The notes beneath the pieces are model-generated. The model had not been told where the DNA came from. It was given only the letters and a program-made list of their open reading frames with translations, and did not search any database. From Pseudanabaena sp. (GTDB taxonomy: Bacteria > Cyanobacteriota > Cyanobacteriia > Pseudanabaenales > Pseudanabaenaceae), in contig QBMK01000015.1 in the NCBI GenBank assembly GCA_003249035.1, positions 22,833 through 86,832 of the forward strand: a DNA stretch of 64,000 bases, in the 5' to 3' direction. The translations under genes and the position numbers were made by a program. Shown one piece after another: positions 1-64,000 of the stretch; within the stretch, counting starts at the first letter, position 1; each line of letters begins with the position of its first letter.

Positions 1-24
1 CATTGCTATAAAAGTTAGCAAGCT

Positions 25-2838
25 TTACTTGACTAATTCACCTAGGCAATCGATTAATTCTCCTACCACAATTGGTTTACTGAGATATCCATTAGCACCT
101 AGGCTGATTGCTTTCTGCCGATGCCGATCGCCTGTGCGAGAAGTTAACATCACCACGGGAATCGTATACCAGAGATCATTTGTGCGAATAGTTTGGAGCA
201 GATTAAATCCATTGATTCTTGGCATTTCCACATCAGATATAACCATCGCAACTTTACCTTGAATCCTATTCAAAGCATCGATCGCTTCTTGACCATCACG
301 ACAGGCGATCACTTCAAAATCTAATTGCTTTAAAACTCGTTCCAACATATTGCGCGTTGCGATCGAATCTTCGGCAATCAAAATTGTTTTTACAGGCGCT
401 TGATTGTTATCCTGACTGGTCTTTTGGTTGTTATTATTTGATACTTGGTTTTTGGTTTTACGACTATTCTTTAAATTGTTTTCTAGAATGAGTGCATTCA
501 AATTATCAGGAATTAAAACAGGTACAACTTGCCCGGTTCCTAAAATCGTGCATCCAGCCAGATAAATTGGAGTTGAGACACTCCGATCAAATGGTTTAAG
601 GATTAGCTGACGTTCTTCGATGAGTGCATCAATTGCCACAGCGATTGGAAGATCGCTACGATTAAGCACTAAACAAACTTTAGAATTCACTAATTCATTA
701 CTTGAATTGCTATATGGCAAAGTTTGTTTGAGGTGTATTAATGGGATAAATTTTTTCCGCCAAGCAATTTCTATCGAATTACCTGAATTAGAAATTTGGG
801 CTTCGGCATAGGGGAAAATATCTAAAACATCATTCGCGGGAATAGAGATAAGGTTCTCACCGATCGCACATATTAATAGGGTAACTAGACTTAACCCAAG
901 CGGTAATCTAACCGTAAAAGTTGTCCCTTGCCCCTGTAATGTCTCAACTTGGATATTTCCACGTAAACGGTTGATTTGCGATCGGACAATATCTAATCCC
1001 ATGCCACGCCCAGAAATATCACTAACAATATTGCGTGTAGAAAAATGGGGTTGAAAAATAAAATTAAGAATTTCTTGACGAGGAATTTTGCCTATGGGAA
1101 TTTCGGCTGGACAAATCCTCTTTTCAACAGCTTTTTTATACACTGTATGAAGATTAATCCCATCACCATCATCCTTAAGAGAAATTACTACTTGGTTGCC
1201 AGCAATAGCCGCACTAAGGGTAAGAATACCGACTTCTGATTTACCCAATGACAACCTAATCTCAGGGCTTTCTACACCGTGATCAAAAGCATTTATCAAT
1301 AGATGATTAAGTGGAGTCTGTAACTGTTCTAAGATAACTTGGTCAATAAGAACATCTTCTCCAAGAATAACTAACTCGACTTGTTTGTTATATCGTTGAC
1401 AGAGGCGCTTAAGTTGAGGCACAAAACGATTAGCAAGGCTTTTAAATGGTACGAGTCGTGACTGGGTAAGTTGACCATAAAGGCGATCCAAATCTTGGCG
1501 CAGGTATTCAATTTCTTCACCCAAGTCCCGATAACTAAGATCAATATCAGAACGACTTTCTCGCACTCGAAGTAGAACTTCTTGTAAATTTTGAAGAGTT
1601 GTATGGGATGTAGAATATTGATCAAGTTCTAATTGATCGAAATCATCGTCAATAGCATTAGTTGTAGATTGATCAACTGATTGATGTTGTATGTTCGTGT
1701 CAGTTGGATAATTGATTGGCGAAGCGACAAGTTGATCGTAAATAGTCTGTACTTGCTCTTGCAAGGGAATCATCTGCAATACTAGAGACTGTAAATTCTT
1801 ATTGGTTTGTCCTAACTGCTGCTGTTGTCGAAGTAATCGTTCATGACGCAAAATCATTTCTGCGACTATGTTGGTCATGCTCTCAATTTGGGAAGAGGGA
1901 ATCCGTAAAAATGAAATTGACTCAGCAGAAGTTGTAGCGATCGCTTGCACTTCTTGCAAGATTTGTGGTTTGACAAAGGATTCTTCATCTTTTTTCGCTT
2001 TCTCTTCTATATGCAAAGAAATTGGCTGAGGCAATAATTTTGAAGCTTTTAGTTCTGGATATAAGTATTGTAAACGCAGCGATCGCAAGCTGCCGATCAC
2101 CAATTGGACTTCGGACAAGAGGTCTGTGGCTACCTGTTCTTGTTGAAGACGAGCTTCAAATGGTTCCACTGTATCAATCAGCCAATCCAGCTTTAAAGTG
2201 TCCCCCAAGAGAAGACATTCATCACAAAAGCTTTGCAGTTCATTTCTAATTGCTATTTCAGATAAAGTGGAATTGGATAATAATTGAGTTTCTACTTGCC
2301 GAATGCAAGATTCTAAATCTTTTTCTAAGGAAGATATAACGATTGAGCTAAGTGCAGGATTTGGCTGATTTGCATTGTCCGTGATTGACTCATTTTGCAA
2401 TGTGCTTTGAGATTCGCTTTTAACAATCTCTAATAATGAATCCAGTCTCTGCAAGAGTTCTAGATCGATCTTAACATCAGTTAAAGCATTAGCTGGCAAG
2501 TTACTCGCTTGTGAAAGTACCGCCGCCACTTCATCAATACCATGACTGAGGATTTCAGCAATTGTAGTGCGATCGCAAAATTCATCATGTTGCAAAATCT
2601 CCAACATATCTTCTAATTTATGCGCGAGTTTGCTGAGATTGAGCAATTCGGCGATCGCTGAACCACCCTTGAGTGAGTGGGCAGCATGCATCAAGAAAAT
2701 GTAGTCTGGCTGCCCCGATTGAATTTGAGCTAAACCTTTTTGAAGATTTGCCAAATAGCCAGGCGCATCTTCGCGAAGAAAGCATTGGCGAGTCTCAACC
2801 GCTATTTCATGCAAAACTTCTGAATTTAAGGTTTTCAT
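25..2838 (-). CDS. CheA-like hybrid histidine kinase (Hpt, kinase core, CheW-like P5, C-terminal receiver)
   Basis: 937-aa ORF. Hpt motif AAHSLKGGSA is present. Kinase boxes are intact: N (LINAFDHGVE), G1 (DDGDGI), F (FQPHFST), G2 (SGRGMGLDIV). A CheW-like segment and an Asn-rich linker follow, then a REC domain (IAEDS, SDVEMP, LTS, SKP). It is the last gene of a PatA-CheY-CheW-MCP-CheA array like cyanobacterial Tax/Pil/Hmp loci. Confidence 0.9.
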   Translation of the reverse strand: MKTLNSEVLHEIAVETRQCFLREDAPGYLANLQKGLAQIQSGQPDYIFLMHAAHSLKGGSAIAELLNLSKLAHKLEDMLEILQHDEFCDRTTIAEILSHGIDEVAAVLSQASNLPANALTDVKIDLELLQRLDSLLEIVKSESQSTLQNESITDNANQPNPALSSIVISSLEKDLESCIRQVETQLLSNSTLSEIAIRNELQSFCDECLLLGDTLKLDWLIDTVEPFEARLQQEQVATDLLSEVQLVIGSLRSLRLQYLYPELKASKLLPQPISLHIEEKAKKDEESFVKPQILQEVQAIATTSAESISFLRIPSSQIESMTNIVAEMILRHERLLRQQQQLGQTNKNLQSLVLQMIPLQEQVQTIYDQLVASPINYPTDTNIQHQSVDQSTTNAIDDDFDQLELDQYSTSHTTLQNLQEVLLRVRESRSDIDLSYRDLGEEIEYLRQDLDRLYGQLTQSRLVPFKSLANRFVPQLKRLCQRYNKQVELVILGEDVLIDQVILEQLQTPLNHLLINAFDHGVESPEIRLSLGKSEVGILTLSAAIAGNQVVISLKDDGDGINLHTVYKKAVEKRICPAEIPIGKIPRQEILNFIFQPHFSTRNIVSDISGRGMGLDIVRSQINRLRGNIQVETLQGQGTTFTVRLPLGLSLVTLLICAIGENLISIPANDVLDIFPYAEAQISNSGNSIEIAWRKKFIPLIHLKQTLPYSNSSNELVNSKVCLVLNRSDLPIAVAIDALIEERQLILKPFDRSVSTPIYLAGCTILGTGQVVPVLIPDNLNALILENNLKNSRKTKNQVSNNNNQKTSQDNNQAPVKTILIAEDSIATRNMLERVLKQLDFEVIACRDGQEAIDALNRIQGKVAMVISDVEMPRINGFNLLQTIRTNDLWYTIPVVMLTSRTGDRHRQKAISLGANGYLSKPIVVGELIDCLGELVK

Positions 2839-2892
2839 TGGTACTGTTCAGGTTTTAGATCTTACGTCAGAGTCGATGGAGCTTTGTAGGGT

Positions 2893-5679
2893 CTATTCCA
2901 CCGCAGATTTTTCTAGACGGAATTGACGAACGGATACTTGAAGCTCATCAACTACACCCACAAGTACTTGAAGTGAAGAAACTACGGTCTGCGTATCTGT
3001 TGCCGTGGATTGGGCAATATTATTGGCATTTTCCATAATGCTATTTACCTTTTGAGAGACTTGCGTTTGCGAAATAGTACTACTAGAAATCGTCTGTAAA
3101 TAGTTGTCAATCGTCTGACTAAGTTCTGCCAAGTCTTTCAGGGTTTCCTTGGTTTCTTCGACAGACTGCGTTCCAGCGACAACCTCTGCTGTACCTACTT
3201 CCATCGCTTTTAAAACTTCTGTGGTTTCATGCTGAATGTTGGTAACCAGTAATTGAATCTCTCTAGTTGCATCGGTAACTCGGTCAGCCAAGCGACGCAC
3301 CTCATCAGCAACTACACGAAAACCTTGTCCATTTTCACCTGCCCGTGCCGCCTCAATCGATGCATTGAAAGCAAGTAAGTTAGTTTTTTCGGAAATAGTG
3401 GAAATAATTGCCACGATTTGCGAAACCTCTTGCGATGATTCGGCAAGTTGCTTCATTTTCTTTGATGTCGCAGCAACAGTAGAACGAATTGCTTTAATAC
3501 TGCCAACAGTTCGATCCATTTTTACATCGCCTTCACGAGCGGCGATCGCAACACGTCTTGCCATACCTGCCGCATCCTGAGCTGATTTAGCCACCTGTGC
3601 GATCGATTGGGTGTTTTGTTCTACTGCTTCAAGAGCTTGAGCGATGCCGTCGGACTGAGCCAAGGACGCAGTGGAAAATTTTTGGACCGAATTTTCGCTT
3701 TCCTTTGCTAGAGATTCGGCATGGATTGCAGTAGACTTGACTTCTTCGACTAAGGTCCGCAACTTCCGAATTGTGGCATTAAAAGCATCAGCAATCGATC
3801 CAACGACACCATCAGTTACCTTTGCCTCAGCAGTTAGATCCCCTTTTTGCGCACCTTCAATTTCTAAAAGTAGATTAATAACCTCCCTTTGCAGCAATTC
3901 CTTCTCTTTGCGTTGGGCTTCAGCCTCTTGTTCTTTGAGCAATGACTGTTGCGCTAAAGCCTTCTCAGACATCTCGATACTGTCTGCCATACTATTAAAT
4001 GATTGTGCTAATTCCCCGATTTCGTCATTGGCAAATATCTCAGCCCGCGCCTTGCGATCGCCTAATGTAAAACGCTTAGCGATCGGCGTGAGTGACTGAA
4101 CAGGTTTAGCAACAACGCGATCTAAAAATTGCGCTAATAAGATATCCAAAAGGATGACGATCGCTGCCGAGATACCTAGAGCAATCCATGTGTTTTTTAG
4201 CAAATCGTTCATTTCCGTTTCAGGAGTACCACGCACCAAGATGGCGATCGCATTGCTATACTTCGGTACACCACCTTTATCGGTTTCAATAATGCGATTA
4301 GGCACTGCTCTCGCTGCCATCGTGTAGTAGGTATTCCCCACCAAAACTCGACCTGTCACCGTTTGCCCATTTTCGGCTGTAGCTGCACGATTGAGTAAAT
4401 CATCTGCCGCAGCCCCTGTGATGGGTTGATTTGGATTGCTGGCTTCAAAATTTGACTGCTCCGCAGAAGTCGCGATCGCAAATTCGCCCGAAGGTTTGCG
4501 ATAGTACACAGCACTATAGCCACCTAGTCCTTTTTTGCCTGTAGCAACTGATTTTGAGGCTAGAGCTTTGAGCGTATTTTCGACGATAGGCGCTTTTTTG
4601 TTGACAATATCGCCTGAGATCAACACACCAATAATTTTCTGAGTGGTAGGTTCTTTGACAGCCGTTGCTGTGTAACGAATCAATGAATCTATGGGCGTAA
4701 AGCCATCAGGCAAAGGCGGAGCTTCTTTTTGAAGATCTTCAGCACTAACGATTGCTGTTGCTTTGATCTGATTTGGCTCTGCGAGAATATCGCTAACTAA
4801 ATTATTCGGATTAAATTCTTGTCCAGTGCGATCGGCATTAGCGCTGACAATTACTTTTGCATCTACGCCAACAAGAGTTGCGTATTCGATCTTTCTTGCC
4901 TTAATTTCATTCTCTAGAATCGTCCTCACTTGATCTCTTAATGGCGTTGGGATCGTCTGCTTATTCGTATAAATATTCGCAGCATTAATTACTGCCACGT
5001 TATCTGATTGCCCCCGGAAGCCAAATCCCATCTGATTGATCTTGATATTGTAGTTGATGTCCATAACTGACACCTCAGACTGTGACTGCTTGAACAATTG
5101 ATCTTGCAAAGACCGTCCAATTAAGAATGCCCCAAAACCAACCAGAGAAAGAGAGAGGAATTCTGAAGCTAATAAAGCCGTAAACTGCTTTCGTCCAACA
5201 GGTAGATCATAAAACCACTGAAATGGAGAAGACTTTTTCTTGGATACAGCCTTTGTAGCTTTTGCGGATTTAGGTGCCTTTTTGGCTTGCTGGGTATCTT
5301 TTTTGACTGGGGATGATTTTGATAATGGAGATTCTGCATATAACAAATTCGCCTGTGAATTTACCCCTGAGATCACAGACGAATTTGCTTGTGAGGAAAT
5401 AGCATCAGCTTGCACCGATCCATTTTGTACTTCACCCATGGCTTCGATTGCTTTACTTGCGATCGCGGCATGAGTACCATCTCGATCAGAATCAATAACT
5501 TGTTGATAAATCTCTCTAGCTGCTTTTACATCCCCCTGACTTTCTAAATCATACGCATACAAAATCCTAGCCATAGGATCGTTGTCATGGGAAGAATTAT
5601 TATTCCCGTTACTTGTTCCGTTGCCATTGCCATTAGAAGCTAGATATCCGGATGTTAAGGTGTCGTTGTTTTGAGTCAT
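2893..5679 (-). CDS. Methyl-accepting chemotaxis protein (N-terminal TPR-like cytoplasmic segment, 2 TM, periplasmic sensor, HAMP, MA domain)
   Basis: 928-aa ORF. Two hydrophobic helices flank a ~310-aa periplasmic region. The hairpin tip is canonical: [37 protein letters not shown]. Confidence 0.9.
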
Positions 5680-5779
5680 GGCAGTAATTAAATGTCAATA
5701 AGACTATATTGGATGGAAAAAGCTGGCTCATTAAATTCAGGTATCAACGCAAATCGTTTTGCTCCTGAACAATCAATCC

Positions 5780-6313
5780 CTACGCTGAAGAAATATCACC
5801 TAATTGAGAAATCTCTTCACTACCACTCATATCAGGATTTAAAATCCGAAACATCTCATTGATGTTGACAACTCCATAAGTATTGCCATCAAGTTTTGCT
5901 AAACCTGACAATAAAGCTCTAGAGCGTTTAGGTAATTTATCTGGGACTGGAAATAGCTTCTGCCTATCAATGGGAATGATTTCTTCTAGTCCCATAATCA
6001 CACAGGCAAGACGACGAATCCCCCCATCTGGCATCACAGTACGCAATGCGATCGCCATAATTGGTTTTGCTAGAGGCATAGGTTGGATGCCAAAAAACTT
6101 CTCCAAATGCAGTACCCATAACAAGCTTCCTCGTTGATTAGTGACACCCAACAAACAGGGATTGACTCCTGGCATAGGACTAATATCTCGAGACTGAAGC
6201 TGTAAAACCTCATCAACACATTCCACTGGGACGGCTAACCGCATTAACGATGAAACTCTAAGTCTGCAATATTCTTGAATCATAGAAGTATTTTTAGTAA
6301 ACTCATTTAACAA
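5780..6313 (-). CDS. CheW-like coupling protein
   Basis: 177-aa ORF with a CheW-type pattern (VPVECVDEVL...PMPGVNPCLLGVTNQRGSLLWVLHLEKFFG). It lies between the CheY and MCP genes. Confidence 0.85.
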   Translation of the reverse strand: MLNEFTKNTSMIQEYCRLRVSSLMRLAVPVECVDEVLQLQSRDISPMPGVNPCLLGVTNQRGSLLWVLHLEKFFGIQPMPLAKPIMAIALRTVMPDGGIRRLACVIMGLEEIIPIDRQKLFPVPDKLPKRSRALLSGLAKLDGNTYGVVNINEMFRILNPDMSGSEEISQLGDISSA

Positions 6314-6328
6314 GTAAATCTTCTATTC

Positions 6329-6694
6329 CTAATTAACATGCTGATAAACTGTTTCCAGTAATTGCTTCGGAGCAAATGGCTTCGTCAAATAAGCATTCCC
6401 GCCCTGTCGCAAAGCCCAAAATTTATCAAATTCTTGATCCTTAGAAGTACAAAAAATGATGGGAACTTGTTTTAACTTATCCTGATTGCGAATAGTCCGA
6501 CATAGATCTAGCCCACTTTGGCCTGGCATAATCACATCCAAGACAATCAAATTTGGTGGAGTATGATTTGATAGCCATTGCCAAGCATCTTCCGCATTTC
6601 CTTGTAAAACAACTTCAAAGCCAGATCGTAATAGTAAACTGGAAATAAGTTGTTGCTCTGCATGTCCATCTTCGACTACGAGTATTGTTTTCAT
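6329..6694 (-). CDS. CheY-like single-domain response regulator
   Basis: 121 aa. REC signature residues are present: VVEDG, LDVIMP (phospho-Asp), CTSK, TKP. Confidence 0.9.
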   Translation of the reverse strand: MKTILVVEDGHAEQQLISSLLLRSGFEVVLQGNAEDAWQWLSNHTPPNLIVLDVIMPGQSGLDLCRTIRNQDKLKQVPIIFCTSKDQEFDKFWALRQGGNAYLTKPFAPKQLLETVYQHVN

Positions 6695-6746
6695 AAAGTC
6701 TTCAGTGATTTTGCTCTAAATTAATTAACTTTTAGAATACTCGGGT

Positions 6747-7970
6747 TTAATAAAAACGATTTGAAGAGCCATCCATATTGACCCCAATGTCACTAATAAG
6801 TTGACTACTTTTGTTATTCTGAAGTAGTTGTTGAACTTTAGCAATTAGTTTGTCTGCATTTACTGGTTTAGTAATATAGTCATTGGCTCCTGCAAGTTGT
6901 GCTCTCATGCGGTCAATGAGTCCATCTCGACCTGTAAACATGACAATTGGCACATTTCGCATATGTCGTGATTGACGTAACATCGTACAAAGTTCGTAAC
7001 CATCAATTTCTGGCATAGTGATATCCATTAAAATCAATGCAGGCTTTTGCCTTACAAGTGATGAAAGACAGCTAGTTGGATCGGTAATTCCCCACACTTG
7101 AAATCCAGACATTTCGAGTACCATTTTTACTTGACGCTGAACTGTATGACTATCATCAATAAATGCAATCATTGGACCAGAGGGAGACTGAGATGCGATC
7201 TCAGAACTTGTCGATGAGGAGGAAATCTCCAGAGTTTTATTGGCAATCAATGGACTCAGCCAACCTAACAAAATATGAGGTTCTCTTCTTAGTTGACGAC
7301 AAATTTCGTATATACTCAGTTTCTGCCCTAAGATATCCAACCAAACTTTCAATTCCACCTCTTGCATGCTCGTGTGTGGGACTGATTTAGCCGCAATTTG
7401 AGCGTTTATTGATGGATTGTTAGCATTATCCCAAAAGTTGCTGAAGTCTTTAACTCTGCTCGCATCAAGATAGATTCGCGAAAAAGGAGATGGTATTAGA
7501 GCATGAAGTTTTTGCCAAAATTGCACGTGACCAACAATTGGCTTAATTAAATCTGATAATGGTGCCGCAATAAGTACTGGTTTTATGCAGATATTAGATT
7601 CAAATTTTACATGGGCTTTAGTATTCGAAATTGCATGAATAAGAGATTCTCTAGACATCCCAAGCAGAATTCGACGAAAGTCGGTTAGAGAGAGTTGGTT
7701 TTCAACTTGCCATTCACAAAGACTCTCATACTCTGATTTGTCTGAACTCAGTCTTGGCAATGGCATATCTGGATTTATTTGTTGCCAAAGAAACGCGAAG
7801 CGCTCAGGGCTATGATCTATCGTTGTGGCGTAATATAGCCTTGACCCACCAACGTATATCTGCCAACCAATTGATTTGTCTTGCGGGGCTGATATGGATA
7901 GACAGCCAGTTAACTCTCTTTGACCAATAACCTGCAATAACTTATATGGATTCTTGAGACTATCTTGCAT
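6747..7970 (-). CDS. PatA-type response regulator (PATAN-like N-terminal domain plus C-terminal REC)
   Basis: 407 aa. C-terminal REC has FIDDS, LMDITMP, FTGR, TKP. The long N-terminal domain is typical of PixG/PilG/PatA-family regulators. It is the first gene of the five-gene taxis operon layout. Confidence 0.85.
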   Translation of the reverse strand: MQDSLKNPYKLLQVIGQRELTGCLSISAPQDKSIGWQIYVGGSRLYYATTIDHSPERFAFLWQQINPDMPLPRLSSDKSEYESLCEWQVENQLSLTDFRRILLGMSRESLIHAISNTKAHVKFESNICIKPVLIAAPLSDLIKPIVGHVQFWQKLHALIPSPFSRIYLDASRVKDFSNFWDNANNPSINAQIAAKSVPHTSMQEVELKVWLDILGQKLSIYEICRQLRREPHILLGWLSPLIANKTLEISSSSTSSEIASQSPSGPMIAFIDDSHTVQRQVKMVLEMSGFQVWGITDPTSCLSSLVRQKPALILMDITMPEIDGYELCTMLRQSRHMRNVPIVMFTGRDGLIDRMRAQLAGANDYITKPVNADKLIAKVQQLLQNNKSSQLISDIGVNMDGSSNRFY

Positions 7971-8241
7971 AAAATTGAAGTAATAATTTAAGTGAATTAT
8001 TCAGCAAGAAACAGAAGTTTCGTAAAAAGAAACTTTAATCAGACCCCCCATGTTCAAGATACTTAAAATAAATTATTCAAACGACAAGAATCAACAATTT
8101 AATATAGTTAACATAAATAATTTTAGCATTACCATGTTGTACTTTATAATACATAAATGAAGCCGTCTCAACCTAGATTTATCTCTCAAGCATGTTTTAT
8201 CAACATTATTTTTGATGAAACTTCGGAATAGCTTCAACTGA

Positions 8242-11200
8242 CTATGATGAGATGATCTGGTTCAATTTATTAATTAGTTCTTGTTCTCGATATGGCTTAC
8301 AGAAATATGCGTTCGCACCCAGATCTAAAGCCAATTTCCGATCGCTTTCATTAGTCTTGTCTGTAAGTACGATGATCGGCAAATTTTTTAGATCTATATC
8401 AGCACGAATACTTGATAAGAGATTGAATCCATCCGTATGATGTATTTCCAGATCAGTGATTACTACGGCAACATTTAGGCTTATCTTTAGGCAGTCTTTG
8501 AGAAATGAGATCGCCTCTTTGCCATCCTGAACCTGCTCAGTCAAAAAGCCTGACTTGGTGAGCGTCATCGCCAGATAGCGCCGAATATTAGCTGAAGACT
8601 CGACAATTAATACTCTGGGCTGAAGCGATCGTCTCATCTGAGGGGGTGTTAGCTCACTGGTAAACATTACAGAGCTTTCCAGATTTTCAGGCTCATGCGA
8701 TCGCTGTTCCGTTGCATCTAGTGAATCGAACATCGATGGTTCGGTATCTACGCTAAAGGATCGATCGCCCGAATCATCTACATTAGAGTGGATTGAATGA
8801 GAGGCAAGAACGGGAAGATTGGGGCGCTGACATTGCTTGACTAATTCTGCAGGATTAAGCAAAGCAATAGCCTGATTACTACCCAAAATTACTGTGCCCA
8901 GAAAAATTGGTGAAAGGATAATATCACCTTCGATTTGATGGAATGTCGCTTCTTGATCGTGCCAACAACCATCTGTTTGTAAAGCAAATAGCTCATTTTC
9001 ATGCTGGATTACTAAAAACGAAGGTGCGGCATGGTCAGGTTTCTGGCTTTCAGCCAAATTTGTTGATTGCTGGGATTTGGTTGATTTTGACCTTAAATTA
9101 GTGCGGCAATTGAGTCTTAGGAAAGAATTTAGTCGAACAATGGGCAGTAAGCGATCGCGCCATAGTAAATTCTCTTTCTCCCCAGACAAATTGTCATTAG
9201 CCTCGATTGGAATAACTTCCGATATCATCTTACTGGAAATAGCCAAACACATTTGATTAATATCGATTAGTAGCACACGAATTAAGGAGAGTATATTCGG
9301 CAAAACCAGAGTAAATTGAGTACCTTTTCCTCTTTGAGACTGCACCGAAATAGTTCCTCCAAACTTTCGCAACTTTTTCTTCACATCGCTTAATTTAGCT
9401 CCAGCTTCTGAATTACTTTGTACTAGATTAAAGCTTGGCTCAAGAATCAAACTAATTAATTGTTCATCACTCATATCCATCGTTGAAAAGCTTGGCATCC
9501 CTGCGATCGCTGCCGATTGTTCGACCTGATGGCGGATTTCGTCTATATCAATGCCACATCCATCATCACTAACCTTGATTATCGTGCTTTCATCAGTTTG
9601 AGTTATGATAAATTCAATTTTCCCTTGCGACACTTTACCCTCTTGTTGTCGCTCTTGGGGAGATTCAATTCCATGTTTAAAGGCATTGCGCAACAGCAGC
9701 TCAAGTGGCTCTGCGATTATTCCAGAGATTAATCTCTCAACCTCAACTTCTGCCCCTTGGACAACCAACTCAACCTGCTTGCCATACTGTAGGGAAAGAT
9801 CACGCAAAATACGTGGGAACCTTCTCACGAGACTGGAGATCGGATGTTTAAGAACTTGACGTAGATTCTTTCTTAAGTGATAAACATCTTGACTCATAGC
9901 ATCAGCTTGCTGCTCAGTGAGAGCAAGTACATTGTCAATCTGCTCAACTGCATTTTGTATACCTGCGATCGCGGTTTGGTTCTGGCTATTGGAGTTAGTT
10001 TCTAATAACTGTAATTGTTTTTGCGCTTCTTCCGAAAGCGATTTGATTTCGTTTAAATAAATATCTAGACTCCCCTTCCGCACTAACAATTCTTCTGACA
10101 AATCCCCCAACATTTCCAAATGATTTAATGGAATACGGATCGCCCCATCATTACCTCTTGCGGCAATCAGGACGTCTGACTTCCTGCTTAAATCCATCTC
10201 AGATTTTGCAACTATGGGTAAGGCAGAGAAATCAGCAAAAGAGATCTCTTTGTCCCCAAAATCAATAATTGATAAGTCTTGCCAAGAAGAATCGAAATTA
10301 TCAGGATTATTCTGATAAATTGGAGATTCCTCTATAGCCGTATCAATATCAGAAGCCGGAAAATCTTCTTTGAGTACTTCTGCTAACGTTGAGCTATTGT
10401 CTGGATTTGGACTAGTAGTTTTTGGTGCTTGGAGATTCTGAGCGGAATCTAGACGAGATGTAATGTGATCTAATGACTCAAAAAAGTTGACGAGAGGCTC
10501 GTCAACAGCTTTGTCATCATTAGATAAATCAAAATCAGATAGATCAAAAGCCGGCACAAGTTCTTCATCATTCGTCCTTGTCCAAGAATCCATGATTGTG
10601 AATTTGCTCCAGGCATCTCCATCCTCTCTTATATCTTTTTCCTCGGCTAAATCTTGCTCATTCCACTTAGTCCCTTGGATTTCAGTCTCATCCTCACTAC
10701 CCTGTAACTGTTCAGAAGATTGAGAAAATATTTCAGCAAGTAATTCGGGCATTGGTAATCTTTCCTGATTACTGCTTTCATTCAAGTTTTCAATTAACCC
10801 ATCTAAATCCCATTCAGGTGAGTCTTCAAATAAACGAGGGAATAACTTCTCTAATTCATCGATAGACCCTCCTAAGAGGTCTTGAGGCGACTCGCTGAAG
10901 TTCAAATAATCGTCTAATTGACCCGTCTGAGTTATTAAATTAACTTCTGGATTATCAATTTCTTCTGTTGGATTTTCATAATAGACATCCTGATCTGCAA
11001 GATCGGAATCTACACCAAAATCTATATCAAATAGATGGAGATCCTCTGGCTTGTCTTCAATGTTTGAAAGTTCATTTGTTCTATCATTGAGCTCTAAATA
11101 TCTTTGGGATAGAGTTTCATTTGTTTCCAATTGCAAATGTTCGTTAACTTGAGAAAATAAGTTCTGCTGTATCTCTACCCAGTCTTTAGCTAAATCAATT

Positions 11201-11550
11201 CCCAAACAATATTCATTGATTACTTGATTAGAAATATTAATCACTTCAATCAGCAATTCTTTGGCAACCCAATCAAGATCGGCACGGCGATCGCGAAACA
11301 TGTTGATTGAAGCCTCAAGATTGCTAGTTATTTCTGCAAAGGGAGAGGAACGGATATTAAAGTTAGCTTTAGTTGCGGCATCTTGAATCAACTTAATCGT
11401 AGAAATTATACTATCAATTTGTTGGCTAAAATTTGGCAGGCTTAAATCTAATTCCAAAATTTTATTTTTTAACTCATGCGTCAATGCTTGAGATTCTTTA
11501 GAAAAGATTTTTTTAGTTTGTGGAACAGTTTTAATCATCGGGAAATTCAT
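8242..11550 (-). CDS. Atypical CheA-like hybrid kinase (short Hpt, ~320-aa acidic insert, kinase core with degenerate G2 box, CheW-like, REC)
   Basis: 1102 aa. HELKN at aa 25-29 aligns with HSLKG of the neighbouring CheA. N box (LLRNAFKHGIE) and G1 (DDGCGID) are present. The G2 lid reads SEAGAKLSDV (9394-9411) instead of SGRGxGxD. The REC acidic pocket is E-S (8596-8601) instead of D/E-D. The D/E-rich region spans about aa 150-470. Confidence 0.8.
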   Translation of the reverse strand: MNFPMIKTVPQTKKIFSKESQALTHELKNKILELDLSLPNFSQQIDSIISTIKLIQDAATKANFNIRSSPFAEITSNLEASINMFRDRRADLDWVAKELLIEVINISNQVINEYCLGIDLAKDWVEIQQNLFSQVNEHLQLETNETLSQRYLELNDRTNELSNIEDKPEDLHLFDIDFGVDSDLADQDVYYENPTEEIDNPEVNLITQTGQLDDYLNFSESPQDLLGGSIDELEKLFPRLFEDSPEWDLDGLIENLNESSNQERLPMPELLAEIFSQSSEQLQGSEDETEIQGTKWNEQDLAEEKDIREDGDAWSKFTIMDSWTRTNDEELVPAFDLSDFDLSNDDKAVDEPLVNFFESLDHITSRLDSAQNLQAPKTTSPNPDNSSTLAEVLKEDFPASDIDTAIEESPIYQNNPDNFDSSWQDLSIIDFGDKEISFADFSALPIVAKSEMDLSRKSDVLIAARGNDGAIRIPLNHLEMLGDLSEELLVRKGSLDIYLNEIKSLSEEAQKQLQLLETNSNSQNQTAIAGIQNAVEQIDNVLALTEQQADAMSQDVYHLRKNLRQVLKHPISSLVRRFPRILRDLSLQYGKQVELVVQGAEVEVERLISGIIAEPLELLLRNAFKHGIESPQERQQEGKVSQGKIEFIITQTDESTIIKVSDDGCGIDIDEIRHQVEQSAAIAGMPSFSTMDMSDEQLISLILEPSFNLVQSNSEAGAKLSDVKKKLRKFGGTISVQSQRGKGTQFTLVLPNILSLIRVLLIDINQMCLAISSKMISEVIPIEANDNLSGEKENLLWRDRLLPIVRLNSFLRLNCRTNLRSKSTKSQQSTNLAESQKPDHAAPSFLVIQHENELFALQTDGCWHDQEATFHQIEGDIILSPIFLGTVILGSNQAIALLNPAELVKQCQRPNLPVLASHSIHSNVDDSGDRSFSVDTEPSMFDSLDATEQRSHEPENLESSVMFTSELTPPQMRRSLQPRVLIVESSANIRRYLAMTLTKSGFLTEQVQDGKEAISFLKDCLKISLNVAVVITDLEIHHTDGFNLLSSIRADIDLKNLPIIVLTDKTNESDRKLALDLGANAYFCKPYREQELINKLNQIISS

Positions 11551-11629
11551 TGCTTTTATTCTCTGCTAAGCTTCTCTGCTAAAATCAGCCCTAAGCGTGC
11601 TGCTTATCCTTGCTACGCTCAATTAAACT

Positions 11630-14600
11630 TTAGCGAGTTTTAAAATTAGTCAAGGATTGCTGGAGTTCTCCAGAATGCTCTTTGGTTTCTTTAACTAACT
11701 TGGAAGCTTCTGAAGAAGATGCAAGAGTCCGTTTAGCCATATTAGAAATATCGTTCATCAAGTTAGCAACCCCTTCAGATGTCTGGACTTGTGAAGTCGT
11801 CGCCTCTGAAATTGCGACCATTAATCCATCAATTTGTTGAGAAATTTTGGAAACCTGATGCAAGCTATCCTTGGCAGAGATCGCTAAGGTATTACTCTCT
11901 GAAATTTGCATGCTACCTGAATCAACTGCTGCCATCATTGCGGAAGTCTCACGTTGAATATTGCTTAGTAGGTTTTCCACTTCTTTCGTCGCAGTAACTG
12001 AACGAGCCGCTAGCTCTCCGACCTCTTCTGCAACCATTATAAATCCACTACTCGAATCACTTGAGCGAGATGCTTCAAGTGTTGCATTGATCGCCAGAAA
12101 GTTAGTCTTAATCGCAATTTCATTAATTGAAGAAATTGCCTTAGAAATTTTTTGGGATGTAACGCCAAGATGCTTGACCCTCTTTGCGGTAGTGGCAACT
12201 GTATTTTGCAATTCCCCGACCTTAGCCATTACAGCGTCGATAGTGCGATCGCTATCTGATACTTTTTCTGCTACTAGTTGCGATGATTGCAATGCTTGCT
12301 TACTATCACTAAGAATTCGTGTTGCTGATAGCTTCGACATTTGCATTGTATTTAGCGATCGCGTCACAATATCTACTTGCCTTTGTGAGACATTAGCTAA
12401 ATTAGCGATCGCCTGTTCATTTTGTCCGAGTGAGAAATTAACTTGGTTTGCCGACGACTTAACTTGACCAACAATATTTTGTAAGCCTCGAATGATATCA
12501 TCAAAGAATAAAGCGACATTTGGCAAGCTGCCATCTATCGATTGAGTGGAAACAGTAAGATCGCCATCGGCTAAAGCTTGTACATCTTTGAGCATTCGCA
12601 TCAAATGCCCTTGAAGTTCTTCTTTCTGTTGACGATAGCTCTCAACTTCAGCATTTCGTTGTACTAACTCTGAGCGTACTTTTTTGCCCATACGCAATAC
12701 ATTCTCATCAGACAAGTCCGCATTATGGACTCCGCGTTTTTCTTCTCTAGCCAGCTTTGCTAAGACATTAAACAACTTCACTACTTGCAATTGCAAGTTT
12801 TGCTTTTCCTGTTCTTGCTTCTGCATCATCGTCTGAAATTGTTCAGACATCTTATTGATACTTAAGGAAATATCTGAAATTTCATCATTCCCATCCACAC
12901 TTAAAGCCCCAAAGCTTAAAGCCGTTTTGCCTTGTCTAAGATCTCGTAAAGCAGCACGAATATCTTTAAGTCTTGAGCTCAGTTTGCGAGACAGAGCATA
13001 GGCTATTATCGCTACCAGCAAAGGTGTTGCAGCGATGCCAACACCGATGACTAGCAGTAGATTTTGATTCCCAGCGATTGCCTTAGCCTTGTCTACTGTC
13101 GTTAATACCCCCCAAGTTGACATGTCATAAGTCTCCACATTAGGCACAGGCGCATAGGCAAGCATCTGCCCATTGCGATCAATCTTCACGATATCTCCTT
13201 GTTCAGAGGATAGTGAAGTTCGCAAATCAGGGAGCTTTGGAAAATCAACTAAGGCATCTTCTCCAACAGTGACTGGTTGTGAGCTCGTTACATATTTGTT
13301 AGCACTATCAATCACATAAAAACTTCTAGTCTCTCTAGCATTAGCTTCTAATTTACTATCATTGGCTAAATCGTTCACCAATTTTTCTACAGGAATCTCA
13401 ACCTGCAAAATCATATTGCCTTTTTTTGAGGCAGAACTCTCGATCAACCTAACTGCATATAAATGTACGCCTTCTTTACCCACTACTGGGTTACTAAACA
13501 AGACATTATCCACAGAATCGACTTTACTGAGGATATTAGGGTTAAGAGTTTGTAGGGTTTTCGAGTTTGCTGATTGGGCGAGTAACTCTCCATTAGTGCT
13601 AAACAACGCGATGCTTGTGTACTGTGGATAAGCTTGAGAATAAAGATTTAGCCGATTAGTCAACTGTTGCTTATATTGACGCTGCTGATTAATTGGCGAA
13701 GAGTTTAAACTATTAGGAGCTTTGGTGTTCGCAGATGGATTGGGCACTGGGAGCTTTGGCTGGGTATTCTGTTCCACTTCTGTCGAGACCAGCAACTTTT
13801 GTAGCACTTCGACATTAGCAGTCTGCTGTCTTAAAAAAGTCTTGGTCACATTTGCTAAAGTATTCGCCTCCTGTTGCTGAGCTTGGGTGACCTTGTTTAA
13901 AAGTAACCCATCCCCTACTTGGTATGCAGCTACCCCCAAGGCGACCGCAGGAATAGTAGCAACCAAAGCACCCCATAGGGTAATCTTTTGGCTGACACTA
14001 GAGAATTTAAACATGTCCTCTAATGCGATCGCTGGGGAATCTTTTTTGTCAGTCGCTTTACTAATTGCTTTACTAAGATCCTTGCTGATCGCTTTACTCG
14101 GAGTTTTACTACGATCTTTGCTGGCAGATTTATTTTTCGAACTCTTTCGCAGCCCTGAGAAAACTGATTTTACAGGTGAAAACTCGATTTTTGGTTTACT
14201 ATTTTGATTTGCTTCTTGAGTATTATCAATCGTACCGCTCAAGTTTAATGGAGAACTATCTTCTATATCTTCTATATCTTCAAGATCTCCAATCATTATA
14301 TTTCCCACATCGCCAACCAACAAAGGCTCATCATCTGGCAATGATTGCTCCTGTAGAGAAGTTGATTGATCCTGCTCCTGAATCAGAGTTTCATCGCCTA
14401 GGAATAGTTGTTCTTGCGGAGAAGATTCTTGCTGGCTGCTTTTAATCAGCACTGCAATGGAAGGTGGAGGCGGTACTACACCATTGCCGTTAATCTTTGC
14501 ATTTACAGCGACAACAGGTTTATTAAGAGCTTTAATTGAAGGGGCTGGTGCAATGGATAGGTCACTAACGGACGTGTCATCATGGTGAACAGCTTGAGAA

Positions 14601-15019
14601 ATACTCCCATTGATAGATGTGCTCTTTGCTTGTGTGGAATCTAGCTGCAATGCTCTGTAGTTTTCTGCTTGAGCTTTATCAGCATAACTAGCTTCGATGT
14701 GATTGGGACTATTGAGGAGAGCGGTCGCTTTTTCAGGAGCTTTTGACTGTGAAATACTTGCTAGCTTGTTTTGGATTTGGGCAAGCGAAGTACTTGCAAG
14801 ATCGAGCAAATCCGGATCGTCTGTAAGAGTCAATACTTGTTGATATTGAGCCTTTGCAAACTCAATTTTCCCCGCCTTGCGAAATGTTGCGCCTAACCAA
14901 ATATGCAGTTTGGGGTTGCGAGGATCTTCATGCAACAATTCTGAGAACTGCTGCATTGCCTCTTCATACCGACCCTCTGCATAGGAGTGTAGAGCCGCCT
15001 GATACTGCGCTGTCATCAT
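11630..15019 (-). CDS. Methyl-accepting chemotaxis protein with long N-terminal cytoplasmic TPR and low-complexity region
   Basis: 1129 aa. N-terminal TPR-like helices (YQAALHSYAEGRYEEAMQQFSELL...) are followed by acidic and K/S-rich low complexity, 2 TM helices flanking a ~290-aa periplasmic domain, HAMP and an MA domain. The tip is divergent: IKTNFLAINATLEASRSSDSSSGFIMVAEEVGELAARS (around 11990-12090). Confidence 0.85.
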   Translation of the reverse strand: MMTAQYQAALHSYAEGRYEEAMQQFSELLHEDPRNPKLHIWLGATFRKAGKIEFAKAQYQQVLTLTDDPDLLDLASTSLAQIQNKLASISQSKAPEKATALLNSPNHIEASYADKAQAENYRALQLDSTQAKSTSINGSISQAVHHDDTSVSDLSIAPAPSIKALNKPVVAVNAKINGNGVVPPPPSIAVLIKSSQQESSPQEQLFLGDETLIQEQDQSTSLQEQSLPDDEPLLVGDVGNIMIGDLEDIEDIEDSSPLNLSGTIDNTQEANQNSKPKIEFSPVKSVFSGLRKSSKNKSASKDRSKTPSKAISKDLSKAISKATDKKDSPAIALEDMFKFSSVSQKITLWGALVATIPAVALGVAAYQVGDGLLLNKVTQAQQQEANTLANVTKTFLRQQTANVEVLQKLLVSTEVEQNTQPKLPVPNPSANTKAPNSLNSSPINQQRQYKQQLTNRLNLYSQAYPQYTSIALFSTNGELLAQSANSKTLQTLNPNILSKVDSVDNVLFSNPVVGKEGVHLYAVRLIESSASKKGNMILQVEIPVEKLVNDLANDSKLEANARETRSFYVIDSANKYVTSSQPVTVGEDALVDFPKLPDLRTSLSSEQGDIVKIDRNGQMLAYAPVPNVETYDMSTWGVLTTVDKAKAIAGNQNLLLVIGVGIAATPLLVAIIAYALSRKLSSRLKDIRAALRDLRQGKTALSFGALSVDGNDEISDISLSINKMSEQFQTMMQKQEQEKQNLQLQVVKLFNVLAKLAREEKRGVHNADLSDENVLRMGKKVRSELVQRNAEVESYRQQKEELQGHLMRMLKDVQALADGDLTVSTQSIDGSLPNVALFFDDIIRGLQNIVGQVKSSANQVNFSLGQNEQAIANLANVSQRQVDIVTRSLNTMQMSKLSATRILSDSKQALQSSQLVAEKVSDSDRTIDAVMAKVGELQNTVATTAKRVKHLGVTSQKISKAISSINEIAIKTNFLAINATLEASRSSDSSSGFIMVAEEVGELAARSVTATKEVENLLSNIQRETSAMMAAVDSGSMQISESNTLAISAKDSLHQVSKISQQIDGLMVAISEATTSQVQTSEGVANLMNDISNMAKRTLASSSEASKLVKETKEHSGELQQSLTNFKTR

Positions 15020-15262
15020 GATCGTCCCTGTATGAAAATACGTCTTTGTTTCAAGAAGGAGGCTTTAAGTCTCTACAAGCTTCCTTATACATAATTAAAC
15101 GCATTTATATGTATATTCTCTAGCGCCATTTTGCTTGTGTTTAGCAAAAAAAGTGCTATCATACAAAAGGATTTGTTGCACTCAGCTAAATAAAAATTGA
15201 AAAAACTGGTTTTATTGCTTGGATGTGATTGGCTCCTCAACCTAAAGTTGGATGAAAGACGC

Positions 15263-15454
15263 GAGTCTGACCCGACTCTTTCTTGGGATGATGCCTGTGA
15301 AGGACCTAGTATGTTCCGATCGACCTTCTAACTATCAGGGTTGTAACCACTGTTAACAACCTCGGTCGATCGCTTCTCATCGTGGAGAAGACTAAATATT
15401 TTCCAAAACTTAATAAGCTGTAGCCAAAGACGCTTGGGGCGAGTAGCTTTTTTT
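15263..15454 (+). promoter_or_regulatory. Candidate structured leader or small RNA ending in a terminator-like hairpin plus T7 run
   Basis: Hairpin GAGTC/GACTC (15263-15278). A 9-bp helix CGATCGACC/GGTCGATCG (15317-15325 with 15364-15372) encloses GGTTGT/ACAACC (15339-15344 with 15356-15361). Hairpin CTTCTC/GAGAAG (15373-15390). An imperfect stem at 15415-15449 is followed by TTTTTTT (15448-15454), about 190 nt upstream of the 15643 ATG. Confidence 0.3.
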
Positions 15455-15642
15455 GCGTGCAGATTTTAAAACTGTCGTTATCTATCTTTTGACTGGTTAG
15501 ATAATGTTGTTTATAGTCGTGCGCTGTAAAGAAAGAGTTATTGTTCTTGGATGTTTAGATTTGCTTGTTTTGTTCTGGAATTCTGCTCAAATTTTTTCTC
15601 GCATACATTTACAACACATAGCATCTAGGACAAAACAGAATC

Positions 15643-16701
15643 ATGAAACGCGAACTACTTAAACAGACTGTCGAACACATTGACATCAAAGCTTTTGATG
15701 TTGTTGGATTGGTTGATGCAATGGCTAACACAGCTTTTCAAGGTAGAAACCTTGGTCGTGCTGCCCATATCTACGACGATATGATCAAAGACAAAGATTG
15801 CGCAATCATCTTGTGTTTGGCAGGTTCTTTATTTAGTGCGGGTCTTAAAGGAGTTGTTTACGACTTAATCGCCAACAACATGGTAGACATGATTGTCTCC
15901 ACGGGCGCAAACATCGTCGATCAAGACTTCTTTGAAGCCCTCGGATTTCGTCACTATGTTGGCGATATTTTGGCTGACGATACTGTACTTCGCGAAAATG
16001 CGATCGATCGCATTTATGACACCTATATCGATGAAGATCAATTGCGTGTTTGCGACATGACGATCGCCGAAATCGCTAATTCTCTTCCACCCCGCCCCTA
16101 TTCTTCCCGTGAGTTCATTCACGAAATGGGCGCGTATCTGGACAAGAATGCTAAGAACCGTCATTCCGTAGTCTTGGCAGCCTATGAGCATCAAGTTCCC
16201 ATCTTCGTTCCTGCTTTCAGTGACTGTTCTGCAGGTTTTGGCTTAGTTCATCATCAGTGGTTCTCTCCTGAAGAGCATGTCAGTATTGACTCTGTCCGCG
16301 ACTTCCGCGAGTTGACTCAGTGCAAGTTGGCTAGCCCTCACACTGGTTTATTTATGATCGGTGGTGGTGTTCCTAAGAACTTCGCTCAAGACACAGTGGT
16401 TGCAGCTGAATTGCTTGGATTTGAGGCGGCAATGCATAAATATGCAGTGCAGATCACTGTTGCTGACGAACGCGATGGCGCTCTGTCTGGTTCTACTTTG
16501 AGAGAAGCCCATTCTTGGGGCAAAGTCGATATCGTTCAAGAGCAAATGGTTTTCTCTGAAGCAACCGTCGCTCTCCCTCTGATTGCTGGCTATGTCTATG
16601 GTAAGAAGAATTGGTGCGATCGCGCTCCTCGTCAATTGGCTCAAGTATTCAACAAGCCATCTATTGCTTTCACGAATATTCCTACACCTGTAGGCGTATA
16701 G
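15643..16701 (+). CDS. Deoxyhypusine synthase-like protein (DHS family)
   Basis: 352-aa ORF recognisable as the deoxyhypusine synthase / homospermidine-synthase-like family (GANIVDQDFFEALG, IGGGVPKNFAQD). Followed by a strong terminator. Confidence 0.8.
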   Translation: MKRELLKQTVEHIDIKAFDVVGLVDAMANTAFQGRNLGRAAHIYDDMIKDKDCAIILCLAGSLFSAGLKGVVYDLIANNMVDMIVSTGANIVDQDFFEALGFRHYVGDILADDTVLRENAIDRIYDTYIDEDQLRVCDMTIAEIANSLPPRPYSSREFIHEMGAYLDKNAKNRHSVVLAAYEHQVPIFVPAFSDCSAGFGLVHHQWFSPEEHVSIDSVRDFRELTQCKLASPHTGLFMIGGGVPKNFAQDTVVAAELLGFEAAMHKYAVQITVADERDGALSGSTLREAHSWGKVDIVQEQMVFSEATVALPLIAGYVYGKKNWCDRAPRQLAQVFNKPSIAFTNIPTPVGV

Positions 16702-16720
16702 ACTGGTTTTACGCTTATCA

Positions 16721-16761
16721 AAAAATAAATGGGTGCGCTTCGCGCACCCATTTATTTTTTG
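16721..16761. terminator. Intrinsic terminator hairpin (bidirectional A-run/T-run)
   Basis: AAATAAATGGGTGCGC-ttc-GCGCACCCATTTATTT followed by TTTT. Confidence 0.8.
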
Positions 16762-16822
16762 ATAAGGCTATATAATCACAGAAAATAATTAGCTCTGGGC
16801 TGCTATTTATGGGAGGAATATA

Positions 16823-18109
16823 ATGGCTATTAAAGTTTTACACCTCTCTGATATTCATCTTGGTAGTACCACTCATGGCAAAGTCAATCCTCAGACGGGA
16901 TTGAATACACGCCTAGAAGACTTTGTAGCGGCGTTGACGATTTGTATAGATCGCGCAATTAACGAGCCAGCCGATATCGTTCTATTTGGTGGTGATGCTT
17001 TCCCTGATGCTACGCCACCGCCACTCGTGCAACAAGCCTTTGCCAAGCAGTTTCGCCGCCTTGCTGATGCTGGGATTCCCACGGTGTTATTAGTGGGAAA
17101 TCACGATCAACATTCACAGGGAGTCGGCGGCGCGAGTTTGGCGATTTATCGAAGTCTAGCCGTGCCAAACTTCACCGTGGGAGACACGATCGCAACACAC
17201 AGAATTTCAACAGAAGCAGGAGAGATTCAGATTGTTACTTTGCCTTGGATTACGCGATCGACTTTGTTAACTAAATCTGAGACAGAAGGCTTCTCGATGA
17301 CTGAAGTAAGCCAGTTTTTGATTGATCGCTTGCAGGTAGTGATCGAAGGTGAAATCCGCCAACTCGATCCACAATTACCGACGATTATGCTGGCACATGT
17401 AATGGTGGATACAGCTACCTATGGAGCAGAGAGATTTTTAGCGGCTGGCAAAGGCTTCACAATTCCACTTTCGATGCTAACTCGTGAAGCCTTTGATTAT
17501 GTGGCACTCGGTCATGTACATCGTCATCAGATTCTAGCCACGCAACCACTTGTGGTTTATCCAGGGAGCATTGAGCGTGTTGATTTTGGAGAAGAGAATG
17601 AGGCAAAAGGATATTGTTGGTTAGAAGTTGAGAAGGGGAATGTAAAGTTTGATTTTTGTCCAATTCCTACCCGCTCTTTTCGGACAATGGAAGTGGATGT
17701 GACTCAATCTGATGATCCACAGGCGAAGTTACTTAAAGCGATCGCCAAAGGGAAAATCGATCAGGCGATCGCCAGACTAATCTATAAGGTCAGAGCTGAG
17801 CAGTTAGCATTAATCGACGATCGCCTATTACATGAAGCAATGGCGATCTCTCATAACTATGCGTTGATCCCTGAAGTTGTTAGCCAAAATCCGCGTAGTA
17901 GGATGCCAGAACTCAGCACCGCCGAGGCACTCGATCCGATGACTGCTCTCAAGACCTATCTCAGCACTCGCGAAGATTTAAAAGGGCTTGAGCCTGAAAT
18001 GTTGACTGCCGCTCAGGAATTACTCAGTGAAATTGGTTTGCATATGGATGAAGCTGATCTTGCTAAGGATTCAGATCAGCCCAGTCAATTGGTGATAAGT
18101 TTCAATTAA
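16823..18109 (+). CDS. sbcD: SbcD/Mre11-family metallophosphoesterase nuclease
   Basis: 428 aa. Calcineurin-like phosphoesterase motifs LHLSDIHLG, GGDAF, GNHD and GHVH are present. No sbcC follows. Confidence 0.8.
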   Translation: MAIKVLHLSDIHLGSTTHGKVNPQTGLNTRLEDFVAALTICIDRAINEPADIVLFGGDAFPDATPPPLVQQAFAKQFRRLADAGIPTVLLVGNHDQHSQGVGGASLAIYRSLAVPNFTVGDTIATHRISTEAGEIQIVTLPWITRSTLLTKSETEGFSMTEVSQFLIDRLQVVIEGEIRQLDPQLPTIMLAHVMVDTATYGAERFLAAGKGFTIPLSMLTREAFDYVALGHVHRHQILATQPLVVYPGSIERVDFGEENEAKGYCWLEVEKGNVKFDFCPIPTRSFRTMEVDVTQSDDPQAKLLKAIAKGKIDQAIARLIYKVRAEQLALIDDRLLHEAMAISHNYALIPEVVSQNPRSRMPELSTAEALDPMTALKTYLSTREDLKGLEPEMLTAAQELLSEIGLHMDEADLAKDSDQPSQLVISFN

Positions 18110-18733
18110 CTGAGCTTGAAGTGTTTCTTTAGAAACATGACGCAATGCGGCAGCACGATCATAAATTTGACTGATACTAATATCAGTACGATCATCTGTT
18201 TCTAAGAGAAATTTGCCATTTGGGATTGTAGCGATCGCTTGCAGAATAGGAGAGCGATCGCTTAAAATTGCGGCTCCAAAGGAGAAATAGAAATCATGCT
18301 TGAGCAGTTGTTGAAAGACTTCTTCTTTCTTATTGAAACCATGAATAATCCAAGGAACCGTAGATTTAGTATCTTTCTTGAGTGCGATTAATTCAGAAAA
18401 TGCTCTCACACAATGAATTACAAGCGGTTTTCGTAACTCTTCAGAAAGTTCTATATGTTTTTTAAAAATAGAAATTTGTGTTTCTAAAGGCAAATCAATA
18501 TTCCGATCTAATCCACATTCACCGATCGCCACAATCTGAGATAATTTCGCTAAATCCACAAGATTTGACCATGCAGCTTCCCATGTTTCTAATTGGATAA
18601 ACCAAGGATGCAAACCAAGACTACAGAAGTTTGGCAGCTCTTTTGCTTGCAATTCTGGCGTAACATGTAGAGTTTGCAAATTGATTAAATCTGGAGATTT
18701 GCGATCGTGATGTGTATGAAAATCAATAAACAT
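18071..18733 (-). CDS. TatD-family metal-dependent hydrolase
   Basis: Begins MFIDFHTHH at the ATG at 18733 (the track ORF starts at a GTG 12 nt upstream). TatD-like pattern GECGLD...HCV. Its 3' end overlaps the sbcD-like gene by 39 nt. Confidence 0.75.
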   Translation of the reverse strand: MFIDFHTHHDRKSPDLINLQTLHVTPELQAKELPNFCSLGLHPWFIQLETWEAAWSNLVDLAKLSQIVAIGECGLDRNIDLPLETQISIFKKHIELSEELRKPLVIHCVRAFSELIALKKDTKSTVPWIIHGFNKKEEVFQQLLKHDFYFSFGAAILSDRSPILQAIATIPNGKFLLETDDRTDISISQIYDRAAALRHVSKETLQAQLIETYHQLTGLI

Positions 18734-18748
18734 ATTCAGACCCACAAA

Positions 18749-18780
18749 TTAGAGAGAGGCGCTTTGCGCCCCTCTCTAAT
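18749..18780 (-). terminator. Hairpin downstream of lpxD
   Basis: AGAGAGAGGCGC-ttt-GCGCCCCTCTCT (one mismatch), located between the lpxD stop and the tatD start. Confidence 0.6.
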
Positions 18781-18781
18781 T

Positions 18782-19843
18782 CTATTCAACAAGTTTTGCC
18801 TCTAGTTCCTCAATCCGCTTCTCTAATTTGCGAACTGTACGCAGTAGATCGGGAAGTTGACGCTCAGCGATGACGATGCGCTTCCAGTCTTTTTCAGGAA
18901 CGACTGGATAGCCCATCATCGTCACACCTGCGGAAACATCGCTAGGAATACCCGACTTTGCACCAATGATTGCGCCATCGCCGATATGGATGTGATTAGC
19001 AGCACCAACCTGACCTGCCATGACTACATGATGACCAAGGGTGACACCACCTGCTAAGCCCACCTGTGAAGCGAGAACGGAATGTGCTCCAACTTCGACT
19101 CCATGTCCGATCTGGACAAAGTTATCCAATTTTGCGCCTTTATGAATGATCGTCACGCCGACGGCGGGACGGTCAACGGCACAGGAGCAGCCTAGTTCGA
19201 CATTGTCCTCAATAATTACATGCCCGATTTGAGGGACTTTGTACCATGTGCCATTAGGGGAAATCTCGAAGCCAAAGCCGTCGCCGCCTAAAACCGTGCT
19301 GGGATGGAATAGACAATTTGCGCCGATTTGGGTACGATCGCTAATTACACAATTGGCATGAATGGTCGTATTTGCACCAATCTCGACATCGTTATAAATG
19401 GTGACATGGGGATAAATCGTGACATTATCACCAATTTTGACGCGATCGCTAATGACCACATAGGGTGCGATCGCGACGTTATTCCCCAACTGCACATCTT
19501 CACCCAAAATTGCGGTGGAATGAATACCGATAGGCGGAGTGGGCGGTTGATAAAACTTTTCAAGAACCTTGGCAAATAGGATGCGGGGATGGGCGGTACG
19601 AATACAGGGCAAGGTTGACGGAGTTTTGAGATCGAGGATGACAGCGCTAGCTTGGGTATCTTTGAGACGGGCGACAAATTTTGACGAGGACACAAAGGTT
19701 ATCTCTCCAGATTGCGCCTTGTCGATTGCAGCGACACCCGAAATTATGGGGTCAGTCCCATCGGACTCAAATTGACAATCGGGCAGTGAGGCGACAAACT
19801 CAGCTGCGAGTTCCGAGAGTTTGAAAGAAATTGTTTGTGTCAT
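18782..19843 (-). CDS. lpxD: UDP-3-O-acylglucosamine N-acyltransferase
   Basis: 353 aa. N-terminal LpxD domain, a long run of hexapeptide (left-handed beta-helix) repeats and a C-terminal coiled helix. Confidence 0.9.
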   Translation of the reverse strand: MTQTISFKLSELAAEFVASLPDCQFESDGTDPIISGVAAIDKAQSGEITFVSSSKFVARLKDTQASAVILDLKTPSTLPCIRTAHPRILFAKVLEKFYQPPTPPIGIHSTAILGEDVQLGNNVAIAPYVVISDRVKIGDNVTIYPHVTIYNDVEIGANTTIHANCVISDRTQIGANCLFHPSTVLGGDGFGFEISPNGTWYKVPQIGHVIIEDNVELGCSCAVDRPAVGVTIIHKGAKLDNFVQIGHGVEVGAHSVLASQVGLAGGVTLGHHVVMAGQVGAANHIHIGDGAIIGAKSGIPSDVSAGVTMMGYPVVPEKDWKRIVIAERQLPDLLRTVRKLEKRIEELEAKLVE

Positions 19844-19915
19844 GGATCTGATGTCATATCAAGAATGCGCGATCACCATAATACTTAATCCACAGGTACT
19901 CATTTTAAAAATGCT

Positions 19916-19943
19916 ATAAGGGCAATTCATGAATTGCCCTTAT
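19916..19943. terminator. Perfect 28-nt palindrome (terminator-like)
   Basis: ATAAGGGCAATTCA/TGAATTGCCCTTAT, downstream of the methyltransferase gene. It shares the core AAGGGCAA...TTGCCCTT with the hairpin at 43876-43924. Confidence 0.6.
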
Positions 19944-19988
19944 GCTCACATTTACAGCAATTTACGATCAAAAATTTATTGTGGATTT

Positions 19989-20957
19989 CTATGAGTGTAA
20001 ATTACTGTTAGCTGCCTTAGCGATCGCAGTGCGGTGACGGGGAGTATTAGCAACAATAGTCGGAGACTCAAACCCTGCGGCGACTAATTCTGAGGCAAGA
20101 TCAAAGGAGAAGTACTGATCGAGATAGGGCTCCGTACTTTTGAGTAGAGTCAAAATATAGGGTGGCATTTTGAAATAAATATCAGAGTAGGGATTCATAT
20201 CCATAAGTGCAAAATGACCATCGGGTCTCAAAACACGGCGCATCTCACGTAGGATTTCACGCGTCGCATCTTGAGGCAACTCATGGAATAGAAGGAAACA
20301 CGACACAAAATCAAAGGAGCTATCAGGTAACCCAGTTTGTTCTGCTGTGGAATGTACCCATTGAACTTGTTGATTTTCGGCTAATTCAGGATATTTAGTG
20401 CGCGTATTGTAATTTGCGATCGCTAAAAAATGTGGTGACAAGTCCAAGCCCGTAATTTTCGCTTGTGGATAAGCCTTATGTAGAGCGAAAGTGCTCATGC
20501 CAACGCTGCAACCAATATCGAGAATATCTTGAGGTGGAGTTGAGATCTTGTCTTTAACAATATCGATATAACTTTGACGCAATCTCGCATCACCTTCTAC
20601 AGGAGGCTGAGCATCATTCCAAATGCGTGAATGTACAGCATAGGCGGCAACTTCTACTTCCGTTGCTGGCAGCCAGCCAAGATTGCCTTCTTCATAGGCG
20701 TGGAAATGTTTAAGATAATAGTCGGGATATTGTATATGAGGATTTTGGACTTTGGCAAGTTCTCCATCAAGATCCTGTTTTTGTAAATCAGCAACAATTT
20801 GCCTCCAGTTTACGCCCATCGACTCAGCCCGTTCGATCATCATTTTTCGAGCGCGTTGCTTAGCTATGTTAAATAAAGGCGCGATCGCTAAAATGCCATT
20901 TACTAAACGGGAAGCTAATCCGATCTTTGGGCTAGTGGCTGAAGTTGTGACAGTCAT
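19989..20957 (-). CDS. Class I SAM-dependent methyltransferase
   Basis: 322 aa. Motif I ILDIGCSVG and the post-I/II pattern DFVSCFLLFHELP. Confidence 0.8.
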   Translation of the reverse strand: MTVTTSATSPKIGLASRLVNGILAIAPLFNIAKQRARKMMIERAESMGVNWRQIVADLQKQDLDGELAKVQNPHIQYPDYYLKHFHAYEEGNLGWLPATEVEVAAYAVHSRIWNDAQPPVEGDARLRQSYIDIVKDKISTPPQDILDIGCSVGMSTFALHKAYPQAKITGLDLSPHFLAIANYNTRTKYPELAENQQVQWVHSTAEQTGLPDSSFDFVSCFLLFHELPQDATREILREMRRVLRPDGHFALMDMNPYSDIYFKMPPYILTLLKSTEPYLDQYFSFDLASELVAAGFESPTIVANTPRHRTAIAKAANSNLHS

Positions 20958-21020
20958 AAGTAATTTTAAAAATATAGTTTATAAAATCGTAGAATAACAA
21001 ACAGAACTTTATCCTCTAAG

Positions 21021-21066
21021 ATTTTACGTGACTTAATCTCGATCTCGGGATTAAGTCACGTAAAAT
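21021..21066. promoter_or_regulatory. Perfect 18-bp inverted repeat in a divergent promoter region (operator candidate)
   Basis: ATTTTACGTGACTTAATC (21021-21038) and GATTAAGTCACGTAAAAT (21049-21066), separated by a 10-nt spacer. Confidence 0.4.
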
Positions 21067-21193
21067 CATTATCGGTTCTAGCGATCGCATCGCCACACTA
21101 TGCAAACCGCCTGATTTGCAGCACGCTCATCAAAAATCTTGGAGTAGGCATGTTATACAATATGAAGGCTTTTCTAATGGTTGAGTTTTTTCT

Positions 21194-21571
21194 ATGCAAG
21201 TTTGGGTATTGCTGTTTAACGCCAACACCGATAACGAAGGTATATATACTCTAGAAATTGAGGGCAACAATATTATTGTCGCCTTTGAGCAAGAGGATGA
21301 CGCAATTCGTTATGCAGGTCTATTGGAGGCACAGGACTTTTTGTCGCCTACAGTTGAACGCATCGACAAACAGGATTTAGAAGAATTTTGTGAAGAAGCT
21401 GGCTATGACTTAAATATAGTACCGACCGACGCTTTGTTGGTTCCTCCCGAAAAAAATGTTGATAAAACTGATTGGTCTAGCGATCGCGATTTACAAGATG
21501 AAGAGGATGAAGTTGAGGTAGAAGATCCCGTAATTGCCATGATGCGTCGTCGTCTAGAGAATTTACTGTAG
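21194..21571 (+). CDS. Small acidic conserved protein (DUF3110-like)
   Basis: 125-aa ORF. The N-terminal beta-alpha pattern VWVLLFNANTDNEGIYTLE...IVAFEQEDDAIRYAGLLEAQ resembles the cyanobacterial/plastid DUF3110 family. Confidence 0.5.
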   Translation: MQVWVLLFNANTDNEGIYTLEIEGNNIIVAFEQEDDAIRYAGLLEAQDFLSPTVERIDKQDLEEFCEEAGYDLNIVPTDALLVPPEKNVDKTDWSSDRDLQDEEDEVEVEDPVIAMMRRRLENLL

Positions 21572-21602
21572 TGATTCTCAATTTGTTATAGGTATTACCA
21601 AG

Positions 21603-22085
21603 ATGTCAGATCTACCTTCCAATACTTTAACCAACGTCATCACCAAATTTGAACCAACCGCTGAAGGTAATGAAAGTGATGGGTGGTTTAACTATCCCGT
21701 GCGTGTTTATCCTCATCACACTGACTATGCTGGCGTAGTGTGGCATGGCACTTATTTAACTTGGATGGAAGAGGCGCGGGTTGAATGCTTGCGAACAGTG
21801 GGCATGAGCTTTGAGGAGTTAGTCTCAGCAGGTGTGGATTTGCCAGTAGCCGAGATGAATCTGCGCTATCACCGCTCAGCGCGTATGGGTGATGATGTGC
21901 TGGTAATGACTAGGCTTGTACCAGATAAAGTCCGCCTGAACTGGGAATATCAAATTCGCACCGAAACAGATCTATGTGTAACAGCAGTGGTTACCCTTGT
22001 ACCTGTAGATTTTGAAAAACGTAAGTTGTTGCGATCGCTACCAAGTTCATTAGAAGGGGCGATCGCTAAGCTTACGGGAATTTAA
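21603..22085 (+). CDS. Acyl-CoA thioesterase, 4HBT/YbgC hotdog family
   Basis: 160 aa. Hotdog-fold signature YPVRVYPHHTDYAGVVWHGTYLTWMEEAR. Confidence 0.75.
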   Translation: MSDLPSNTLTNVITKFEPTAEGNESDGWFNYPVRVYPHHTDYAGVVWHGTYLTWMEEARVECLRTVGMSFEELVSAGVDLPVAEMNLRYHRSARMGDDVLVMTRLVPDKVRLNWEYQIRTETDLCVTAVVTLVPVDFEKRKLLRSLPSSLEGAIAKLTGI

Positions 22086-22144
22086 GTTTTGAACCTCGCA
22101 TTGCGAGGTTTAAATGCATAGTAACTGAGGAAATCAATCAAATC

Positions 22145-23356
22145 ATGGCAAATTGGCAAGTAATTGCAGGCGGCGTGACCGCAGCAAAGGGCTATAAAGC
22201 AGCAGGGATTACAGCAGGACTAAAACCATCGGGCGCACCTGACCTAACTTTGATCGCCTCCGATGTCCCTGCGATCGCCGCAGGTGTATTTACCAAGTCT
22301 TGTGTCAGAGCTGCTTGTGTGGACTTTAACCGCGAAATACTAGCTAAGGGCGGCTACGTTAGCACAATCCTTTGCAATGCTGGTCAAGCCAATGCCAGTA
22401 CGGGTGCTGAAGGTTGGCGCAATGCCGTTGAATGTGCGGAACTTGTAAAGAAAGCTTTGAATACCGCAGACGGCGTTTTGGTGGCTTCTACTGGTGTAAT
22501 TGGTAAGCAATTGCTGATGGACAAGATGCGGGCAGGCATTGCCAAAATTGCGCCATTAATTTCAACCGATGGTGGTGAAGATGCTTCGCGATCGATCATG
22601 ACCACTGACTCCGTGCCCAAAAGTATTGCCTTAGAAACAGTGATCGACGGCAAGCCCGTTAGAATTGGCGGTATCTGCAAAGGCTCAGGGATGATTCATC
22701 CTAATATGGCGACGATGCTGGGCTTTGTCACTTGTGATGCGGGAGTCGAGCCAAAGCTTTGGCAAAAGATGTTGTCTAGTTCTATTGATGCTAGCTTCAA
22801 CCAAGTTACTGTCGATGGCGACACCAGCACCAATGACATGGTTTTGGCACTCTGCAATGGTCAGTCTGGCGTAACTGTTGTTGATGAAGATTCTGATGCA
22901 GCACAGCAGTTACAAGCCATGCTAAAGGAAGTCTGTATGAGCTTAGCTAAGGCGATCGCTCGTGACGGTGAAGGCGCAACCTGCATGATTGAGGTCAATG
23001 TCACTGGCGCATCTAGCACCGAGGCTGCGCGTCAAATCGCCAAAACCATTGTCGGTTCATCACTTGTAAAATCCGCAATTTTTGGTAACGATCCTAACTG
23101 GGGCAGAATTGCCGCCGCCGCAGGGCGATCGGGAGTTGATTTCAATCAAGATCTGTTGAATATTCAGCTGGGTGATTTTGTTATGATGAAGGATGGCACA
23201 CCGCAGGAATACGATCGCAATGCCGCTAGTAACTATCTCAAAAATGACACCGTAATTATCAACGTTGGTGTCGGCGATGGCAGTGGCGATGGCACTGCAT
23301 GGGGCTGTGACCTTAGCTACGATTACGTCAAGATCAACGCTGAATACACCACATAA
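22145..23356 (+). CDS. argJ: Bifunctional ornithine acetyltransferase / N-acetylglutamate synthase
   Basis: 403 aa. Autoproteolytic site context GMIHPNMATMLGFVTCDA and a C-terminal ...YVKINAEYTT typical of ArgJ. Confidence 0.92.
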   Translation: MANWQVIAGGVTAAKGYKAAGITAGLKPSGAPDLTLIASDVPAIAAGVFTKSCVRAACVDFNREILAKGGYVSTILCNAGQANASTGAEGWRNAVECAELVKKALNTADGVLVASTGVIGKQLLMDKMRAGIAKIAPLISTDGGEDASRSIMTTDSVPKSIALETVIDGKPVRIGGICKGSGMIHPNMATMLGFVTCDAGVEPKLWQKMLSSSIDASFNQVTVDGDTSTNDMVLALCNGQSGVTVVDEDSDAAQQLQAMLKEVCMSLAKAIARDGEGATCMIEVNVTGASSTEAARQIAKTIVGSSLVKSAIFGNDPNWGRIAAAAGRSGVDFNQDLLNIQLGDFVMMKDGTPQEYDRNAASNYLKNDTVIINVGVGDGSGDGTAWGCDLSYDYVKINAEYTT

Positions 23357-23357
23357 C

Positions 23358-23389
23358 AAAAGAGGCGTGCTTGGCACGCCTCTTTTTTG
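23358..23389 (+). terminator. Intrinsic terminator of argJ
   Basis: AGAGGCGTGC-ttg-GCACGCCTCT followed by TTTTTT. Confidence 0.8.
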
Positions 23390-23562
23390 TTCGTCATCAG
23401 ACGGTTAATGCACTGCCTCACGAATTTAGCGATATTGAGTTGCAATCAATAAATCTTTGCTGAGTGTTTTGCTTCAATCTCAACTTTCTTTACCTCCCGG
23501 ATTCATCTATTAAGCCAATCGAATTACTCAATTATAAGGTTTCAAAAAGCTAAAATCTGTAG

Positions 23563-24432
23563 ATGGATAAGCTTTCACTTTTTCCCACCGAAGACGGATC
23601 TGTTACCTTTTGGTCAGAAACATTTCAAGAAACATTCCATAGTACGCACGGGGCAAAACACGAAGCCGAAGCTAAATTTGTCATACCCTCCAAAATTGCC
23701 GAAAAAGCCAGCGCCCAAACTCAACTCAACATACTTGATGTTTGTTATGGATTAGGCTACAACACTGCCGCCGCGATCGCATCCGTATCAGAATTGAGTA
23801 ATCGCAACGCTAATCTCCACATCATCGCCCTCGAAAATAACCTCGAAGTCCCACAACAAGCGATCACCCTAGGATTATTGGATGTCTGGCAGTCTGAGAT
23901 TGTGCAAATACTTACTGTTGCTGCCAAAACTCAAGCTGTAAAAAACGATGATTTATTTTTACAACTACTAATTGGCGATGCAAGGCAGACTATTAGCCAA
24001 GTGCCTACCAAGTGGGCAGATGCCATCTTTCTCGATCCTTTCTCACCGCCCCATTGTCCCCAACTCTGGACAGTGGAATTTATACAGCTTTTAGCCAACT
24101 GTCTCAAACCCGACGGCTATCTTGTCACTTATTCCTCATCCGCAGCTGTTCGTGCCGCCATGCTTAACGCAGGGTTGCAAATTGGTGCGATCGCGCCAAT
24201 TGGTCGTAAATCTCCCAGCACGATCGCCGCCTTTGCACCTACACCATTACCACCAATCTCCGAAACTGAAGCAGCCTTTCTCAAGACTCGTGCTGCTATT
24301 CCCTATCGCGATCGCACCTTGCACAGCACAGACTCAGAAATCATAGCAATCCGTAAAGTTGAGCAGAATAGTAGTGACCTTCCTCCGAGCTCTAGCATTC
24401 GAAACAAAAAACTAGCCTCATCGTTGCCATAA
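23563..24432 (+). CDS. MnmC/MnmD-like SAM-dependent methyltransferase domain protein (DUF752 type)
   Basis: 289 aa. Motifs TEDGS.TFWSE.F.E.FHS..GA, ILDVCYGLGYNTAA and DAIFLDPFSP. Confidence 0.6.
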   Translation: MDKLSLFPTEDGSVTFWSETFQETFHSTHGAKHEAEAKFVIPSKIAEKASAQTQLNILDVCYGLGYNTAAAIASVSELSNRNANLHIIALENNLEVPQQAITLGLLDVWQSEIVQILTVAAKTQAVKNDDLFLQLLIGDARQTISQVPTKWADAIFLDPFSPPHCPQLWTVEFIQLLANCLKPDGYLVTYSSSAAVRAAMLNAGLQIGAIAPIGRKSPSTIAAFAPTPLPPISETEAAFLKTRAAIPYRDRTLHSTDSEIIAIRKVEQNSSDLPPSSSIRNKKLASSLP

Positions 24433-24480
24433 AGCTACAACAGCTTAGCCGCAATTGATTTATCACATAATCTGGTACTA

Positions 24481-24518
24481 CCAATTCACAAAAGTGTCGT
24501 CACACTTTTGTGAATTGG
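24481..24518. terminator. Bidirectional hairpin between convergent genes
   Basis: CCAATTCACAAAAGTGT-cgtc-ACACTTTTGTGAATTGG (17-bp perfect arms). Confidence 0.75.
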
Positions 24519-24520
24519 AA

Positions 24521-25672
24521 CTAAGTATAAATTTCGCCTAGTAAAACCGATCGCTTTGCACCGGTAACACTTGGCAAGTTACCAGCACGTCCATTTAGTC
24601 GCAAGTATCCCAATACGGCAAAGGCGATCGCCTCTTTACTGTCACTACTCATCCCAAAATCATCAGTACGTTTAACGATCGCAGGAGCTAATAAATCTTG
24701 TAAGCGCTCCATCAAATAACCGTTGCTCCCACCGCCGCCGCCAATCAAAACTTCATTAGGAAATACGGGTAGAAAATCACGGTAACTTTTGGCGATCGCC
24801 ATAGCCGTAAATTCTGTCAGCGTAGCCAAAATATCGTAATTACTCAAATGTTGGCATTCCGCTAAACGTGCTGCTAAATAGTCGGGACTAAATAACTCAC
24901 GACCTGTAGATTTTGGCGGCGTGGTTATAAAAAATTCTTGCTTTAACCAATTATTTATTAAATTTAAATCTGGCTTACCTTGTTGGGCGATCGCACCATC
25001 ACGATCAAAAGATTCACCAAATAGCTTTTGGGTTGCCATATCCATTAAGACATTGCCAGTACCATTATCAAAACCAAATACCTGCGCCTTATTCTCTATT
25101 GAATTAGGCGGCAAATAGGTTAGATTGCTGATGCCGCCAATATTTTGGCAGACACGATATTTTGTGGGATCTGAAAACATCAAAACATCCAACATAGAGA
25201 CAAGTGGAGCGCCCTGACCACCAGCCTCAATATCTGCAACTCGAAAATCGCTAACGGTTGTGATTCTCGTCAGTTTGGCGATTAATGCTCCTCTGCCAAG
25301 CTGGACCGTATAGCCCATTTTCTTAGCAACAGGAGGACGATGAAATACAGTTTGTCCGTGAGAACCAATCAGATCGGGTTTTTTAACTCCTTTTTCCATA
25401 ATTGCGATCGCGGCTTGAGCAAAACTCTCGGCAATACGATCGTCGAGTTCACATATTTGCTGTAGCGATCGCGCTTCCCCTGCACAGACAGCTAATATCT
25501 CGGCTCTGAGATCGGCGGGGTATGGGTAAGTATATCCTGCGATTAAATTGGTTTCCAGATGATTGTGGCGATCGCAAATTTCCACCAGGGCTGCATCGAT
25601 CCCATCCACCGATGTCCCACTCATCAAACCAATCGCTAATATTTTTGTTCTTCCCGATAGAGAATTAATCAT
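24521..25672 (-). CDS. anmK: Anhydro-N-acetylmuramic acid kinase
   Basis: 383 aa. N-terminal GLMSGTSVDGIDAALV and overall AnmK pattern. Confidence 0.9.
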   Translation of the reverse strand: MINSLSGRTKILAIGLMSGTSVDGIDAALVEICDRHNHLETNLIAGYTYPYPADLRAEILAVCAGEARSLQQICELDDRIAESFAQAAIAIMEKGVKKPDLIGSHGQTVFHRPPVAKKMGYTVQLGRGALIAKLTRITTVSDFRVADIEAGGQGAPLVSMLDVLMFSDPTKYRVCQNIGGISNLTYLPPNSIENKAQVFGFDNGTGNVLMDMATQKLFGESFDRDGAIAQQGKPDLNLINNWLKQEFFITTPPKSTGRELFSPDYLAARLAECQHLSNYDILATLTEFTAMAIAKSYRDFLPVFPNEVLIGGGGGSNGYLMERLQDLLAPAIVKRTDDFGMSSDSKEAIAFAVLGYLRLNGRAGNLPSVTGAKRSVLLGEIYT

Positions 25673-25716
25673 GGATTTTAGCTAAAAAGATAATTGTGAT
25701 CGCCTTTATTGATTTA

Positions 25717-26094
25717 CTAAGCCTGTTTCCGATTGAGCATCTCAATCATCAGCCTGATACTTTCAGCTTGAGTCTGAGCAACAATGGCTTGCTGTCTGGT
25801 GATTTCTTTGATTTCTAGTAATTCGGTGTGAAGATATTCGCTTTGAGTTTGCGACTTAATGGCTTGCTGTTTAATAATCTCCTTTATTTCAACAAGTTCG
25901 GCATGGAGAGTTTCACGTTGCTCTCTAGCTTCTTCCCTAACACTGTTTATCTCAGCTTTGACTGTTGGCAGTTCGAGGTAAAAAGCCTCTATGAGCCTAC
26001 CTATTTGTTCGCCTTGCTGGTCTATCTTGTCAGCTATCCGATCTACTTTGTCGGCAAATCTATCTAACCGTTCATCTGTCCATCTTTCAGCCAT
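25717..26094 (-). CDS. Hypothetical coiled-coil protein with an internal ~25-aa repeat
   Basis: 125-aa ORF, all heptad-like. Repeat: LHAELVEIKEIIKQQAIKSQTQSEY / LHTELLEIKEITRQQAIVAQTQAES. Confidence 0.45.
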   Translation of the reverse strand: MAERWTDERLDRFADKVDRIADKIDQQGEQIGRLIEAFYLELPTVKAEINSVREEAREQRETLHAELVEIKEIIKQQAIKSQTQSEYLHTELLEIKEITRQQAIVAQTQAESIRLMIEMLNRKQA

Positions 26095-26282
26095 TGTTTT
26101 ACTATCTTATTTATTTTCATTTTAACTCTCTGCGATCGCCGAAAATAGCCTTGTCTTAAGGTGATTTGTTTGAGGAGAGTGTATAGACTTCGTGAAGATA
26201 ATTGCATAGGTTATAGCTGTTTTTGAGCAATATACTCGCTAAATGCGATCTATTCACCACTTTTATACTCTTAACGTACCTT

Positions 26283-26429
26283 TTACATTTCTGGTGCTGG
26301 CTTATTGACTTCTAGCCAGTTATTTTCTTCTGCTTGCGCGATCGTTTCACCCAGAAATAGCCAGAGTTTGTGTTTCTCTTTTATGAGTGCATTGATAGAC
26401 TCAATAGCTGAGTGTAATGTTTGGTGCAT
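26283..26429 (-). CDS. Possible 48-aa small ORF
   Basis: ATG at 26429 to TAA at 26283-26285 (MHQTLHSAIESINALIKEKHKLWLFLGETIAQAEENNWLEVNKPAPEM). Not in the track because it is under 60 aa. There is no homology evidence. Confidence 0.2.
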   Translation of the reverse strand: MHQTLHSAIESINALIKEKHKLWLFLGETIAQAEENNWLEVNKPAPEM

Positions 26430-26480
26430 AGCTTACGCCTTTAGATTTTAAGCATGTCAATTATTTTACTTGTCTACAAG

Positions 26481-26560
26481 GCGATCGCTAATTTTCACTA
26501 GAGCTGCGTCGATGCCATCGACCGATGTACCACTCATCAACCTGATCGCTAATATTTTGT
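26481..26560 (-). pseudogene. Orphan duplicated fragment of the anmK 5' coding end
   Basis: About 85 percent identical over 80 nt to 25568-25648. It translates to KILAIRLMSGTSVDGIDAALVKISDR, versus KILAIGLMSGTSVDGIDAALVEICDR in AnmK. It has no start codon and no continuation. Confidence 0.7.
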
Positions 26561-26629
26561 CAGTTATTTGGTTTGCCAATTCTATAGATACGTATGATAT
26601 ATATTGATGAGCCTATTATTCAGATAATA

Positions 26630-27097
26630 ATGTGGATTTTCTTAGATATTGATGGAGTGCTTGTCCCCGAAAAAAAGTTTGACAAGCCAGTTCCACAGGA
26701 AGAATATATGAAATTCGACACCTATTGCCTGAATGAATTTGAAAATGTTCTTCGGAGCTTTGAGCAGGCAAAAGTGGTGATTAGTTCTTCATGGCGCGAA
26801 ATTTTTCCATTTGAAGTTATTCCGCCATTATTTTCACCAGATATCAGGGCGCGTATAGTTGGGGCAACCCCTCTTTTAGAAACCAAGATTATCCATAATT
26901 TCCAGTTTCTTCGTCATCAGGAGGTTATGGAATATCTCCGCCAAAATAATCAATCAGAAGATTCTCATTGGGTAGCCGTTGATGATATTCCCGAACACTA
27001 CGCACCCGAAGCACCAGTTGTCGCAACTGATCCTTACATTGGATTTGATCAAAATTCAGCTAAGACGCTTTCCCAGTATTTAGGCTCATTTAGGTAA
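26630..27097 (+). CDS. Stand-alone HAD-like protein (resembles the HAD domain of 'Swiss Army Knife' RNA-repair proteins)
   Basis: Likely start MWIFLDIDGVL at 26630 (the track ORF begins 36 nt upstream). Motifs FLDIDGVL, ISSSWR, VAVDD. Confidence 0.55.
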   Translation: MWIFLDIDGVLVPEKKFDKPVPQEEYMKFDTYCLNEFENVLRSFEQAKVVISSSWREIFPFEVIPPLFSPDIRARIVGATPLLETKIIHNFQFLRHQEVMEYLRQNNQSEDSHWVAVDDIPEHYAPEAPVVATDPYIGFDQNSAKTLSQYLGSFR

Positions 27098-27143
27098 TAA
27101 AAAAAGCTGCTCTGCGCCATTTTTGTCATTATTATTTGAGTAT

Positions 27144-27198
27144 AAAGCTATAGCAATTGTCAAAATGGAATTGCCATTTTGACAATTGCTATAGCTTT
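27144..27198. terminator. Long perfect hairpin (25-bp arms)
   Basis: AAAGCTATAGCAATTGTCAAAATGG-aattg-CCATTTTGACAATTGCTATAGCTTT, between convergent genes. Confidence 0.7.
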
Positions 27199-27215
27199 TA
27201 CTAAGTTTGGGTATT

Positions 27216-27249
27216 AATTGCCAAAAGTTTGTTTACACTTTTGGCAATT
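27216..27249. terminator. Hairpin next to the gnd stop codon
   Basis: AATTGCCAAAAGT-ttgtttac-ACTTTTGGCAATT. Confidence 0.65.
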
Positions 27250-27253
27250 GGTA

Positions 27254-28678
27254 TTACTTCATCCACTCAGTGTGGAAAAATTCGCCTCTGGGCTTATCGG
27301 TGCGCTCATAGGTATGAGCGCCGAAGTAGTCGCGCTGTGCCTGAGTCAAGTTTTGAGGTAGGCGATCGCGTCTGTAGCTATCGAAATAATCGAGTGAAGC
27401 ACTAAAAGCGGGGATCGGAATACCCAATTGCGCCGCCGCCACAACTACCATGCGCCAAGCCAATTCCTTAGAAAGAATAGTTTCTTTGAAATCGGGATCA
27501 ACTAGCAGGTTAGGCAATTGAGGATTGCGCTGGAAAGCAACCTTAATCTTGTCAAGGAAAGCCGCACGAATAATACAGCCACCTTTCCAGATCCGCGCAA
27601 TTTCGCCCATATTTAAGTCATAACCAAATTCCTTAGATGCTGCACCCAAAAGCGCCATCCCTTGAGCGTAGGAACAAATCTTTGAGCAATACAATGCATC
27701 ACGAACCGCATCGATAAATTCTTGGCGATCGCCTTCATATTTACCAGAAGTCGAACTGACTAGCACCTTGGAAGCAGCCACCCTTTCCTCCTTATATGAA
27801 GACATGACTCGTGCTGTTACAGCAGCGATCATCGTGGGGATCGGTACGCCCAAATCAAAGGCGCTTTGGACAGTCCATTTGCCAGTGCCCTTTTGACCTG
27901 CCGCATCAAGAATTTTATTGACCAAGGCATCTCCTGTCTGATCGTCAATCTTGGTGAAAATATCAGCAGTAATGTCAATCAGATAGGAATCAAGCTCTGA
28001 ACTTTTCCATTCAGTAAAGGTTTTGTGCAACTCACTTGCAGTCAAGCCCAAACCAGTACTAAGCAAATCATAAGCCTCTGCAATAAGTTGCATATCGCCA
28101 TATTCAATGCCATTATGCACCATTTTTACATAATGCCCCGCGCTGCCTTTACCGATGTATGTCACACAAGGGCCATCATCAACCTGAGCCGCGATCTTAG
28201 TCACGATAGGCTCAATTTCAGCATAGGCAGATTTCTGACCGCCAGGCATCATACTGGGGCCATTGAGTGCGCCTTCTTCGCCGCCGCTCACACCCATACC
28301 GATAAACTTGAGATTGATAGCCTCTAACTCAACCGTTCTGCGTTCAGTATCGCCAAAGAGCGAGTTACCACCATCAATAATGATGTCACCTTCGTCCAGA
28401 AATGGGATTAGTTCTTTAATCACAGCATCAACTGGTGCTCCTGCTTTGACCATAATAAGCATTTTGCGGGGACGCTCTAAGGATGCTACAAAATCGGCAA
28501 TCGTGAATGTGCCCTTAAAATTCTTGCCAGCAGCTCGAGTGGCAAGAAATTTATCGGTCTTGTCTCGACTACGGTTATAAACACTCATCGAAAACCCGTT
28601 GCGCTCAATATTAAGAGCAAGGTTTTCACCCATCACCGCCAAACCAATCAATCCAAAATTTTGCTTGTCAGATGACAT
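27254..28678 (-). CDS. gnd: 6-phosphogluconate dehydrogenase (decarboxylating)
   Basis: Start at the ATG at 28678 ([23 protein letters not shown], a Rossmann NADP site). The track ORF extends 51 nt further upstream. Full-length Gnd pattern, including the C-terminal ...[12 protein letters not shown]. Confidence 0.93.
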
Positions 28679-28924
28679 AAAATCCCTCTCTATTCGTGAA
28701 CGTCCATGAACAATATGATGCATTCCCAAAGTAAAGTCAGTTTTTACTGAACTTAAGGACGAATGTTATCGTAAGCGCTGATTTAGTGGGGATCGCAAAT
28801 CCTTTGTAAATCCTTAATACCATCAGCCAGAATAAGTGATACTTCAATAAATGTTTCCTGTTTTGATTAGAACAGCTATTTAATGTGGCTTGGAGTATTT
28901 CTCTTGATGATGCTTAAAGATACT

Positions 28925-28957
28925 TTATGAAATTCTATGAAGTATTCATGAAGTATT
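28925..28957. repeat. Three tandem ~11-nt direct repeats
   Basis: TATGAAATT (degenerate), CTATGAAGTATT (28935-28946) and CATGAAGTATT (28947-28957), in an AT-rich intergenic region. Confidence 0.5.
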
Positions 28958-29089
28958 AACATGTCTGCTTAGAAAGGTGTATGCTTATTCAAGTTATGAT
29001 GCTCATAAGGTACATTTTAACTAAAGCTAGATTTGGCAATTTTGCTAATCAAACTATAGCCACAAAGCCAATTAGCAAGGGGATAAGTT

Positions 29090-29220
29090 AAACTACCTAA
29101 TATTTTATTTTTTTGCGGAAGTTAGTTTAGGTAGTTTTAAAATATACATATATCTCAGTTATAGCTGAGATATTTATCAACTAAAATTTTTTTATACAGG
29201 CTGTATAAAAAAAAAATTTT
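29090..29220. promoter_or_regulatory. Three consecutive hairpins upstream of ORF 29302
   Basis: AAACTACCTAA (29090-29100) pairs with TTAGGTAGTTT (29127-29137). ATATCTCAG-ttatag-CTGAGATAT spans 29150-29173. AAAATTTTTTTATACAG-g-CTGTATAAAAAAAAAATTTT spans 29183-29220. Confidence 0.4.
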
Positions 29221-29301
29221 ATGTTGGTTGACATATTTTTTCTAGCAATTGCTTAGTAAGGTCTAGTCCGCATTAGACAACTTATTTTTCTGGAGGTTCA
29301 G

Positions 29302-30402
29302 ATGAGTAAAATCAATAAGTCCAGCCAATCCGATGACTCAAATAGTAAATTACCAAGCTCTGTCACACCTAAACCTCCAATTAAAGATTTGCCTAAATTA
29401 GAAGTTGTCAAAGTAATCGCTCCAAAGTCCCAAGAGCCTACGCAGACTGGAGAGCAGAATTCAGTAAAGCAGAAAGAGGAACCAGTTAAATCTTTTGCAA
29501 AGGTTATTCCCGCTCCTACAAAGGTAAAACTGCCTATTCTAAATCGTGGTGGGGATACACAAAACGTAACTAACAATCGATCTGAAGATTCTCAAGAACC
29601 CAAAGTCTGTTTGCAGCCAATTCCGTCGCCAACAGAACCATTTCAATACAGAGCCATCGGGGTAATCAGCGGCAAATATATCGCTAGTGATGATAGCTTT
29701 GCGAAGGGGTATATATTAACTTCAGATGGCTCTCAAGTTGATGCCGTATTACTAGGCAAAATTATTTCGATTGTCAAAAAAAGATTAGAAGGCGATCGCG
29801 AATATTTGTGGGTAGTCTATCCACGCACAAATGACAAAGCAGGTAAATTGCATGTTCAGATCTCAGGTGTCTGGGCTCCAGTTGAACTTGGCAAACCCGA
29901 TATACCAATTGAACCTCATATTCAAGATGGTTATTTTTCAGTAAGGGGAGAGATCTCTAGTCAGTCAATCGAAGACAATTCTGTAATCGTTAAGGTGCGT
30001 CGAACTGAGCAAAAGTTTGACAAGCAAAAAGATAAGGTTTCCAAAGAATACACTAAGTTTAAAGTTCGACTCACTGGATTGTTGCCAACAGATGCTGTGG
30101 GGCAGTTTTGGAGTGTTAATGTCCAACGCCAAGGGGATGTTTTAACGATTATTGATGGTGAATTTATCGGGATTATTCCTTATAAGGGTAAGCGGGGATC
30201 GCAATTTAAGGGTCGTCCGAGTGGTGGCAGTTTTGCGCCGAGAAAATATGGAGATCGCCCATATAGCGATCGCCCATTTAAACCCTCCTATTCGAGCGAT
30301 GGTGGCAGTGGTTCTGTTTATCCACCACGCCCAAAATTTTCTTCTGAAGATCGTCCACCCGTTCCAAAGCCATTAATTAAGCGCAAAGATCCAACTGAGT
30401 AG
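29302..30402 (+). CDS. Hypothetical protein (K/P/S-rich N-terminus, central beta-rich domain, G/R/P/S/Y-rich C-terminus)
   Basis: 366-aa ORF with a GGAGG-like RBS (ctggaggttcagATG). I do not recognise a family. Confidence 0.55.
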   Translation: MSKINKSSQSDDSNSKLPSSVTPKPPIKDLPKLEVVKVIAPKSQEPTQTGEQNSVKQKEEPVKSFAKVIPAPTKVKLPILNRGGDTQNVTNNRSEDSQEPKVCLQPIPSPTEPFQYRAIGVISGKYIASDDSFAKGYILTSDGSQVDAVLLGKIISIVKKRLEGDREYLWVVYPRTNDKAGKLHVQISGVWAPVELGKPDIPIEPHIQDGYFSVRGEISSQSIEDNSVIVKVRRTEQKFDKQKDKVSKEYTKFKVRLTGLLPTDAVGQFWSVNVQRQGDVLTIIDGEFIGIIPYKGKRGSQFKGRPSGGSFAPRKYGDRPYSDRPFKPSYSSDGGSGSVYPPRPKFSSEDRPPVPKPLIKRKDPTE

Positions 30403-30420
30403 CTAATTACACAAGTATTG

Positions 30421-30467
30421 CAACCATAAAATAAGCTCTCGCAATGCGAGAGCTTATTTTATGGTTG
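30421..30467. terminator. Bidirectional terminator (about 21-23-bp arms)
   Basis: CAACCATAAAATAAGCTCTCGCA / TGCGAGAGCTTATTTTATGGTTG. The right arm overlaps the stop codon of ORF 30459-30968. Confidence 0.75.
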
Positions 30468-30968
30468 CAATACCATACTCCATTCTTTATTTTTGCTGTC
30501 CCAAAACGGAGCGTCGGTTTCACCAACGATATTTGGTCCCCAGTAAGTACGGGAGCCATCGGTAGCAAAGGCAAAAATCACGTCACCTTTACCGATCGCA
30601 ATTTTGTAATTTGGCAAAGATAGTAATAACCCCTCTTTGCCACCCTCATTGGGTGCAAAGTCCCAATTTAGAGGCTCAATCGATTGCCAAACATTTTGGG
30701 AAGTAACTCTGGAAAATAAAACAATTCGCACAGAGCGATCTGTACGATTGCCAACGCGAAGGCTACCGATATTTTCGCCATCATTTAGGTTTGGGCGAGT
30801 AAAAGTTGTCGGTAAGGGCGGCACGATTACCTTCGCCGCTTCAATATTTTCAGAAATATCACGGGCTGGATGTGGAATAAAACGTTGCCATAGGGAAACC
30901 CCAGTCAGGGCGATTAGCATTCCCAGACACATCGAGTAAGCGTACTTGACATCAACAGTTGGCATCAC
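30459..30968 (-). CDS. Hypothetical membrane-anchored or secreted protein
   Basis: 169-aa ORF with an N-terminal hydrophobic helix (SMCLGMLIALTGVSLW). No recognised family. Confidence 0.5.
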   Translation of the reverse strand: MMPTVDVKYAYSMCLGMLIALTGVSLWQRFIPHPARDISENIEAAKVIVPPLPTTFTRPNLNDGENIGSLRVGNRTDRSVRIVLFSRVTSQNVWQSIEPLNWDFAPNEGGKEGLLLSLPNYKIAIGKGDVIFAFATDGSRTYWGPNIVGETDAPFWDSKNKEWSMVLQP

Positions 30969-31397
30969 AGCTTAGATTTTGATGTTTCTATTATTATTTT
31001 ATGCTTTCTGATTTCTAAATCAAAAATAGTACCCAAATTTTTTAGAATTACTGGTTCAAAAGCAATATCTATTCAAGTTTGTGAATCATGAAAAGATAGT
31101 ATTTCTTGGCAAAGACTATAAAAAATTCCTATCTCCTCGTCGGGGGATTCTGGCACAAAAAAATATTCTGTCAAGGGTTTATAGCAATACAGGAGTTAGC
31201 CAGACTCAAAAGATAAGTGGTAGCGCTTAGCGTCGCCACTTATCTTTTGGGTTTTACTTCCTGAGCCAAGCTCACATTGCTATATTTTTTGCCGTATTCG
31301 GCAAGACTCAGGTATAGGTTATAAAACTGAGATATTGTTGTGTCCCATGCGATCGCGCATACAGATAAAATTGGGAGACTCTCTAGCAAACAACCCT

Positions 31398-31919
31398 ATG
31401 GATTTTAAAAGCATTATTCGTGATATTCCTGATTTTCCGCAGCAAGGCATCATGTTTCGAGATATTACGCCTTTGTTAGCACATCCTCATGGACTAACAG
31501 CAGTTATCGAAGGCTTTAAAACAAAATTCGCTGATACGGATATTGGGGAGATCGATAGCATTGTTGGAATTGAGTCCAGAGGATTTATCCTTGGTGCAGC
31601 GTTAGCAATGGCTTTAGGTTGTAGCTTTGTGCCAGTTCGTAAACCTAAAAAGTTACCGTCCGCAGTATTTCGGGTTGAATATTCTCTGGAATATGGAACC
31701 GATACTTTAGAAATGCATCAAGATGCACTTGCAGCAGGAGAGAGAGTGATGATCGTCGATGATGTGATTGCTACGGGAGGAACTGCGGCTGCTACTGCAA
31801 AGCTAATTAAACAAGCTGGGGCAGAATTGCTTGGTTATGGATTTTTGATTGAGCTGGATTTTCTCAATGGCAGAAAAGCATTACCTGAAGTACCGATTGT
31901 TTCCTTAGTAAATTATTAG
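31398..31919 (+). CDS. apt: Adenine phosphoribosyltransferase
   Basis: Start [27 protein letters not shown] at the ATG at 31398 (the track ORF starts 63 nt upstream). PRPP-binding motif [16 protein letters not shown]. Confidence 0.9.
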
Positions 31920-31956
31920 ATAGCTAAGCATCAAAAAGCCGAAGATGCAGCGTTTA

Positions 31957-32020
31957 AGATCCCCGATTTTTTTTTGCAATCTATAGATTAGTTCTGCTTC
32001 ACCAAAAAAGTCGGGGATCT
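31957..32020. repeat. Inverted repeat AGATCCCCGA(T-run) ... (A-run)TCGGGGATCT
   Basis: 10-bp perfect arms at 31957-31966 and 32011-32020, extended by complementary T and A runs. Lies downstream of apt. Confidence 0.5.
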
Positions 32021-32176
32021 GGGCAATTACAGTTTTCTTTTTGCCGAACTACTGATGGCGATCTCAAAGCCGCACTGTCAAACAGTTTCTTGGTTTGAGT
32101 TTGAGTGCTAAGCGTTATAAGTAAAATTTTAAAGTTGGTGTAGACTGAAGTAATTAATTTTTAACAAAAATTTCTC

Positions 32177-32590
32177 ATGGATATCATTACACCGCTTGTG
32201 AGTTTTCTGGCTCCTTATTTGCCTGCGCTGTTGGGGTTCGGGAAGAAAGCCTTGGACAAAGGGGCTGAGAAGTTGGGAGAAAAAGGGGCTGAAGAAATTT
32301 TTAAGAAACTATCGCCTCATTTGGAGTCTAAACCCAATGCAAAGGAGGCGGTGGTTTATGTTGCGGAAAATCCTGATGATGCGGATGGGCTGGGGCAGTT
32401 GCGGCTGCAATTAAAGAAAATTCTGGAGTCACCTGAAAATGCAGTTTTGAAGGCGGAAATTGCAAAGATTTTAGAGGGAGAAGAAGCAACGGCAAAGGGC
32501 AAATTCAATGTTAATGCTCAGGGTGCTAATATTGGGGTGATCGGCGATCGCGCCAATATTGACAATATGAATTTTGGGAGCAAACCCTAA
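32177..32590 (+). CDS. Small helical protein with a hydrophobic N-terminal helix and a C-terminal G/N/Q-rich motif (candidate effector)
   Basis: 137 aa. MDIITPLVSFLAPYLPALLGFG is followed by charged helices. The last 29 aa, KFNVNAQGANIGVIGDRANIDNMNFGSKP, match the N-terminus of the next ORF. Confidence 0.6.
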   Translation: MDIITPLVSFLAPYLPALLGFGKKALDKGAEKLGEKGAEEIFKKLSPHLESKPNAKEAVVYVAENPDDADGLGQLRLQLKKILESPENAVLKAEIAKILEGEEATAKGKFNVNAQGANIGVIGDRANIDNMNFGSKP

Positions 32591-32649
32591 ATTTGAACCT
32601 TTTTGTTGTGTTCGTTCTTTTTGGTCATTAAGGACTGATCGCTAAACCA

Positions 32650-33936
32650 ATGAGTGAATCTCAATACAGCATTGATGCTAGAGAGGCGAATATTGGGGTA
32701 ATTGGCAATGATGCCCAAATCACCCAAAATATTTATCTGCAATCGGTTGATTATCAAAGATTGGTGGAGCGGATTAGGGAAACTCAGGAAAGTTTGGAAG
32801 ATGTGCCAGCGTCTAAACCAGAAAGGCGTTTGAAACTTGCTGAAAAACTACAAGATCTGAAGGAGCAGTTAGAAGAGTTTAAGGGTAACGTTTTTAAGTT
32901 ATATGAAACTTTTACTAAGATTGAGATTAATACGGAACGGTTGAGGCAGGCTAAGGCGCATTTTGACAAGGGGGAATTTCGAGAGGCGGATGCGGTACTG
33001 AAGGCGGAGGAGATGACCGAGGATCTCGATAAGCTGATCGAGAGGGAGCGGCAACTGGATCGCCAAAGGGACAATGTGAGGGGCAGTAGGGAACAGATCG
33101 CGAATGAGTTTTTGATTAAGGCGCGTCTATGGGCAACTTTTTATGACCAACCGAATCGTTTAGAGCAAACTTGCGAATATTTTGAAGAGTCTTTACGGGC
33201 GGCGCGGACATGCGAAAACTTGCTTGAATATGCATATTTTTTAAGAGAGCATTTTAAGCTCAATCAAGCGGAACAACTATGTCAAGAAGCTTTACAGATT
33301 TATCGTGAATTGGCAAAGCAGAATCCTGTTATTTTTCTGCCATACGTGGCAGGTACGCTGAACAATTTGGCGGTTTTGCATAGTAATACCAATGCAATGG
33401 CGATCGCTCTCTCGGAATATACGGAGGCTCTAGAGATCAGACGCGAATTGGCAAAGCAGAATCCTGCTACTTTTCTGCCAGATGTGGCAATGACGCTGAA
33501 CAATTTGGCGGTTTTGCATCGGAATACCAATGAAATGGCGATCGCTCTCTCGGAATATACGGAGGCTCTAGAGATCAGACGCGAATTGGCAAAGCAGAAT
33601 CCTGCTACTTTTCTGCCAGATGTGGCAATGACGCTGAACAATTTGGCGATTTTGCATAGTGATACCAATGAAACTACTTTAGCAATATCGGAATATCAAG
33701 AGGCTTTGCAGATTTGTCAAGATTTTGCGAAAAAGAGTCCTGCTGCTTTTCAGCCAAAGGTGGATCTCGTACTTGAAAATATTGCTGATTTGCAAAATGC
33801 TACTGATGAAAGGAATATCTCTGGGTTTAAGAATGGACAAGCCCCACCCACAAAGCAGAGAAGTAGGTCAATCAAATCCCGTTCTTGGCTCAAAAATATT
33901 TGCCGTGGCATCAAAAATTTGTTTAAACGGAGTTAA
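32650..33936 (+). CDS. Coiled-coil / TPR-repeat protein with an N-terminal G/N/Q-rich motif (candidate receptor)
   Basis: 428 aa. N-terminus is QYSIDAREANIGVIGNDAQITQNIYLQ, followed by about 150 aa of coiled coil and then a TPR (TPR_10/12-like) array with three 46-aa units. No Walker A motif is visible. Confidence 0.8.
   Translation: MSESQYSIDAREANIGVIGNDAQITQNIYLQSVDYQRLVERIRETQESLEDVPASKPERRLKLAEKLQDLKEQLEEFKGNVFKLYETFTKIEINTERLRQAKAHFDKGEFREADAVLKAEEMTEDLDKLIERERQLDRQRDNVRGSREQIANEFLIKARLWATFYDQPNRLEQTCEYFEESLRAARTCENLLEYAYFLREHFKLNQAEQLCQEALQIYRELAKQNPVIFLPYVAGTLNNLAVLHSNTNAMAIALSEYTEALEIRRELAKQNPATFLPDVAMTLNNLAVLHRNTNEMAIALSEYTEALEIRRELAKQNPATFLPDVAMTLNNLAILHSDTNETTLAISEYQEALQICQDFAKKSPAAFQPKVDLVLENIADLQNATDERNISGFKNGQAPPTKQRSRSIKSRSWLKNICRGIKNLFKRS
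33396..33648 (+). repeat. Tandem 138-bp coding repeats with a perfect 115-nt duplicated block
   Basis: 33396-33510 is identical to 33534-33648. Unit anchors GAATTGGCAAAGCAGAATCCTG occur at 33307, 33445 and 33583. Confidence 0.9.
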
Positions 33937-33986
33937 CCCATAAATTGTTAGTGTGATTATTTATTCTTGCCCATAGAGATCCTTAG

Positions 33987-34163
33987 GGGCAGAGCATTCC
34001 CGCGACAATCTATAAGTTTCTCAGATCCTCTTCAATTGGGAATGATCTGCCCAAAAACTCACAACGTAGGGAGAAATTGTCAGTAAAAGCAAAGAGGGCT
34101 TAGCATTTGCAAATCAAATTTTTTGTGATGAGCCTAGAAATAGTGGCGCAAATGCTAAGTCCC
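33987..34163. repeat. Pair of REP/MITE-like hairpin elements (GCATT-core inverted repeats)
   Basis: GGGCAGAGCATTCCC (33987-34001) pairs with GGGAATGATCTGCCC (34038-34052). GGGCTTAGCATTTGC (34096-34110) pairs with GCAAATGCTAAGTCCC (34148-34163). Confidence 0.65.
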
Positions 34164-34238
34164 TACAGCATCTTGGTGTTTTCATCGCAAGTACAATTTA
34201 ATGAATTTGCAGCCCAGAACTTTTATTCTGGGTTTGTT

Positions 34239-36523
34239 CTAGACTAGGCGATCGCCATAATTAATTGCAAATATTGCAACTGTCGTAATCAAAATTAAAG
34301 GATAGATAATCAAAGAAGCAATATTAAAATACTTAAAGGCTTTTTTATGTCCATCTCTCTCTAACTTCGTCCCAATCACCGTCACGATGATGGGGAATAG
34401 ACACAGACAGAAAAAGACATAAAACACATATTCCATCGCCACTGTATAGCCAACTTCGGGTAATTGATTGTTAAAGGATAGTAACAACACAATCCCTGAA
34501 AGTAATGCTGACGCAGGAGCCATCGTGCGCGGCACAAACATTGTATAGGGGAAAAACAGACAGCAATAGACTAAGAGCGAAAGCAAAATCAGCGGTAAAA
34601 TATTCTTAGACAAAAACACTAAGGTTCTGCGCTTAACAGTCATCCGAATGCTTAACCCCGGATATTCAACCTGAACATTTGATTGAAATAAATCAGGATC
34701 GCCTTGAGTAGAGGTGCTGCGCGATGAGTCTTGAAAATAGGTGATATCTTTGAAAGTCCAAAGTTGCAGTCCTTGAAATGGTTTGCGCTCCAAATCTTTA
34801 TCTCTGGGCAATCTTAAGCCAACGGTATCGATCGCATAGACCAATCGATCTGTTGATAGATTCGGATTGTCAAACCGCAAATTTAATTTTTGGGAATCAA
34901 AGGGATAATCGCGAAAATCGAAGGCATTGCGAAATTCACCACGAACCCTAAAGAGTCGGTAGTTTAAGCCATCGACCACCTGCGCTTTGATTGGATCTTT
35001 GCTATCAAATACAGGAGCTGTTGGATTAACACTATTAACAACCGCATCGGGAAATTGAATTTTAGTGGGGTCATCATTACCGCTATAGCGGAACCAAACA
35101 TAAAAATCGGCGGTAAAAGTTGACTTATCAATTCGATTTAGTTTGTTGATGTCCATTGCTGCATAAACCACCCGCTGTCGCCAGAAATATTGATCGCCCG
35201 CTCGAACAATGCTCCCGGCTTCCAGCTCTTTTGGCAAATTCAGTCGTTCAGGATTAGTGATCTGTGTGAATTGCTGTGAGGCGGAGATAAGTTTGTGGTT
35301 TTGAAATTGAGCGAGGCGCACTGGCTGATCGCTATTGCGATCGCTGTTGAAATAAAGCAAACCCGTTAAACCTCTAAGCCCAACTTTGCGATTATTCAGC
35401 TTAGCGAGAGCCTCGCGTACCTGCTCGCGATCGTCTGTTAGACTTGCTGGGGTTAATCTAGGATTAGCCTTACGAATGGCATCAACTGCCACGATCGCTG
35501 CCTCATAAAACTTTGCTCCTAAATATGATGGAGTCTTGTTATAAGCGTTTTGATAAGCAGACAGAAAGTCTTGCGCATCTGCTCCAGCACTATCAAACAA
35601 AATTGGTAATGGCACATACATGCCATCAGTAAAGAATCCTATGCTTTTCTTCTCTTCATCATATTTATCAAACCGCTTCGCAAAAGATTCCCTTCCCAGA
35701 GCTTGCTCACCTAAAATGCTATTTTTTAGCCCCTTTTGTTTGAGCGCCACCAAGAAGTCTTCGGCAAGGTCTTCCTTGGATATGGTTAAAAACAAAATCC
35801 CCGCTTCAGGTTCAGCAGCTATCTCGTTGACGATCTGCTGTATTGATGATTTACGATTGGCTGGATCAGAATCAACCGCCCAAATACGCTGAATCTTGCC
35901 ATTACCATTGGCTTCAAAGGCAGATTTAATTACTTCCGATTGGGTCTGTTGATTTTTGCTGGATTTGTCATAAATTACATTAGCGGTTTTGACTTTTAGG
36001 ACTTGCTGAGCATATATTGACAAGGTTTTCGCTAGATCTGGATTGGTATAAATAATCCGAAAATAGTAAGGGCGATCGATAGTAACTTTAGGATTATTCG
36101 CCGTACCCGTAATTGCTGGTAATTTGCGTTCTTGATAAATGCTACCTGCCGCGATAGAAGCATCTGAAGAGCGATGCCCAAAACTACGAGCGCATCACTT
36201 TTAGAAATTTCATTAGCAACTTGAGTTGCTCCCTCAGCATTGCCCTTGTCATCAAAAACATTTAGCTTAAGCTGACGACCATTGATACCCCCTTCTCGAT
36301 TAGTCGCATCAATATATAGCTTGATGCTATCAACTATTTCTTGCCCACCACTAGCGACATCTCCGCTTATAGGTGCAGCGACGGCGATCGCAATCGCGTT
36401 ATCATTATTTGCTCTTAAACTTTGTGGATATAATCCGCCGAGTGATACAACGATCAAAATTGTGGTCAGAGCGATCACGCAAAATCTTACAACTGTTTTA
36501 CCCATGTACCCTACAGCCGTCAT
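34239..36523 (-). pseudogene. Periplasmic-binding-protein (LivK/PBP1-like) domain fused to a prokaryotic pentameric ligand-gated ion channel; frame broken by a 1-nt frameshift near 36177-36194
   Basis: ORF 36032-36523 encodes a TM/signal segment plus the start of a PBP1 domain up to ...SDALVVLG, then leaves the frame. The frame of ORF 34239-36023 (TTG start) reads on upstream as GHRSSDASIAAGSIYQERKLPAITGTANNPKVTIDRPYYFRIIYTNPDLAKT- back to a stop at 36195-36197. One base therefore appears to be missing around GTAGTTTTGGGCATCGC. The C-terminal half has the Cys-loop-equivalent motif FRDYPFDSQKLNLRF (YPFDSQ = 34890-34907) and four TM helices with a short M3-M4 loop. Confidence 0.8.
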
Positions 36524-36596
36524 ATTTAAAAATTGCTATTGCATTAATTGAACTGTTTCGCAATTTTAGTGCTTTGAGCTACCGTCAAAACGTCCA

Positions 36597-36637
36597 AAAA
36601 AGAAAAGAGGTCACAAAGTGACCTCTTTTCTTTTTGT
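36597..36637. terminator. Hairpin terminator downstream of tRNA-His
   Basis: AGAGGTCAC-aaa-GTGACCTCT (36606-36626), flanked by an A-rich run and a T-rich run. Confidence 0.7.
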
Positions 36638-36652
36638 GGATTTTAATTTGAG

Positions 36653-36726
36653 GGCGAATGATGGGAATTGAACCCACGAATGGTGGTACCACAAACCACT
36701 GCCTTAACCACTTGGCTACACTCGCC
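36653..36726 (-). tRNA. tRNA-His (anticodon GTG) with an encoded G-1
   Basis: Reverse complement: GGCGAGTGTAGCCAAGTGGTTAAGGCAGTGGTTTGTGGTACCACCATTCGTGGGTTCAATTCCCATCATTCGCC. Anticodon stem GTGGT/ACCAC with loop TTGTGGT. T-arm GTGGG-TTCAATT-CCCAT. The extra 5' G pairs with discriminator C. CCA is not encoded. Confidence 0.9.
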
Positions 36727-36884
36727 ATTTAACCGCTATTGATAATACTACTGATTAGTACATTTACACAAGATCTTTTGTGGGATTTCTAGTAATTTAG
36801 AGAAAAGCGGCGCTTTGCAATGTCTTTCGCTTTTTGGGCTTTAATGTTAAATGGCGATCGCCATACTAACGAGCATAGGCATCA

Positions 36885-38195
36885 ATGGATTTAGATACCA
36901 TTCTTAACAAGCGTTATCGCATTCGTCAAACTATTAGCATCAAACAAGTTAGTGCGATCGCATTATCAGTTTATCTAGCCGAAAATCTAGAGATGCCGAT
37001 TACACCCAAGCCTTGGTGCGTGATTTATTTCTGGCAAGTATTAGGAGAAGATGTTCTAGATCGAGAAGCGATCGCCGCAAAGCTTTATGAAATTGGACAG
37101 AACTACACTCTAGCTCCTAAAGTACAAGCTTTTTTTACAGAAGAAGACAATTGCTATCTGGTACGTGAATACCTAGAGGGTTATGAATATCTAGAAGAAT
37201 TTAGCCGAATTGTTAATGCTCTTTCTACTCCTGAGGCAAAAAAGAATTCAGAAATTTCTACAGTTAAAGCCTTGCCAAACTCCCGAGCATGGGCAAACTC
37301 TCTTGCAAAATTACCCATCAAGATTAGTCGTCGTCAGTTAATTATTAGCACTAGTTGCGCGATCGCAGGTTTTACCTTGGCGATATTTCTCGAAAACCTC
37401 AAGCCTCAACCCTCCCCGATTATCATTGCTGAACCTCAGCCAGTTCCTGAACCGCCAAGCGATCCGATTAAGCGAGGGGATAAAGCCTTTCGTGATGATT
37501 TAGGCAATGGGATCTATATGGAGATGGTGCGGATTGAATCGGGAAAATTTGCGCTAGGTTCGCCGCCCAATGAAATTGGTAGACGTGACAATGAATCACC
37601 CATATCTGAGGTAAATGTGCCCGCTTTTTATATAGCAAAATTTGCAGTTACCCAAGAGCAATGGGTGGCGATTATGGGAAGTAATCCCGCCATGTTTCGC
37701 GAAAACTTACAAGCGCCTGTGGAAAACATTTCTTGGCTTGAGACTCAAGATTTTTGTCGCAAATTAGCAACTAGATCTCAACATCTTTATCGCTTACCTA
37801 GCGAATCAGAATGGGAATATGCATGTCGAGCTGGCACAAATACGGCTTACCATTTTGGCGATAGTCCATCTCAACTCGCCGATTATGCATGGTTCTCTGA
37901 CAATGCCAACAAGCGATCGCATCCTGTCGGACAGAAAGTACCAAACCCTTGGGGGCTATACGAAATGCATGGCGGTATTTGGGAATGGTGCGAAGACGTT
38001 TGGCACGATAATCTTAACGGCGCTCCTGCCGATGGATCGGCATGGATAAGCGATGGCTACGCCAGTCGGCGCGTTCGCAAGGGTGGCTCATGGAGTAATG
38101 AAGCCCGTTTATGTCGATCGGCAAGTCGTGAATGGCATTGGCAAAGCGATCGCTACAATGACATCGGCTTTCGCGTAGTTATTTCGGCAATGTAG
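36885..38195 (+). CDS. Membrane protein with a C-terminal FGE-sulfatase (formylglycine-generating-enzyme-like) domain and a vestigial kinase-like N-terminus
   Basis: 436 aa. One TM helix (LIISTSCAIAGFTLAIFL). FGE-type domain motifs: MVRIESGKFALGSP, WEYACRAGT, NPWGLYEMHGGIWEWCED, RKGGSW. The N-terminal ~110 aa resemble a Ser/Thr-kinase N-lobe without the G-loop or catalytic Lys. Confidence 0.8.
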   Translation: MDLDTILNKRYRIRQTISIKQVSAIALSVYLAENLEMPITPKPWCVIYFWQVLGEDVLDREAIAAKLYEIGQNYTLAPKVQAFFTEEDNCYLVREYLEGYEYLEEFSRIVNALSTPEAKKNSEISTVKALPNSRAWANSLAKLPIKISRRQLIISTSCAIAGFTLAIFLENLKPQPSPIIIAEPQPVPEPPSDPIKRGDKAFRDDLGNGIYMEMVRIESGKFALGSPPNEIGRRDNESPISEVNVPAFYIAKFAVTQEQWVAIMGSNPAMFRENLQAPVENISWLETQDFCRKLATRSQHLYRLPSESEWEYACRAGTNTAYHFGDSPSQLADYAWFSDNANKRSHPVGQKVPNPWGLYEMHGGIWEWCEDVWHDNLNGAPADGSAWISDGYASRRVRKGGSWSNEARLCRSASREWHWQSDRYNDIGFRVVISAM

Positions 38196-38243
38196 AATTG
38201 AGATATGATTGCCATTAAAGCACTTTACGCTCAAACCCAAACC

Positions 38244-38292
38244 AAGAAATTTTTTAAAAGTCTTGCTAAGCAAGACTTTTAAAAAATTTCTT
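38244..38292. terminator. Perfect 23-bp-arm hairpin
   Basis: AAGAAATTTTTTAAAAGTCTTGC-taa-GCAAGACTTTTAAAAAATTTCTT. Confidence 0.7.
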
Positions 38293-38357
38293 ATGGTTCG
38301 TTTGATCGGAAATTTCTGTAATTCGATCTCAATGCCTAGGAAAACCTAATTAAGATC

Positions 38358-38915
38358 ATGACAGCTCAACTCCTTACGCATAAATTTACGACACAGCAAT
38401 ATCACCTCATGCATGAAGCTGGTGTTTTTGCACAGGGCGAGCGTCTCGAATTAATTGATGGAGAAATCAAAAAAATGTCGCCAATTGGCAGAAAACATGC
38501 TGCTTGTGTAAACCGTTTAGTTACAATATTTACCAAAAAATTAGGCGATCTCATTATATTGTCAGTGCAAAATCCCATTCGCTTGGCTGATAATTCAGAG
38601 CCACAGCCCGATCTTGCCATCCTCAAACTGCGTGCAGATTTTTATGAAGAGGAATTGCCAACACCTTCAGATATCTTGTTGATTGTCGAAGTTGTTGATA
38701 GCACGATCGCCTATGATCGCGAAGTCAAAGCACCTCTTTACGCATCGGTGGGTATTCCTGAAATGTGGTTGTTTGATGTCAATAAAAAAGCGATCGAGGG
38801 ATATTCGCAACCATCTGCATCAGGATATAAACAGTTAAATCGGTACGAAAAGAATGATAAGTTATCGATACTTGCCTTTCCTGAGGTGATGTTTACTTGG
38901 GAAGAGTTATTTTAA
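38358..38915 (+). CDS. Uma2-family (DUF820) restriction-endonuclease-fold protein
   Basis: 185 aa. Pattern YHLMHEAGV...ELIDGEI..MSP...H, PQPDLAIL, LIVEVVDS. Confidence 0.85.
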   Translation: MTAQLLTHKFTTQQYHLMHEAGVFAQGERLELIDGEIKKMSPIGRKHAACVNRLVTIFTKKLGDLIILSVQNPIRLADNSEPQPDLAILKLRADFYEEELPTPSDILLIVEVVDSTIAYDREVKAPLYASVGIPEMWLFDVNKKAIEGYSQPSASGYKQLNRYEKNDKLSILAFPEVMFTWEELF

Positions 38916-38938
38916 GGCGGAGCCGTTTAATCCCAATT

Positions 38939-39724
38939 ATGAATGCTAGTCAAATTGAACCAACCGATCGCCAAATTTCCACTCAACTTATTCTCGAAGT
39001 CCGTAATGTTGTGGCGGGATATGTGGAAGGGGTAGATATTTTACAAGGCGCGAATTTATCAGTGTACGAAGGTGAACTTGTCACCGTAATTGGCTCTAAC
39101 GGAGCAGGGAAATCGACCTTAGCAAAAGCGATTTTTGGTTTAGTGCCAGTGAGATCGGGAGAAATATTATTTGGCGAGCGCAATCTGATCGGACTCAAGC
39201 CCGAACAAATTGTACGACAGGGAATTAGCTATGTACCGCAAGTTGCCAATGTGTTTCCGTCGTTAAGCGTATCGGACAATCTCGATATGGGAGCCTATAC
39301 TCGCGATGGCAACATCAAAGAATTAAAAGATAAAACTTACGAAATTTTCCCTGTGTTAGCCAAGCGCCGCAATCAGAGAGCAGGGACATTATCTGGTGGA
39401 GAACGCCAAATGCTAGCTATGGGACGAGCGTTGATGCTAGAGCCAAGGTTGCTGATTTTAGACGAGCCATCGGCAGCGCTGTCTCCGATTTTGGTTCAGG
39501 ATATTTTTAATTTAATTCAACAAATCAATCGAACTGGAACTTCGATAATTTTGGTGGAGCAGAATGCACGTAAGGCTTTAGCGATCGCTGATCGCGGCTA
39601 TGTGATGCATTTAGGCAAAGACGAGTTTACTGGCAAAGGTACTGATTTATTGAACAACCCCGAAGTTGCCGAGTTGTATTTGGGGATGGGGAATTTTTGC
39701 AAACCATCTAAGGATATATCCTAG
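38939..39724 (+). CDS. ABC transporter ATP-binding protein, LivF/UrtE-like (branched-chain amino acid / urea type)
   Basis: Start at the ATG at 38939 (MNASQIE...). Walker A GSNGAGKST, signature LSGGERQ, Walker B LLILDEPS. No partner permease is present in the window. Confidence 0.85.
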   Translation: MNASQIEPTDRQISTQLILEVRNVVAGYVEGVDILQGANLSVYEGELVTVIGSNGAGKSTLAKAIFGLVPVRSGEILFGERNLIGLKPEQIVRQGISYVPQVANVFPSLSVSDNLDMGAYTRDGNIKELKDKTYEIFPVLAKRRNQRAGTLSGGERQMLAMGRALMLEPRLLILDEPSAALSPILVQDIFNLIQQINRTGTSIILVEQNARKALAIADRGYVMHLGKDEFTGKGTDLLNNPEVAELYLGMGNFCKPSKDIS

Positions 39725-39862
39725 ATGGTAATGATTAAGAGCGCAATGTAAAGACTATCGTAACCATTGCCTAATTTTTACCAGATATTGGATTTAGAAT
39801 ACATTGCGATCGCTTAGCTTATAGATAGAATATTAGATTAAGGCTTTTTATAGAGGAATTTC

Positions 39863-41380
39863 ATGACAATCGTAGATGTAAAGCTTTCGTTTGAAGAACT
39901 AACAAAAGCACAGACATATTTGCAAAAGTTAGGACTATATGACGGTCAAGTGGATGGCATCTATGGAAGATTATCGGAAGCTGCTTTTGTACAGTTTGCC
40001 AATGCCCTCAGCATCGATTCGATTTTGGATGCTAACTCGCAAGCATTGACAAATAACCTTTTACAAATGCCGTCAGTAGTTAGACATTTGCTTCAAATTC
40101 TTGGCGAAGGCGATCGCATATTCTCAAAATTTACCAATGCTCAACGTATTTTCGTAAATATGGGGCAAGCCGACTCTAATTACCTTGGCTTTCTTGATCG
40201 CGGAGTCAATGGCTGTATTGCCGGATCGATGAAAGGGCTACCTAATCGAAACTTTTCACCATCACCGTTGTTGAGTCATATTCCCGCCTATACAGATCGA
40301 CTATCGAGCTTGCCTGATGGGGTAAATGTGGTTTCCTATGGTGAAGTTGCCATGCTTTCCAATAGTCAGGTACGGGTTCGATTTCGTCCTTATCCTGCGA
40401 TCGGTACTATCCCTAATATTGAAACAATTGGGTTAGAGTTCCTCCATAGCAGCATCCAAGAGGCTTGTATCTGTATTGGTAGTGTCGTTAATGGACAAAT
40501 GTTAACTCGTTGGATTGGGCGCAATCCTTTAAGCAATGTCCAGTTTTGGAGTTCCACCAAAATATTGCCATTGCTCTATACCATCGACACAGCCAATCAA
40601 ATTCAACCAAATCAAGAGATAGCTAATTGTGTGATCGCCGATTCGCAGGGTAACAAAGAACCTCGTACATTTGCCGAAATGGCTCAGCGAATTTGTGCAT
40701 ATGAGGAATCTAGCGGTATTACTTCCAATAGTTTGTCCGCAATGTTTAAGCAATTTACTACACCGACAAACTTACAGGATTGGCTCAAAAGAATTACGGG
40801 CAATCAAAAGCTGATTTTTCAAGGGCGCTATGGTGAAGCTCCTTATATTGAACAGCCCATTTTGCGAGATATTACGGGCACAAATATAATTAATGGAGTA
40901 AAAGATAGACATCGTGGTGATAATTTAATTTCGGCTTACGACTTGACGCGAATTGTTTCTCAAATTGCATGGCATCGACATCTCGCGCCCGTTTCTCGAT
41001 TAACGAATGCTAAGTGGCATAGTTTAAGCACTTTGATTTCTGTAATGGGACAAGATACCGCAAGATATTTGGATGCAGCGATAGTGGGTTTAGGATTGTC
41101 ATATTTTATTGACAATCCTGTGGTGATCTCCAAGATGGGTTTTGGATATAGCGATCAACGTAAGCAAACAGAGCTTACCTATACTGCTTGTATCCAGTTT
41201 GTCGATCGCCTTGCCAAATCCCATGATTTGCCTTTGCCAAAGTTGAGATCGGTTAATATGACTTTACGTGCTGTTCTTAATCTTAAAGATCCTGTGCGCG
41301 AAGCATTAGAAATTGATGCGAGAATGGCTGCTACAGTCGCTGATGTTTTGCTTAGGATCGTAACAGAAGAACTAATCTAA
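39863..41380 (+). CDS. Hypothetical protein with an N-terminal peptidoglycan-binding (PG_binding_1-like) domain; possible serine-hydrolase (beta-lactamase/PBP-like) body
   Basis: 505 aa. N-terminus LQKLGLYDGQVDGIYGRLSEAAFVQFA. Downstream motifs FWSSTKILPLL (SxxK-like, aa 230-233), ITSNSLS (aa ~287-290), GDN (aa 352-354) and SKMGFG (KTG-like, aa 424-426). Confidence 0.5.
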   Translation: MTIVDVKLSFEELTKAQTYLQKLGLYDGQVDGIYGRLSEAAFVQFANALSIDSILDANSQALTNNLLQMPSVVRHLLQILGEGDRIFSKFTNAQRIFVNMGQADSNYLGFLDRGVNGCIAGSMKGLPNRNFSPSPLLSHIPAYTDRLSSLPDGVNVVSYGEVAMLSNSQVRVRFRPYPAIGTIPNIETIGLEFLHSSIQEACICIGSVVNGQMLTRWIGRNPLSNVQFWSSTKILPLLYTIDTANQIQPNQEIANCVIADSQGNKEPRTFAEMAQRICAYEESSGITSNSLSAMFKQFTTPTNLQDWLKRITGNQKLIFQGRYGEAPYIEQPILRDITGTNIINGVKDRHRGDNLISAYDLTRIVSQIAWHRHLAPVSRLTNAKWHSLSTLISVMGQDTARYLDAAIVGLGLSYFIDNPVVISKMGFGYSDQRKQTELTYTACIQFVDRLAKSHDLPLPKLRSVNMTLRAVLNLKDPVREALEIDARMAATVADVLLRIVTEELI

Positions 41381-41440
41381 AAATTTAGTGCTGCGATCGA
41401 AATCTTCAAGCTAGCTGGCAATGTAGGATCGATATACATA

Positions 41441-42253
41441 ATGCAAAAACAACGCACTTTATCTCCTGTCGGTCTATGGTGGCGATGGGTACTGGCTACG
41501 CTAGTTGGTGCTGCAATCGGCAATATCTTTGGGATTGCGGCTTGTTTGGCGGGAGTTCATTACCTAAGCGATCGCTTGATGGATCTTCGCATCTGTAATG
41601 CTGGCTTTGGTAGTCTAAATTGTCCTGCGTCAGCTGGTATTGTCAGTGGCGCCATGGCAGTAGGTGTTTTTGTGGGCTTGATGCAATATCTGGTCTTACG
41701 ACGATTCCTAAAGTCTCCAGCATGGTGGATTTTAGTCAGCACCTTTGGTTGGGCTTGGGTTGGCTTTGCTGCTACAAGTTTGGCTTATACAGCTCAATTT
41801 GGCTTTGTGATTAATACTGATGGTTCTTTTTCCGAAAGTAATATAATCGATCGCATTCCGCTATTAGCCGTTAATTCTCTATGGCTAGTATTTGCAGGAA
41901 CAATACTAGGCGTTTTACAGTGGTTAGTTCTGTGGAATGGTCTGACTCCTAAATTTTCTGGTGCAAAATCTTTTAAAGGGCGATCGCTATTATGGATCGC
42001 GGTTAATGTTGTTTTAGTGACATGTATGGCAGTGGCAATAATGACAACTTTTCGTGGTCAGGGGAGCTTGTTTGGAATCCAATTATTCTTTTTGGGATTT
42101 ACTCCTTTTTATGCCACGATTACGGGAGCAACCCTCGCGAAAATGCGCTTATACCACTCAACAAGAATAAGTGCAAAAGCAGATATAAATTCCCCGTTGC
42201 TTTCAAGTGAAGGAATAGATGGAATTAATAAAATGAGTAGTGATGAAACCTAA
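41441..42253 (+). CDS. Hypothetical polytopic membrane protein
   Basis: 270-aa ORF with about 6 hydrophobic helices. No recognised family. Confidence 0.5.
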   Translation: MQKQRTLSPVGLWWRWVLATLVGAAIGNIFGIAACLAGVHYLSDRLMDLRICNAGFGSLNCPASAGIVSGAMAVGVFVGLMQYLVLRRFLKSPAWWILVSTFGWAWVGFAATSLAYTAQFGFVINTDGSFSESNIIDRIPLLAVNSLWLVFAGTILGVLQWLVLWNGLTPKFSGAKSFKGRSLLWIAVNVVLVTCMAVAIMTTFRGQGSLFGIQLFFLGFTPFYATITGATLAKMRLYHSTRISAKADINSPLLSSEGIDGINKMSSDET

Positions 42254-42343
42254 ACCGAATCTAAAACTCAAAAAGTTATTCTTCCAACGTAGTGAGCAGA
42301 ACAACTTTTTAAGTTTTAGATCTATTTATCGTATAGAGAATTA

Positions 42344-43243
42344 ATGTCTAATTTACCGCCTGAAGTTACACAACTGCGATCGCAACTCACCGAACCAACA
42401 TCGATCGACCTTGTTGATAATATTCAATTTTGTCTTGTCTCTACTACCTTCACCAGTGAAGTGATTTTGACTAGCTATGTCTGTGATGGTCTAAGTAAAG
42501 CTGAGCAAGATATACCGATTTTGCTATTGCATGGTTTTGATAGCTCTCTATTAGAGTTTCGCCGACTGCTACCAAAACTGGCGAATCCACGCCAAACTTT
42601 TGCCGTGGATTTGTTTGGGTTTGGTTTAACTGAGCGTCTTGCTGATAGCCAAGTTAGCCCAGAGACTATCAAAGAACATCTTTACTATTTCTGGAAAACG
42701 GCGATCGCTAAACCAATTGTGCTCGTCGGGGCATCAATGGGCGGTGCAGCTGCAATTGATTTTGCACTTACTTATCCTGATGTAGTGAAAAAGTTAATTC
42801 TGATCGGCAGTGCGGGAATGAGGAAAGGAACTGCTGCGGGTAAATTTCTTGTGCCGCCATTAGATCGAATGGCAACAGATTTTTTGCGCAGTCCCAAAGT
42901 CCGCCGAGAAGTTAGTCTCAAGGCTTATGCCGATCCAAGATTTGTTACGCCCGATGCAGAGGTTTGTGCGTCGCTCCATTTGGCGATGCCTCGATGGAGT
43001 GACTCGCTGATTGCATTTACTAAGAGCGGTGGCTATGGTTCTTTTGCAAAGCAATTAGCATATTTGCAACAGGAAACTTTAATTCTCTGGGGCGATCGAG
43101 ATCGCATTCTCGGTACAAAGGATGCAGCCAAGTTCCAATCAATTATCCCCAATAATAAGCTCGTTTGGATTGACAATAGCGGTCATGTTCCTCATTTGGA
43201 ACGCCCCGAAATTACCGCTCAAGAGATTCTCAAGTTTCTTTAA
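42344..43243 (+). CDS. Alpha/beta-fold hydrolase
   Basis: 299 aa. HG oxyanion motif LLLHGF, nucleophile elbow GASMGG, C-terminal GHVPHLE. Confidence 0.8.
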   Translation: MSNLPPEVTQLRSQLTEPTSIDLVDNIQFCLVSTTFTSEVILTSYVCDGLSKAEQDIPILLLHGFDSSLLEFRRLLPKLANPRQTFAVDLFGFGLTERLADSQVSPETIKEHLYYFWKTAIAKPIVLVGASMGGAAAIDFALTYPDVVKKLILIGSAGMRKGTAAGKFLVPPLDRMATDFLRSPKVRREVSLKAYADPRFVTPDAEVCASLHLAMPRWSDSLIAFTKSGGYGSFAKQLAYLQQETLILWGDRDRILGTKDAAKFQSIIPNNKLVWIDNSGHVPHLERPEITAQEILKFL

Positions 43244-43247
43244 CCCC

Positions 43248-43865
43248 ATGAAAATTATCGCGATCGCCCTTTCGGGTGGAAAAAGCTCAAGGATGGGAAG
43301 GGATAAAGCTTTATTAGAAATTAATGGTGAAACTCTATTATCTAGAACTTGTCGAACTGCTTTAGGAGTGGCTGATTCGGTCTATATAGTGGCTCGGAGT
43401 CAGGAACAATACCAAGAAGCGATCGCCCAAAATTTACCGCATTCTTATCTAGTTTTAGATCAACAATTTGATGGGGCATTAGTTGGCTTTTGGCAGGGGC
43501 TTCAGGCGATCGCAAGTCCTGTTGATTGGCTCTTATTGCTAGCCTGTGATTTGCCAAGTCTGCAAGGTGATGTTCTTCATGGTTGGGCTAGTCAGTTAGC
43601 AAATTTACCTGAAAAAGCGATCGCTTATTTACCACGTTATGTAGATGAGAATTCACAAAAGCAATGGGAACCTCTATGCGGTTTCTATCGTTGGCAATGT
43701 CAAGATTCTCTTAAAGAATTTGTCAATAATGGTGGGCGATCGTTTCAAAAATGGTTAAGTAATCAAGAAGTTGTTGAGATAGAAAATGCACCTTTTGTGA
43801 TGCTTTTTAATTGCAATACTCCAGAAGATTTTCGCTCGATAAAATTAGGACTTACGCAAAAATGA
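43248..43865 (+). CDS. mobA: Molybdenum cofactor guanylyltransferase
   Basis: Start MKIIAIALSGGKSSRMGRDKALL at the ATG at 43248 (the track ORF starts 126 nt upstream, inside the previous gene). MobA N-terminal signature is present. Confidence 0.8.
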   Translation: MKIIAIALSGGKSSRMGRDKALLEINGETLLSRTCRTALGVADSVYIVARSQEQYQEAIAQNLPHSYLVLDQQFDGALVGFWQGLQAIASPVDWLLLLACDLPSLQGDVLHGWASQLANLPEKAIAYLPRYVDENSQKQWEPLCGFYRWQCQDSLKEFVNNGGRSFQKWLSNQEVVEIENAPFVMLFNCNTPEDFRSIKLGLTQK

Positions 43866-43937
43866 CTTGAAACCCGCAATGCATTGTAAGGGCAAAGCAA
43901 TGAATTGCCCTTACAATGCATTGCTTTGCGTAAGTCC
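43848..43937. repeat. 90-nt nested hairpin overlapping the mobA stop codon
   Basis: Outer arms GGACTTACGCAAA (43848-43860) and TTTGCGTAAGTCC (43925-43937). Inner perfect 20-bp arms GCAATGCATTGTAAGGGCAA (43876-43895) and TTGCCCTTACAATGCATTGC (43905-43924). Confidence 0.7.
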
Positions 43938-43938
43938 T

Positions 43939-43974
43939 AAAAATAAAGGCGCACCCTTTGGGTACGCCTTTATT

Positions 43975-43976
<2 letters not shown>
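43939..43976. terminator. Hairpin at the pgm stop codon
   Basis: AAAAATAAAGGCG-...-CGCCTTTATTTT. The right arm overlaps the pgm stop codon. Confidence 0.6.
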
Positions 43977-45621
<1,645 letters not shown>

Positions 45622-45710
45622 CTAAAAATGCTCTGAGTAAATGCTCTAAATACTGAAATGCCCATACCTTTAGGCTTGCTTTCATTTTACGAGTCATTGG
45701 TCAGTCAAGC

Positions 45711-45747
45711 AAAAAAAAGAGGAGATGAAAAGCATCTCCTCTTTTTT
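45711..45747. terminator. Bidirectional intrinsic terminator
   Basis: A-run, AGAGGAGATG-aaaag-CATCTCCTCT, T-run. Confidence 0.8.
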
Positions 45748-45753
45748 GAGTTG

Positions 45754-47112
45754 TTAAGCAGCGACTCCTAAAGCGATCGCACCCTGAGTAACCACATTCG
45801 TAACATCAATTAATTCCGACTCAAAGCTAACTTGGGCGCGATTGGTTTTGCCACCAACGTAAAGGCGATCGCCAACTTGCAAAGCCCATACTTGCGAATG
45901 ACTAACGTAACTCATGATCACCCCTAACATTAGCAATCCAAATCCTGCATAAACAATCGGAATCCCTGGATCAGCTTTAATTTGTAAACCAGTACTCCCG
46001 ATCGCTTCTTTTAAGGTAAAAGTTACTCCATTAACTTCAGCACTTTGATTGGTGCGAACCGTAGTAAGGAGATTTCCTTTCTCGTCATAGATCAGAAAAG
46101 TCCCTTGCAAGTCGGGTGTAATTAGAGTAATTCCGGCACTGAGGTCTGGCTTGGTAGGAATCCATGTTCCCCATACTTGACGACCACCATTCTGGGATTC
46201 TAACTTCCTAACGGGTAATTGCAGGATAGGGCTATTGTTAAACGTAAATCTGACAGCATGAATATCCCAGTTCGCTTGATAGAAGGTAACACCCTTGTAC
46301 TTGAGAGGTTTATTAACATGGATAGTTTGGCGATCAACTTCTTTGCCATCATTATTAAGAACTGATAAGTCTGAATAGAACTGATCGATGCTTCCCTTGG
46401 GTGTGTAATCAATCCAAAAGCGATTTACTCGCACTGACCAATCTTTTGGAACTTGCTTAGCAGACCAAGCGCCAGCCTCGGTAATATTTTTAACTTGAAA
46501 TGTTTCACCACTGGGAACCATTTCTTGCGCGATGAAACCAGTTAAGGAACCCCAAATTGAACCAATTAAAACCAGTAACATACTGGCATGAACAATAATT
46601 GGTCCAATTCTACCAATCAGTCCTTTACGGGCATAAAGGCGATCATCAGCTTGATAAACTTTGTAATTTTTGCCTTGTAGCGATCGCGCTAAATTACTCA
46701 AATTCCCACCAATAATTTCAGTAGCGAGGGGGAGTTTGGCAAAGCTTTGGGGCTTGGTGTAGTAAAACCAGCGTTTAGAAGCTTTGAGAATTGGTAATTG
46801 ACGGTTAAAGGTACAAGCAGTAAGACTTGTGCCAAATAAGATTAATAGCGAAAGAAACCACCAGCTACCATAGACATGTTCTAATCCGATCGCCAAAATC
46901 ACTTTGTAAGACAAAAATCCAAACAAGGCAGGATGCTCGGGATAATTTTCGCGATAAAAATCGATAGGTTGTCCCTGCTCGATCACCGTACCGAGAATAC
47001 TGAATAGGGCTATCAATAATAATAAAGCGATCGCCACTTTGAGATTGGCAAGAAGCGCCACCACCTGATGTCGCCAAATTTGGTTTGCTTGGAATCGGAT
47101 TTTTTGAAACAC
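45754..47112 (-). CDS. ccs1: Cytochrome c biogenesis protein Ccs1/CcsB (ResB family)
   Basis: 452 aa. N-terminal TM helices, a large lumenal domain, a C-terminal TM helix and the ResB-like pattern typical of cyanobacterial Ccs1. Confidence 0.88.
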
Positions 47113-47254
47113 GTCACGTCTATGGTTATTACTACTTGCATTGATCTTATCTCAGCTTGCCAGAAAGTAGATCCGACCTTGAGCTACTGTGGGAAGACTA
47201 AATTTAGGGTAAAGTTAAGCCAATCTTTCAGATATTCATTGAGAAAAAGGGTAT

Positions 47255-48229
47255 ATGTCACAAGGCAAAGAAACTACAGTTTTATTATTATCTCTTCTAG
47301 TCACAGCAGGGATTGCTGGTGGGGGCTACTGGTTCTTTTCGCAACAAAAATCAGCAATAGTCCCAGCTACAACAACACCTGATTCATCACCGCAGGTAAC
47401 GATAGGAACTGCAACTCCCGCGCCAACATCAGCTAACTTAAATCTTGATACATCTTTGCCAAATCCCAATATTTTGGAGATAGACGGCAGTACCGCGATG
47501 GTTACTATTGTTAAAGCCTTGCGAAATGACTTTAGCCAAGTTAATCCAAACATACCGACTACCTATGGGATTCCTGATGGCAATCCCAATGGCTCTAATA
47601 AGGGATTAAAAAATCTCATTGATGGTAGTGTAGCGATCGCAGCGACTTCACGCCCTCTAAAAGCCGCCGAAGCCCAAGCTGGAATCCAATTAATACCGAT
47701 CGCTAAAGATGCGATCGCAGTGGTAGTGGGAATTAATAATCCCTTTAAAGGCAATTTGACTAAGGATCAAATACGCGATATTTATCTGGGTAAAGTCACT
47801 AATTGGTCACAAGTTGGCGGTACAAACCAACCAATTAGAGTGATCAATCGTGCTGTGGCAAGCGGGACTAGAGTAGCTTTTCAAGATATTATTTTACTCG
47901 GTCAAGAATTCTCGCCAGATGGGCCCAACTTTATTACATGGAAACAAGATGAAACAACGGCAATCCTGCGTGATATAGGTGATAACGGTATCAGTTATGC
48001 CACAGTTTCACAGGTAGAGAAGCAAGAAATAGTGAGGATTATTGCGATCGATGGAGTTTTACCCACAGATGTCAATGCTGTCAAAGCTGGTAAATATCCA
48101 ATTAGTCGAAGCTTATTTTTAGGCGTTAAGAAGATCACCAGTCCTGTATCTAAGCAGTTTATTGAGTTTGCGCTCTCACCTCAAGGGCAGCAAATTGTCC
48201 AAAAGCTCGGATTTATTCCTGTGCAGTAG
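47255..48229 (+). CDS. PstS-family (PBP_like_2) substrate-binding protein with an N-terminal membrane anchor
   Basis: 324 aa. Motifs IDGSTAM, ATSRPLK, NRAVASGTR, GISYA, KYPISRSLFL. No pstCAB genes are adjacent. Confidence 0.75.
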   Translation: MSQGKETTVLLLSLLVTAGIAGGGYWFFSQQKSAIVPATTTPDSSPQVTIGTATPAPTSANLNLDTSLPNPNILEIDGSTAMVTIVKALRNDFSQVNPNIPTTYGIPDGNPNGSNKGLKNLIDGSVAIAATSRPLKAAEAQAGIQLIPIAKDAIAVVVGINNPFKGNLTKDQIRDIYLGKVTNWSQVGGTNQPIRVINRAVASGTRVAFQDIILLGQEFSPDGPNFITWKQDETTAILRDIGDNGISYATVSQVEKQEIVRIIAIDGVLPTDVNAVKAGKYPISRSLFLGVKKITSPVSKQFIEFALSPQGQQIVQKLGFIPVQ

Positions 48230-48240
48230 ATGGTAAGCCC

Positions 48241-48280
48241 AAAAAAAGAAAGACCGCGCTTCGCGCGGTCTTTCTTTTTC
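48241..48280. terminator. Bidirectional intrinsic terminator
   Basis: AAAGAAAGACCGCGC-ttc-GCGCGGTCTTTCTTT between convergent genes. Confidence 0.85.
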
Positions 48281-48281
48281 T

Positions 48282-51200
48282 TTAGTTGTCTGTCTCAACT
48301 TGCTTAGTAGGAATCTTTTTCTCAGGAGCCTTTTCCTCAATATCTAAACTGCCTGATAGGAAATCATCAATTTCAGCTCTAGCAGTATTGATTGAATCCT
48401 CAGCAGGCAACTCAAATGCAGAAAAATCAAAATCAGGCTCACTTTCCAACTCTCTATCGCTTTCATCAGCTCCTAAAGTCTGATTGTCACTTAGGGCTGG
48501 AAAAGCTTGTAAATCAGGCAACCCAATGGATAGACCGTCAAATCCTTCATCAGATTCATCCATTAGACTGTCCAGCAAGTTATCAGCAAAACCATAGGCA
48601 TTATTATCATCTAATCTGTCACCGACTTCATCTTCAGCAGGATATCCAATTGACAAATCATCATCTAAACTAGCAATTTTTTCGCTATTCCCTTCTGTGT
48701 TATCCACAACCTCATCAAACCAATTATCTGAGTAATCTAGAGAAAGATCGGGATCAGATTCAGTAAATCCCCAATCCAAATCTATATTGCTGGTCTCAGA
48801 GATCCCAAAATCTAAAGCATCCGATGAAGCCTCTATATCTAAATCATCAGCGATCCCATCAAAAATAACTGATTCTTTGAGCTGCAAAGCGTTGTCTGCG
48901 TCAGGTTCTTTATCTAAAATCTCGCTAAACATGATTGATTCGTCATCAGCTCCCATGCCTCCGGTAAGCGCTTCAAAAGTTGATGAATTCTCATCAGTGT
49001 CTAAGATAATTTCAGAATTATTTATGAATTCTTGATAGCTTAACTCGGACTCCTGCTCTAAATTGTCAATAAATATTGAGGAGACATCTGCTTCAGAGTC
49101 ACTTAACAACCCTTCAGCAAAATCTATAGGAGCTTCTTCATCCAAATAACTTGATAAGGCATCATAATCAGCATCATCATTGGATAATTCAAACGTAAAT
49201 CCTTCATCAAATAAAGCATCGCCAGTTTCTTCCATCAAGGACAAGTCTGATAGAGCGAATGTTTCGCTAGGACTATCTGTCACGTCTGAAGTTGGGATTT
49301 CAGGAAGCTCTTCTCGAACTTCAGAACTTTCCACAAAAGCTGGTGAGACATCTTCAGTTTCCCAGATTACTTCAGAAGACTGTAATTCTACATTTTCAAT
49401 TTCATCGATCAACGAAGGAAACGCTGTCTCTAATTCGCTATCTGTAAGAGTTGATACGCGACTATCTTCGATTCCATGGCTTGGTGTGAGGATCTCAATT
49501 TCTTCACCAAATGCATCATCAATCTCATCTTGAACATTATCTTGAGACTCAAATGGATCTGCTAAATTCTCACTATCTGAGATAGGATTCACCTCAAAAG
49601 TAGCAAAGAAATTAGATTCATCAGCCGTAGTTTCTTCAGTTTGCCAAACTGAATCTAGCTCATTATGCTCCTCAGATAGGCTATTAGTTATATTATGCTC
49701 AATCTCAAGTTGATCGCCTAAATTTTCTGCTGAATCATCGTCAATTACATTAAACAAAGCAGATATATCTTCTGATTTCGCATCAGACAAGTCTAGAGAA
49801 TCATCGTCTTGAGGACTTGTGGAAACATCGAACGGATCTGTAACAAACTCTTCGCTATCCTCGGCGGAATCAGCATCCAATAATTCGTCAGAAGAACTTT
49901 CTAAGAAATTATCTGACTCAATCAAACCAGCTGATTCCATCGATAAGCTTTCATTAGAGTCAAAAAAGAAATCTACTGATGGAAAATTAGATATATCCAT
50001 TGGATCTGATTCGACATCTTCTGTTTGCCAAATTGAGTCTAGATCATCAGAATCTCCTACTTGATTATCTATTGTATTTTGCTCAAGCTCAAATTGATCT
50101 CCTAAAGTTTCTGCATCATCATCGCTTACATTAAACAAAGCAGATACATCTTCTGATTCTTCATCAGATAGATCTATTGAAAAGCTTTCCAGATGTTGTG
50201 TCTCTTGCATAAGAGAATCGTTGTCTGGAATATTTATGGAAAGATCGAATGGATCTGTGGCAAATTCATTACTATCTTCGATAGAAGTAGCATCCAATAA
50301 TCCATCAGCAGAACCTTCCGAGGTATCATCTAATCCAAATAAATCTAAAGATTCCATCGATAAGCTTTCACTAGTTTCAAAAGCGAAATCTACAGATGGG
50401 AGATCGGATAGATCCATTGGAGGCGACATAATCTCCAATTCTGGTGCGATCGCAAGATCTACAGAATCACTAACTTGATCCTCAAAATCTTCAACAATTT
50501 CTTCGCCAAACTCCTCATTTCCTTTATTAATAGTCAAATCAAAGAAGTTATGAGGTTCCACTGCATCAGTGTCTTTTGTTAATGGGTTTTCATCTATATC
50601 AAAGGTAAACTCTTCTAAAAATTCATCATCCGAAGATGCGTCAAGGTAAATATCAGGAATTTGGGTGGGCAACTCAGATAATCCGCTTGGATTTTCAAGA
50701 TTATCGGAATAAATATCTGATTGATCTAACTCAAATTCATCCCCTGTTGTTGTATCTGGGTGCGCACTCTCAAAAGTACTCTCGACAAAAGAAATAGGTT
50801 CATCCAGAGAAATATTAGGTGATTCATCCAAATTGCTTTCAAATACTGAATCAGCAAAAGATGTATCAAAGCCATCACCAATAAACTCATTGGATGGACT
50901 TTGAAGAGATTCTTCTAAAGCTTCATTAATCGCGTTGTTGGATGTGAATTCACTATAATCTTCGGACTCGTGAGCTACAAAATTTTCGGAAATATCCTCA
51001 GTATGAATTTCACCAATACTTGCATCTAGAGAATTTAATTCCAACGGAATCTCATTCCCAATGGACTCCTCATGGGATTCTACTGTTTCCTGAATTATTG
51101 TTAGATCGTCTGCCGCAAAGGGATCAAAATCTGAGCTAAATCGATTAACTTCAATTTCTTGTTTTGAAGTATTACTATCAAAGAATGAATTTGAATCATC

Positions 51201-54200
51201 GAGCGTTGATTCTATATTCATTTTGGGAATGACGAAGTCTTCGTCATCAAGATCTGGAATCTTAAAGTCAACAAATGGTGACAAGTTGAGATTTGAATCT
51301 TCATCAAGAGGTGTCACAGTTCCAAAAGCTGTATCTTCTAAAAATGAAGAAGTTGCTGAGACAATAAAAGGATCACTTGCAGCTTCAACGATCGCAAACT
51401 CATTAACGCCCTCTATGGGATTTTTTAGAGTTGGTGCTGTATCAGAATTATCCTCAATTAAAAATTCTTCGTCTGAATTATCGTTATAAATTTCTTGCTT
51501 AAGATCGGCAAGTAGCGCTTCTTCAATTATGGATATATCTGTGAGATCGGAATAACTTGCTGGAGCTTGATTTTCGTTGTCGATGACCTCTTCAGATACG
51601 ACATTTTGTGAGACAGCAGCAAAATTTTGACCTTGCAGAGATTCTGCTGCATTTTCCTCGCTAGCCACACCACCAATATGATCATCGAGTAAATCTTCAA
51701 GATATCTATTATCCGTAGCAGTGTTATCTTCCTCGTTAAGTGTTGCGGAATCAGTTGGGATGTCTTTTGATTGGGAGAGTCCGACCGCAGTTACTGCCGT
51801 CACAACTGCGATCGCAGGTACAACTAAACCTAAATTACTATTAGTCTCAGAATTGCCAGATTCTGTTGAGGATTCAAGCAAAGTGTTGACATTTGTATCG
51901 GAGCTGTCAAGCTCAATCCCTGAAGATATCTCATTAGCCAATGGTTTAGAAGAGTCAGGCAAGCGGAAAAATTGAATGCCTTGGAGAAGCTGCTGCGCCT
52001 GATCTCCCATAGCTTCTGCTTGCTGTCTTGCCGATCTTGTTAAGTCGGCAGTGCGATCGGCTAACTGTGATATCTCACTGATATAACTTGCCGTAGATCC
52101 TGCTGCTCCTGCAATTTCGCTACTAGATTCAGTAATAGTTTGTCCAATTTGGACAACTTCTTCTGTAGCAATTTGAATGCTATTGAAAGCAGATTGTGAT
52201 GACTCAACGCCCTCTGTAAAGCCTGCGACCAGTCCACTTAAGTTCTGCACCTCGACATCAATCGCTGTTACAACGGTTTGGATTTGCGAAGTGCGTTGTT
52301 GCAGCACTGTCAAACCATCGTTGGTCTGAGTTGCCAAATCATTAACTTGCAATGCGATCGATTCAAATTCTCGGGCAACACTCGTGAATTGCTTTGGATC
52401 TTTTTGTTCAGCAGCTCGAGCGGCAACAAGGGTAGCATTGAGTGCCAACACCTGAGTTAAAGAAGCAATCTGACCTTGATCTTGCACAAATTGTTCTGCT
52501 AAACCGACGAATTCGCCAAGTGTTTTCATCCGTTGCACGATCTGCGCTGAACCTGTTTGCAAGACACTGATACTGTCCGTCAGAGTATTAATCGCAGTTT
52601 GACCAGAAGTAACTGTGTCACGAACTTCTTGAAGTGATTGGTTTGCAACACTAACCTGTGTTGCCGATCGCTCTGCGATAGTTGCTACTTGTTCAGTCAG
52701 TGCTTGCCCTTGAGCAACTGATTGGGCTTGCTCGGCAGTGTTTAGCACCACAGTTCTGGCTAACTCTTCGAGATCGGCAGCACCCTGAGCTACCTGTTGG
52801 GCAGTACCTAGTACACTAGAAATAATCTCTACAAGTTTTTCGCGAAGGCGGTTGAGTGTATCAGCGACTAACCCTGTAGCGCGATCGTTGACTTGGGCTT
52901 CAATAGTGAGATCGCCTTCTTCCATTAATGAGACTACTTCTAGTAGGTTGCCAACTTCAGCCTCCATCAACTCTGTTTCAGCAAAATTTAATTGGATCTG
53001 AGCCGCAGTCGATATGTCATCGCCAGAAGTTGAAGATTGGTTTAGTTGACCGCGCAAGCGAATTTCATTGTTTTTTACTTGTTGGAAAGTATTTTTTAAA
53101 GTGAGTCCAAGTTGATCGATTTCATCTTTGCCAGCAACGTTACTGCCAGAGTTTCCTTGTTGACGCAAGAAGCGATCGCATTCTTCGGTAAGCGGCTTAA
53201 GTCGCTTTTTGAGAGAATTGACAAATCCTAGGATGGCGATCGCCAAAATTGCACTAATCCCAACCGCAGTTCCCCCAACTAAAATAATTAGCCTATTGGT
53301 GATTTCCGATTCAGGCAACTGTGCCGCAACTAGCAAACCACTGCTTGGAATTTTACGGTATGCCCAAAGATTACCCCCTGTTTGGATAATTCCTGATGGT
53401 TGAGTTTTAGCTTGTTGCGCGAGACTAGTGAGAGCTTCTCCGATCGCTGGATTTTTGCTCTGCAATGACTGAAACTGGTTGGAAGCAGAAATTACTTTGC
53501 CGCTACTGCTAGCTACTACTAAACCAATTTTGCTTTCATTGGCAGAATCTGGATAAGTAGCTGTATCGACCAACGATAAAAATTGACCTGCAATGACATC
53601 AGCATTGACAATTCCCACAATTTTCTGTCCATCGCTGATGGGAGCGCTGTAGGTGATAATCGTCTTACCCAAAGCGGTATATATCTGTGACCAGGATGCT
53701 TGACCCTTAAGAGTATCTTGATAAAAGGGTGCTTTTTGAATGTCTGATCGATCGCCTGCCAACAATTTGTCATTGGGTACATCGAGCTTTTGACCGGGAG
53801 TTTCAGGTGTTAAGCCAGATTGTTCATTCCAAACATATGGCACAAGGGGCTTAGCTGGAGGAAATAATAAATTGCCACTCGATGCGATCCCCATACCTGC
53901 TATGGAGTCATCGCTTTGCAAACTCTCAACCAGTAGCCTTTGAAAAGGAGCCGAGCCCCTTGGCTTCGGCTGTTGCTGCAAGAGTATTTTTGCCCCGCGA
54001 GCGGCTCCATCAACTGTCTGTTGCACATTAGCTAGCTTAGCTTCGATCTTCCGAGTCTGAGATTCGGCTGATATGTCAACTTCTCTTCGCGAGCTACTTA
54101 GTAGTTCTTGATAAACAAAATATCCTAAACCACCTAATCCAATCAGCGATGTGCCAATTGCAATCAGAAGCAACCCCAGCCCCATTGAACCTTTAGGCTT

Positions 54201-54308
54201 ATTTGAATTTGGCACAGGCTGCGACTTAGGAGATCGCATTGAAGATGATTTCTCGCTCTTGCCTGAAGAAGTCGCTCGGTTTTTCTTAGATGTGCTTGCC
54301 ATATGCAT
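48282..54308 (-). CDS. Giant MCP-like protein: 2 TM plus Cache-like sensor, HAMP, divergent MA domain, putative third TM helix and a ~1160-aa acidic C-terminal tail
   Basis: 2008 aa. TM1 is about aa 43-66, the periplasmic domain about aa 67-339, TM2 about aa 340-363. The MA tip reads LALNATLVAARAAEQKDPKQFTSVAREFESIA. A hydrophobic segment LGLVVPAIAVVTAVTAVGL spans aa 826-844 (51777-51833). The rest, to the C-terminus, is D/E/S-rich low complexity. Confidence 0.85.
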   Translation of the reverse strand: MHMASTSKKNRATSSGKSEKSSSMRSPKSQPVPNSNKPKGSMGLGLLLIAIGTSLIGLGGLGYFVYQELLSSSRREVDISAESQTRKIEAKLANVQQTVDGAARGAKILLQQQPKPRGSAPFQRLLVESLQSDDSIAGMGIASSGNLLFPPAKPLVPYVWNEQSGLTPETPGQKLDVPNDKLLAGDRSDIQKAPFYQDTLKGQASWSQIYTALGKTIITYSAPISDGQKIVGIVNADVIAGQFLSLVDTATYPDSANESKIGLVVASSSGKVISASNQFQSLQSKNPAIGEALTSLAQQAKTQPSGIIQTGGNLWAYRKIPSSGLLVAAQLPESEITNRLIILVGGTAVGISAILAIAILGFVNSLKKRLKPLTEECDRFLRQQGNSGSNVAGKDEIDQLGLTLKNTFQQVKNNEIRLRGQLNQSSTSGDDISTAAQIQLNFAETELMEAEVGNLLEVVSLMEEGDLTIEAQVNDRATGLVADTLNRLREKLVEIISSVLGTAQQVAQGAADLEELARTVVLNTAEQAQSVAQGQALTEQVATIAERSATQVSVANQSLQEVRDTVTSGQTAINTLTDSISVLQTGSAQIVQRMKTLGEFVGLAEQFVQDQGQIASLTQVLALNATLVAARAAEQKDPKQFTSVAREFESIALQVNDLATQTNDGLTVLQQRTSQIQTVVTAIDVEVQNLSGLVAGFTEGVESSQSAFNSIQIATEEVVQIGQTITESSSEIAGAAGSTASYISEISQLADRTADLTRSARQQAEAMGDQAQQLLQGIQFFRLPDSSKPLANEISSGIELDSSDTNVNTLLESSTESGNSETNSNLGLVVPAIAVVTAVTAVGLSQSKDIPTDSATLNEEDNTATDNRYLEDLLDDHIGGVASEENAAESLQGQNFAAVSQNVVSEEVIDNENQAPASYSDLTDISIIEEALLADLKQEIYNDNSDEEFLIEDNSDTAPTLKNPIEGVNEFAIVEAASDPFIVSATSSFLEDTAFGTVTPLDEDSNLNLSPFVDFKIPDLDDEDFVIPKMNIESTLDDSNSFFDSNTSKQEIEVNRFSSDFDPFAADDLTIIQETVESHEESIGNEIPLELNSLDASIGEIHTEDISENFVAHESEDYSEFTSNNAINEALEESLQSPSNEFIGDGFDTSFADSVFESNLDESPNISLDEPISFVESTFESAHPDTTTGDEFELDQSDIYSDNLENPSGLSELPTQIPDIYLDASSDDEFLEEFTFDIDENPLTKDTDAVEPHNFFDLTINKGNEEFGEEIVEDFEDQVSDSVDLAIAPELEIMSPPMDLSDLPSVDFAFETSESLSMESLDLFGLDDTSEGSADGLLDATSIEDSNEFATDPFDLSINIPDNDSLMQETQHLESFSIDLSDEESEDVSALFNVSDDDAETLGDQFELEQNTIDNQVGDSDDLDSIWQTEDVESDPMDISNFPSVDFFFDSNESLSMESAGLIESDNFLESSSDELLDADSAEDSEEFVTDPFDVSTSPQDDDSLDLSDAKSEDISALFNVIDDDSAENLGDQLEIEHNITNSLSEEHNELDSVWQTEETTADESNFFATFEVNPISDSENLADPFESQDNVQDEIDDAFGEEIEILTPSHGIEDSRVSTLTDSELETAFPSLIDEIENVELQSSEVIWETEDVSPAFVESSEVREELPEIPTSDVTDSPSETFALSDLSLMEETGDALFDEGFTFELSNDDADYDALSSYLDEEAPIDFAEGLLSDSEADVSSIFIDNLEQESELSYQEFINNSEIILDTDENSSTFEALTGGMGADDESIMFSEILDKEPDADNALQLKESVIFDGIADDLDIEASSDALDFGISETSNIDLDWGFTESDPDLSLDYSDNWFDEVVDNTEGNSEKIASLDDDLSIGYPAEDEVGDRLDDNNAYGFADNLLDSLMDESDEGFDGLSIGLPDLQAFPALSDNQTLGADESDRELESEPDFDFSAFELPAEDSINTARAEIDDFLSGSLDIEEKAPEKKIPTKQVETDN
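49618..50420 (-). repeat. Tandem duplication of a ~139-aa unit inside the acidic tail
   Basis: Unit 1 is aa 1297-1435 (50004-50420; PMDLSDLPSVDFAFETSESLSMES...DSIWQTEDVESD). Unit 2 is aa 1436 to about 1563 (about 49618-50003; PMDISNFPSVDFFFDSNESLSMES...DSVWQTEETTADE) and has an ~11-aa deletion. Confidence 0.8.
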
Positions 54309-54419
54309 TCGCTATAGGGAAAGGATCGGATATTTTTGTGAGAATCATCCTACACTATAGCTGCCATAATCATGCAGACAAATAAGTAAGTCTCAACCTG
54401 AACTCTTGGACGCAAAGCA

Positions 54420-55007
54420 TCAGCTAGAAATATGCCAACGTTGCGGTCGCCAAATATGAGCAGGAATATTCAATAGGATAATTTCAATGGGAGTATACTC
54501 GTTCTCTTTAATATTTGCTACTGTTTGATTTGTTTTTTTTGTAGAGTTGTCGGCAAAACTTGTGACGCCGAGCGATGGAAACTCTGGAGCCGATGCATCT
54601 GCATGTAAATCCTTATACTCCTCAATGGTAAGACTGCCAATCACTCTATCTACGACTATACCCACCCCGCTAAGATTTTGACCATTAAATTCCTCAGCAA
54701 TTTTACTTAGCCTCACCACTGTCAAAGATTCTGTGATTAGAGTGCGTTGTTCACCGATTAACAGCCTTAACAACAACAAAGGCATCACATTTGCTTGGTG
54801 GTGCGTCACACCAATGATTGCTGTTTCATAAAAAGGCAAAGCTAAAATCGCATTGCGATCGAGAATAATGATTTCAGAGACTAAAACATCGGGGAAAGTA
54901 ACTGAGAGATCGCCGACTTTTGTCACAATGTACCTATTACTTGGTGCAATTAGCCGTTCAAGTAAGTTTTCAGCTTTATTGGCTTGGCTAATCTCAGGAA
55001 CGATCAT
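54420..55007 (-). CDS. CheW-like coupling protein
   Basis: 195 aa. CheW-type pattern (YIVTKVGDLSVTFPDVLVSEIIILD...ILALPFYETAIIGVTHHQANVMPLLLL). Its start overlaps the upstream REC gene stop (ATGA). Confidence 0.7.
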   Translation of the reverse strand: MIVPEISQANKAENLLERLIAPSNRYIVTKVGDLSVTFPDVLVSEIIILDRNAILALPFYETAIIGVTHHQANVMPLLLLRLLIGEQRTLITESLTVVRLSKIAEEFNGQNLSGVGIVVDRVIGSLTIEEYKDLHADASAPEFPSLGVTSFADNSTKKTNQTVANIKENEYTPIEIILLNIPAHIWRPQRWHISS

Positions 55008-55381
55008 TTCACACTTTGTGGCAACTTATTCAAGACTTCAGCTAATGACTCACGACTAACAGGCTTTGGCAAATAGTCATTAGCTTTAGCGCGTTTTAGC
55101 CCGTAATCAATTTCCAGCTTGGTGATTTTAGTTGAGTATAAAATTACGTACTGATCAGCTATTTCTTGTTGCGATCGCAGTTCTCGCAAAAATTTGTAAC
55201 CATCTTGTTCTGGCAACACAATATCCAAGAAAATTGCTGCATAGCTATTGTTGATTATCTTATCCAAAGCACCTACAGTCGATTCGCAGAAATCTACGGT
55301 ATGTCCTAAATCTTTTAGGAAAGAACTTAGTGCATGGCTCTGAGTTGCAGAATCATCAATTATTAAAAAATGCTCGCTCAT
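55004..55381 (-). CDS. CheY-like single-domain response regulator
   Basis: 125 aa. REC residues IIDDS, FLDIVLP, YSTK, PKP. Confidence 0.85.
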   Translation of the reverse strand: MSEHFLIIDDSATQSHALSSFLKDLGHTVDFCESTVGALDKIINNSYAAIFLDIVLPEQDGYKFLRELRSQQEIADQYVILYSTKITKLEIDYGLKRAKANDYLPKPVSRESLAEVLNKLPQSVK

Positions 55382-55539
55382 AATTTTTTACTTAAAATTT
55401 TAAAAATACAATTGGTTAAATACAACTATTTAAGGAAAACCAAGTACCCCCCAGACAATTAGTTTTAGATAAATTTATATCCCACATACTCTATGGCTCA
55501 TAAGGCTAACTGCAAAAAATTGGTGTAACTGGATAGATT

Positions 55540-56748
55540 CTAGACTAGTGTATCTGTTGATAAAGGTGCAAGCTCTCTCAATAAATTACGCAATTCGTTG
55601 CGGAATTTTGGTGTATCCGACGACGATCGCGGCTTAGCTAGAAAACGACAATTTGCCCATCTTGCCCTAAAGTTGTTAGTCATACTGTTTTCTGCAGTAA
55701 CTAACACTAAGGACAAAGAAGTTAATTCACGTTGACGACGAATTTGTTTAATCAAATCAAAGCCATTTAAACTTGGCATATTGATATCAATAAATACAAT
55801 AGTCGGTTTGTAGTCTAAGATTTTTCCGGTAGCTAGCTCAGCGTTATCAGTAAAGTCAACTTGATACCCCCAACTAATTAGTAACCGTTGCATTTGTTGC
55901 AGTAAAACAGGAGAGTCGTCAACGATAAAAACTTTAGGCTCATCTTTGGCTATGATTTGAGTAGTTAATCGACCGCTAATGTCATCATCTGGCTTGCGTT
56001 CTTGCAACGGCAATATTAACACAATGTTTTTTTGAGCTAACTTGTCTAGTAATAGAGCTGTCCGATAAATCGGCTGGTTAAAAGTATCTGCGATCGCACC
56101 AATGCGATCTTGCCCGGTTGTTACCTTAGCGAAAATTGGAAAGTTATCATTGCCAACCCTTGCCAATAGATTTGCTGCATCAACAAGTTGAACTAATTGA
56201 TAGGGGTGTTTTACACAACCAAATCTTTGCCATTGTCTCACTTCATTCGTGATCGTCTTTTCGAGATCAGATAGTTGCCAAACAGGGAGATTTATTTGCA
56301 GATCATTGATAGGCTTCCAGACAAAAGAGAATCCATTTTCTAAGTACAATGCCAACAAATTTTCTAAGATTACTTCTTTTAGAACTTCTTTAGTAATTTC
56401 GGGATGTTTTTTATAAACACTACTCACAAACGGATAACAGTAAGGGCGATTAGTTTGGCGCATCTCCCATTCGGGAATGCGAGCAAAATTAATACCTTTG
56501 CGATTGTATTTGCGAACTAATGTGGGTATGACTTGACCTTCTTCTTCTGCTAATACTAAGCCCCCGCCAGCAAGTAATAATTTCCACCGATGATATTTTG
56601 TTTCTACGCAAATTACGCCCTTAGAACGACTCATTACGCGCATAGCTGCTAGCAGTATATGTAATGTGGCATTCCTCACTACCTGCCCGTCCGTCAAGTT
56701 ATTAGACACTAGGTCTGAGTTAGGCAAGGAACCTGTCATAGCAATCAT
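55540..56748 (-). CDS. PatA-type response regulator (PATAN-like N-terminus plus REC), paralog A
   Basis: 402 aa. REC residues FIVDDS, FIDINMP, VTAE, AKP. Clearly paralogous to the next gene (shared blocks WKP...LP.WQL.DLEK, KHPYQ.VQL.D, NNFRA.WANCRFL.KP). Confidence 0.8.
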   Translation of the reverse strand: MIAMTGSLPNSDLVSNNLTDGQVVRNATLHILLAAMRVMSRSKGVICVETKYHRWKLLLAGGGLVLAEEEGQVIPTLVRKYNRKGINFARIPEWEMRQTNRPYCYPFVSSVYKKHPEITKEVLKEVILENLLALYLENGFSFVWKPINDLQINLPVWQLSDLEKTITNEVRQWQRFGCVKHPYQLVQLVDAANLLARVGNDNFPIFAKVTTGQDRIGAIADTFNQPIYRTALLLDKLAQKNIVLILPLQERKPDDDISGRLTTQIIAKDEPKVFIVDDSPVLLQQMQRLLISWGYQVDFTDNAELATGKILDYKPTIVFIDINMPSLNGFDLIKQIRRQRELTSLSLVLVTAENSMTNNFRARWANCRFLAKPRSSSDTPKFRNELRNLLRELAPLSTDTLV

Positions 56749-56794
56749 GTTTTTTGACTGGGAGGCACTTGGACAGAATAAATACTATAAATAT

Positions 56795-56825
56795 CACTAA
56801 AAACGGATCTACTCATTGTAGATCC
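56795..56825 (-). terminator. Weak terminator or attenuator between the two PatA paralogs
   Basis: GGATCTAC-aatga-GTAGATCC on the minus strand (56805-56825), followed by CGTTTTTAG. Confidence 0.35.
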
Positions 56826-56950
56826 TAGCAACCATAGATCAATTCAATTGGTTGTTTTAGATACATTACCCAAAATTGAAATTAGGTTGTCATGGTGCTT
56901 AATATAAGTAATTCTACTTAACATTAGTTCAGGTCGCGCTAAGAGAATTT

Positions 56951-58177
56951 CTATATTGCTGCAAAATCCTGCAAAATCGTCCGAACTTGCTCACGAAATT
57001 CTTGGATATCATCAGATTTGACTGGCTTACTTAAAAACCGGCAATTTGCCCACTTTGCGCGAAAGTTGTTGGTAATAGTATTTTCGGATGTCACCAAAAC
57101 TAAAGGTATGCTTGCCAAAGATGGTTGCCGCCGAATTTGTTTTATCAAATCAAACCCATTTAAATTTGGCATATTGATATCCATAAATACAATATCTGGT
57201 TTTTCTAACAATATTTGTCTAGTAGCGTTAGCTGAGTCGTTTACTAGGCTTAATTGATACCCCCAACTAGCTAGTAAGTTGCCAAACTGTTTGAGCAAAA
57301 CAGGCGAGTCATCAACAATCATCACTTTAGGTTGCGATCGCGTTTCAACTGTTTCATCAAGAGCTGGGCTATCATTAATTTCTGAGGATCGTAAATGTAG
57401 TGGCAAGATAGCAACCGTACGATTTTCCGCTAGTTTATCGAGTTTGAATGCCGTGCGAGTAATATGTTGTTGAAAGAGATCGGCAATTTCACTTATTCGA
57501 AATTTACCGTTTGTAACCTTCTTAAAGACTGGGACTTGGGCGATGCTAGATTCAGTATCTAGTAGTTGCACAACTTGATAGGGATGACGAACATAATTGA
57601 AATTGCACCATTGATCGGTTGCTTTGGCGATCGCCTTTTCAAGATCCTGTAGTTGCCAGATCGGCAAAATAATTTGAGGATCTAATGTCAATGGCTTCCA
57701 TCGCAGGGAAAACTTTTTTTCTAAAGAAATTGCTAAAAGATTTTCTAACAGTATTTCTTTAAAAACAATTAGACAATTTTTGCGATCTTGAGCATGAATT
57801 TTACCTAAAAGCCGATAAGTCTCAACATTACTATTAGGCTTAAGCGTCATACTGCGGAGAAGATCTTGAGGGATCTGAGCTTTGTGGATTTTTAGTTTTC
57901 GACTTAGAGTCGGCAAAAACTCGCTTTTATCCTCGATAAAAGCGATACTTTCACCATGAAGAAAGATGTTCCAACTGAAATGAGGCGTTTCAATATTGAC
58001 AATCCCAGTATTCTTTTTGAGTACCCGCAAGATTGACATGAGACTGGTATGTGTCAAATCAGAGGCAACTTCGCCAACTAAGAGGCTATTGACCTGTTTG
58101 TTAATAATCTGATGAACGCTTTTTTCTGTCGGGAGAATTGAAACGTCGTTCTCTTGTGAAGTCTGCGTCATTGTCAA
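56951..58177 (-). CDS. PatA-type response regulator (PATAN-like N-terminus plus REC), paralog B
   Basis: 408 aa. REC residues MIVDDS, FMDINMP, VTSE, SKP. It is the first gene of the cluster. Confidence 0.8.
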   Translation of the reverse strand: MTMTQTSQENDVSILPTEKSVHQIINKQVNSLLVGEVASDLTHTSLMSILRVLKKNTGIVNIETPHFSWNIFLHGESIAFIEDKSEFLPTLSRKLKIHKAQIPQDLLRSMTLKPNSNVETYRLLGKIHAQDRKNCLIVFKEILLENLLAISLEKKFSLRWKPLTLDPQIILPIWQLQDLEKAIAKATDQWCNFNYVRHPYQVVQLLDTESSIAQVPVFKKVTNGKFRISEIADLFQQHITRTAFKLDKLAENRTVAILPLHLRSSEINDSPALDETVETRSQPKVMIVDDSPVLLKQFGNLLASWGYQLSLVNDSANATRQILLEKPDIVFMDINMPNLNGFDLIKQIRRQPSLASIPLVLVTSENTITNNFRAKWANCRFLSKPVKSDDIQEFREQVRTILQDFAAI

Positions 58178-58219
58178 GTTAAGGTAAGTAAGACTTAATT
58201 AATTTCAAATGTATTTCTG

Positions 58220-59119
58220 ATGACTAGCGATCGCAGATTAAAAGTTGTGTGTTTGCACGGACATCCCGGAAATAGGGAATCGATGGAGATATTCGCTAAG
58301 TACTTTCATAATCAAGGCATTAGGACGATCTCACCTAACTTGCGTGGTTATGGAGATTGTAAAGCAAATGAACCTTTCACAATGTTAGATCACATACAAG
58401 ATCTTTGGGATATTTTAGTTCAAGATTACGAGTCAGAGCAGCAAAATTCATCAAATAATCATCAAGACTCGGAATATCTTATTTTAGGATGGTCTCTTGG
58501 TGGGATTTTGGCGATGGAGCTTGCGTTAATGGCTACTGAATCCCGAAATCCATCTCAAAACAACTTGATGAACGAGAATATCGCGAAAACTGCGCCAAAA
58601 ATTGTAGGCTTGGTTTTAATTGCTACAGCTGCCAAACCACGCAGCAGTTTACCAAAGGTGCTTTGGTGGGAATATGTAAATTTAGTAATTGCCGTTGCCT
58701 TGCATTGGATTGTGCCAAAACAGCGTTGGCATATTGAGTGGTTTGGCAAACGATCGCTGATCAAATATTTAATTCATCAGCATACTCAAGTCGCTTATGA
58801 CCAGATTTCTCGCGCTGGAGCAAATGCATATTTACAAACTTCGCGCTATGCTCAAATCGCTCTAATGCAAGCACTAAGACAGGGATACGATCGCACTGCA
58901 GATTTAGCCCAAATTCAAATCCCCTGTCTGGCGATCGCCGCCGAGCAAGATCGACATATCACGGCAGCGTCAACATTAGAAACTGCAAAATTACTGCCTA
59001 ACTGTGAATTTATCAGTTATCCAAATACTGCCCATTTATTACCTTGGGAAATAGGCGATCGTTTGTTAGCAGATATTGGGGCATGGTGCGATCAGCAATT
59101 CTCACAAGGAGTGTGGTAG
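58220..59119 (+). CDS. Alpha/beta-fold hydrolase
   Basis: 299 aa. VCLHGHPGN and nucleophile elbow GWSLGG. Confidence 0.7.
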   Translation: MTSDRRLKVVCLHGHPGNRESMEIFAKYFHNQGIRTISPNLRGYGDCKANEPFTMLDHIQDLWDILVQDYESEQQNSSNNHQDSEYLILGWSLGGILAMELALMATESRNPSQNNLMNENIAKTAPKIVGLVLIATAAKPRSSLPKVLWWEYVNLVIAVALHWIVPKQRWHIEWFGKRSLIKYLIHQHTQVAYDQISRAGANAYLQTSRYAQIALMQALRQGYDRTADLAQIQIPCLAIAAEQDRHITAASTLETAKLLPNCEFISYPNTAHLLPWEIGDRLLADIGAWCDQQFSQGVW

Positions 59120-59146
59120 TTCGCACCAATTTACTAACGAGAATTT

Positions 59147-60160
59147 CTAAACAGCGATCGCCGCAGCTTTAGTAGTACCAAGCGATTCCATTACCAATTC
59201 TGCAAGGTCATTGATAAAAACTGGATGGCTATTTAAAGCAGGAACGCGATCGAAGTTGTGAATACCAGCTTCCTCGGCAACTTCTCGATACTCAATATCA
59301 ATTTCTTGCAAAGTCTCAATATGCTCAGACACAAAACTAATTGGCACAACCAAAAGATCGTTAACACCGCGCTTAGCCAAATTCTTAATTGCTTCTTCGG
59401 TGTATGGTTGTAGCCACTCAACTGGGCCAACTCGACTCTGGTAAGCAAGGGTGTGGGCGTTATAGCGTTGATAATCGCGACGGAGAGCCTTCATAATCCC
59501 ATCAACACAATTTTCCATTTGTGACTGATAGGGATCGCCGTATTTAGTCACATACTTTACTGGCACACCATGAGCGCTGAAGAAAATATGCACATTCTCA
59601 GGTTCGGCAAAAGACTGTAATTTCGTATTAATCAGGTCATTCATCGCCCGAATATAGCCAGTTCGCTCGTACCAAGACTCAATCGTGATTTTTTTGATCG
59701 CTTGCAGTTCAGGATCATTTTCCCAAAACTTGTCGAGTTGCTTAATGCTTGAACCACTTGTACTGATCGAATATTGGGGATATAAAGGCAGCACCACTAC
59801 ACGAGTAATTCCATCCTGTTTAATTTGGGCGATCGTCTCTTCGGTATAGGGAGCCCAGTAGCGCATTGCTACATAAACCTTGGCATCAATTCCATTACGC
59901 TGCAACACATTCTCAATATTTTCGCCTTGCTCTTTGGTAATCTGGAGCAACGGCGAACCGCCGCCGATCATGCGGTAATTTTCTTGACTGATGGGGGCGC
60001 GACTAGCAGCAATCAGCGATGCGATCGGCTTTTGTAAGAAGGGAAATGGGAGACGAATGATTTCTGGATCGGCGAATAGGTTATACAGGAAAAGATAGAC
60101 ATCTTCTAACTTTTCAGGGCCTCCTAAGTTTAATAGAATTACTCCAACGCGACCAGACAT
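59147..60160 (-). CDS. hemH: Ferrochelatase (catalytic domain only; no C-terminal CAB/Hlip-like helix)
   Basis: 337 aa. Strongly cyanobacterial HemH-like ([78 protein letters not shown]). It ends ...[16 protein letters not shown]. Confidence 0.92.
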
Positions 60161-60368
60161 AAAACAATTTCCTAAATTTGATAAGTTAATGGTTTGGTTA
60201 ATTATGAGTGACGCAAAGTCATACCCATACTGAATGAATAAATGGAATTTTTATTAAGTGAAATTTTAAAACTCTTTCTAAATCTTAGTCTAAGTTATAA
60301 ATAAGTATAAGTTTTTGTCCTTGCCTGCCGATGTCTAAAGTAAGGCGTCTCGGAGCAACATCATAAGC

Positions 60369-60755
60369 CTATCCCTTATCTAACCATTGCTTGACACAGG
60401 CTTCCAAAAGATCAATGTCTAAAGGCTTTGTCAGATAATCATCACAACCTGAGGCAATTGCAGATTCTTTGTCCCCTTTCATTGCATGTGCCGTGACAGC
60501 AATAATTGGGATTTTTGAGGTGCGATCGCTAGCTTTGAGTTGTCTGGCAACTTCCCAGCCATCTACCTCTGGCAAAGATAGATCCAGCAAAATCAGATTG
60601 GGATGATTAGTTCCCAGCCAATCTAGTGCCGCTTGACCATCTTGAATGCAAATGACGCGATAGCCTGAATCTTGGAACACCTGTTCAACCAAAACTTGGT
60701 TGTCAGGTGCGTCTTCGACCACTAGGATTAGCGGTGGGTTTTTAAGTGCGGGCAT
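60369..60755 (-). CDS. Single-domain response regulator
   Basis: 128 aa. REC residues VVEDA, LLDLSLP, VTAH, TKP. Its start overlaps the upstream DUF362 gene by 14 nt. Confidence 0.88.
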   Translation of the reverse strand: MPALKNPPLILVVEDAPDNQVLVEQVFQDSGYRVICIQDGQAALDWLGTNHPNLILLDLSLPEVDGWEVARQLKASDRTSKIPIIAVTAHAMKGDKESAIASGCDDYLTKPLDIDLLEACVKQWLDKG

Positions 60756-61707
60756 AGGTACTGAGCGGTTCTTTAATAAACTTAATATAGAGATGTTTAA
60801 AGGTCGATCTCAAAACTCTGGGCATTCCAAAGTCGATCGCCATCATCGTTTCAGGTAGTTTCCAGTCTTTGCTTAGCAAGTTAGCGATCGGATCGCCGAT
60901 GATGTCAATAGCATTGAGATCACTACAAAGTCCTGTGCGTATAGAAGCAGCAACTGTCGGCACTTCGAGAGGCTTAACTCCGAGAATCTCCACCATAACG
61001 CGATCTAGCGCAAAAACATCACAGGAAGCTGCTAAAACACCTAATTCTTTTGGTTCGCCTGCACTTGGCCCATTCCCCTCGTGTCCGACGATACCATCAA
61101 GGATTGTCAGTTCAGGATTAATCGCTCTTGCAGTTTCAATAAGCATTTGCGCGAAGCGTTCGACATCTTTGCCAGCTTCCATATGCCACCAAGCTTTCAT
61201 TTTGCCTGGTACACAACCAAAGAGATTTTTTACACCCAGAGTTAGAGTCAGTTGCATGTGTGACTTCACCTTTGGCAAGTTAATCACTACATCTGCATCC
61301 ATCGCCTCTTTACTCAGCCGTAAATGTTGTAGCTCCCCTTCGCCTTCAGTTTCGTAGCGCTTACCATGAAATTCGACGATCGGGATTCCTAGTTCTTCAG
61401 CAAGAGGTAACAAGCCATTTGCCTTAGCAATGCCTTTGGCACTACCAAAAGCAGGGCTATCACCTAAAAAGGGCTTGCCCCCAGCATCCTGCACCATTTT
61501 GGCAACACAGTACACCAGTTCAGGGCGGGTGGTGCATTCTTTGGTAGGACGTGATCCTGTCAGTAGGTTGGGTTTGAGGAGCACGCGATCGCCAGCTTTG
61601 ACGATACTGGACATACCTCCTAGGGGTGCAAGTACAGCCTCTAGTGCTTGCATCAACGATGCAGTTTCGTAGCTAGAGGTATGTAGAAGACTGACGATTG
61701 GTTTCAT
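60742..61707 (-). CDS. DUF362-domain protein
   Basis: 321 aa. DUF362-like pattern (GDRVLLKPNLL, PKVKSHMQLTLTLGVKNLFGCVPG, DGIVGHEGNGP). Confidence 0.7.
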   Translation of the reverse strand: MKPIVSLLHTSSYETASLMQALEAVLAPLGGMSSIVKAGDRVLLKPNLLTGSRPTKECTTRPELVYCVAKMVQDAGGKPFLGDSPAFGSAKGIAKANGLLPLAEELGIPIVEFHGKRYETEGEGELQHLRLSKEAMDADVVINLPKVKSHMQLTLTLGVKNLFGCVPGKMKAWWHMEAGKDVERFAQMLIETARAINPELTILDGIVGHEGNGPSAGEPKELGVLAASCDVFALDRVMVEILGVKPLEVPTVAASIRTGLCSDLNAIDIIGDPIANLLSKDWKLPETMMAIDFGMPRVLRSTFKHLYIKFIKEPLSTYART

Positions 61708-62085
61708 GAATGTTTCTAGAAGGTTGAGGGTCAGCGAACTACTTAAAATATATCCTAATGATTATCTATGTAGTGTCATGAATTATTCGCGATCGCGTTT
61801 AAGATAGGCGATCGCTCACATCCAAAGGCTTACAAGAGTGACACTAATTTTGGTCTGCTGAAAAACAGACCTAGGAGGAAAGTAGTGGGCAAAGAGAAAG
61901 AGGATAACGCTTTGCCTCTCTACTAGAAAATTGACCAGAAAGAGAATTAAAGATAAAGTGTTGGTTCTCAGAAGGAAGAAGCAAGAGTTGCCAGAAAAAT
62001 ACAACCAAAGAAAAGCAGAAAAAAGTCCCCTTAGTAGCGATTCCAAAGTCATCACCAAGTGATAGCGATCGCTAAAAAGATAAAT

Positions 62086-62706
62086 CTAGAGGCTTTGCAT
62101 CGCTTCGCTTAAGTTCATTAATAGCTTGTAATAGCGAATCACTCCTATCAGGAAAAAAAGTAAAGTTAATAAAGCCAAGATGGGAAAAATCGTAGCTAAT
62201 CCCAGCGTTACAATCAGCCCTATGCCAATGAGCAAAATCCCTTCTGCATCTTTTGCAAGGTTGTTTTTATGGATAAATTCTGCAACCTGTTTGAGAAATA
62301 GTAAGAAGGAGACATAGGCGATCGCAGCGATCATCGTTTGTAGGTCTGAAACGATTTTGGGAAGAGTTGAGATGCGATTAAGGACATTAATACTTATTGA
62401 AATTAAATCGAAAATGACAGATATATAGATAGTCGCTCTTCCGGCCATTTCCTTTGGGGCTGTTAGGCAGAGTAATTTGCCTACAACAGCCATAAGCTGT
62501 GCGAGCACAAATGCAATTAAAACACCAAACACTACTACTGCAATAAGTCCTGAGTTCCCAGTAAAGGGCGCAATGATAAGAAGGATTAAACTTAAGGTAG
62601 TGAGGGCAAGGCTGGCAAATAGCAGAGAAATACCCGTAGGTACTTTAGTTTGCTTAAGTTGCTTAGCTGGGTTTATATTCTGTCTAGAATTACTTGGCTT
62701 TCCCAT
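62086..62706 (-). CDS. Hypothetical polytopic membrane protein
   Basis: 206-aa ORF with about 5 hydrophobic helices. No recognised family. Confidence 0.5.
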   Translation of the reverse strand: MGKPSNSRQNINPAKQLKQTKVPTGISLLFASLALTTLSLILLIIAPFTGNSGLIAVVVFGVLIAFVLAQLMAVVGKLLCLTAPKEMAGRATIYISVIFDLISISINVLNRISTLPKIVSDLQTMIAAIAYVSFLLFLKQVAEFIHKNNLAKDAEGILLIGIGLIVTLGLATIFPILALLTLLFFLIGVIRYYKLLMNLSEAMQSL

Positions 62707-62993
62707 AGGTTTCAGAGGTTAGACCCTTGCAGTATATAGCTTCGAAAGTTTTATTGTAGCCCACATTATACGGATACCAAAACTAAACTTTGAGACCAGT
62801 ATTGTTTTCAATCATCATTGGATTGAAGCGATCGCTAATACATTCCCAAACTCATTCACCTTAGCCGAGTCAATTTCATCTTGCAAGTGGTATACAGATA
62901 GAGATGGGTGACGCAAATCGATTTCTATCTCTATATTCAGATTTACAAGCTAATAGCCTATAATCCTAATATATCCTAACCGAGGCGATAACT

Positions 62994-63737
62994 ATGGTAG
63001 CCATCACGGAGCAGCGATCGCTTTCCAAAACAACTGACGCAGAGATAATCTATCCCACATCGGACGGTGAACCCTTGGCAGAAACACAGGAACATATTTG
63101 GGCAATTTTAACTACCCTGAGTATTCTTTCGCAATATCTGACAGGTAAGCAGGCTGTTGTTTTTGCTAATCAGTTTTTTTATTACATTGAGAAAAAACCT
63201 AGGGCGAGAGTTGCACCTGATGTGATGGTGGTCTTTGACATTCCTGTAAAGCTATATGGCAACTATAAACTATGGGAAGGACAGCAAACTCCTGCAATCA
63301 TTTTTGAAATGACCTCCGCAGGTACGAAAGAAACTGATTGGAACTTCAAAAAGATGTTGTATGAGCAGCTAGGAGTACAAGAGTACTGGATGTTTGACCC
63401 ATATGGCGATTGGATTGCGGAACAGTTGCGTGGCTATCGCCTGAGTGATGAAGGCTTATATCAACCAATTACAGATAATTGCAGTGCAGTTTTACAGTTG
63501 CGATTTCAGGTAGAAGGCTATTTGTTGGGCTTTTATCGATTAGATAATAATCAAAAGTTGCTCACTCCTGATGAGTTACTGTTAGCTTCACAAGAAGCTA
63601 CTCGACAAGCTGAAGAAGCTACTCGACAAGCTGTGGAAGCTGAGCAAAGGGCACAATTGGAAAAGGCTAGAGCCGATCGCCTCGCCGAAAAGTTGCGTCG
63701 ATTAGGAGTTGAGTCTGATGAGATGGATCGGTTGTAA
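62994..63737 (+). CDS. Uma2-family (DUF820) endonuclease-fold protein with a C-terminal coiled-coil tail
   Basis: 247 aa. YPTSDGEPLAET..H, APDVMVVF, IFEMTS, then the repeat EATRQAEEATRQAVEAEQRAQLEKARADRLAEKLR. Confidence 0.85.
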   Translation: MVAITEQRSLSKTTDAEIIYPTSDGEPLAETQEHIWAILTTLSILSQYLTGKQAVVFANQFFYYIEKKPRARVAPDVMVVFDIPVKLYGNYKLWEGQQTPAIIFEMTSAGTKETDWNFKKMLYEQLGVQEYWMFDPYGDWIAEQLRGYRLSDEGLYQPITDNCSAVLQLRFQVEGYLLGFYRLDNNQKLLTPDELLLASQEATRQAEEATRQAVEAEQRAQLEKARADRLAEKLRRLGVESDEMDRL

Positions 63738-63767
63738 GCGATCGCCCAAAATAACGCCGATCTGTAG

Positions 63768-63941
63768 GGGTTAAACATTTGCGCCACAATATTCAAACTC
63801 CTCACAAAAAACTCGATCCGCAAATGCTTAACCCTCTTTGCTCTCGCCGATAAATTGTGGCTGCGTTGTGAGGTATGGGCGAAGCATTACCGTTTTGAGG
63901 TTGTGGTGAAATGCCTAAATGGTGGCGGCAATGCTTCGCCC
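63768..63941. repeat. Second pair of GCATT-core hairpin elements (REP/MITE-like)
   Basis: GGGTTAAACATTTGCG (63768-63783) pairs with CGCAAATGCTTAACCC (63819-63834). GGGCGAAGCATTACCG (63877-63892) pairs with CGGCAATGCTTCGCCC (63926-63941). Confidence 0.65.
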
Positions 63942-64000
63942 CTACGGGGAATTGGTGAATATTTGGATATGTTTTTTGTAACGAATACCTATTTTGGGGA

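Follow-up and report, generated by a model that had tools for sequence, protein, structure and literature searches.

A candidate amyloid-signalling gene pair of Pseudanabaena with a coiled-coil/TPR receptor that carries no detectable NTPase

The two genes and their shared terminal motif

The window, by which we mean the whole stretch of 64,000 nucleotides analysed from Pseudanabaena sp. (GCA_003249035.1, QBMK01000015.1:22833-86832), contains two adjacent collinear genes, here called P1 and P2, whose features are collected in Table 1. ORF calling returned both reading frames, the motif coordinates and the 59-nt spacer exactly as an earlier sequence-only reading of this DNA had given them. At other loci encoding P2-type pairs, the gap between effector gene and receptor gene is often 0-20 nt, or the genes overlap. 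Promoter and terminator scans of the locus yielded nothing above chance, and the terminator-like hits at the locus are merely the TPR repeat. The pair is flanked by housekeeping genes (6PGD, apt and a periplasmic binding protein) with no defence island, and its position is syntenic across Pseudanabaena strains. Both genes and both motifs persist in every Pseudanabaena ortholog as well as in relatives that are 54-58% identical. The P2 receptor family was not found in the viral contigs or plasmids searched.

Table 1. Features of the P1-P2 locus (positions in the window)
Feature	Position	Strand	Basis
P1, 137-aa effector gene: helical domain and C-terminal signalling motif	32177..32590	+	ORF; 63 homologs; AF2
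Hydrophobic N-terminal helix of P1, MDIITPLVSFLAPYLPALLGFG, acidic residue at position 2; candidate membrane-inserting or pore-lining helix	32177..32242	+	conservation, AF2
Effector-side motif KFNVNAQGANIGVIGDRANIDNMNFG, P1 residues 109-134, followed by SKP	32501..32578	+	ORF translation, alignment
Spacer between the two collinear genes, 59 nt	32591..32649	+	no terminator-like site inside
P2, 428-aa receptor gene: N-terminal motif, helical/coiled-coil domain, TPR array, basic tail	32650..33936	+	ORF, Pfam, AF2
Receptor-side motif QYSIDAREANIGVIGNDAQITQNIYL, P2 residues 5-30, preceded by MSES	32662..32739	+	ORF translation, alignment
Helical (coiled-coil-like) domain, family signature …FKxNVFxLYETFTKIEINTERLxxAKAHFDxGEFREADAxLKAEEM…	32740..33249	+	alignment A2, family search
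TPR array, TPR_10/TPR_12 type, 46-aa units; presumed ligand-sensing part	33250..33831	+	Pfam, Foldseek
Near-identical 138-nt tandem TPR units, 2.7 copies, 93% matches	33307..33673	+	Tandem Repeats Finder
Basic C-terminal tail (…KQRSRSIKSRSWLKNICRGIKNLFKRS)	33844..33933	+	kept among Pseudanabaena orthologs; low-confidence predicted helix 409-427

The end of P1 and the start of P2 resemble each other to the degree that had been reported from the sequence: gapless alignment reproduces 10 identical residues of 26, with an unbroken ANIGVIG, and 20 identical nucleotides of 24 in the core DNA. The BLOSUM62 local score between the last 40 aa of P1 and the first 40 aa of P2 is 55, which none of 5000 shuffles of these 40-aa ends reaches (the best being 53) and which is reached by 2 of 500 shuffles with full-length P1 and P2. 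As a single pair the match is only moderately significant; it is solid because orthologous and paralogous pairs elsewhere match as well. Searched in all six frames with a relaxed pattern, the window has just two sites, at the end of P1 and the start of P2, and the motif indeed occurs nowhere else in either protein. On the P1 side it is kept in orthologs and variable in distant homologs. AF2 predicts the P1 motif to be disordered in the monomer (pLDDT 40-44), and residues 1-20 of P2 to be disordered and undocked (pLDDT 34-37).

An internal repeat of a bactofilin or other beta-helix protein was weighed as the identity of the motif and rejected, because the motif is present once per protein and lies at the terminus, as expected of a terminal module. 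Comparison with the published BASS families had also been suggested, and here the result is negative: string searches of Table S2 of Dyrka et al. 2020 place the window motif outside BASS1-BASS10. The strings GVIGD, IGVIG and MNFG are absent from that table, and the sole resemblance in it is an unassigned pair of Arthrobacter sp. Rue61a (VVVSGGKVGIVGDHGHV / VNISGGTVGAIGDHNQV). Full-text literature searches for motif strings, including ANIGVIG and KTYNIG, returned no paper.

P1 has 63 homologs and is 93-96% identical within Pseudanabaena. It matches nothing in Pfam, NCBIfam or PADLOC, but Pfam and NCBIfam contain no Bell profile against which membership could register. Beyond the motif, P1 had been read as a helical domain that begins with a hydrophobic helix, and AF2 agrees, predicting five helices (residues 4-18, 31-51, 53-64, 69-83 and 86-109) and a disordered tail (105-137). 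Helix 4-18 is modelled with a pLDDT of about 81. Across 21 aligned homologs, L11, P13 and L15 never vary and M1, L7, P16 and L18 hardly do, and all but one of these proteins start with MD, ME or LD. A hydrophobic N-terminal helix with an acidic residue is a feature described for Bell, HeLo and MLKL domains. No sequence or fold match of P1 to Bab (PDB 9H9V), HeLo or MLKL could be detected: the hits of a P1-family profile among PDB sequences were all spurious helical ones and did not include 9H9V, and a Foldseek search of the PDB with the P1 model was uninformative (best E about 1.2, TM about 0.2). Bell folds differ widely, according to the literature.

The AF2 model of P2 (pLDDT 84.3) consists entirely of helices, with zero strands, and Pfam recognises TPR families only (TPR_10, 2.4e-19; TPR_12, 2.8e-12), in keeping with the initial description of a coiled coil followed by a TPR array. 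By Foldseek, P2 comes closest to the TPR domains of kinesin light chain (E 2e-7, 24-32% identity). A recent TPR repeat duplication had also been noticed, and it appears as the tandem units of Table 1. With 4 TPR units, the P2 of the window has the fewest among its orthologs, which reach about 10. Variability among the units is concentrated at positions 13, 16, 23, 26, 27 and 32, and these hypervariable positions do not track the motif class. Highly alike repeat units, few hypervariable positions and variable copy number are reported for NLR sensors.

P2-type receptors and their matched upstream genes

The claim that P2 lacks an NTPase stands at every level searched. P2 has no NTPase match in Pfam, NCBIfam or PADLOC, its AF2 model contains no such domain, and Walker A motifs are found in 0 of the 150 best representatives of the P2 family. 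All-vs-all clustering of the neighbours at 52 loci found no conserved third gene and no NTPase encoded in trans; the upstream effector is the only conserved neighbour.

A search with P2 residues 30-200 against 1.84 billion representatives recovered 483 clusters with a cut-off of E<=1e-3 and 339 when it is tightened to E<=1e-10, so that the family counts at least 339 clusters as defined at 50% identity. Its hosts include Cyanobacteria, cable bacteria, Bacteroidota, anammox bacteria and Nitrospira, among others. P2 has the family architecture, in which a short motif or an effector domain stands in front of a helical domain (…YETFTKIEINTERL..AK..F..G.FREAD..L…) that is followed by TPR_10/12 units; the helical domain has 16 invariant columns (alignment A2). 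The P2 family is thus large, conserved and NTPase-free, composed of a helical domain and kinesin-light-chain-like TPRs. Short, interchangeable G/N/I-rich motifs lie within the first 16-60 residues of its members, and such N-terminal motifs, diverse in sequence, are present in 120 of the 150 best representatives.

The layout proposed for the window, with one motif at the effector C-terminus and its match at the receptor N-terminus, recurs in some 40 further genomes. Of 52 genomic loci that encode a P2-type protein, 42 have a collinear gene upstream whose terminal motif matches, so the synteny and matched termini, proposed as a check in related genomes, hold both within Pseudanabaena and well beyond it. 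Motif scores are much higher for cognate than for non-cognate pairings (mean 56.8 versus 28.0), and none of 10000 permutations of the pairings attains the observed sum. A single MAG encodes two paralogous systems, whose motifs score 86 and 63 with their own partners versus 40 and 44 otherwise. In 44 pairs the receptor motif begins at residues 1-22 and the effector motif ends 0-20 residues from the C-end (<=9 in 40 of them).

The composition of these motifs (G x4.0, I x2.9, N x2.1, V x1.6, L x0.08, P x0.16) resembles that of published BASS motifs, which are rich in Q, N, G, V and I and poor in K, P and L (Dyrka et al. 2020), with Q (x0.96) and K (x1.18) deviating from the published trend. Some family motifs are only about 13 aa long (KTYNIxKIxxARF), which is short for a beta-arch rung.

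The upstream position is filled by any of several interchangeable effectors: P1-like helical proteins, TIR-like proteins, tiny transmembrane proteins or EAD11. Elsewhere in the family the P2-type chassis carries a directly fused effector domain, which is CHAT, caspase or TIR-like. Such modularity follows the logic seen in NLRs. EAD11 is carried by an upstream partner (L058) and, in fused form, by a family member (P0264). P1 and P2 themselves match no EAD model in Pfam; the EAD10 and EAD11 hits all fall on relatives or partners at other loci.

P1-type effectors also accompany NLRs. Homologs of P1 at 35-45% identity are followed by NACHT-HEAT, NACHT, nSTAND1-WD40, nSTAND3 or NB-ARC proteins with matched N-termini, and P1 homologs that adjoin NACHT or NB-ARC genes and have matched motifs are recovered at E 1e-11 to 1e-16. 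Set against Table S2 of Dyrka et al. 2020, the motif of one homolog (P0057) falls in the BASS10 class, and the motif at another locus (L014) equals that of unassigned Bell/NLR pairs in the same table. Pfam EAD10 matches the N-termini of the NACHT-HEAT partners of P1-like effectors, beta motif included. Sequence comparison supports grouping the P1 helical domain with NLR-associated effectors, and these NLR neighbours and the BASS10-class motif lend indirect support to a possible kinship with the Bell domain.

Relation to known systems

In HET-S/NWD2 of Podospora anserina, the N-terminus of the receptor encoded alongside templates the prion-forming motif at the C-terminus of a pore-forming helical effector, and fungal amyloid-signalling NLRs include all-in-one variants with the effector domain fused to the receptor. 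The P1/P2 family shares both the layout of motifs and the all-in-one fusions. It differs in that P1 has no HeLo or HET domain match and a single motif copy where HET-s has two pseudo-repeats, in that P2 has neither NACHT nor WD40, and in its bacterial host. Kinesin light chain is likewise built of a coiled coil and then 42-46-aa TPR units, but the likeness to P2 is structural resemblance only, and kinesin light chain has no terminal G/N-rich motif and no partner effector.

Among the closest parallels are the bacterial Bell/BASS-NLR pairs (Dyrka et al. 2020), which are present in Pseudanabaena and other cyanobacteria. Like P1, their effectors are all-helical proteins of about 120-140 aa with a hydrophobic N-terminal helix and an acidic position 2. 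As in P1/P2, a motif of about 25 aa, G/N/I/V-rich and L/P-poor, lies at the effector C-terminus and the receptor N-terminus, the genes are adjacent and collinear, and the receptor repeats are highly conserved internally. The differences are that Bell/BASS-NLR receptors contain NB-ARC or NACHT, whereas P2 contains neither and has a coiled-coil-like helical domain instead, and that their motifs are BASS1-10, to none of which the window motif belongs. The survey screened only the neighbours of NB-ARC/NACHT genes (bioRxiv 10.1101/2020.01.06.895854), and a NOD-less receptor class was therefore excluded by design.

The sequence-only reading had taken the receptors of such systems to be NLRs. As a universal statement this is outdated because Bab/Agp, an abortive-infection system of E. 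coli ECOR25, has a TPR-GreA/B-C-PIN (TGP) receptor (Ibarlosa et al. 2024, bioRxiv 10.1101/2024.11.07.622273). In Bab/Agp, experiments demonstrate that a non-NLR TPR protein triggers a Bell-type effector by amyloid templating (bioRxiv 10.1101/2024.11.07.622273). The likeness to P1/P2 lies in a small helical effector with a C-terminal motif and an adjoining non-NLR TPR receptor with the same motif at its N-terminus. In contrast, P2 has no GreA/B-C or PIN match in Pfam and a distinct conserved coiled-coil domain; the Bab/Agp effector is Bell-related (Babybell, crystal structure 9H9V), whereas P1 has no detectable similarity to it; and Bab/Agp lies in a defence island or prophage hotspot, whereas P1/P2 lie among housekeeping genes.

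In EAD systems a core protein and the effector of a neighbouring gene bear the same small module, and these systems are enriched in multicellular prokaryotes (Kaur et al. 2020, PMC7159879). The P2 family has the same arrangement of a tag on the core and a separate effector in one operon, and its effectors overlap with those of EAD systems (TIR, CHAT/caspase, EAD11). EAD cores are NTPases (STAND, MoxR-vWA, GAP1 GTPases), unlike the NTPase-free P2 core, and EADs are globular modules of about 80 aa, compared with the 13-30 aa of the tag in P2-type pairs (PMC7159879). Bacterial amyloid signalling has so far been documented with NLR receptors and one TPR-GreA/B-C-PIN receptor; in the literature on BASS12/13, EAD and CC-TPR we found no report of the present receptor class.

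A model for signalling and its alternatives

Every part of the original interpretation that could be tested in silico held, and we regard it as supported. P1 and P2 probably form a Bell/BASS (HET-S/NWD2-like) signalling pair with a NOD-less coiled-coil/TPR receptor, and we infer that the pair works by amyloid templating and leads to cell death. As a non-NLR receptor has a precedent in Bab/Agp (2024), P1/P2 would be a variant of known signalling. We propose that at rest both motifs are disordered and that four helices of P1 cover the remaining, hydrophobic N-terminal one. The hypervariable TPR groove of P2 would bind a ligand, such as a phage or other non-self protein or peptide. Binding would alter the oligomeric state of P2 via the coiled-coil domain and gather several N-terminal motifs, which once clustered may fold cooperatively into an amyloid-like stack of beta-arches. 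The stack would template the C-terminal motif of P1, and P1 would then polymerise, free helix 1 and damage the membrane, resulting in cell death or abortive infection. No nucleotide switch would be involved; the P2 coiled coil would take the oligomerising role of the NLR NOD, with the oligomeric switching being what we purely infer. Several observations weigh against this model: P1 shows no detectable match to Bab, HeLo or MLKL, the motif lies outside BASS1-10, the locus has a syntenic place among housekeeping genes, the family is missing from the viral contigs and plasmids searched, and some family motifs are as short as about 13 aa.

An alternative that we consider unlikely is that the motif is a homotypic adaptor without amyloid, an EAD-like tag that forms a finite beta-sheet, heterodimeric or oligomeric, between receptor and effector and recruits the effector to an activated CC-TPR scaffold with no prion-like templating. 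A module shared by a core protein and its next-door effector is the EAD logic of Kaur et al. 2020, EAD10 is found on the N-termini of the NACHT-HEAT partners and EAD11 on L058 and P0264, and the motifs of about 13 aa would suit such a tag. Yet the P1 and P2 motifs fit no EAD model, and they are 20-26 aa long, predicted to be disordered in the monomer and of a BASS-like G/N/I/V-rich, L/P-poor composition. For the related classes BASS1, BASS3 and BASS11, amyloid or prion formation has been established by experiment.

It is also conceivable, with a rather low probability, that the motif mimics a ligand of the TPR groove. The LFP-acidic motif of kinesin light chain is autoinhibitory and sits in the protein's own TPR groove; in the same way, the N-terminal motif of P2 could be an autoinhibitory pseudo-ligand with which the P1 tail competes, P2 sequestering and releasing P1 in the manner of an antitoxin or chaperone. 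The structural closeness of the P2 TPRs to those of kinesin light chain, which bind short peptides, would fit this, as would the toxin/antitoxin-like order of two genes with a small, toxic-looking first one. However, residues 1-20 of P2 are undocked and disordered in the AF2 model, and P1-type effectors with the same motif logic also occur with HEAT or WD40 receptors, which have no TPR. Very different motif classes stand on a well-conserved chassis, the hypervariable TPR positions are independent of motif class, and tandem motif copies exist within single polypeptides, all of which argues against groove binding. Least credible, to the point of having next to no probability, is that the resemblance is a chance heptapeptide or a leftover of local duplication or gene conversion, with P2 a decayed NLR that has lost its NOD. 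The moderate single-pair statistics (53 versus 55 in 5000 shuffles; 2 of 500 at full length) and the low TPR count of P2 among its orthologs could be read that way. This is refuted by the 42 of 52 loci, the permutation result, the size of the family and the absence of Walker A: the pair persists with its motifs throughout the Pseudanabaena orthologs and the relatives of 54-58% identity, and matched termini recur with unrelated effectors. The decayed-NLR idea in particular is rejected because the NTPase-free architecture is the norm across at least 339 clusters at 50% identity.

If amyloid-type signalling by P1 and P2 is indeed what the locus encodes, then a bare coiled-coil/TPR protein would occupy the receptor position, with the same terminal-motif logic and interchangeable effectors, and a broad family would show that an oligomerising NTPase is dispensable for such signalling. 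The pair would be a minimal two-protein system (137 aa and 428 aa) in which sensing, nucleation and effector activation are separable, and it raises the question of what controls a templating nucleus when there is no nucleotide switch. Known signalling motifs would then extend past BASS1-11, and hundreds of genes now annotated only as 'tetratricopeptide repeat protein' would come into view as possible sensors of immunity or cell death in cyanobacteria, bloom-forming Pseudanabaena among them. It is tempting to speculate further, and we do so tentatively, with somewhat more doubt than conviction, that P2-type proteins constitute a widespread, nucleotide-independent class of immune or cell-death receptors that functionally parallels NLRs and has the same repertoire of death effectors. 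Those effectors (Bell-like pore formers, TIR-like, CHAT/caspase, mini transmembrane and EAD11) would be either fused or recruited via short self-templating beta-arch motifs, and ligand-driven assembly of the coiled coil would substitute for the ATPase switch of the NOD. Some single-chain proteins, including those of cable bacteria, carry a transmembrane helix and two tandem motif copies ahead of the P2-type chassis. Such an arrangement suggests that the two copies stack on each other, and these chains may be bacterial equivalents of the two-rung HET-s solenoid.

A gene pair with matched termini in many genomes

The adjacent window genes P1, encoding a helical effector-type protein, and P2, encoding a coiled-coil/TPR (CC-TPR) receptor-type protein, share a motif that closes the first protein and opens the second (see table). 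ORF calls returned both genes with the coordinates and termini described in the sequence-only reading, and its motif alignment was reproduced: 10 of 26 residues are identical without gaps, including ANIGVIG, and the core DNA agrees at 20 of 24 positions. That reading had also placed the motif nowhere else in either protein, and a relaxed pattern indeed found no further site in six frames of the whole window. The last 40 residues of P1 and the first 40 of P2 give a local score of 55, reached by none of 5000 shuffles (top shuffle 53) and by 2 of 500 when the full-length proteins are used. By itself, this single match is only moderately significant. The nearest homologs are Pseudanabaena proteins at 93-96% identity, which places the window in a Pseudanabaena-like cyanobacterium.

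Features of the window in and around the gene pair
Feature	Position	Strand	Remarks
apt	31335-31919		upstream neighbour of the pair
P1 gene	32177-32590	+	ORF, 137 aa; C-terminus KFNVNAQGANIGVIGDRANIDNMNFG, then SKP
P2 gene	32650-33936	+	ORF, 428 aa; N-terminus MSES-QYSIDAREANIGVIGNDAQITQNIYL
46-aa TPR units of P2	33307-33831
Basic tail of P2	33844-33933		residues 399-428, RSRSIKSRSWLKNICRGIKNLFKRS
Peripla_BP_6, longer ORF	34239-36023	-	profile positions 131-339
Peripla_BP_6, adjacent ORF	36032-36523	-	profile positions 2-73
FGE-sulfatase protein	36885-38195	+	436 aa; C-terminal domain, 3.4e-48; N-terminal half uncharacterised
Uma2-family putative restriction endonuclease	38358-38915	+	1.8e-32; ABC-transporter ATPase next

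Scanning one genome per GTDB species, we found 52 P2-type loci in Cyanobacteria, cable bacteria (Electrothrix, Electronema), Bacteroidota, Brocadiaceae, Nitrospira, Nitrosovibrio and Anaerolineae. At 42 of these 52, the gene directly upstream lies on the same strand and ends in a motif matching the receptor N-terminus; the two genes are often separated by 0-20 nt or overlap. This layout, noticed in the window, is conserved. The upstream proteins are P1-like and helical (L007-L013, and the remoter L042, L044 and L048, still picked up by the P1 profile), proteins of ~190-240 aa whose TIR-like/DUF4062-like domain matches the N-terminal part of PADLOC candidate PDC-S60, cable-bacterial proteins of 60-82 aa consisting of one transmembrane helix and the motif, or an EAD11 protein (L058). 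Clustering of all neighbouring ORFs revealed neither a further conserved gene nor an NTPase.

Across 44 pairs (the 42 loci, the window and L001), cognate termini score 56.8 on average versus 28.0 for non-cognate ones, and none of 10000 permutations attained the observed cognate sum. The matched segment ends 0-20 residues from the effector C-end (at most 9 in 40 of 44 pairs) and starts at receptor residues 1-22. One Desulfobulbaceae MAG has two paralogous systems, which score 86 and 63 with their own partners versus 40 and 44 when crossed. Eight further loci are fusions, some with a TIR-like domain or one of unidentified type, one motif and then the chassis (the conserved helical/coiled-coil domain and TPR array of P2-type proteins), others, in cable bacteria, with a transmembrane helix and two tandem motifs ahead of the chassis. 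The data establish a conserved two-gene module with partner-covarying terminal motifs, interchangeable effectors and an NTPase-free receptor.

Several variants may be recorded here. At L015-L033 (Leptolyngbyaceae, Phormidesmis, Nodosilinea and others), a ~13-aa KTYNIxKIxxARF at the C-end of TIR-like/DUF4062-like proteins is matched by KTYNIxNIxxAQF at residues 4-17 of the adjoining CC-TPR protein. Cable bacteria and relatives (L040:3764-6220, L045:3752-5989, L037:40-1203) carry a transmembrane helix, two tandem HSG.GDN[IV]GRDK copies and the chassis in one polypeptide, which looks like a mini-effector/receptor fusion retaining both motif copies and recalls the two HET-s pseudo-repeats. In Pseudanabaena, the effector-receptor spacer measures 59 nt (window) or 16 nt (L009) versus 330-423 nt in L008:3578-4000 and L010:3668-3997, where sequence has been inserted between the genes.

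Effector and receptor proteins

P1 has no match in Pfam, NCBIfam or PADLOC. Its AlphaFold2 model (21 homologs, mean pLDDT 70.8) has five helices (4-18, 31-51, 53-64, 69-83, 86-109) and a disordered tail, residues 105-137, that includes the motif. Homologs conserve the N-terminal helix (MD..L…LAP.LP.L) and a central LRLQLKK segment; their last 30 residues differ between clades.

Pfam finds only TPR families in P2 (TPR_10, 2.4e-19). Its AlphaFold2 model is all helical (pLDDT 84.3), with residues 1-20 disordered and kinesin light chain TPR domains as closest folds (E 2e-7). Sequence profiles and model contain no Walker A motif, alpha/beta domain or NTPase match, which upholds the proposal of a receptor without an NTPase module. 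The TPR duplication noted earlier is likewise seen, as 138-nt units at 93% identity. In the window and orthologs (L007-L011, L059, L060), the 46-aa units are near-identical save at positions 13, 16, 23, 26, 27 and 32, and near-identical repeats with few variable positions are a reported trait of NLR sensor repeats. Unit number ranges from 4 in the window to ~10 in L059 (805 aa); the low count could be real or a repeat collapsed in assembly. Pseudanabaena orthologs keep the basic tail of P2, which may be an amphipathic helix that binds membranes; members of the wider family lack it and finish with a capping helix.

A query with residues 1-200 places P2 in a coherent family of short TPR proteins whose helical domain (…FKENVFRLYETFTKIEINTERL..AKAHFD.GEFREADAILKAEEM…) is strongly conserved and whose first 20-40 residues vary greatly. 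An exhaustive phmmer search of 1.84 billion cluster representatives with residues 30-200 gave 483 clusters at E<=1e-3 and 339 at E<=1e-10. Of the best 150 representatives, all lack a Walker A pattern, 120 have a G/N/I-rich, L/P-poor N-terminal extension of 16-60 aa, and 16 have >100 aa ahead of the helical domain. Such long regions are CHAT, caspase (Peptidase_C14), SMEK_N, EAD11 or TIR-like domains, never an NTPase; the chassis therefore bears, N-terminally, the same kinds of death/immunity domains as NLRs.

P1-family effectors also occur with NLRs. Scanning metagenomes with the P1-family alignment yielded 80 loci. At the Pseudanabaena-like loci among them (L059, L060), a P2-type protein again comes next, and most other assessable loci have a downstream Walker A partner whose N-terminus matches the effector tail (for example, TASGNRSVAIGGSVSGSVIVTGD versus ATGERAVAIGGSVEDTV). 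By Pfam these partners are NACHT-HEAT (with an N-terminal EAD10 match), NACHT, NACHT-FGE-sulfatase, nSTAND1-WD40, nSTAND3 and NB-ARC-fn3. In a comparison against Table S2 (Dyrka et al. 2020), the tail of the P1 homolog P0057 (…ANAHDQSTLKQVGEIKADTVNF) is a BASS10-class motif, and the L014 CC-TPR pair has a motif (KAYQQNQNQGEINNADTITI) equal to that in unassigned Bell/NLR pairs from Anabaenopsis and Crocosphaera. The window motif falls outside BASS1-10; its class is similar to a single unassigned pair, from Arthrobacter (VGIVGDHGHV / VGAIGDHNQV). NLRs and NTPase-free CC-TPR receptors therefore draw on the same effector domains and motif classes.

In four NACHT-HEAT partners (L062:606-4676, L090:3667-6936, L077:723-3161, L092:5053-8763), Pfam EAD10 spans residues 1-80 and takes in the beta motif ATGERAVAIGGSV that also occurs in the effector tail; the names EAD10 and BASS-type motif may denote the same thing. 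A conjugative plasmid (L139:3995-8211, Aulosira laxa NIES-50 plasmid3, BAZ78632.1/BAZ78633.1) encodes a P1-family effector with 42% identity to P0057; its neighbour there, a Walker-A protein of 1206 aa, has the matched motif SG..SV..GGS.S..I.TGDNN. This pair is absent from Table S2.

Proposed mechanism and alternatives

Amyloid signalling that couples a Bell-type effector with a neighbouring receptor is already known (Dyrka et al. 2020, bioRxiv 10.1101/2020.01.06.895854), as is a non-NLR receptor, in Bab/Agp (bioRxiv 10.1101/2024.11.07.622273). The former survey covered NB-ARC/NACHT neighbours only, which is why the CC-TPR class is missing from it. Our literature search, of incomplete coverage, found no description of the CC-TPR receptor family or its motif classes, and no account of its pairing with Bell-like, TIR-like or mini transmembrane effectors. 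This family-level scope is of more interest than one odd locus.

P1 and P2 probably form a module of the Bell/BASS kind, in which effector and receptor carry matched motifs and the receptor lacks a NOD. The motif composition is BASS-like (G x4.0, I x2.9, N x2.1, V x1.6, L x0.08, P x0.16), and both motifs are disordered in the monomer models. By analogy with HET-S/NWD2 and Bab/Agp, we propose a model where a ligand on the TPRs would shift the assembly state through the coiled-coil domain. Once clustered, the N-terminal P2 motifs would nucleate a stacked beta-arch fold that templates the P1 tail, and hydrophobic helix 1 of P1, thereby freed, would attack the membrane. This full sequence of events, amyloid-like templating and cell death included, is somewhat likely.

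The main alternative, a non-amyloid, EAD-like homotypic adaptor, appears unlikely. It is still less probable that the TPR groove binds the motifs as peptide ligands, a poor fit since the same effector/motif logic operates with HEAT and WD40 receptors, the P2 N-terminus is undocked in the model, and single chains with tandem motif copies exist. A chance match, or decay, is excluded by the comparative data.

Genomic setting of the pair

The pair sits between apt and a periplasmic-binding-protein gene, with 6PGD farther upstream, and its flanks are syntenic in other Pseudanabaena strains. Searches of viral contigs and plasmids found no relatives of the receptor family. The setting is not a defence island, so an anti-phage reading is weaker than for Bab/Agp; this has no bearing on the signalling mechanism. 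The two Peripla_BP_6 ORFs look like a single gene that a stop or frameshift has split, be it a pseudogene or the result of a sequencing error, and the longer also has a C-terminal multi-transmembrane region. An FGE-sulfatase domain, as encoded farther along, also makes up the C-terminal sensor part of a NACHT partner of a P1-like effector elsewhere (L125). The Uma2-family gene is an ordinary cyanobacterial gene.

Follow-up and report, generated by a model that had tools for sequence, protein, structure and literature searches.

The 64,000-nucleotide stretch of Pseudanabaena sp. DNA that we analysed (the window) includes a gene for a PilJ/HmpD-like chemoreceptor (MCP) whose signalling domain is followed by about 1,160 further residues, which raises the questions of on which side of the membrane such an extension lies and what it might do there.

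A chemoreceptor gene with a long acidic tail

The gene (48282..54308, minus strand, as are all of its parts described below; ATG start codon, stop codon included) encodes 2008 amino acids. The identical protein is found in NCBI as DCF20_12890 (MAG Pseudanabaena sp.), and JGI labels orthologs 'twitching motility protein PilJ'. A reading of this DNA made earlier from the sequence alone (the sequence-only reading) had described an MCP of this length with a hydrophobic stretch and a huge acidic tail, and the ORF, its composition and the orthologs all agree with this. We identified ~95 full-length orthologs of 1600–2140 aa, several on 4.5–5.4 Mb contigs and with complete genomes or chromosomes among them, which have tails of 844–1360 aa with conserved islands; because of these the ORF is not a misassembly, and the tailed gene is real and conserved across Pseudanabaena. 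The earlier suggestion that orthologs might stop at about aa 800, with a frameshift or misassembly joining two genes, thus fails for Pseudanabaena, while the accompanying remark that the signalling domain usually ends an MCP was borne out by orthologs from outside the Pseudanabaenaceae, in which just 9–85 aa follow it. The C-terminal extension is a gain in Pseudanabaena and some relatives.

A K/R-rich cytoplasmic N-terminus precedes the first transmembrane helix identified by hydropathy (TM1, aa 44–62, LGLLLIAIGTSLIGLGGLG; 54123..54179). Next come a periplasmic PDC/Cache-like sensor domain (aa 123–238; 53595..53942), which passes the Pfam cut-off for MCP-like_PDC_1 (E 3.8e-08, 34.2 bits vs 27 bits), and TM2 (aa 341–359, IILVGGTAVGISAILAIAI; 53232..53288), with the basic stretch KKRLK directly after it. 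The cytoplasmic signalling region (aa 450–785; 51954..52961) shows 90–98% column conservation amongst 89 orthologs and has LLQGIQFFRLP at its C-terminal edge; the Pfam MCPsignal match (aa 588–749) scores 30–32 bits, under the 34.6-bit gathering cut-off, and PF00015 is listed for the protein in the database's precomputed domains. Of the 2-TM / Cache-like / HAMP / MA layout proposed earlier, the two helices, the PDC and the MCPsignal domain were recovered, but HAMP had no Pfam match even at E ≤ 10. A variable acidic and Ser-rich linker (aa 786–825; 51834..51953), poorly conserved and gapped in the alignment, separates the signalling domain from a hydrophobic Ala/Val/Pro motif (aa 826–844, LGLVVPAIAVVTAVTAVGL; 51777..51833), beyond which the tail begins.

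The tail (aa 845–2008; 48285..51776) is 1164 aa long and, as the sequence-only reading had recognised, rich in D, E, S, N, L and F (14.9%, 13.6%, 12.9%, 5.9%, 9.1% and 6.3%, respectively) and poor in basic residues, with 332 D+E vs 23 K+R for a net charge of −309. Past aa 1000 the bias is extreme and uniform, with 27–32 D/E vs 0–5 K/R per 100 aa. The tail falls on the disordered side of a charge–hydropathy plot, and an AlphaFold2 (AF2) model built from a 42-sequence alignment gave pLDDT values below 50 for 1082/1200 residues, so that ~90% of the tail is predicted to be disordered. Pfam and PDB sequence searches with the tail returned no match. It had also been called low-complexity, but TRF detected no arrays in it and its composition entropy is 3.75 bits vs 3.90 bits for the N-terminal part; it is compositionally biased rather than of simple-repeat low complexity. 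Similarly, the motifs thought to recur along the tail are not repeats spread throughout it: exactly two copies each of DPFD, SVDF and WQTE are present (and one of DFDF), and the pairs stem from a single tandem duplication, in which copy A (aa 1293–1431; 50016..50432) and copy B (aa 1432–1558; 49635..50015) share 53% protein identity (E 3e-34) and 74–82% DNA identity. The duplication lies in the lineage-variable middle of the tail, where the copy B region has low occupancy in the orthologs. With a variable middle carrying this fresh duplication, conserved ends and a length that ranges so widely, the evolution of the tail is, judging from these comparisons, tether-like.

Conserved islands and likeness to CheY-binding peptides

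The only helices that AF2 modelled in the tail (aa 925–941, 970–991, 1907–1916 and 1972–1984) all coincide with conserved islands. The first (aa 919–942, YSDLTDISIIEEALLADLKQEIYN; 51483..51554) includes the invariant residues E929, L936 and E939 and is the block with the highest pLDDT in the model (~79). It is followed by a nearly indel-free block of 85 aa (aa 961–1045; 51174..51428) with the pattern LKNPxEGVNE..SDPxIVSATSSFLEDTAFG..VDFxIPDLDDxDF..IESxLDxSNSFFD, which is conserved on par with the sensor domain and is modelled with short helices at aa 970–977 and 980–991 (pLDDT ~72); a profile search found no PDB relative of this block.

Two further motifs lie near the C-terminus. In the first (AYGFADNLLDSLMDESD, aa 1904–1920; 48549..48599; AF2 helix aa 1907–1916), the ortholog pattern F.AD.LL.SL..E is nearly invariant, and a lone LLDSL sits 70–105 aa before the second motif in most orthologs. 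The second (SINTARAEIDDFLSGSLDIEE, aa 1972–1992; 48333..48395; AF2 helix aa 1972–1984, pLDDT 69–77) has A1976, E1979, I1980, F1983 and L1984 invariant in 42 orthologs, after which a short, variable stretch with Lys and Pro completes the protein; in essentially all complete orthologs E[IV][DE]x[LF]L occurs exactly once per tail, 13–55 aa from the C-terminus. The tails of divergent clades end in FDDVFDVNL, FNDLLDVDL and PFNIDFLVEE in a register that matches this motif. We note that BLAST found no similarity to the MCP tail in Tumidithrix and the short-tail clades, although the composition is shared.

The nearest likenesses that we noticed are to two classical CheY-binding peptides: FADNLLDSLM resembles the CheY-binding peptide of the CheZ C-terminus, QDQVDDLLDSLGF, and ARAEIDDFL resembles the FliM-N motif LSQxEIDALL. 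FliM binds CheY via LSQXEIDALL (PMC6700473, PMC9126983), and the CheZ peptide is helical when complexed with CheY (PMC5760072). It should be noted that these resemblances, which might mark the tail motifs as CheY-type docking peptides, were noticed post hoc and involve a generic acidic amphipathic helix, to which DIPxFL at the C-terminus of FtsZ is also similar. An AF2 docking run on a chimera of CheY and the tail end, from a single sequence, reached a pLDDT of 47.7, too low to be informative.

Gene neighbourhood and possible function of the tail

Four genes lie directly upstream of the MCP gene, all on the minus strand. The CheW-like coupling protein (195 aa; 54420..55007; Pfam CheW, 24.8 bits vs a 23.5-bit cut-off) adjoins it as part of one operon-like cluster. 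Next to this is the gene for a single-domain CheY-like response regulator (125 aa; 55004..55381; Pfam Response_reg, E 1e-17), orthologs of which (53–89% identical) adjoin the MCP gene in 72 loci. Beyond these are two PatA/PixG-type response regulators, the first of which (402 aa; 55540..56748; Pfam Response_reg) consists of an N-terminal domain of ~260 aa plus REC and shares 25% identity over 238 aa with the DUF4388(PATAN)-REC protein encoded at 6747–7970 of the window; the second (408 aa; 56951..58177) is its paralog (46% identity, E 6e-116). Tax3/Hmp-type clusters govern type IV pili in other cyanobacteria, and from its gene content the cluster here is probably a Tax3/Hmp-type, PilG-PilH-PilI-PilJ-like chemosensory cluster for type IV pilus steering.

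The best overall explanation, to which we give about even chances, is that the tail is a cytoplasmic, disordered, polyanionic tether with docking motifs on a Tax3/Hmp-type receptor. The extension would be kept in the cytoplasm as an intrinsically disordered and strongly negative tether of ~1,160 residues, in which a few short conserved segments would fold as amphipathic helices and serve as docking sites, raising the concentration of a soluble partner at the receptor array. The two helices closest to the C-terminus resemble the CheZ and FliM peptides that grip phosphorylated CheY, and because of this resemblance the likeliest partners would be the CheY-like regulators encoded just upstream, though we put a CheY-like partner, taken by itself, at well below even chances. 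The hydrophobic motif would not export the tail but might instead contact the surface of the membrane, the receptor bundle or some other protein.

A cytoplasmic tail might instead act in bulk, as a polyelectrolyte brush or entropic spacer without a specific docked partner and with islands that make intramolecular contacts only, which could set the distance between receptor arrays, hold thylakoid membranes, the nucleoid or ribosomes off the pilus-control site, or buffer cations. The uniform charge past aa 1000, the predicted disorder, and the large variation in length and turnover of sequence, with composition outlasting BLAST similarity in Tumidithrix and the short-tail clades, are all consistent with this. 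We nevertheless consider it unlikely, as a pure brush need conserve only composition, whereas the islands contain invariant residues and lack indels across the 42 orthologs and the lone C-terminal motif keeps a fixed position in essentially every complete one.

Less likely still is a tether of the same architecture that docks something besides a CheY-like regulator, such as the unlinked CheA (PilL/HmpE-like), HmpF, the motor ATPases PilB/PilT, or a protein of the cytoskeleton or of cell division that binds C-terminal peptides like that of FtsZ. A phi-x-x-phi-phi acidic helix is generic, and a tether to the kinase CheA is conceivable because the CheA gene, which is not adjacent to the MCP gene here, lies 2–3 kb downstream of it in other Pseudanabaena species. 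Tax3/Hmp systems elsewhere in cyanobacteria are also thought to operate via HmpF (PMC12288463, PMC12422006). Nothing specific speaks against these partners, though the closest likenesses noticed for the motifs are to the CheZ and FliM peptides.

The hydrophobic motif and the location of the tail

The favoured tether depends on where the tail lies, and the sequence-only reading had proposed, should aa 826–844 be a third transmembrane helix, a tail in the periplasm or lumen, for cation buffering or sensing or for anchoring to the envelope or slime. The 19-residue stretch it pointed to is present and uncharged, with a Kyte–Doolittle mean (2.34) between those of TM1 (2.0) and TM2 (2.5), hydrophobic enough that standard TM predictors could well report a helix. 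In standard MCP geometry the end of the signalling hairpin comes back towards the membrane, which the motif could therefore reach as it lies 40–60 aa beyond that end. Most Pseudanabaena share the consensus LGxVVPAIAVAA..TAV, and as related Pro/Ala/Val motifs are conserved as far as Tumidithrix-like clades, the motif clearly matters. However, several lineages (P0045, P0085-87, P0034, P0098/99 and the short-tail clade) lack it or have only a degenerate form, yet the tail and its conserved motifs remain: it has gone from P0045 and P0085-87 with the tail kept, and in P0098/99 the tail is joined right behind TM2 and the following cytoplasmic region, without a third hydrophobic segment but with the islands and C-terminal motif. 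Its hydrophobicity is marginal, as a simple, approximate Hessa-scale sum (without position weighting) comes to +1.1 kcal/mol in this protein and has a median of +2.5 across the family, compared with −1.3 and −1.6 for TM2. Each flank is acidic, with ~3 D/E and almost no K/R (~0.3–0.4), and there is therefore no positive-inside signal. AF2 models the motif as coil (pLDDT ~32), and the conserved tail helices look like cytoplasmic signalling docking peptides. A scan for EF-hand and RTX-like patterns found no canonical Ca2+-binding loops in the tail (D.D.DG 0; DxDxD 1 vs 3.6 expected). The motif is thus probably not membrane-spanning, and comparison of the orthologs suggests that the tail most likely stays in the cytoplasm; export is quite improbable, and the giant cytoplasmic disordered scaffold on the receptor array, offered earlier as the fallback, fits the evidence.

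That the tail is an artefact (a misassembly or two-gene fusion) or a neutral, functionless expansion is hardly credible and already largely refuted, since although GC drops from ~0.44–0.46 in the core to ~0.36 in the tail, tail-less orthologs (46–49% identity) function without it, and one database entry (P0100) is an apparent tail-only ORF, the architecture recurs in the ~95 orthologs, the GC drop would follow from the GAT/GAA/AAT/TTT-rich codons of a D/E/N/F-rich sequence, P0100 results from a 100-N scaffold gap, and the tail has invariant motifs. Across 13 species pairs dN/dS is 0.23–0.37 for the tail vs 0.07–0.14 for the core, and the tail is therefore under purifying selection.

Receptor core and tail

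The tailed MCP joins a conventional receptor to a conserved, polyanionic and predicted disordered extension of unprecedented length, which probably serves as a tether, and is encoded by an ORF of 2008 aa on the minus strand of the window (48282..54308). Hydrophobic segments at aa 44–62 and aa 341–359 (Kyte–Doolittle means of 2.0 and 2.5) bracket the sensor domain, both the N-terminus and the flank following the second segment are basic, and we predict that these segments form two TM helices around an extracytoplasmic sensor. Only two Pfam domains were found in the protein, an MCP-type PDC sensor domain (aa 123–238) and the MCPsignal domain (aa 588–749; E 4.4e-07), with the latter match at 30.3 bits falling slightly below the gathering cut-off of 34.6 bits. 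PF00015 is assigned to the tailed MCP and to nearly all of its orthologs in the precomputed domains of the database, the signalling region is 90–98% conserved among orthologs, and we class the protein within the MCP superfamily. The layout of two TM helices, a Cache-like sensor, HAMP and MA domain described in the sequence-only reading therefore stands for the TM segments, sensor and signalling domain but not for the HAMP, for which no Pfam match was found in aa 355–450 or in aa 1–825 even at E ≤ 10; a divergent HAMP is possible.

The tail (aa 845–2008) consists of 1164 residues, including 14.9% D, 13.6% E, 12.9% S, 9.1% L, 6.3% F and 5.9% N. The 332 acidic residues are set against 23 basic ones, giving a net charge of −309, as expected of the tail dominated by D, E, S, N, L and F with few basic residues that had been reported, and the ORF, hydropathy, composition and Pfam results together bear out the description of a long-ORF MCP with an acidic tail. 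The drop in GC content within the tail would be expected from such a D/E/N/F-rich sequence. We note that plus-strand Ser-rich ORFs of 81–117 aa lie antisense to the tail (window 48392–51975), and that these look like by-products of a GAx-rich coding strand, which also has a strong GC skew, and not like genes.

A hypothetical protein with exactly the same sequence is encoded in a Pseudanabaena MAG, and about 95 orthologs of 1600–2140 aa were identified, several of them on contigs of 4.5–5.4 Mb. In a scan of one genome per species, the same architecture recurred in named strains and complete chromosomes (e.g. P. minima Chao 2107 and Pseudanabaena sp. BL-A-41), with tails of 860–1285 aa. For Pseudanabaena, these tailed orthologs and complete chromosomes overturn the possibility, named earlier as a ground for refutation, that orthologs stop at about aa 800 with a frameshift or misassembly joining two genes, and we rule out misassembly and gene fusion on the same grounds. 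The one apparently 'tail-only' entry among public proteins (P0100, 1181 aa) is the product of a 100-N scaffold gap inside an orthologous gene (positions 7802–7901 of locus L001), which splits the gene into this ORF and one of 876 aa. This annotation artefact might pass for an arrangement of two genes. Estimates of dN/dS by the Nei–Gojobori method for 13 species pairs were 0.07–0.14 for the receptor core and 0.23–0.37 for the tail, which indicates that the tail evolves about three times faster than the core, yet judged by these ratios it is clearly under purifying selection as protein. The tail is real, conserved and unusual.

The distribution of such tails was determined from the match end-points and lengths of relatives recovered in an exhaustive HMMER search with aa 1–825 against 1.84 billion cluster representatives. 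The signalling domain is followed by 844–1360 aa in Pseudanabaena, by 1295–1468 aa in Tumidithrix, and by 270–480 aa in some other Pseudanabaenaceae (here the short-tail clade), while other Pseudanabaenales receptors with 46–49% identity (from loci L043–L049, and P0102 which lies within a CheY–CheW–MCP–MCP–CheA cluster) have no long tail. Orthologs from beyond the Pseudanabaenaceae (Chroococcidiopsis, Hydrococcus, Xenococcaceae, Leptolyngbyaceae, Elainellaceae and Stenomitos) have 9–85 aa after this domain, in agreement with the earlier statement that MCPs normally end there, whereas the tailed MCP has about 1,220 aa. A search with the tail alone returned 53 matches, all of them the same Pseudanabaena MCPs, with no homologs outside of the receptor family, and the tails of the Tumidithrix and short-tail clades share the composition of the Pseudanabaena tail but have no BLAST-detectable similarity to it. 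By these comparisons the tail is a lineage-specific, fast-evolving addition onto a conserved receptor.

Tumidithrix and related clades (P0092, P0093 and P0103; L041 and L042) have acidic tails of 1100–1470 aa, and these receptors keep a Pro/Ala/Val-rich hydrophobic segment 80–100 aa past the signalling domain and a φ-D-D-φ-φ-type motif near the C-terminus. In these tails, composition and two short motifs outlive all other sequence.

In the usual view, a chemoreceptor either stops where its signalling hairpin ends or goes on into a tether for adaptation enzymes, some 35 residues in length. No description of a tail such as this was found for PilJ/HmpD, for Pseudanabaena or for chemoreceptors generally in the open-access literature we searched. 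What we describe is a genus-wide, polyanionic and predicted disordered extension longer than the receptor which bears it, also found in relatives with independently diverged tails, which is maintained by purifying selection and punctuated by a handful of invariant, predicted helical motifs.

Conserved islands and predicted disorder

Recurring short motifs had been reported in the tail, and although DPFD, SVDF and WQTE are indeed each present in two copies, they do not recur in a scattered manner, as every pair stems from a single tandem duplication with one copy in each half. This duplication of about 139 aa (aa 1293–1431 and aa 1432–1558; window 49635–50432) retains 53% amino acid identity (E 3e-34) and 74–82% DNA identity. 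We rule out a simple tandem-repeat protein, since TRF finds no arrays and this one ancient duplication is the only repeat. It lies within a lineage-specific part of the tail (aa 1250–1650), and shows that the tail has grown by internal duplication.

Two segments of the tail are conserved as strongly as the periplasmic sensor in an alignment of 89 orthologs, aa 919–942 (YSDLTDISIIEEALLADLKQEIY) and aa 961–1045, the latter being a nearly indel-free block of 85 aa. The final 350 aa are moderately conserved with sharp peaks at aa 1904–1918 (AYGFADNLLDSLMDE) and aa 1974–1986 (NTARAEIDDFLSG). In an alignment of 42 sequences, the invariant tail residues were limited to 13 positions within aa 929–1042 plus A1976, E1979, I1980, F1983 and L1984. 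The last five lie in the C-terminal motif (the ARAEIDDFL region, aa 1972–1992), and essentially all complete orthologs have the pattern E[IV][DE]x[LF]L just once in the tail, 13–55 aa short of its C-terminal end. In most orthologs it is preceded, 70–105 aa upstream, by a single LLDSL. Divergent tailed clades have terminal motifs in the same register (FDDVFDVNL, FNDLLDVDL and PFNIDFLVEE), and the motif was not found in other proteins encoded within about 8 kb at tail-less loci.

The tail falls on the disordered side of a charge–hydropathy plot, and only aa 961–1045 is borderline. AlphaFold2 modelling of aa 809–2008 with the 42-sequence alignment gave pLDDT values below 50 for 1082 of the 1200 residues (~90%), and the only helices in the tail were at aa 925–941, 970–977, 980–991, 1907–1916 and 1972–1984, which are exactly the conserved islands. 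We therefore predict from these models a disordered tail in which the conserved islands are helical.

No known domain was found within the tail: Pfam gave no family at E ≤ 10, PDB sequence searches that used either the last 105 aa or a conserved-module profile as query returned only noise (E ~0.7–9), and an NCBIfam search added nothing useful. The conserved-module profile matched nothing in a set of 5.8 billion proteins, members of its own family included, and this result is therefore uninformative. A CheC-type phosphatase motif is absent from the tail.

Gene cluster and candidate docking partners

Directly upstream of the tailed MCP and on the same (minus) strand are genes encoding a 195-aa CheW (54420–55007), a 125-aa CheY (55004–55381), and two response regulators of 402 and 408 aa with large N-terminal domains (55540–56748 and 56951–58177), giving the order regulator–regulator–CheY–CheW–MCP with the region upstream of the MCP spanning 54308–58177. 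Three CheY-type receiver proteins are therefore encoded beside the tailed MCP. The two larger regulators are paralogs (46% identical) in which Pfam does not detect the PATAN domain itself, and the one of 402 aa shares only 25% identity with a DUF4388–REC protein encoded elsewhere in the window; the single-domain CheY is 53–89% conserved across 72 loci. On the downstream side, the tailed MCP is followed by a plus-strand gene for a PstS-like binding protein and by ResB, and the cluster has no gene for CheR or CheB. It should be noted that the window CheW is longer than the 146-aa CheW of a tail-less relative (locus L002), having a C-terminal extension of about 50 aa which appears to be non-conserved, and that its Pfam score of 24.8 is barely above the 23.5-bit cut-off.

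This cluster of PatA-type regulators, CheY, CheW and MCP follows the layout of the Synechocystis PilJ (Tax3) and Nostoc punctiforme HmpD (Hmp) systems, as do the two predicted TM helices, the periplasmic PDC/Cache-type sensor and the MCP signalling domain. JGI names several of the orthologs 'twitching motility protein PilJ', and by cluster architecture and source names such as this, the tailed MCP is assigned to the Tax3/Hmp PilJ/HmpD type. Such systems (PilG–PilH–PilI–PilJ) control type IV pilus assembly and polarity in cyanobacteria (PMC12288463, PMC12422006). The tail bears on the control of type IV pilus polarity in filamentous cyanobacteria, where the Tax3/Hmp pathway is still poorly understood. 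Sister lineages with no tail, and a natural variant from which the signalling domain is missing, provide ready-made comparisons.

Unlike in PilJ/HmpD systems, no CheA gene adjoins the tailed MCP in the window, where a cognate hybrid CheA (PilL/HmpE) was sought. A CheA-like gene comes after the MCP both in tail-less relatives and in many other Pseudanabaena, where it is 2–3 kb downstream on the same strand (loci L014, L020–L022, L026, L028, L029, L038–L040 and L047), and since it is not so placed in the clade of the window, gene order indicates that the kinase gene has been relocated here. The window has two more chemotaxis-like modules (25–15019, minus strand), some 33 kb away from the tailed MCP, encoding a hybrid CheA with Hpt, HATPase, CheW and REC domains (25–2838), a HAMP-MCP (2893–5679), the DUF4388/PATAN–REC regulator (6747–7970), a second CheA-like hybrid with no detectable Hpt (8242–11550) and an MCP with N-terminal TPR repeats (11630–15019), all on the minus strand. 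The two CheA genes of the window are parts of these modules and are only 24–36% identical to the CheAs which follow the tailed MCP elsewhere, and so the cognate kinase is probably encoded outside the window.

A folded core followed by a long, length-variable and charged disordered chain, and then by a few invariant short helices of which one has a fixed place close to the C-terminus, is what characterises a tether with docking motifs. We predict that the tail is a cytoplasmic, disordered tether of this kind, a reading to which we give an even chance of being correct. That it is instead a passive polyelectrolyte brush, as its charge might allow, we think unlikely given this signature.

A CheY-like regulator can be proposed tentatively as the partner of such a tether; we think this rather less likely than not, and it is the most specific hypothesis available in view of the likeness of the tail motifs to CheY-binding peptides and the three CheY-type receivers encoded alongside. 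A response regulator might then dock at the receptor array through the C-terminal helices, and docking could feed the kinase, hold regulators near the membrane, or act as a sink. Known CheY-binding peptides occupy the α4–β5–α5 face of phosphorylated CheY. The CheY-binding peptide of FliM/FliY is LSQxEIDALL (PMC6700473, PMC9126983) and that of CheZ is QDQVDDLLDSLGF, which is helical in the CheY-bound form (PMC5760072). The tail sequence ARAEIDDFL shares E-I-D-x-φ-L in register with EIDALL of the FliM/FliY N-terminus, and FADNLLDSLMD shares D-x-L-L-D-S-L with VDDLLDSLGF of the CheZ C-terminus. Against the consensus sequences LSQxEIDALL and QVDDLLDSLGF, ARAEIDDFL and ADNLLDSLMD are partial matches with core positions that are invariant or nearly so in orthologs. 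The tail motifs are predicted to be helical within disorder, for which they can be likened to FliM-N until bound (PMC6700473), and they too occur in a chemotaxis protein, here encoded beside CheY-like regulators. In contrast to FliM (a motor switch protein) and CheZ (a phosphatase), they are carried by a receptor, and they have neither the LSQ found in FliM nor the GF that ends the CheZ peptide. By sequence the likeness is only partial, and acidic amphipathic helices of this sort are generic; HMMER searches against PDB and Pfam gave no match for these motifs, as expected for a length of 10 aa, and a single-sequence AlphaFold2 chimera of CheY and the end of the tail had a pLDDT of 47.7, too low to be informative.

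Should CheY-like regulators or other proteins of the pathway indeed bind these motifs, downstream components would have their scaffold or sink in the receptor itself. This would be a new way of wiring a chemosensory array, and would provide a natural system for investigating how local concentration is tuned by disordered tethers that are charged and very long.

Escherichia coli Tar/Tsr have an unstructured linker of about 35 aa and an NWETF pentapeptide which recruits CheR/CheB and raises their local concentration (PMC7390727). The tailed MCP likewise has a segment past the signalling domain, predicted to be unstructured, ending in a short conserved motif (with a putative docking role), but its polyanionic linker of more than 1,100 aa is about 30 times the length of the Tar linker and includes several internal conserved islands where Tar/Tsr have one terminal motif. 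As no xZxxZ pentapeptide (where Z is F, W or Y) is present at the extreme C-terminus, which ends in …IPTKQVETDN and is variable and non-aromatic among the orthologs, the tailed MCP is not a pentapeptide-type receptor.

FtsZ has a disordered C-terminal linker, a conserved DIPxFL-type peptide and a short variable end. The tailed MCP resembles it in having a core, a long and length-variable disordered linker, an amphipathic candidate docking helix and a short variable Lys-containing terminus, and E-I-D-D-F-L of the tail resembles D-I-P-x-F-L. However, FtsZ belongs to another protein family and process, and its linker is usually far shorter and less uniformly acidic. We take this likeness as a caution on partner assignment and not as evidence for a link with division. 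That something else docks on the tail (CheA, HmpF or the ATPases of the pilus, for instance) seems quite doubtful.

HubP and FimV of Vibrio and Pseudomonas are membrane-anchored polar hubs, in which a very acidic and mostly unstructured part on the cytoplasmic side organises proteins of chemosensory and pilus-related function. In the tailed MCP the acidic region is fused to the receptor itself, whereas these hubs are separate scaffolds with a single TM, acidic repeats, a periplasmic LysM domain and a FimV C-terminal domain (see bioRxiv 10.1101/2025.10.27.684771 for context on the hubs). Neither domain was found in the tailed MCP, and for this reason we do not consider it to be a HubP/FimV homolog.

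The hydrophobic motif at aa 826–844

The sequence-only reading had given prominence to a third TM helix formed by the hydrophobic motif LGLVVPAIAVVTAVTAVGL (aa 826–844; nt 51777–51833, minus strand), which would place the polyanionic tail in the periplasm. The segment is uncharged, and its Kyte–Doolittle mean of 2.34 exceeds the classical threshold of 1.6 and falls between those of the two N-terminal TM segments. Most Pseudanabaena keep the pattern LGxVVPAIAVAA..TAV, and Tumidithrix-like clades have related segments rich in Pro, Ala and Val. By standard MCP geometry the motif lies where the returning arm of the signalling hairpin nears the membrane. Judged by the invariant Pro and specific conserved residues, the motif is clearly functional.

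Several observations argue against insertion in the membrane. A simple sum on the Hessa biological scale (without position weighting) gives +1.08 kcal/mol for aa 826–844, with a family median of +2.5, compared with −1.3 / −1.6 for TM2. The flanks on both sides are acidic, with 0.3–0.4 K/R and 3.1–3.5 D/E per 15 aa, and are thus not of the positive-inside type, and AlphaFold2 models the segment as coil (pLDDT ~32) and not as a helix. A topology element should be kept wherever the tail downstream is kept, but among the database relatives the motif is absent in P0045, reduced to AAATATTI in P0085–87 (a cluster of 151 member sequences), weakened in P0034 and missing in the short-tail clade, all of which keep an acidic tail, with those from Pseudanabaena also keeping the islands and the C-terminal motif. 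Canonical Ca2+-binding loops are absent from the tail.

It is very unlikely that in most Pseudanabaena the segment inserts as TM3 and exposes a chain of more than 1,000 polyanionic residues in the periplasm or envelope, with segment-less lineages having secondarily re-routed the tail, though if true this would be an unprecedented MCP topology with an extracytoplasmic appendage. The giant cytoplasmic disordered scaffold offered originally as the fallback is now favoured over the third TM helix, and the sequence-only interpretation as a whole is partly supported.

A cytoplasmic location for the tail is also supported by the layout of two Pseudanabaena mucicola relatives, P0098 (1496 aa) and P0099 (1444 aa), both of which have lost all of the signalling domain together with the hydrophobic motif. 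Here the equivalent of aa 1–413, comprising the sensor, TM2 and juxtamembrane region, is joined straight to the acidic tail, which must by this arrangement be cytoplasmic, and which keeps the conserved islands and a C-terminal EIEDFL motif. In these two proteins the tail may have a role that is independent of kinase control, or the gene may be decaying.
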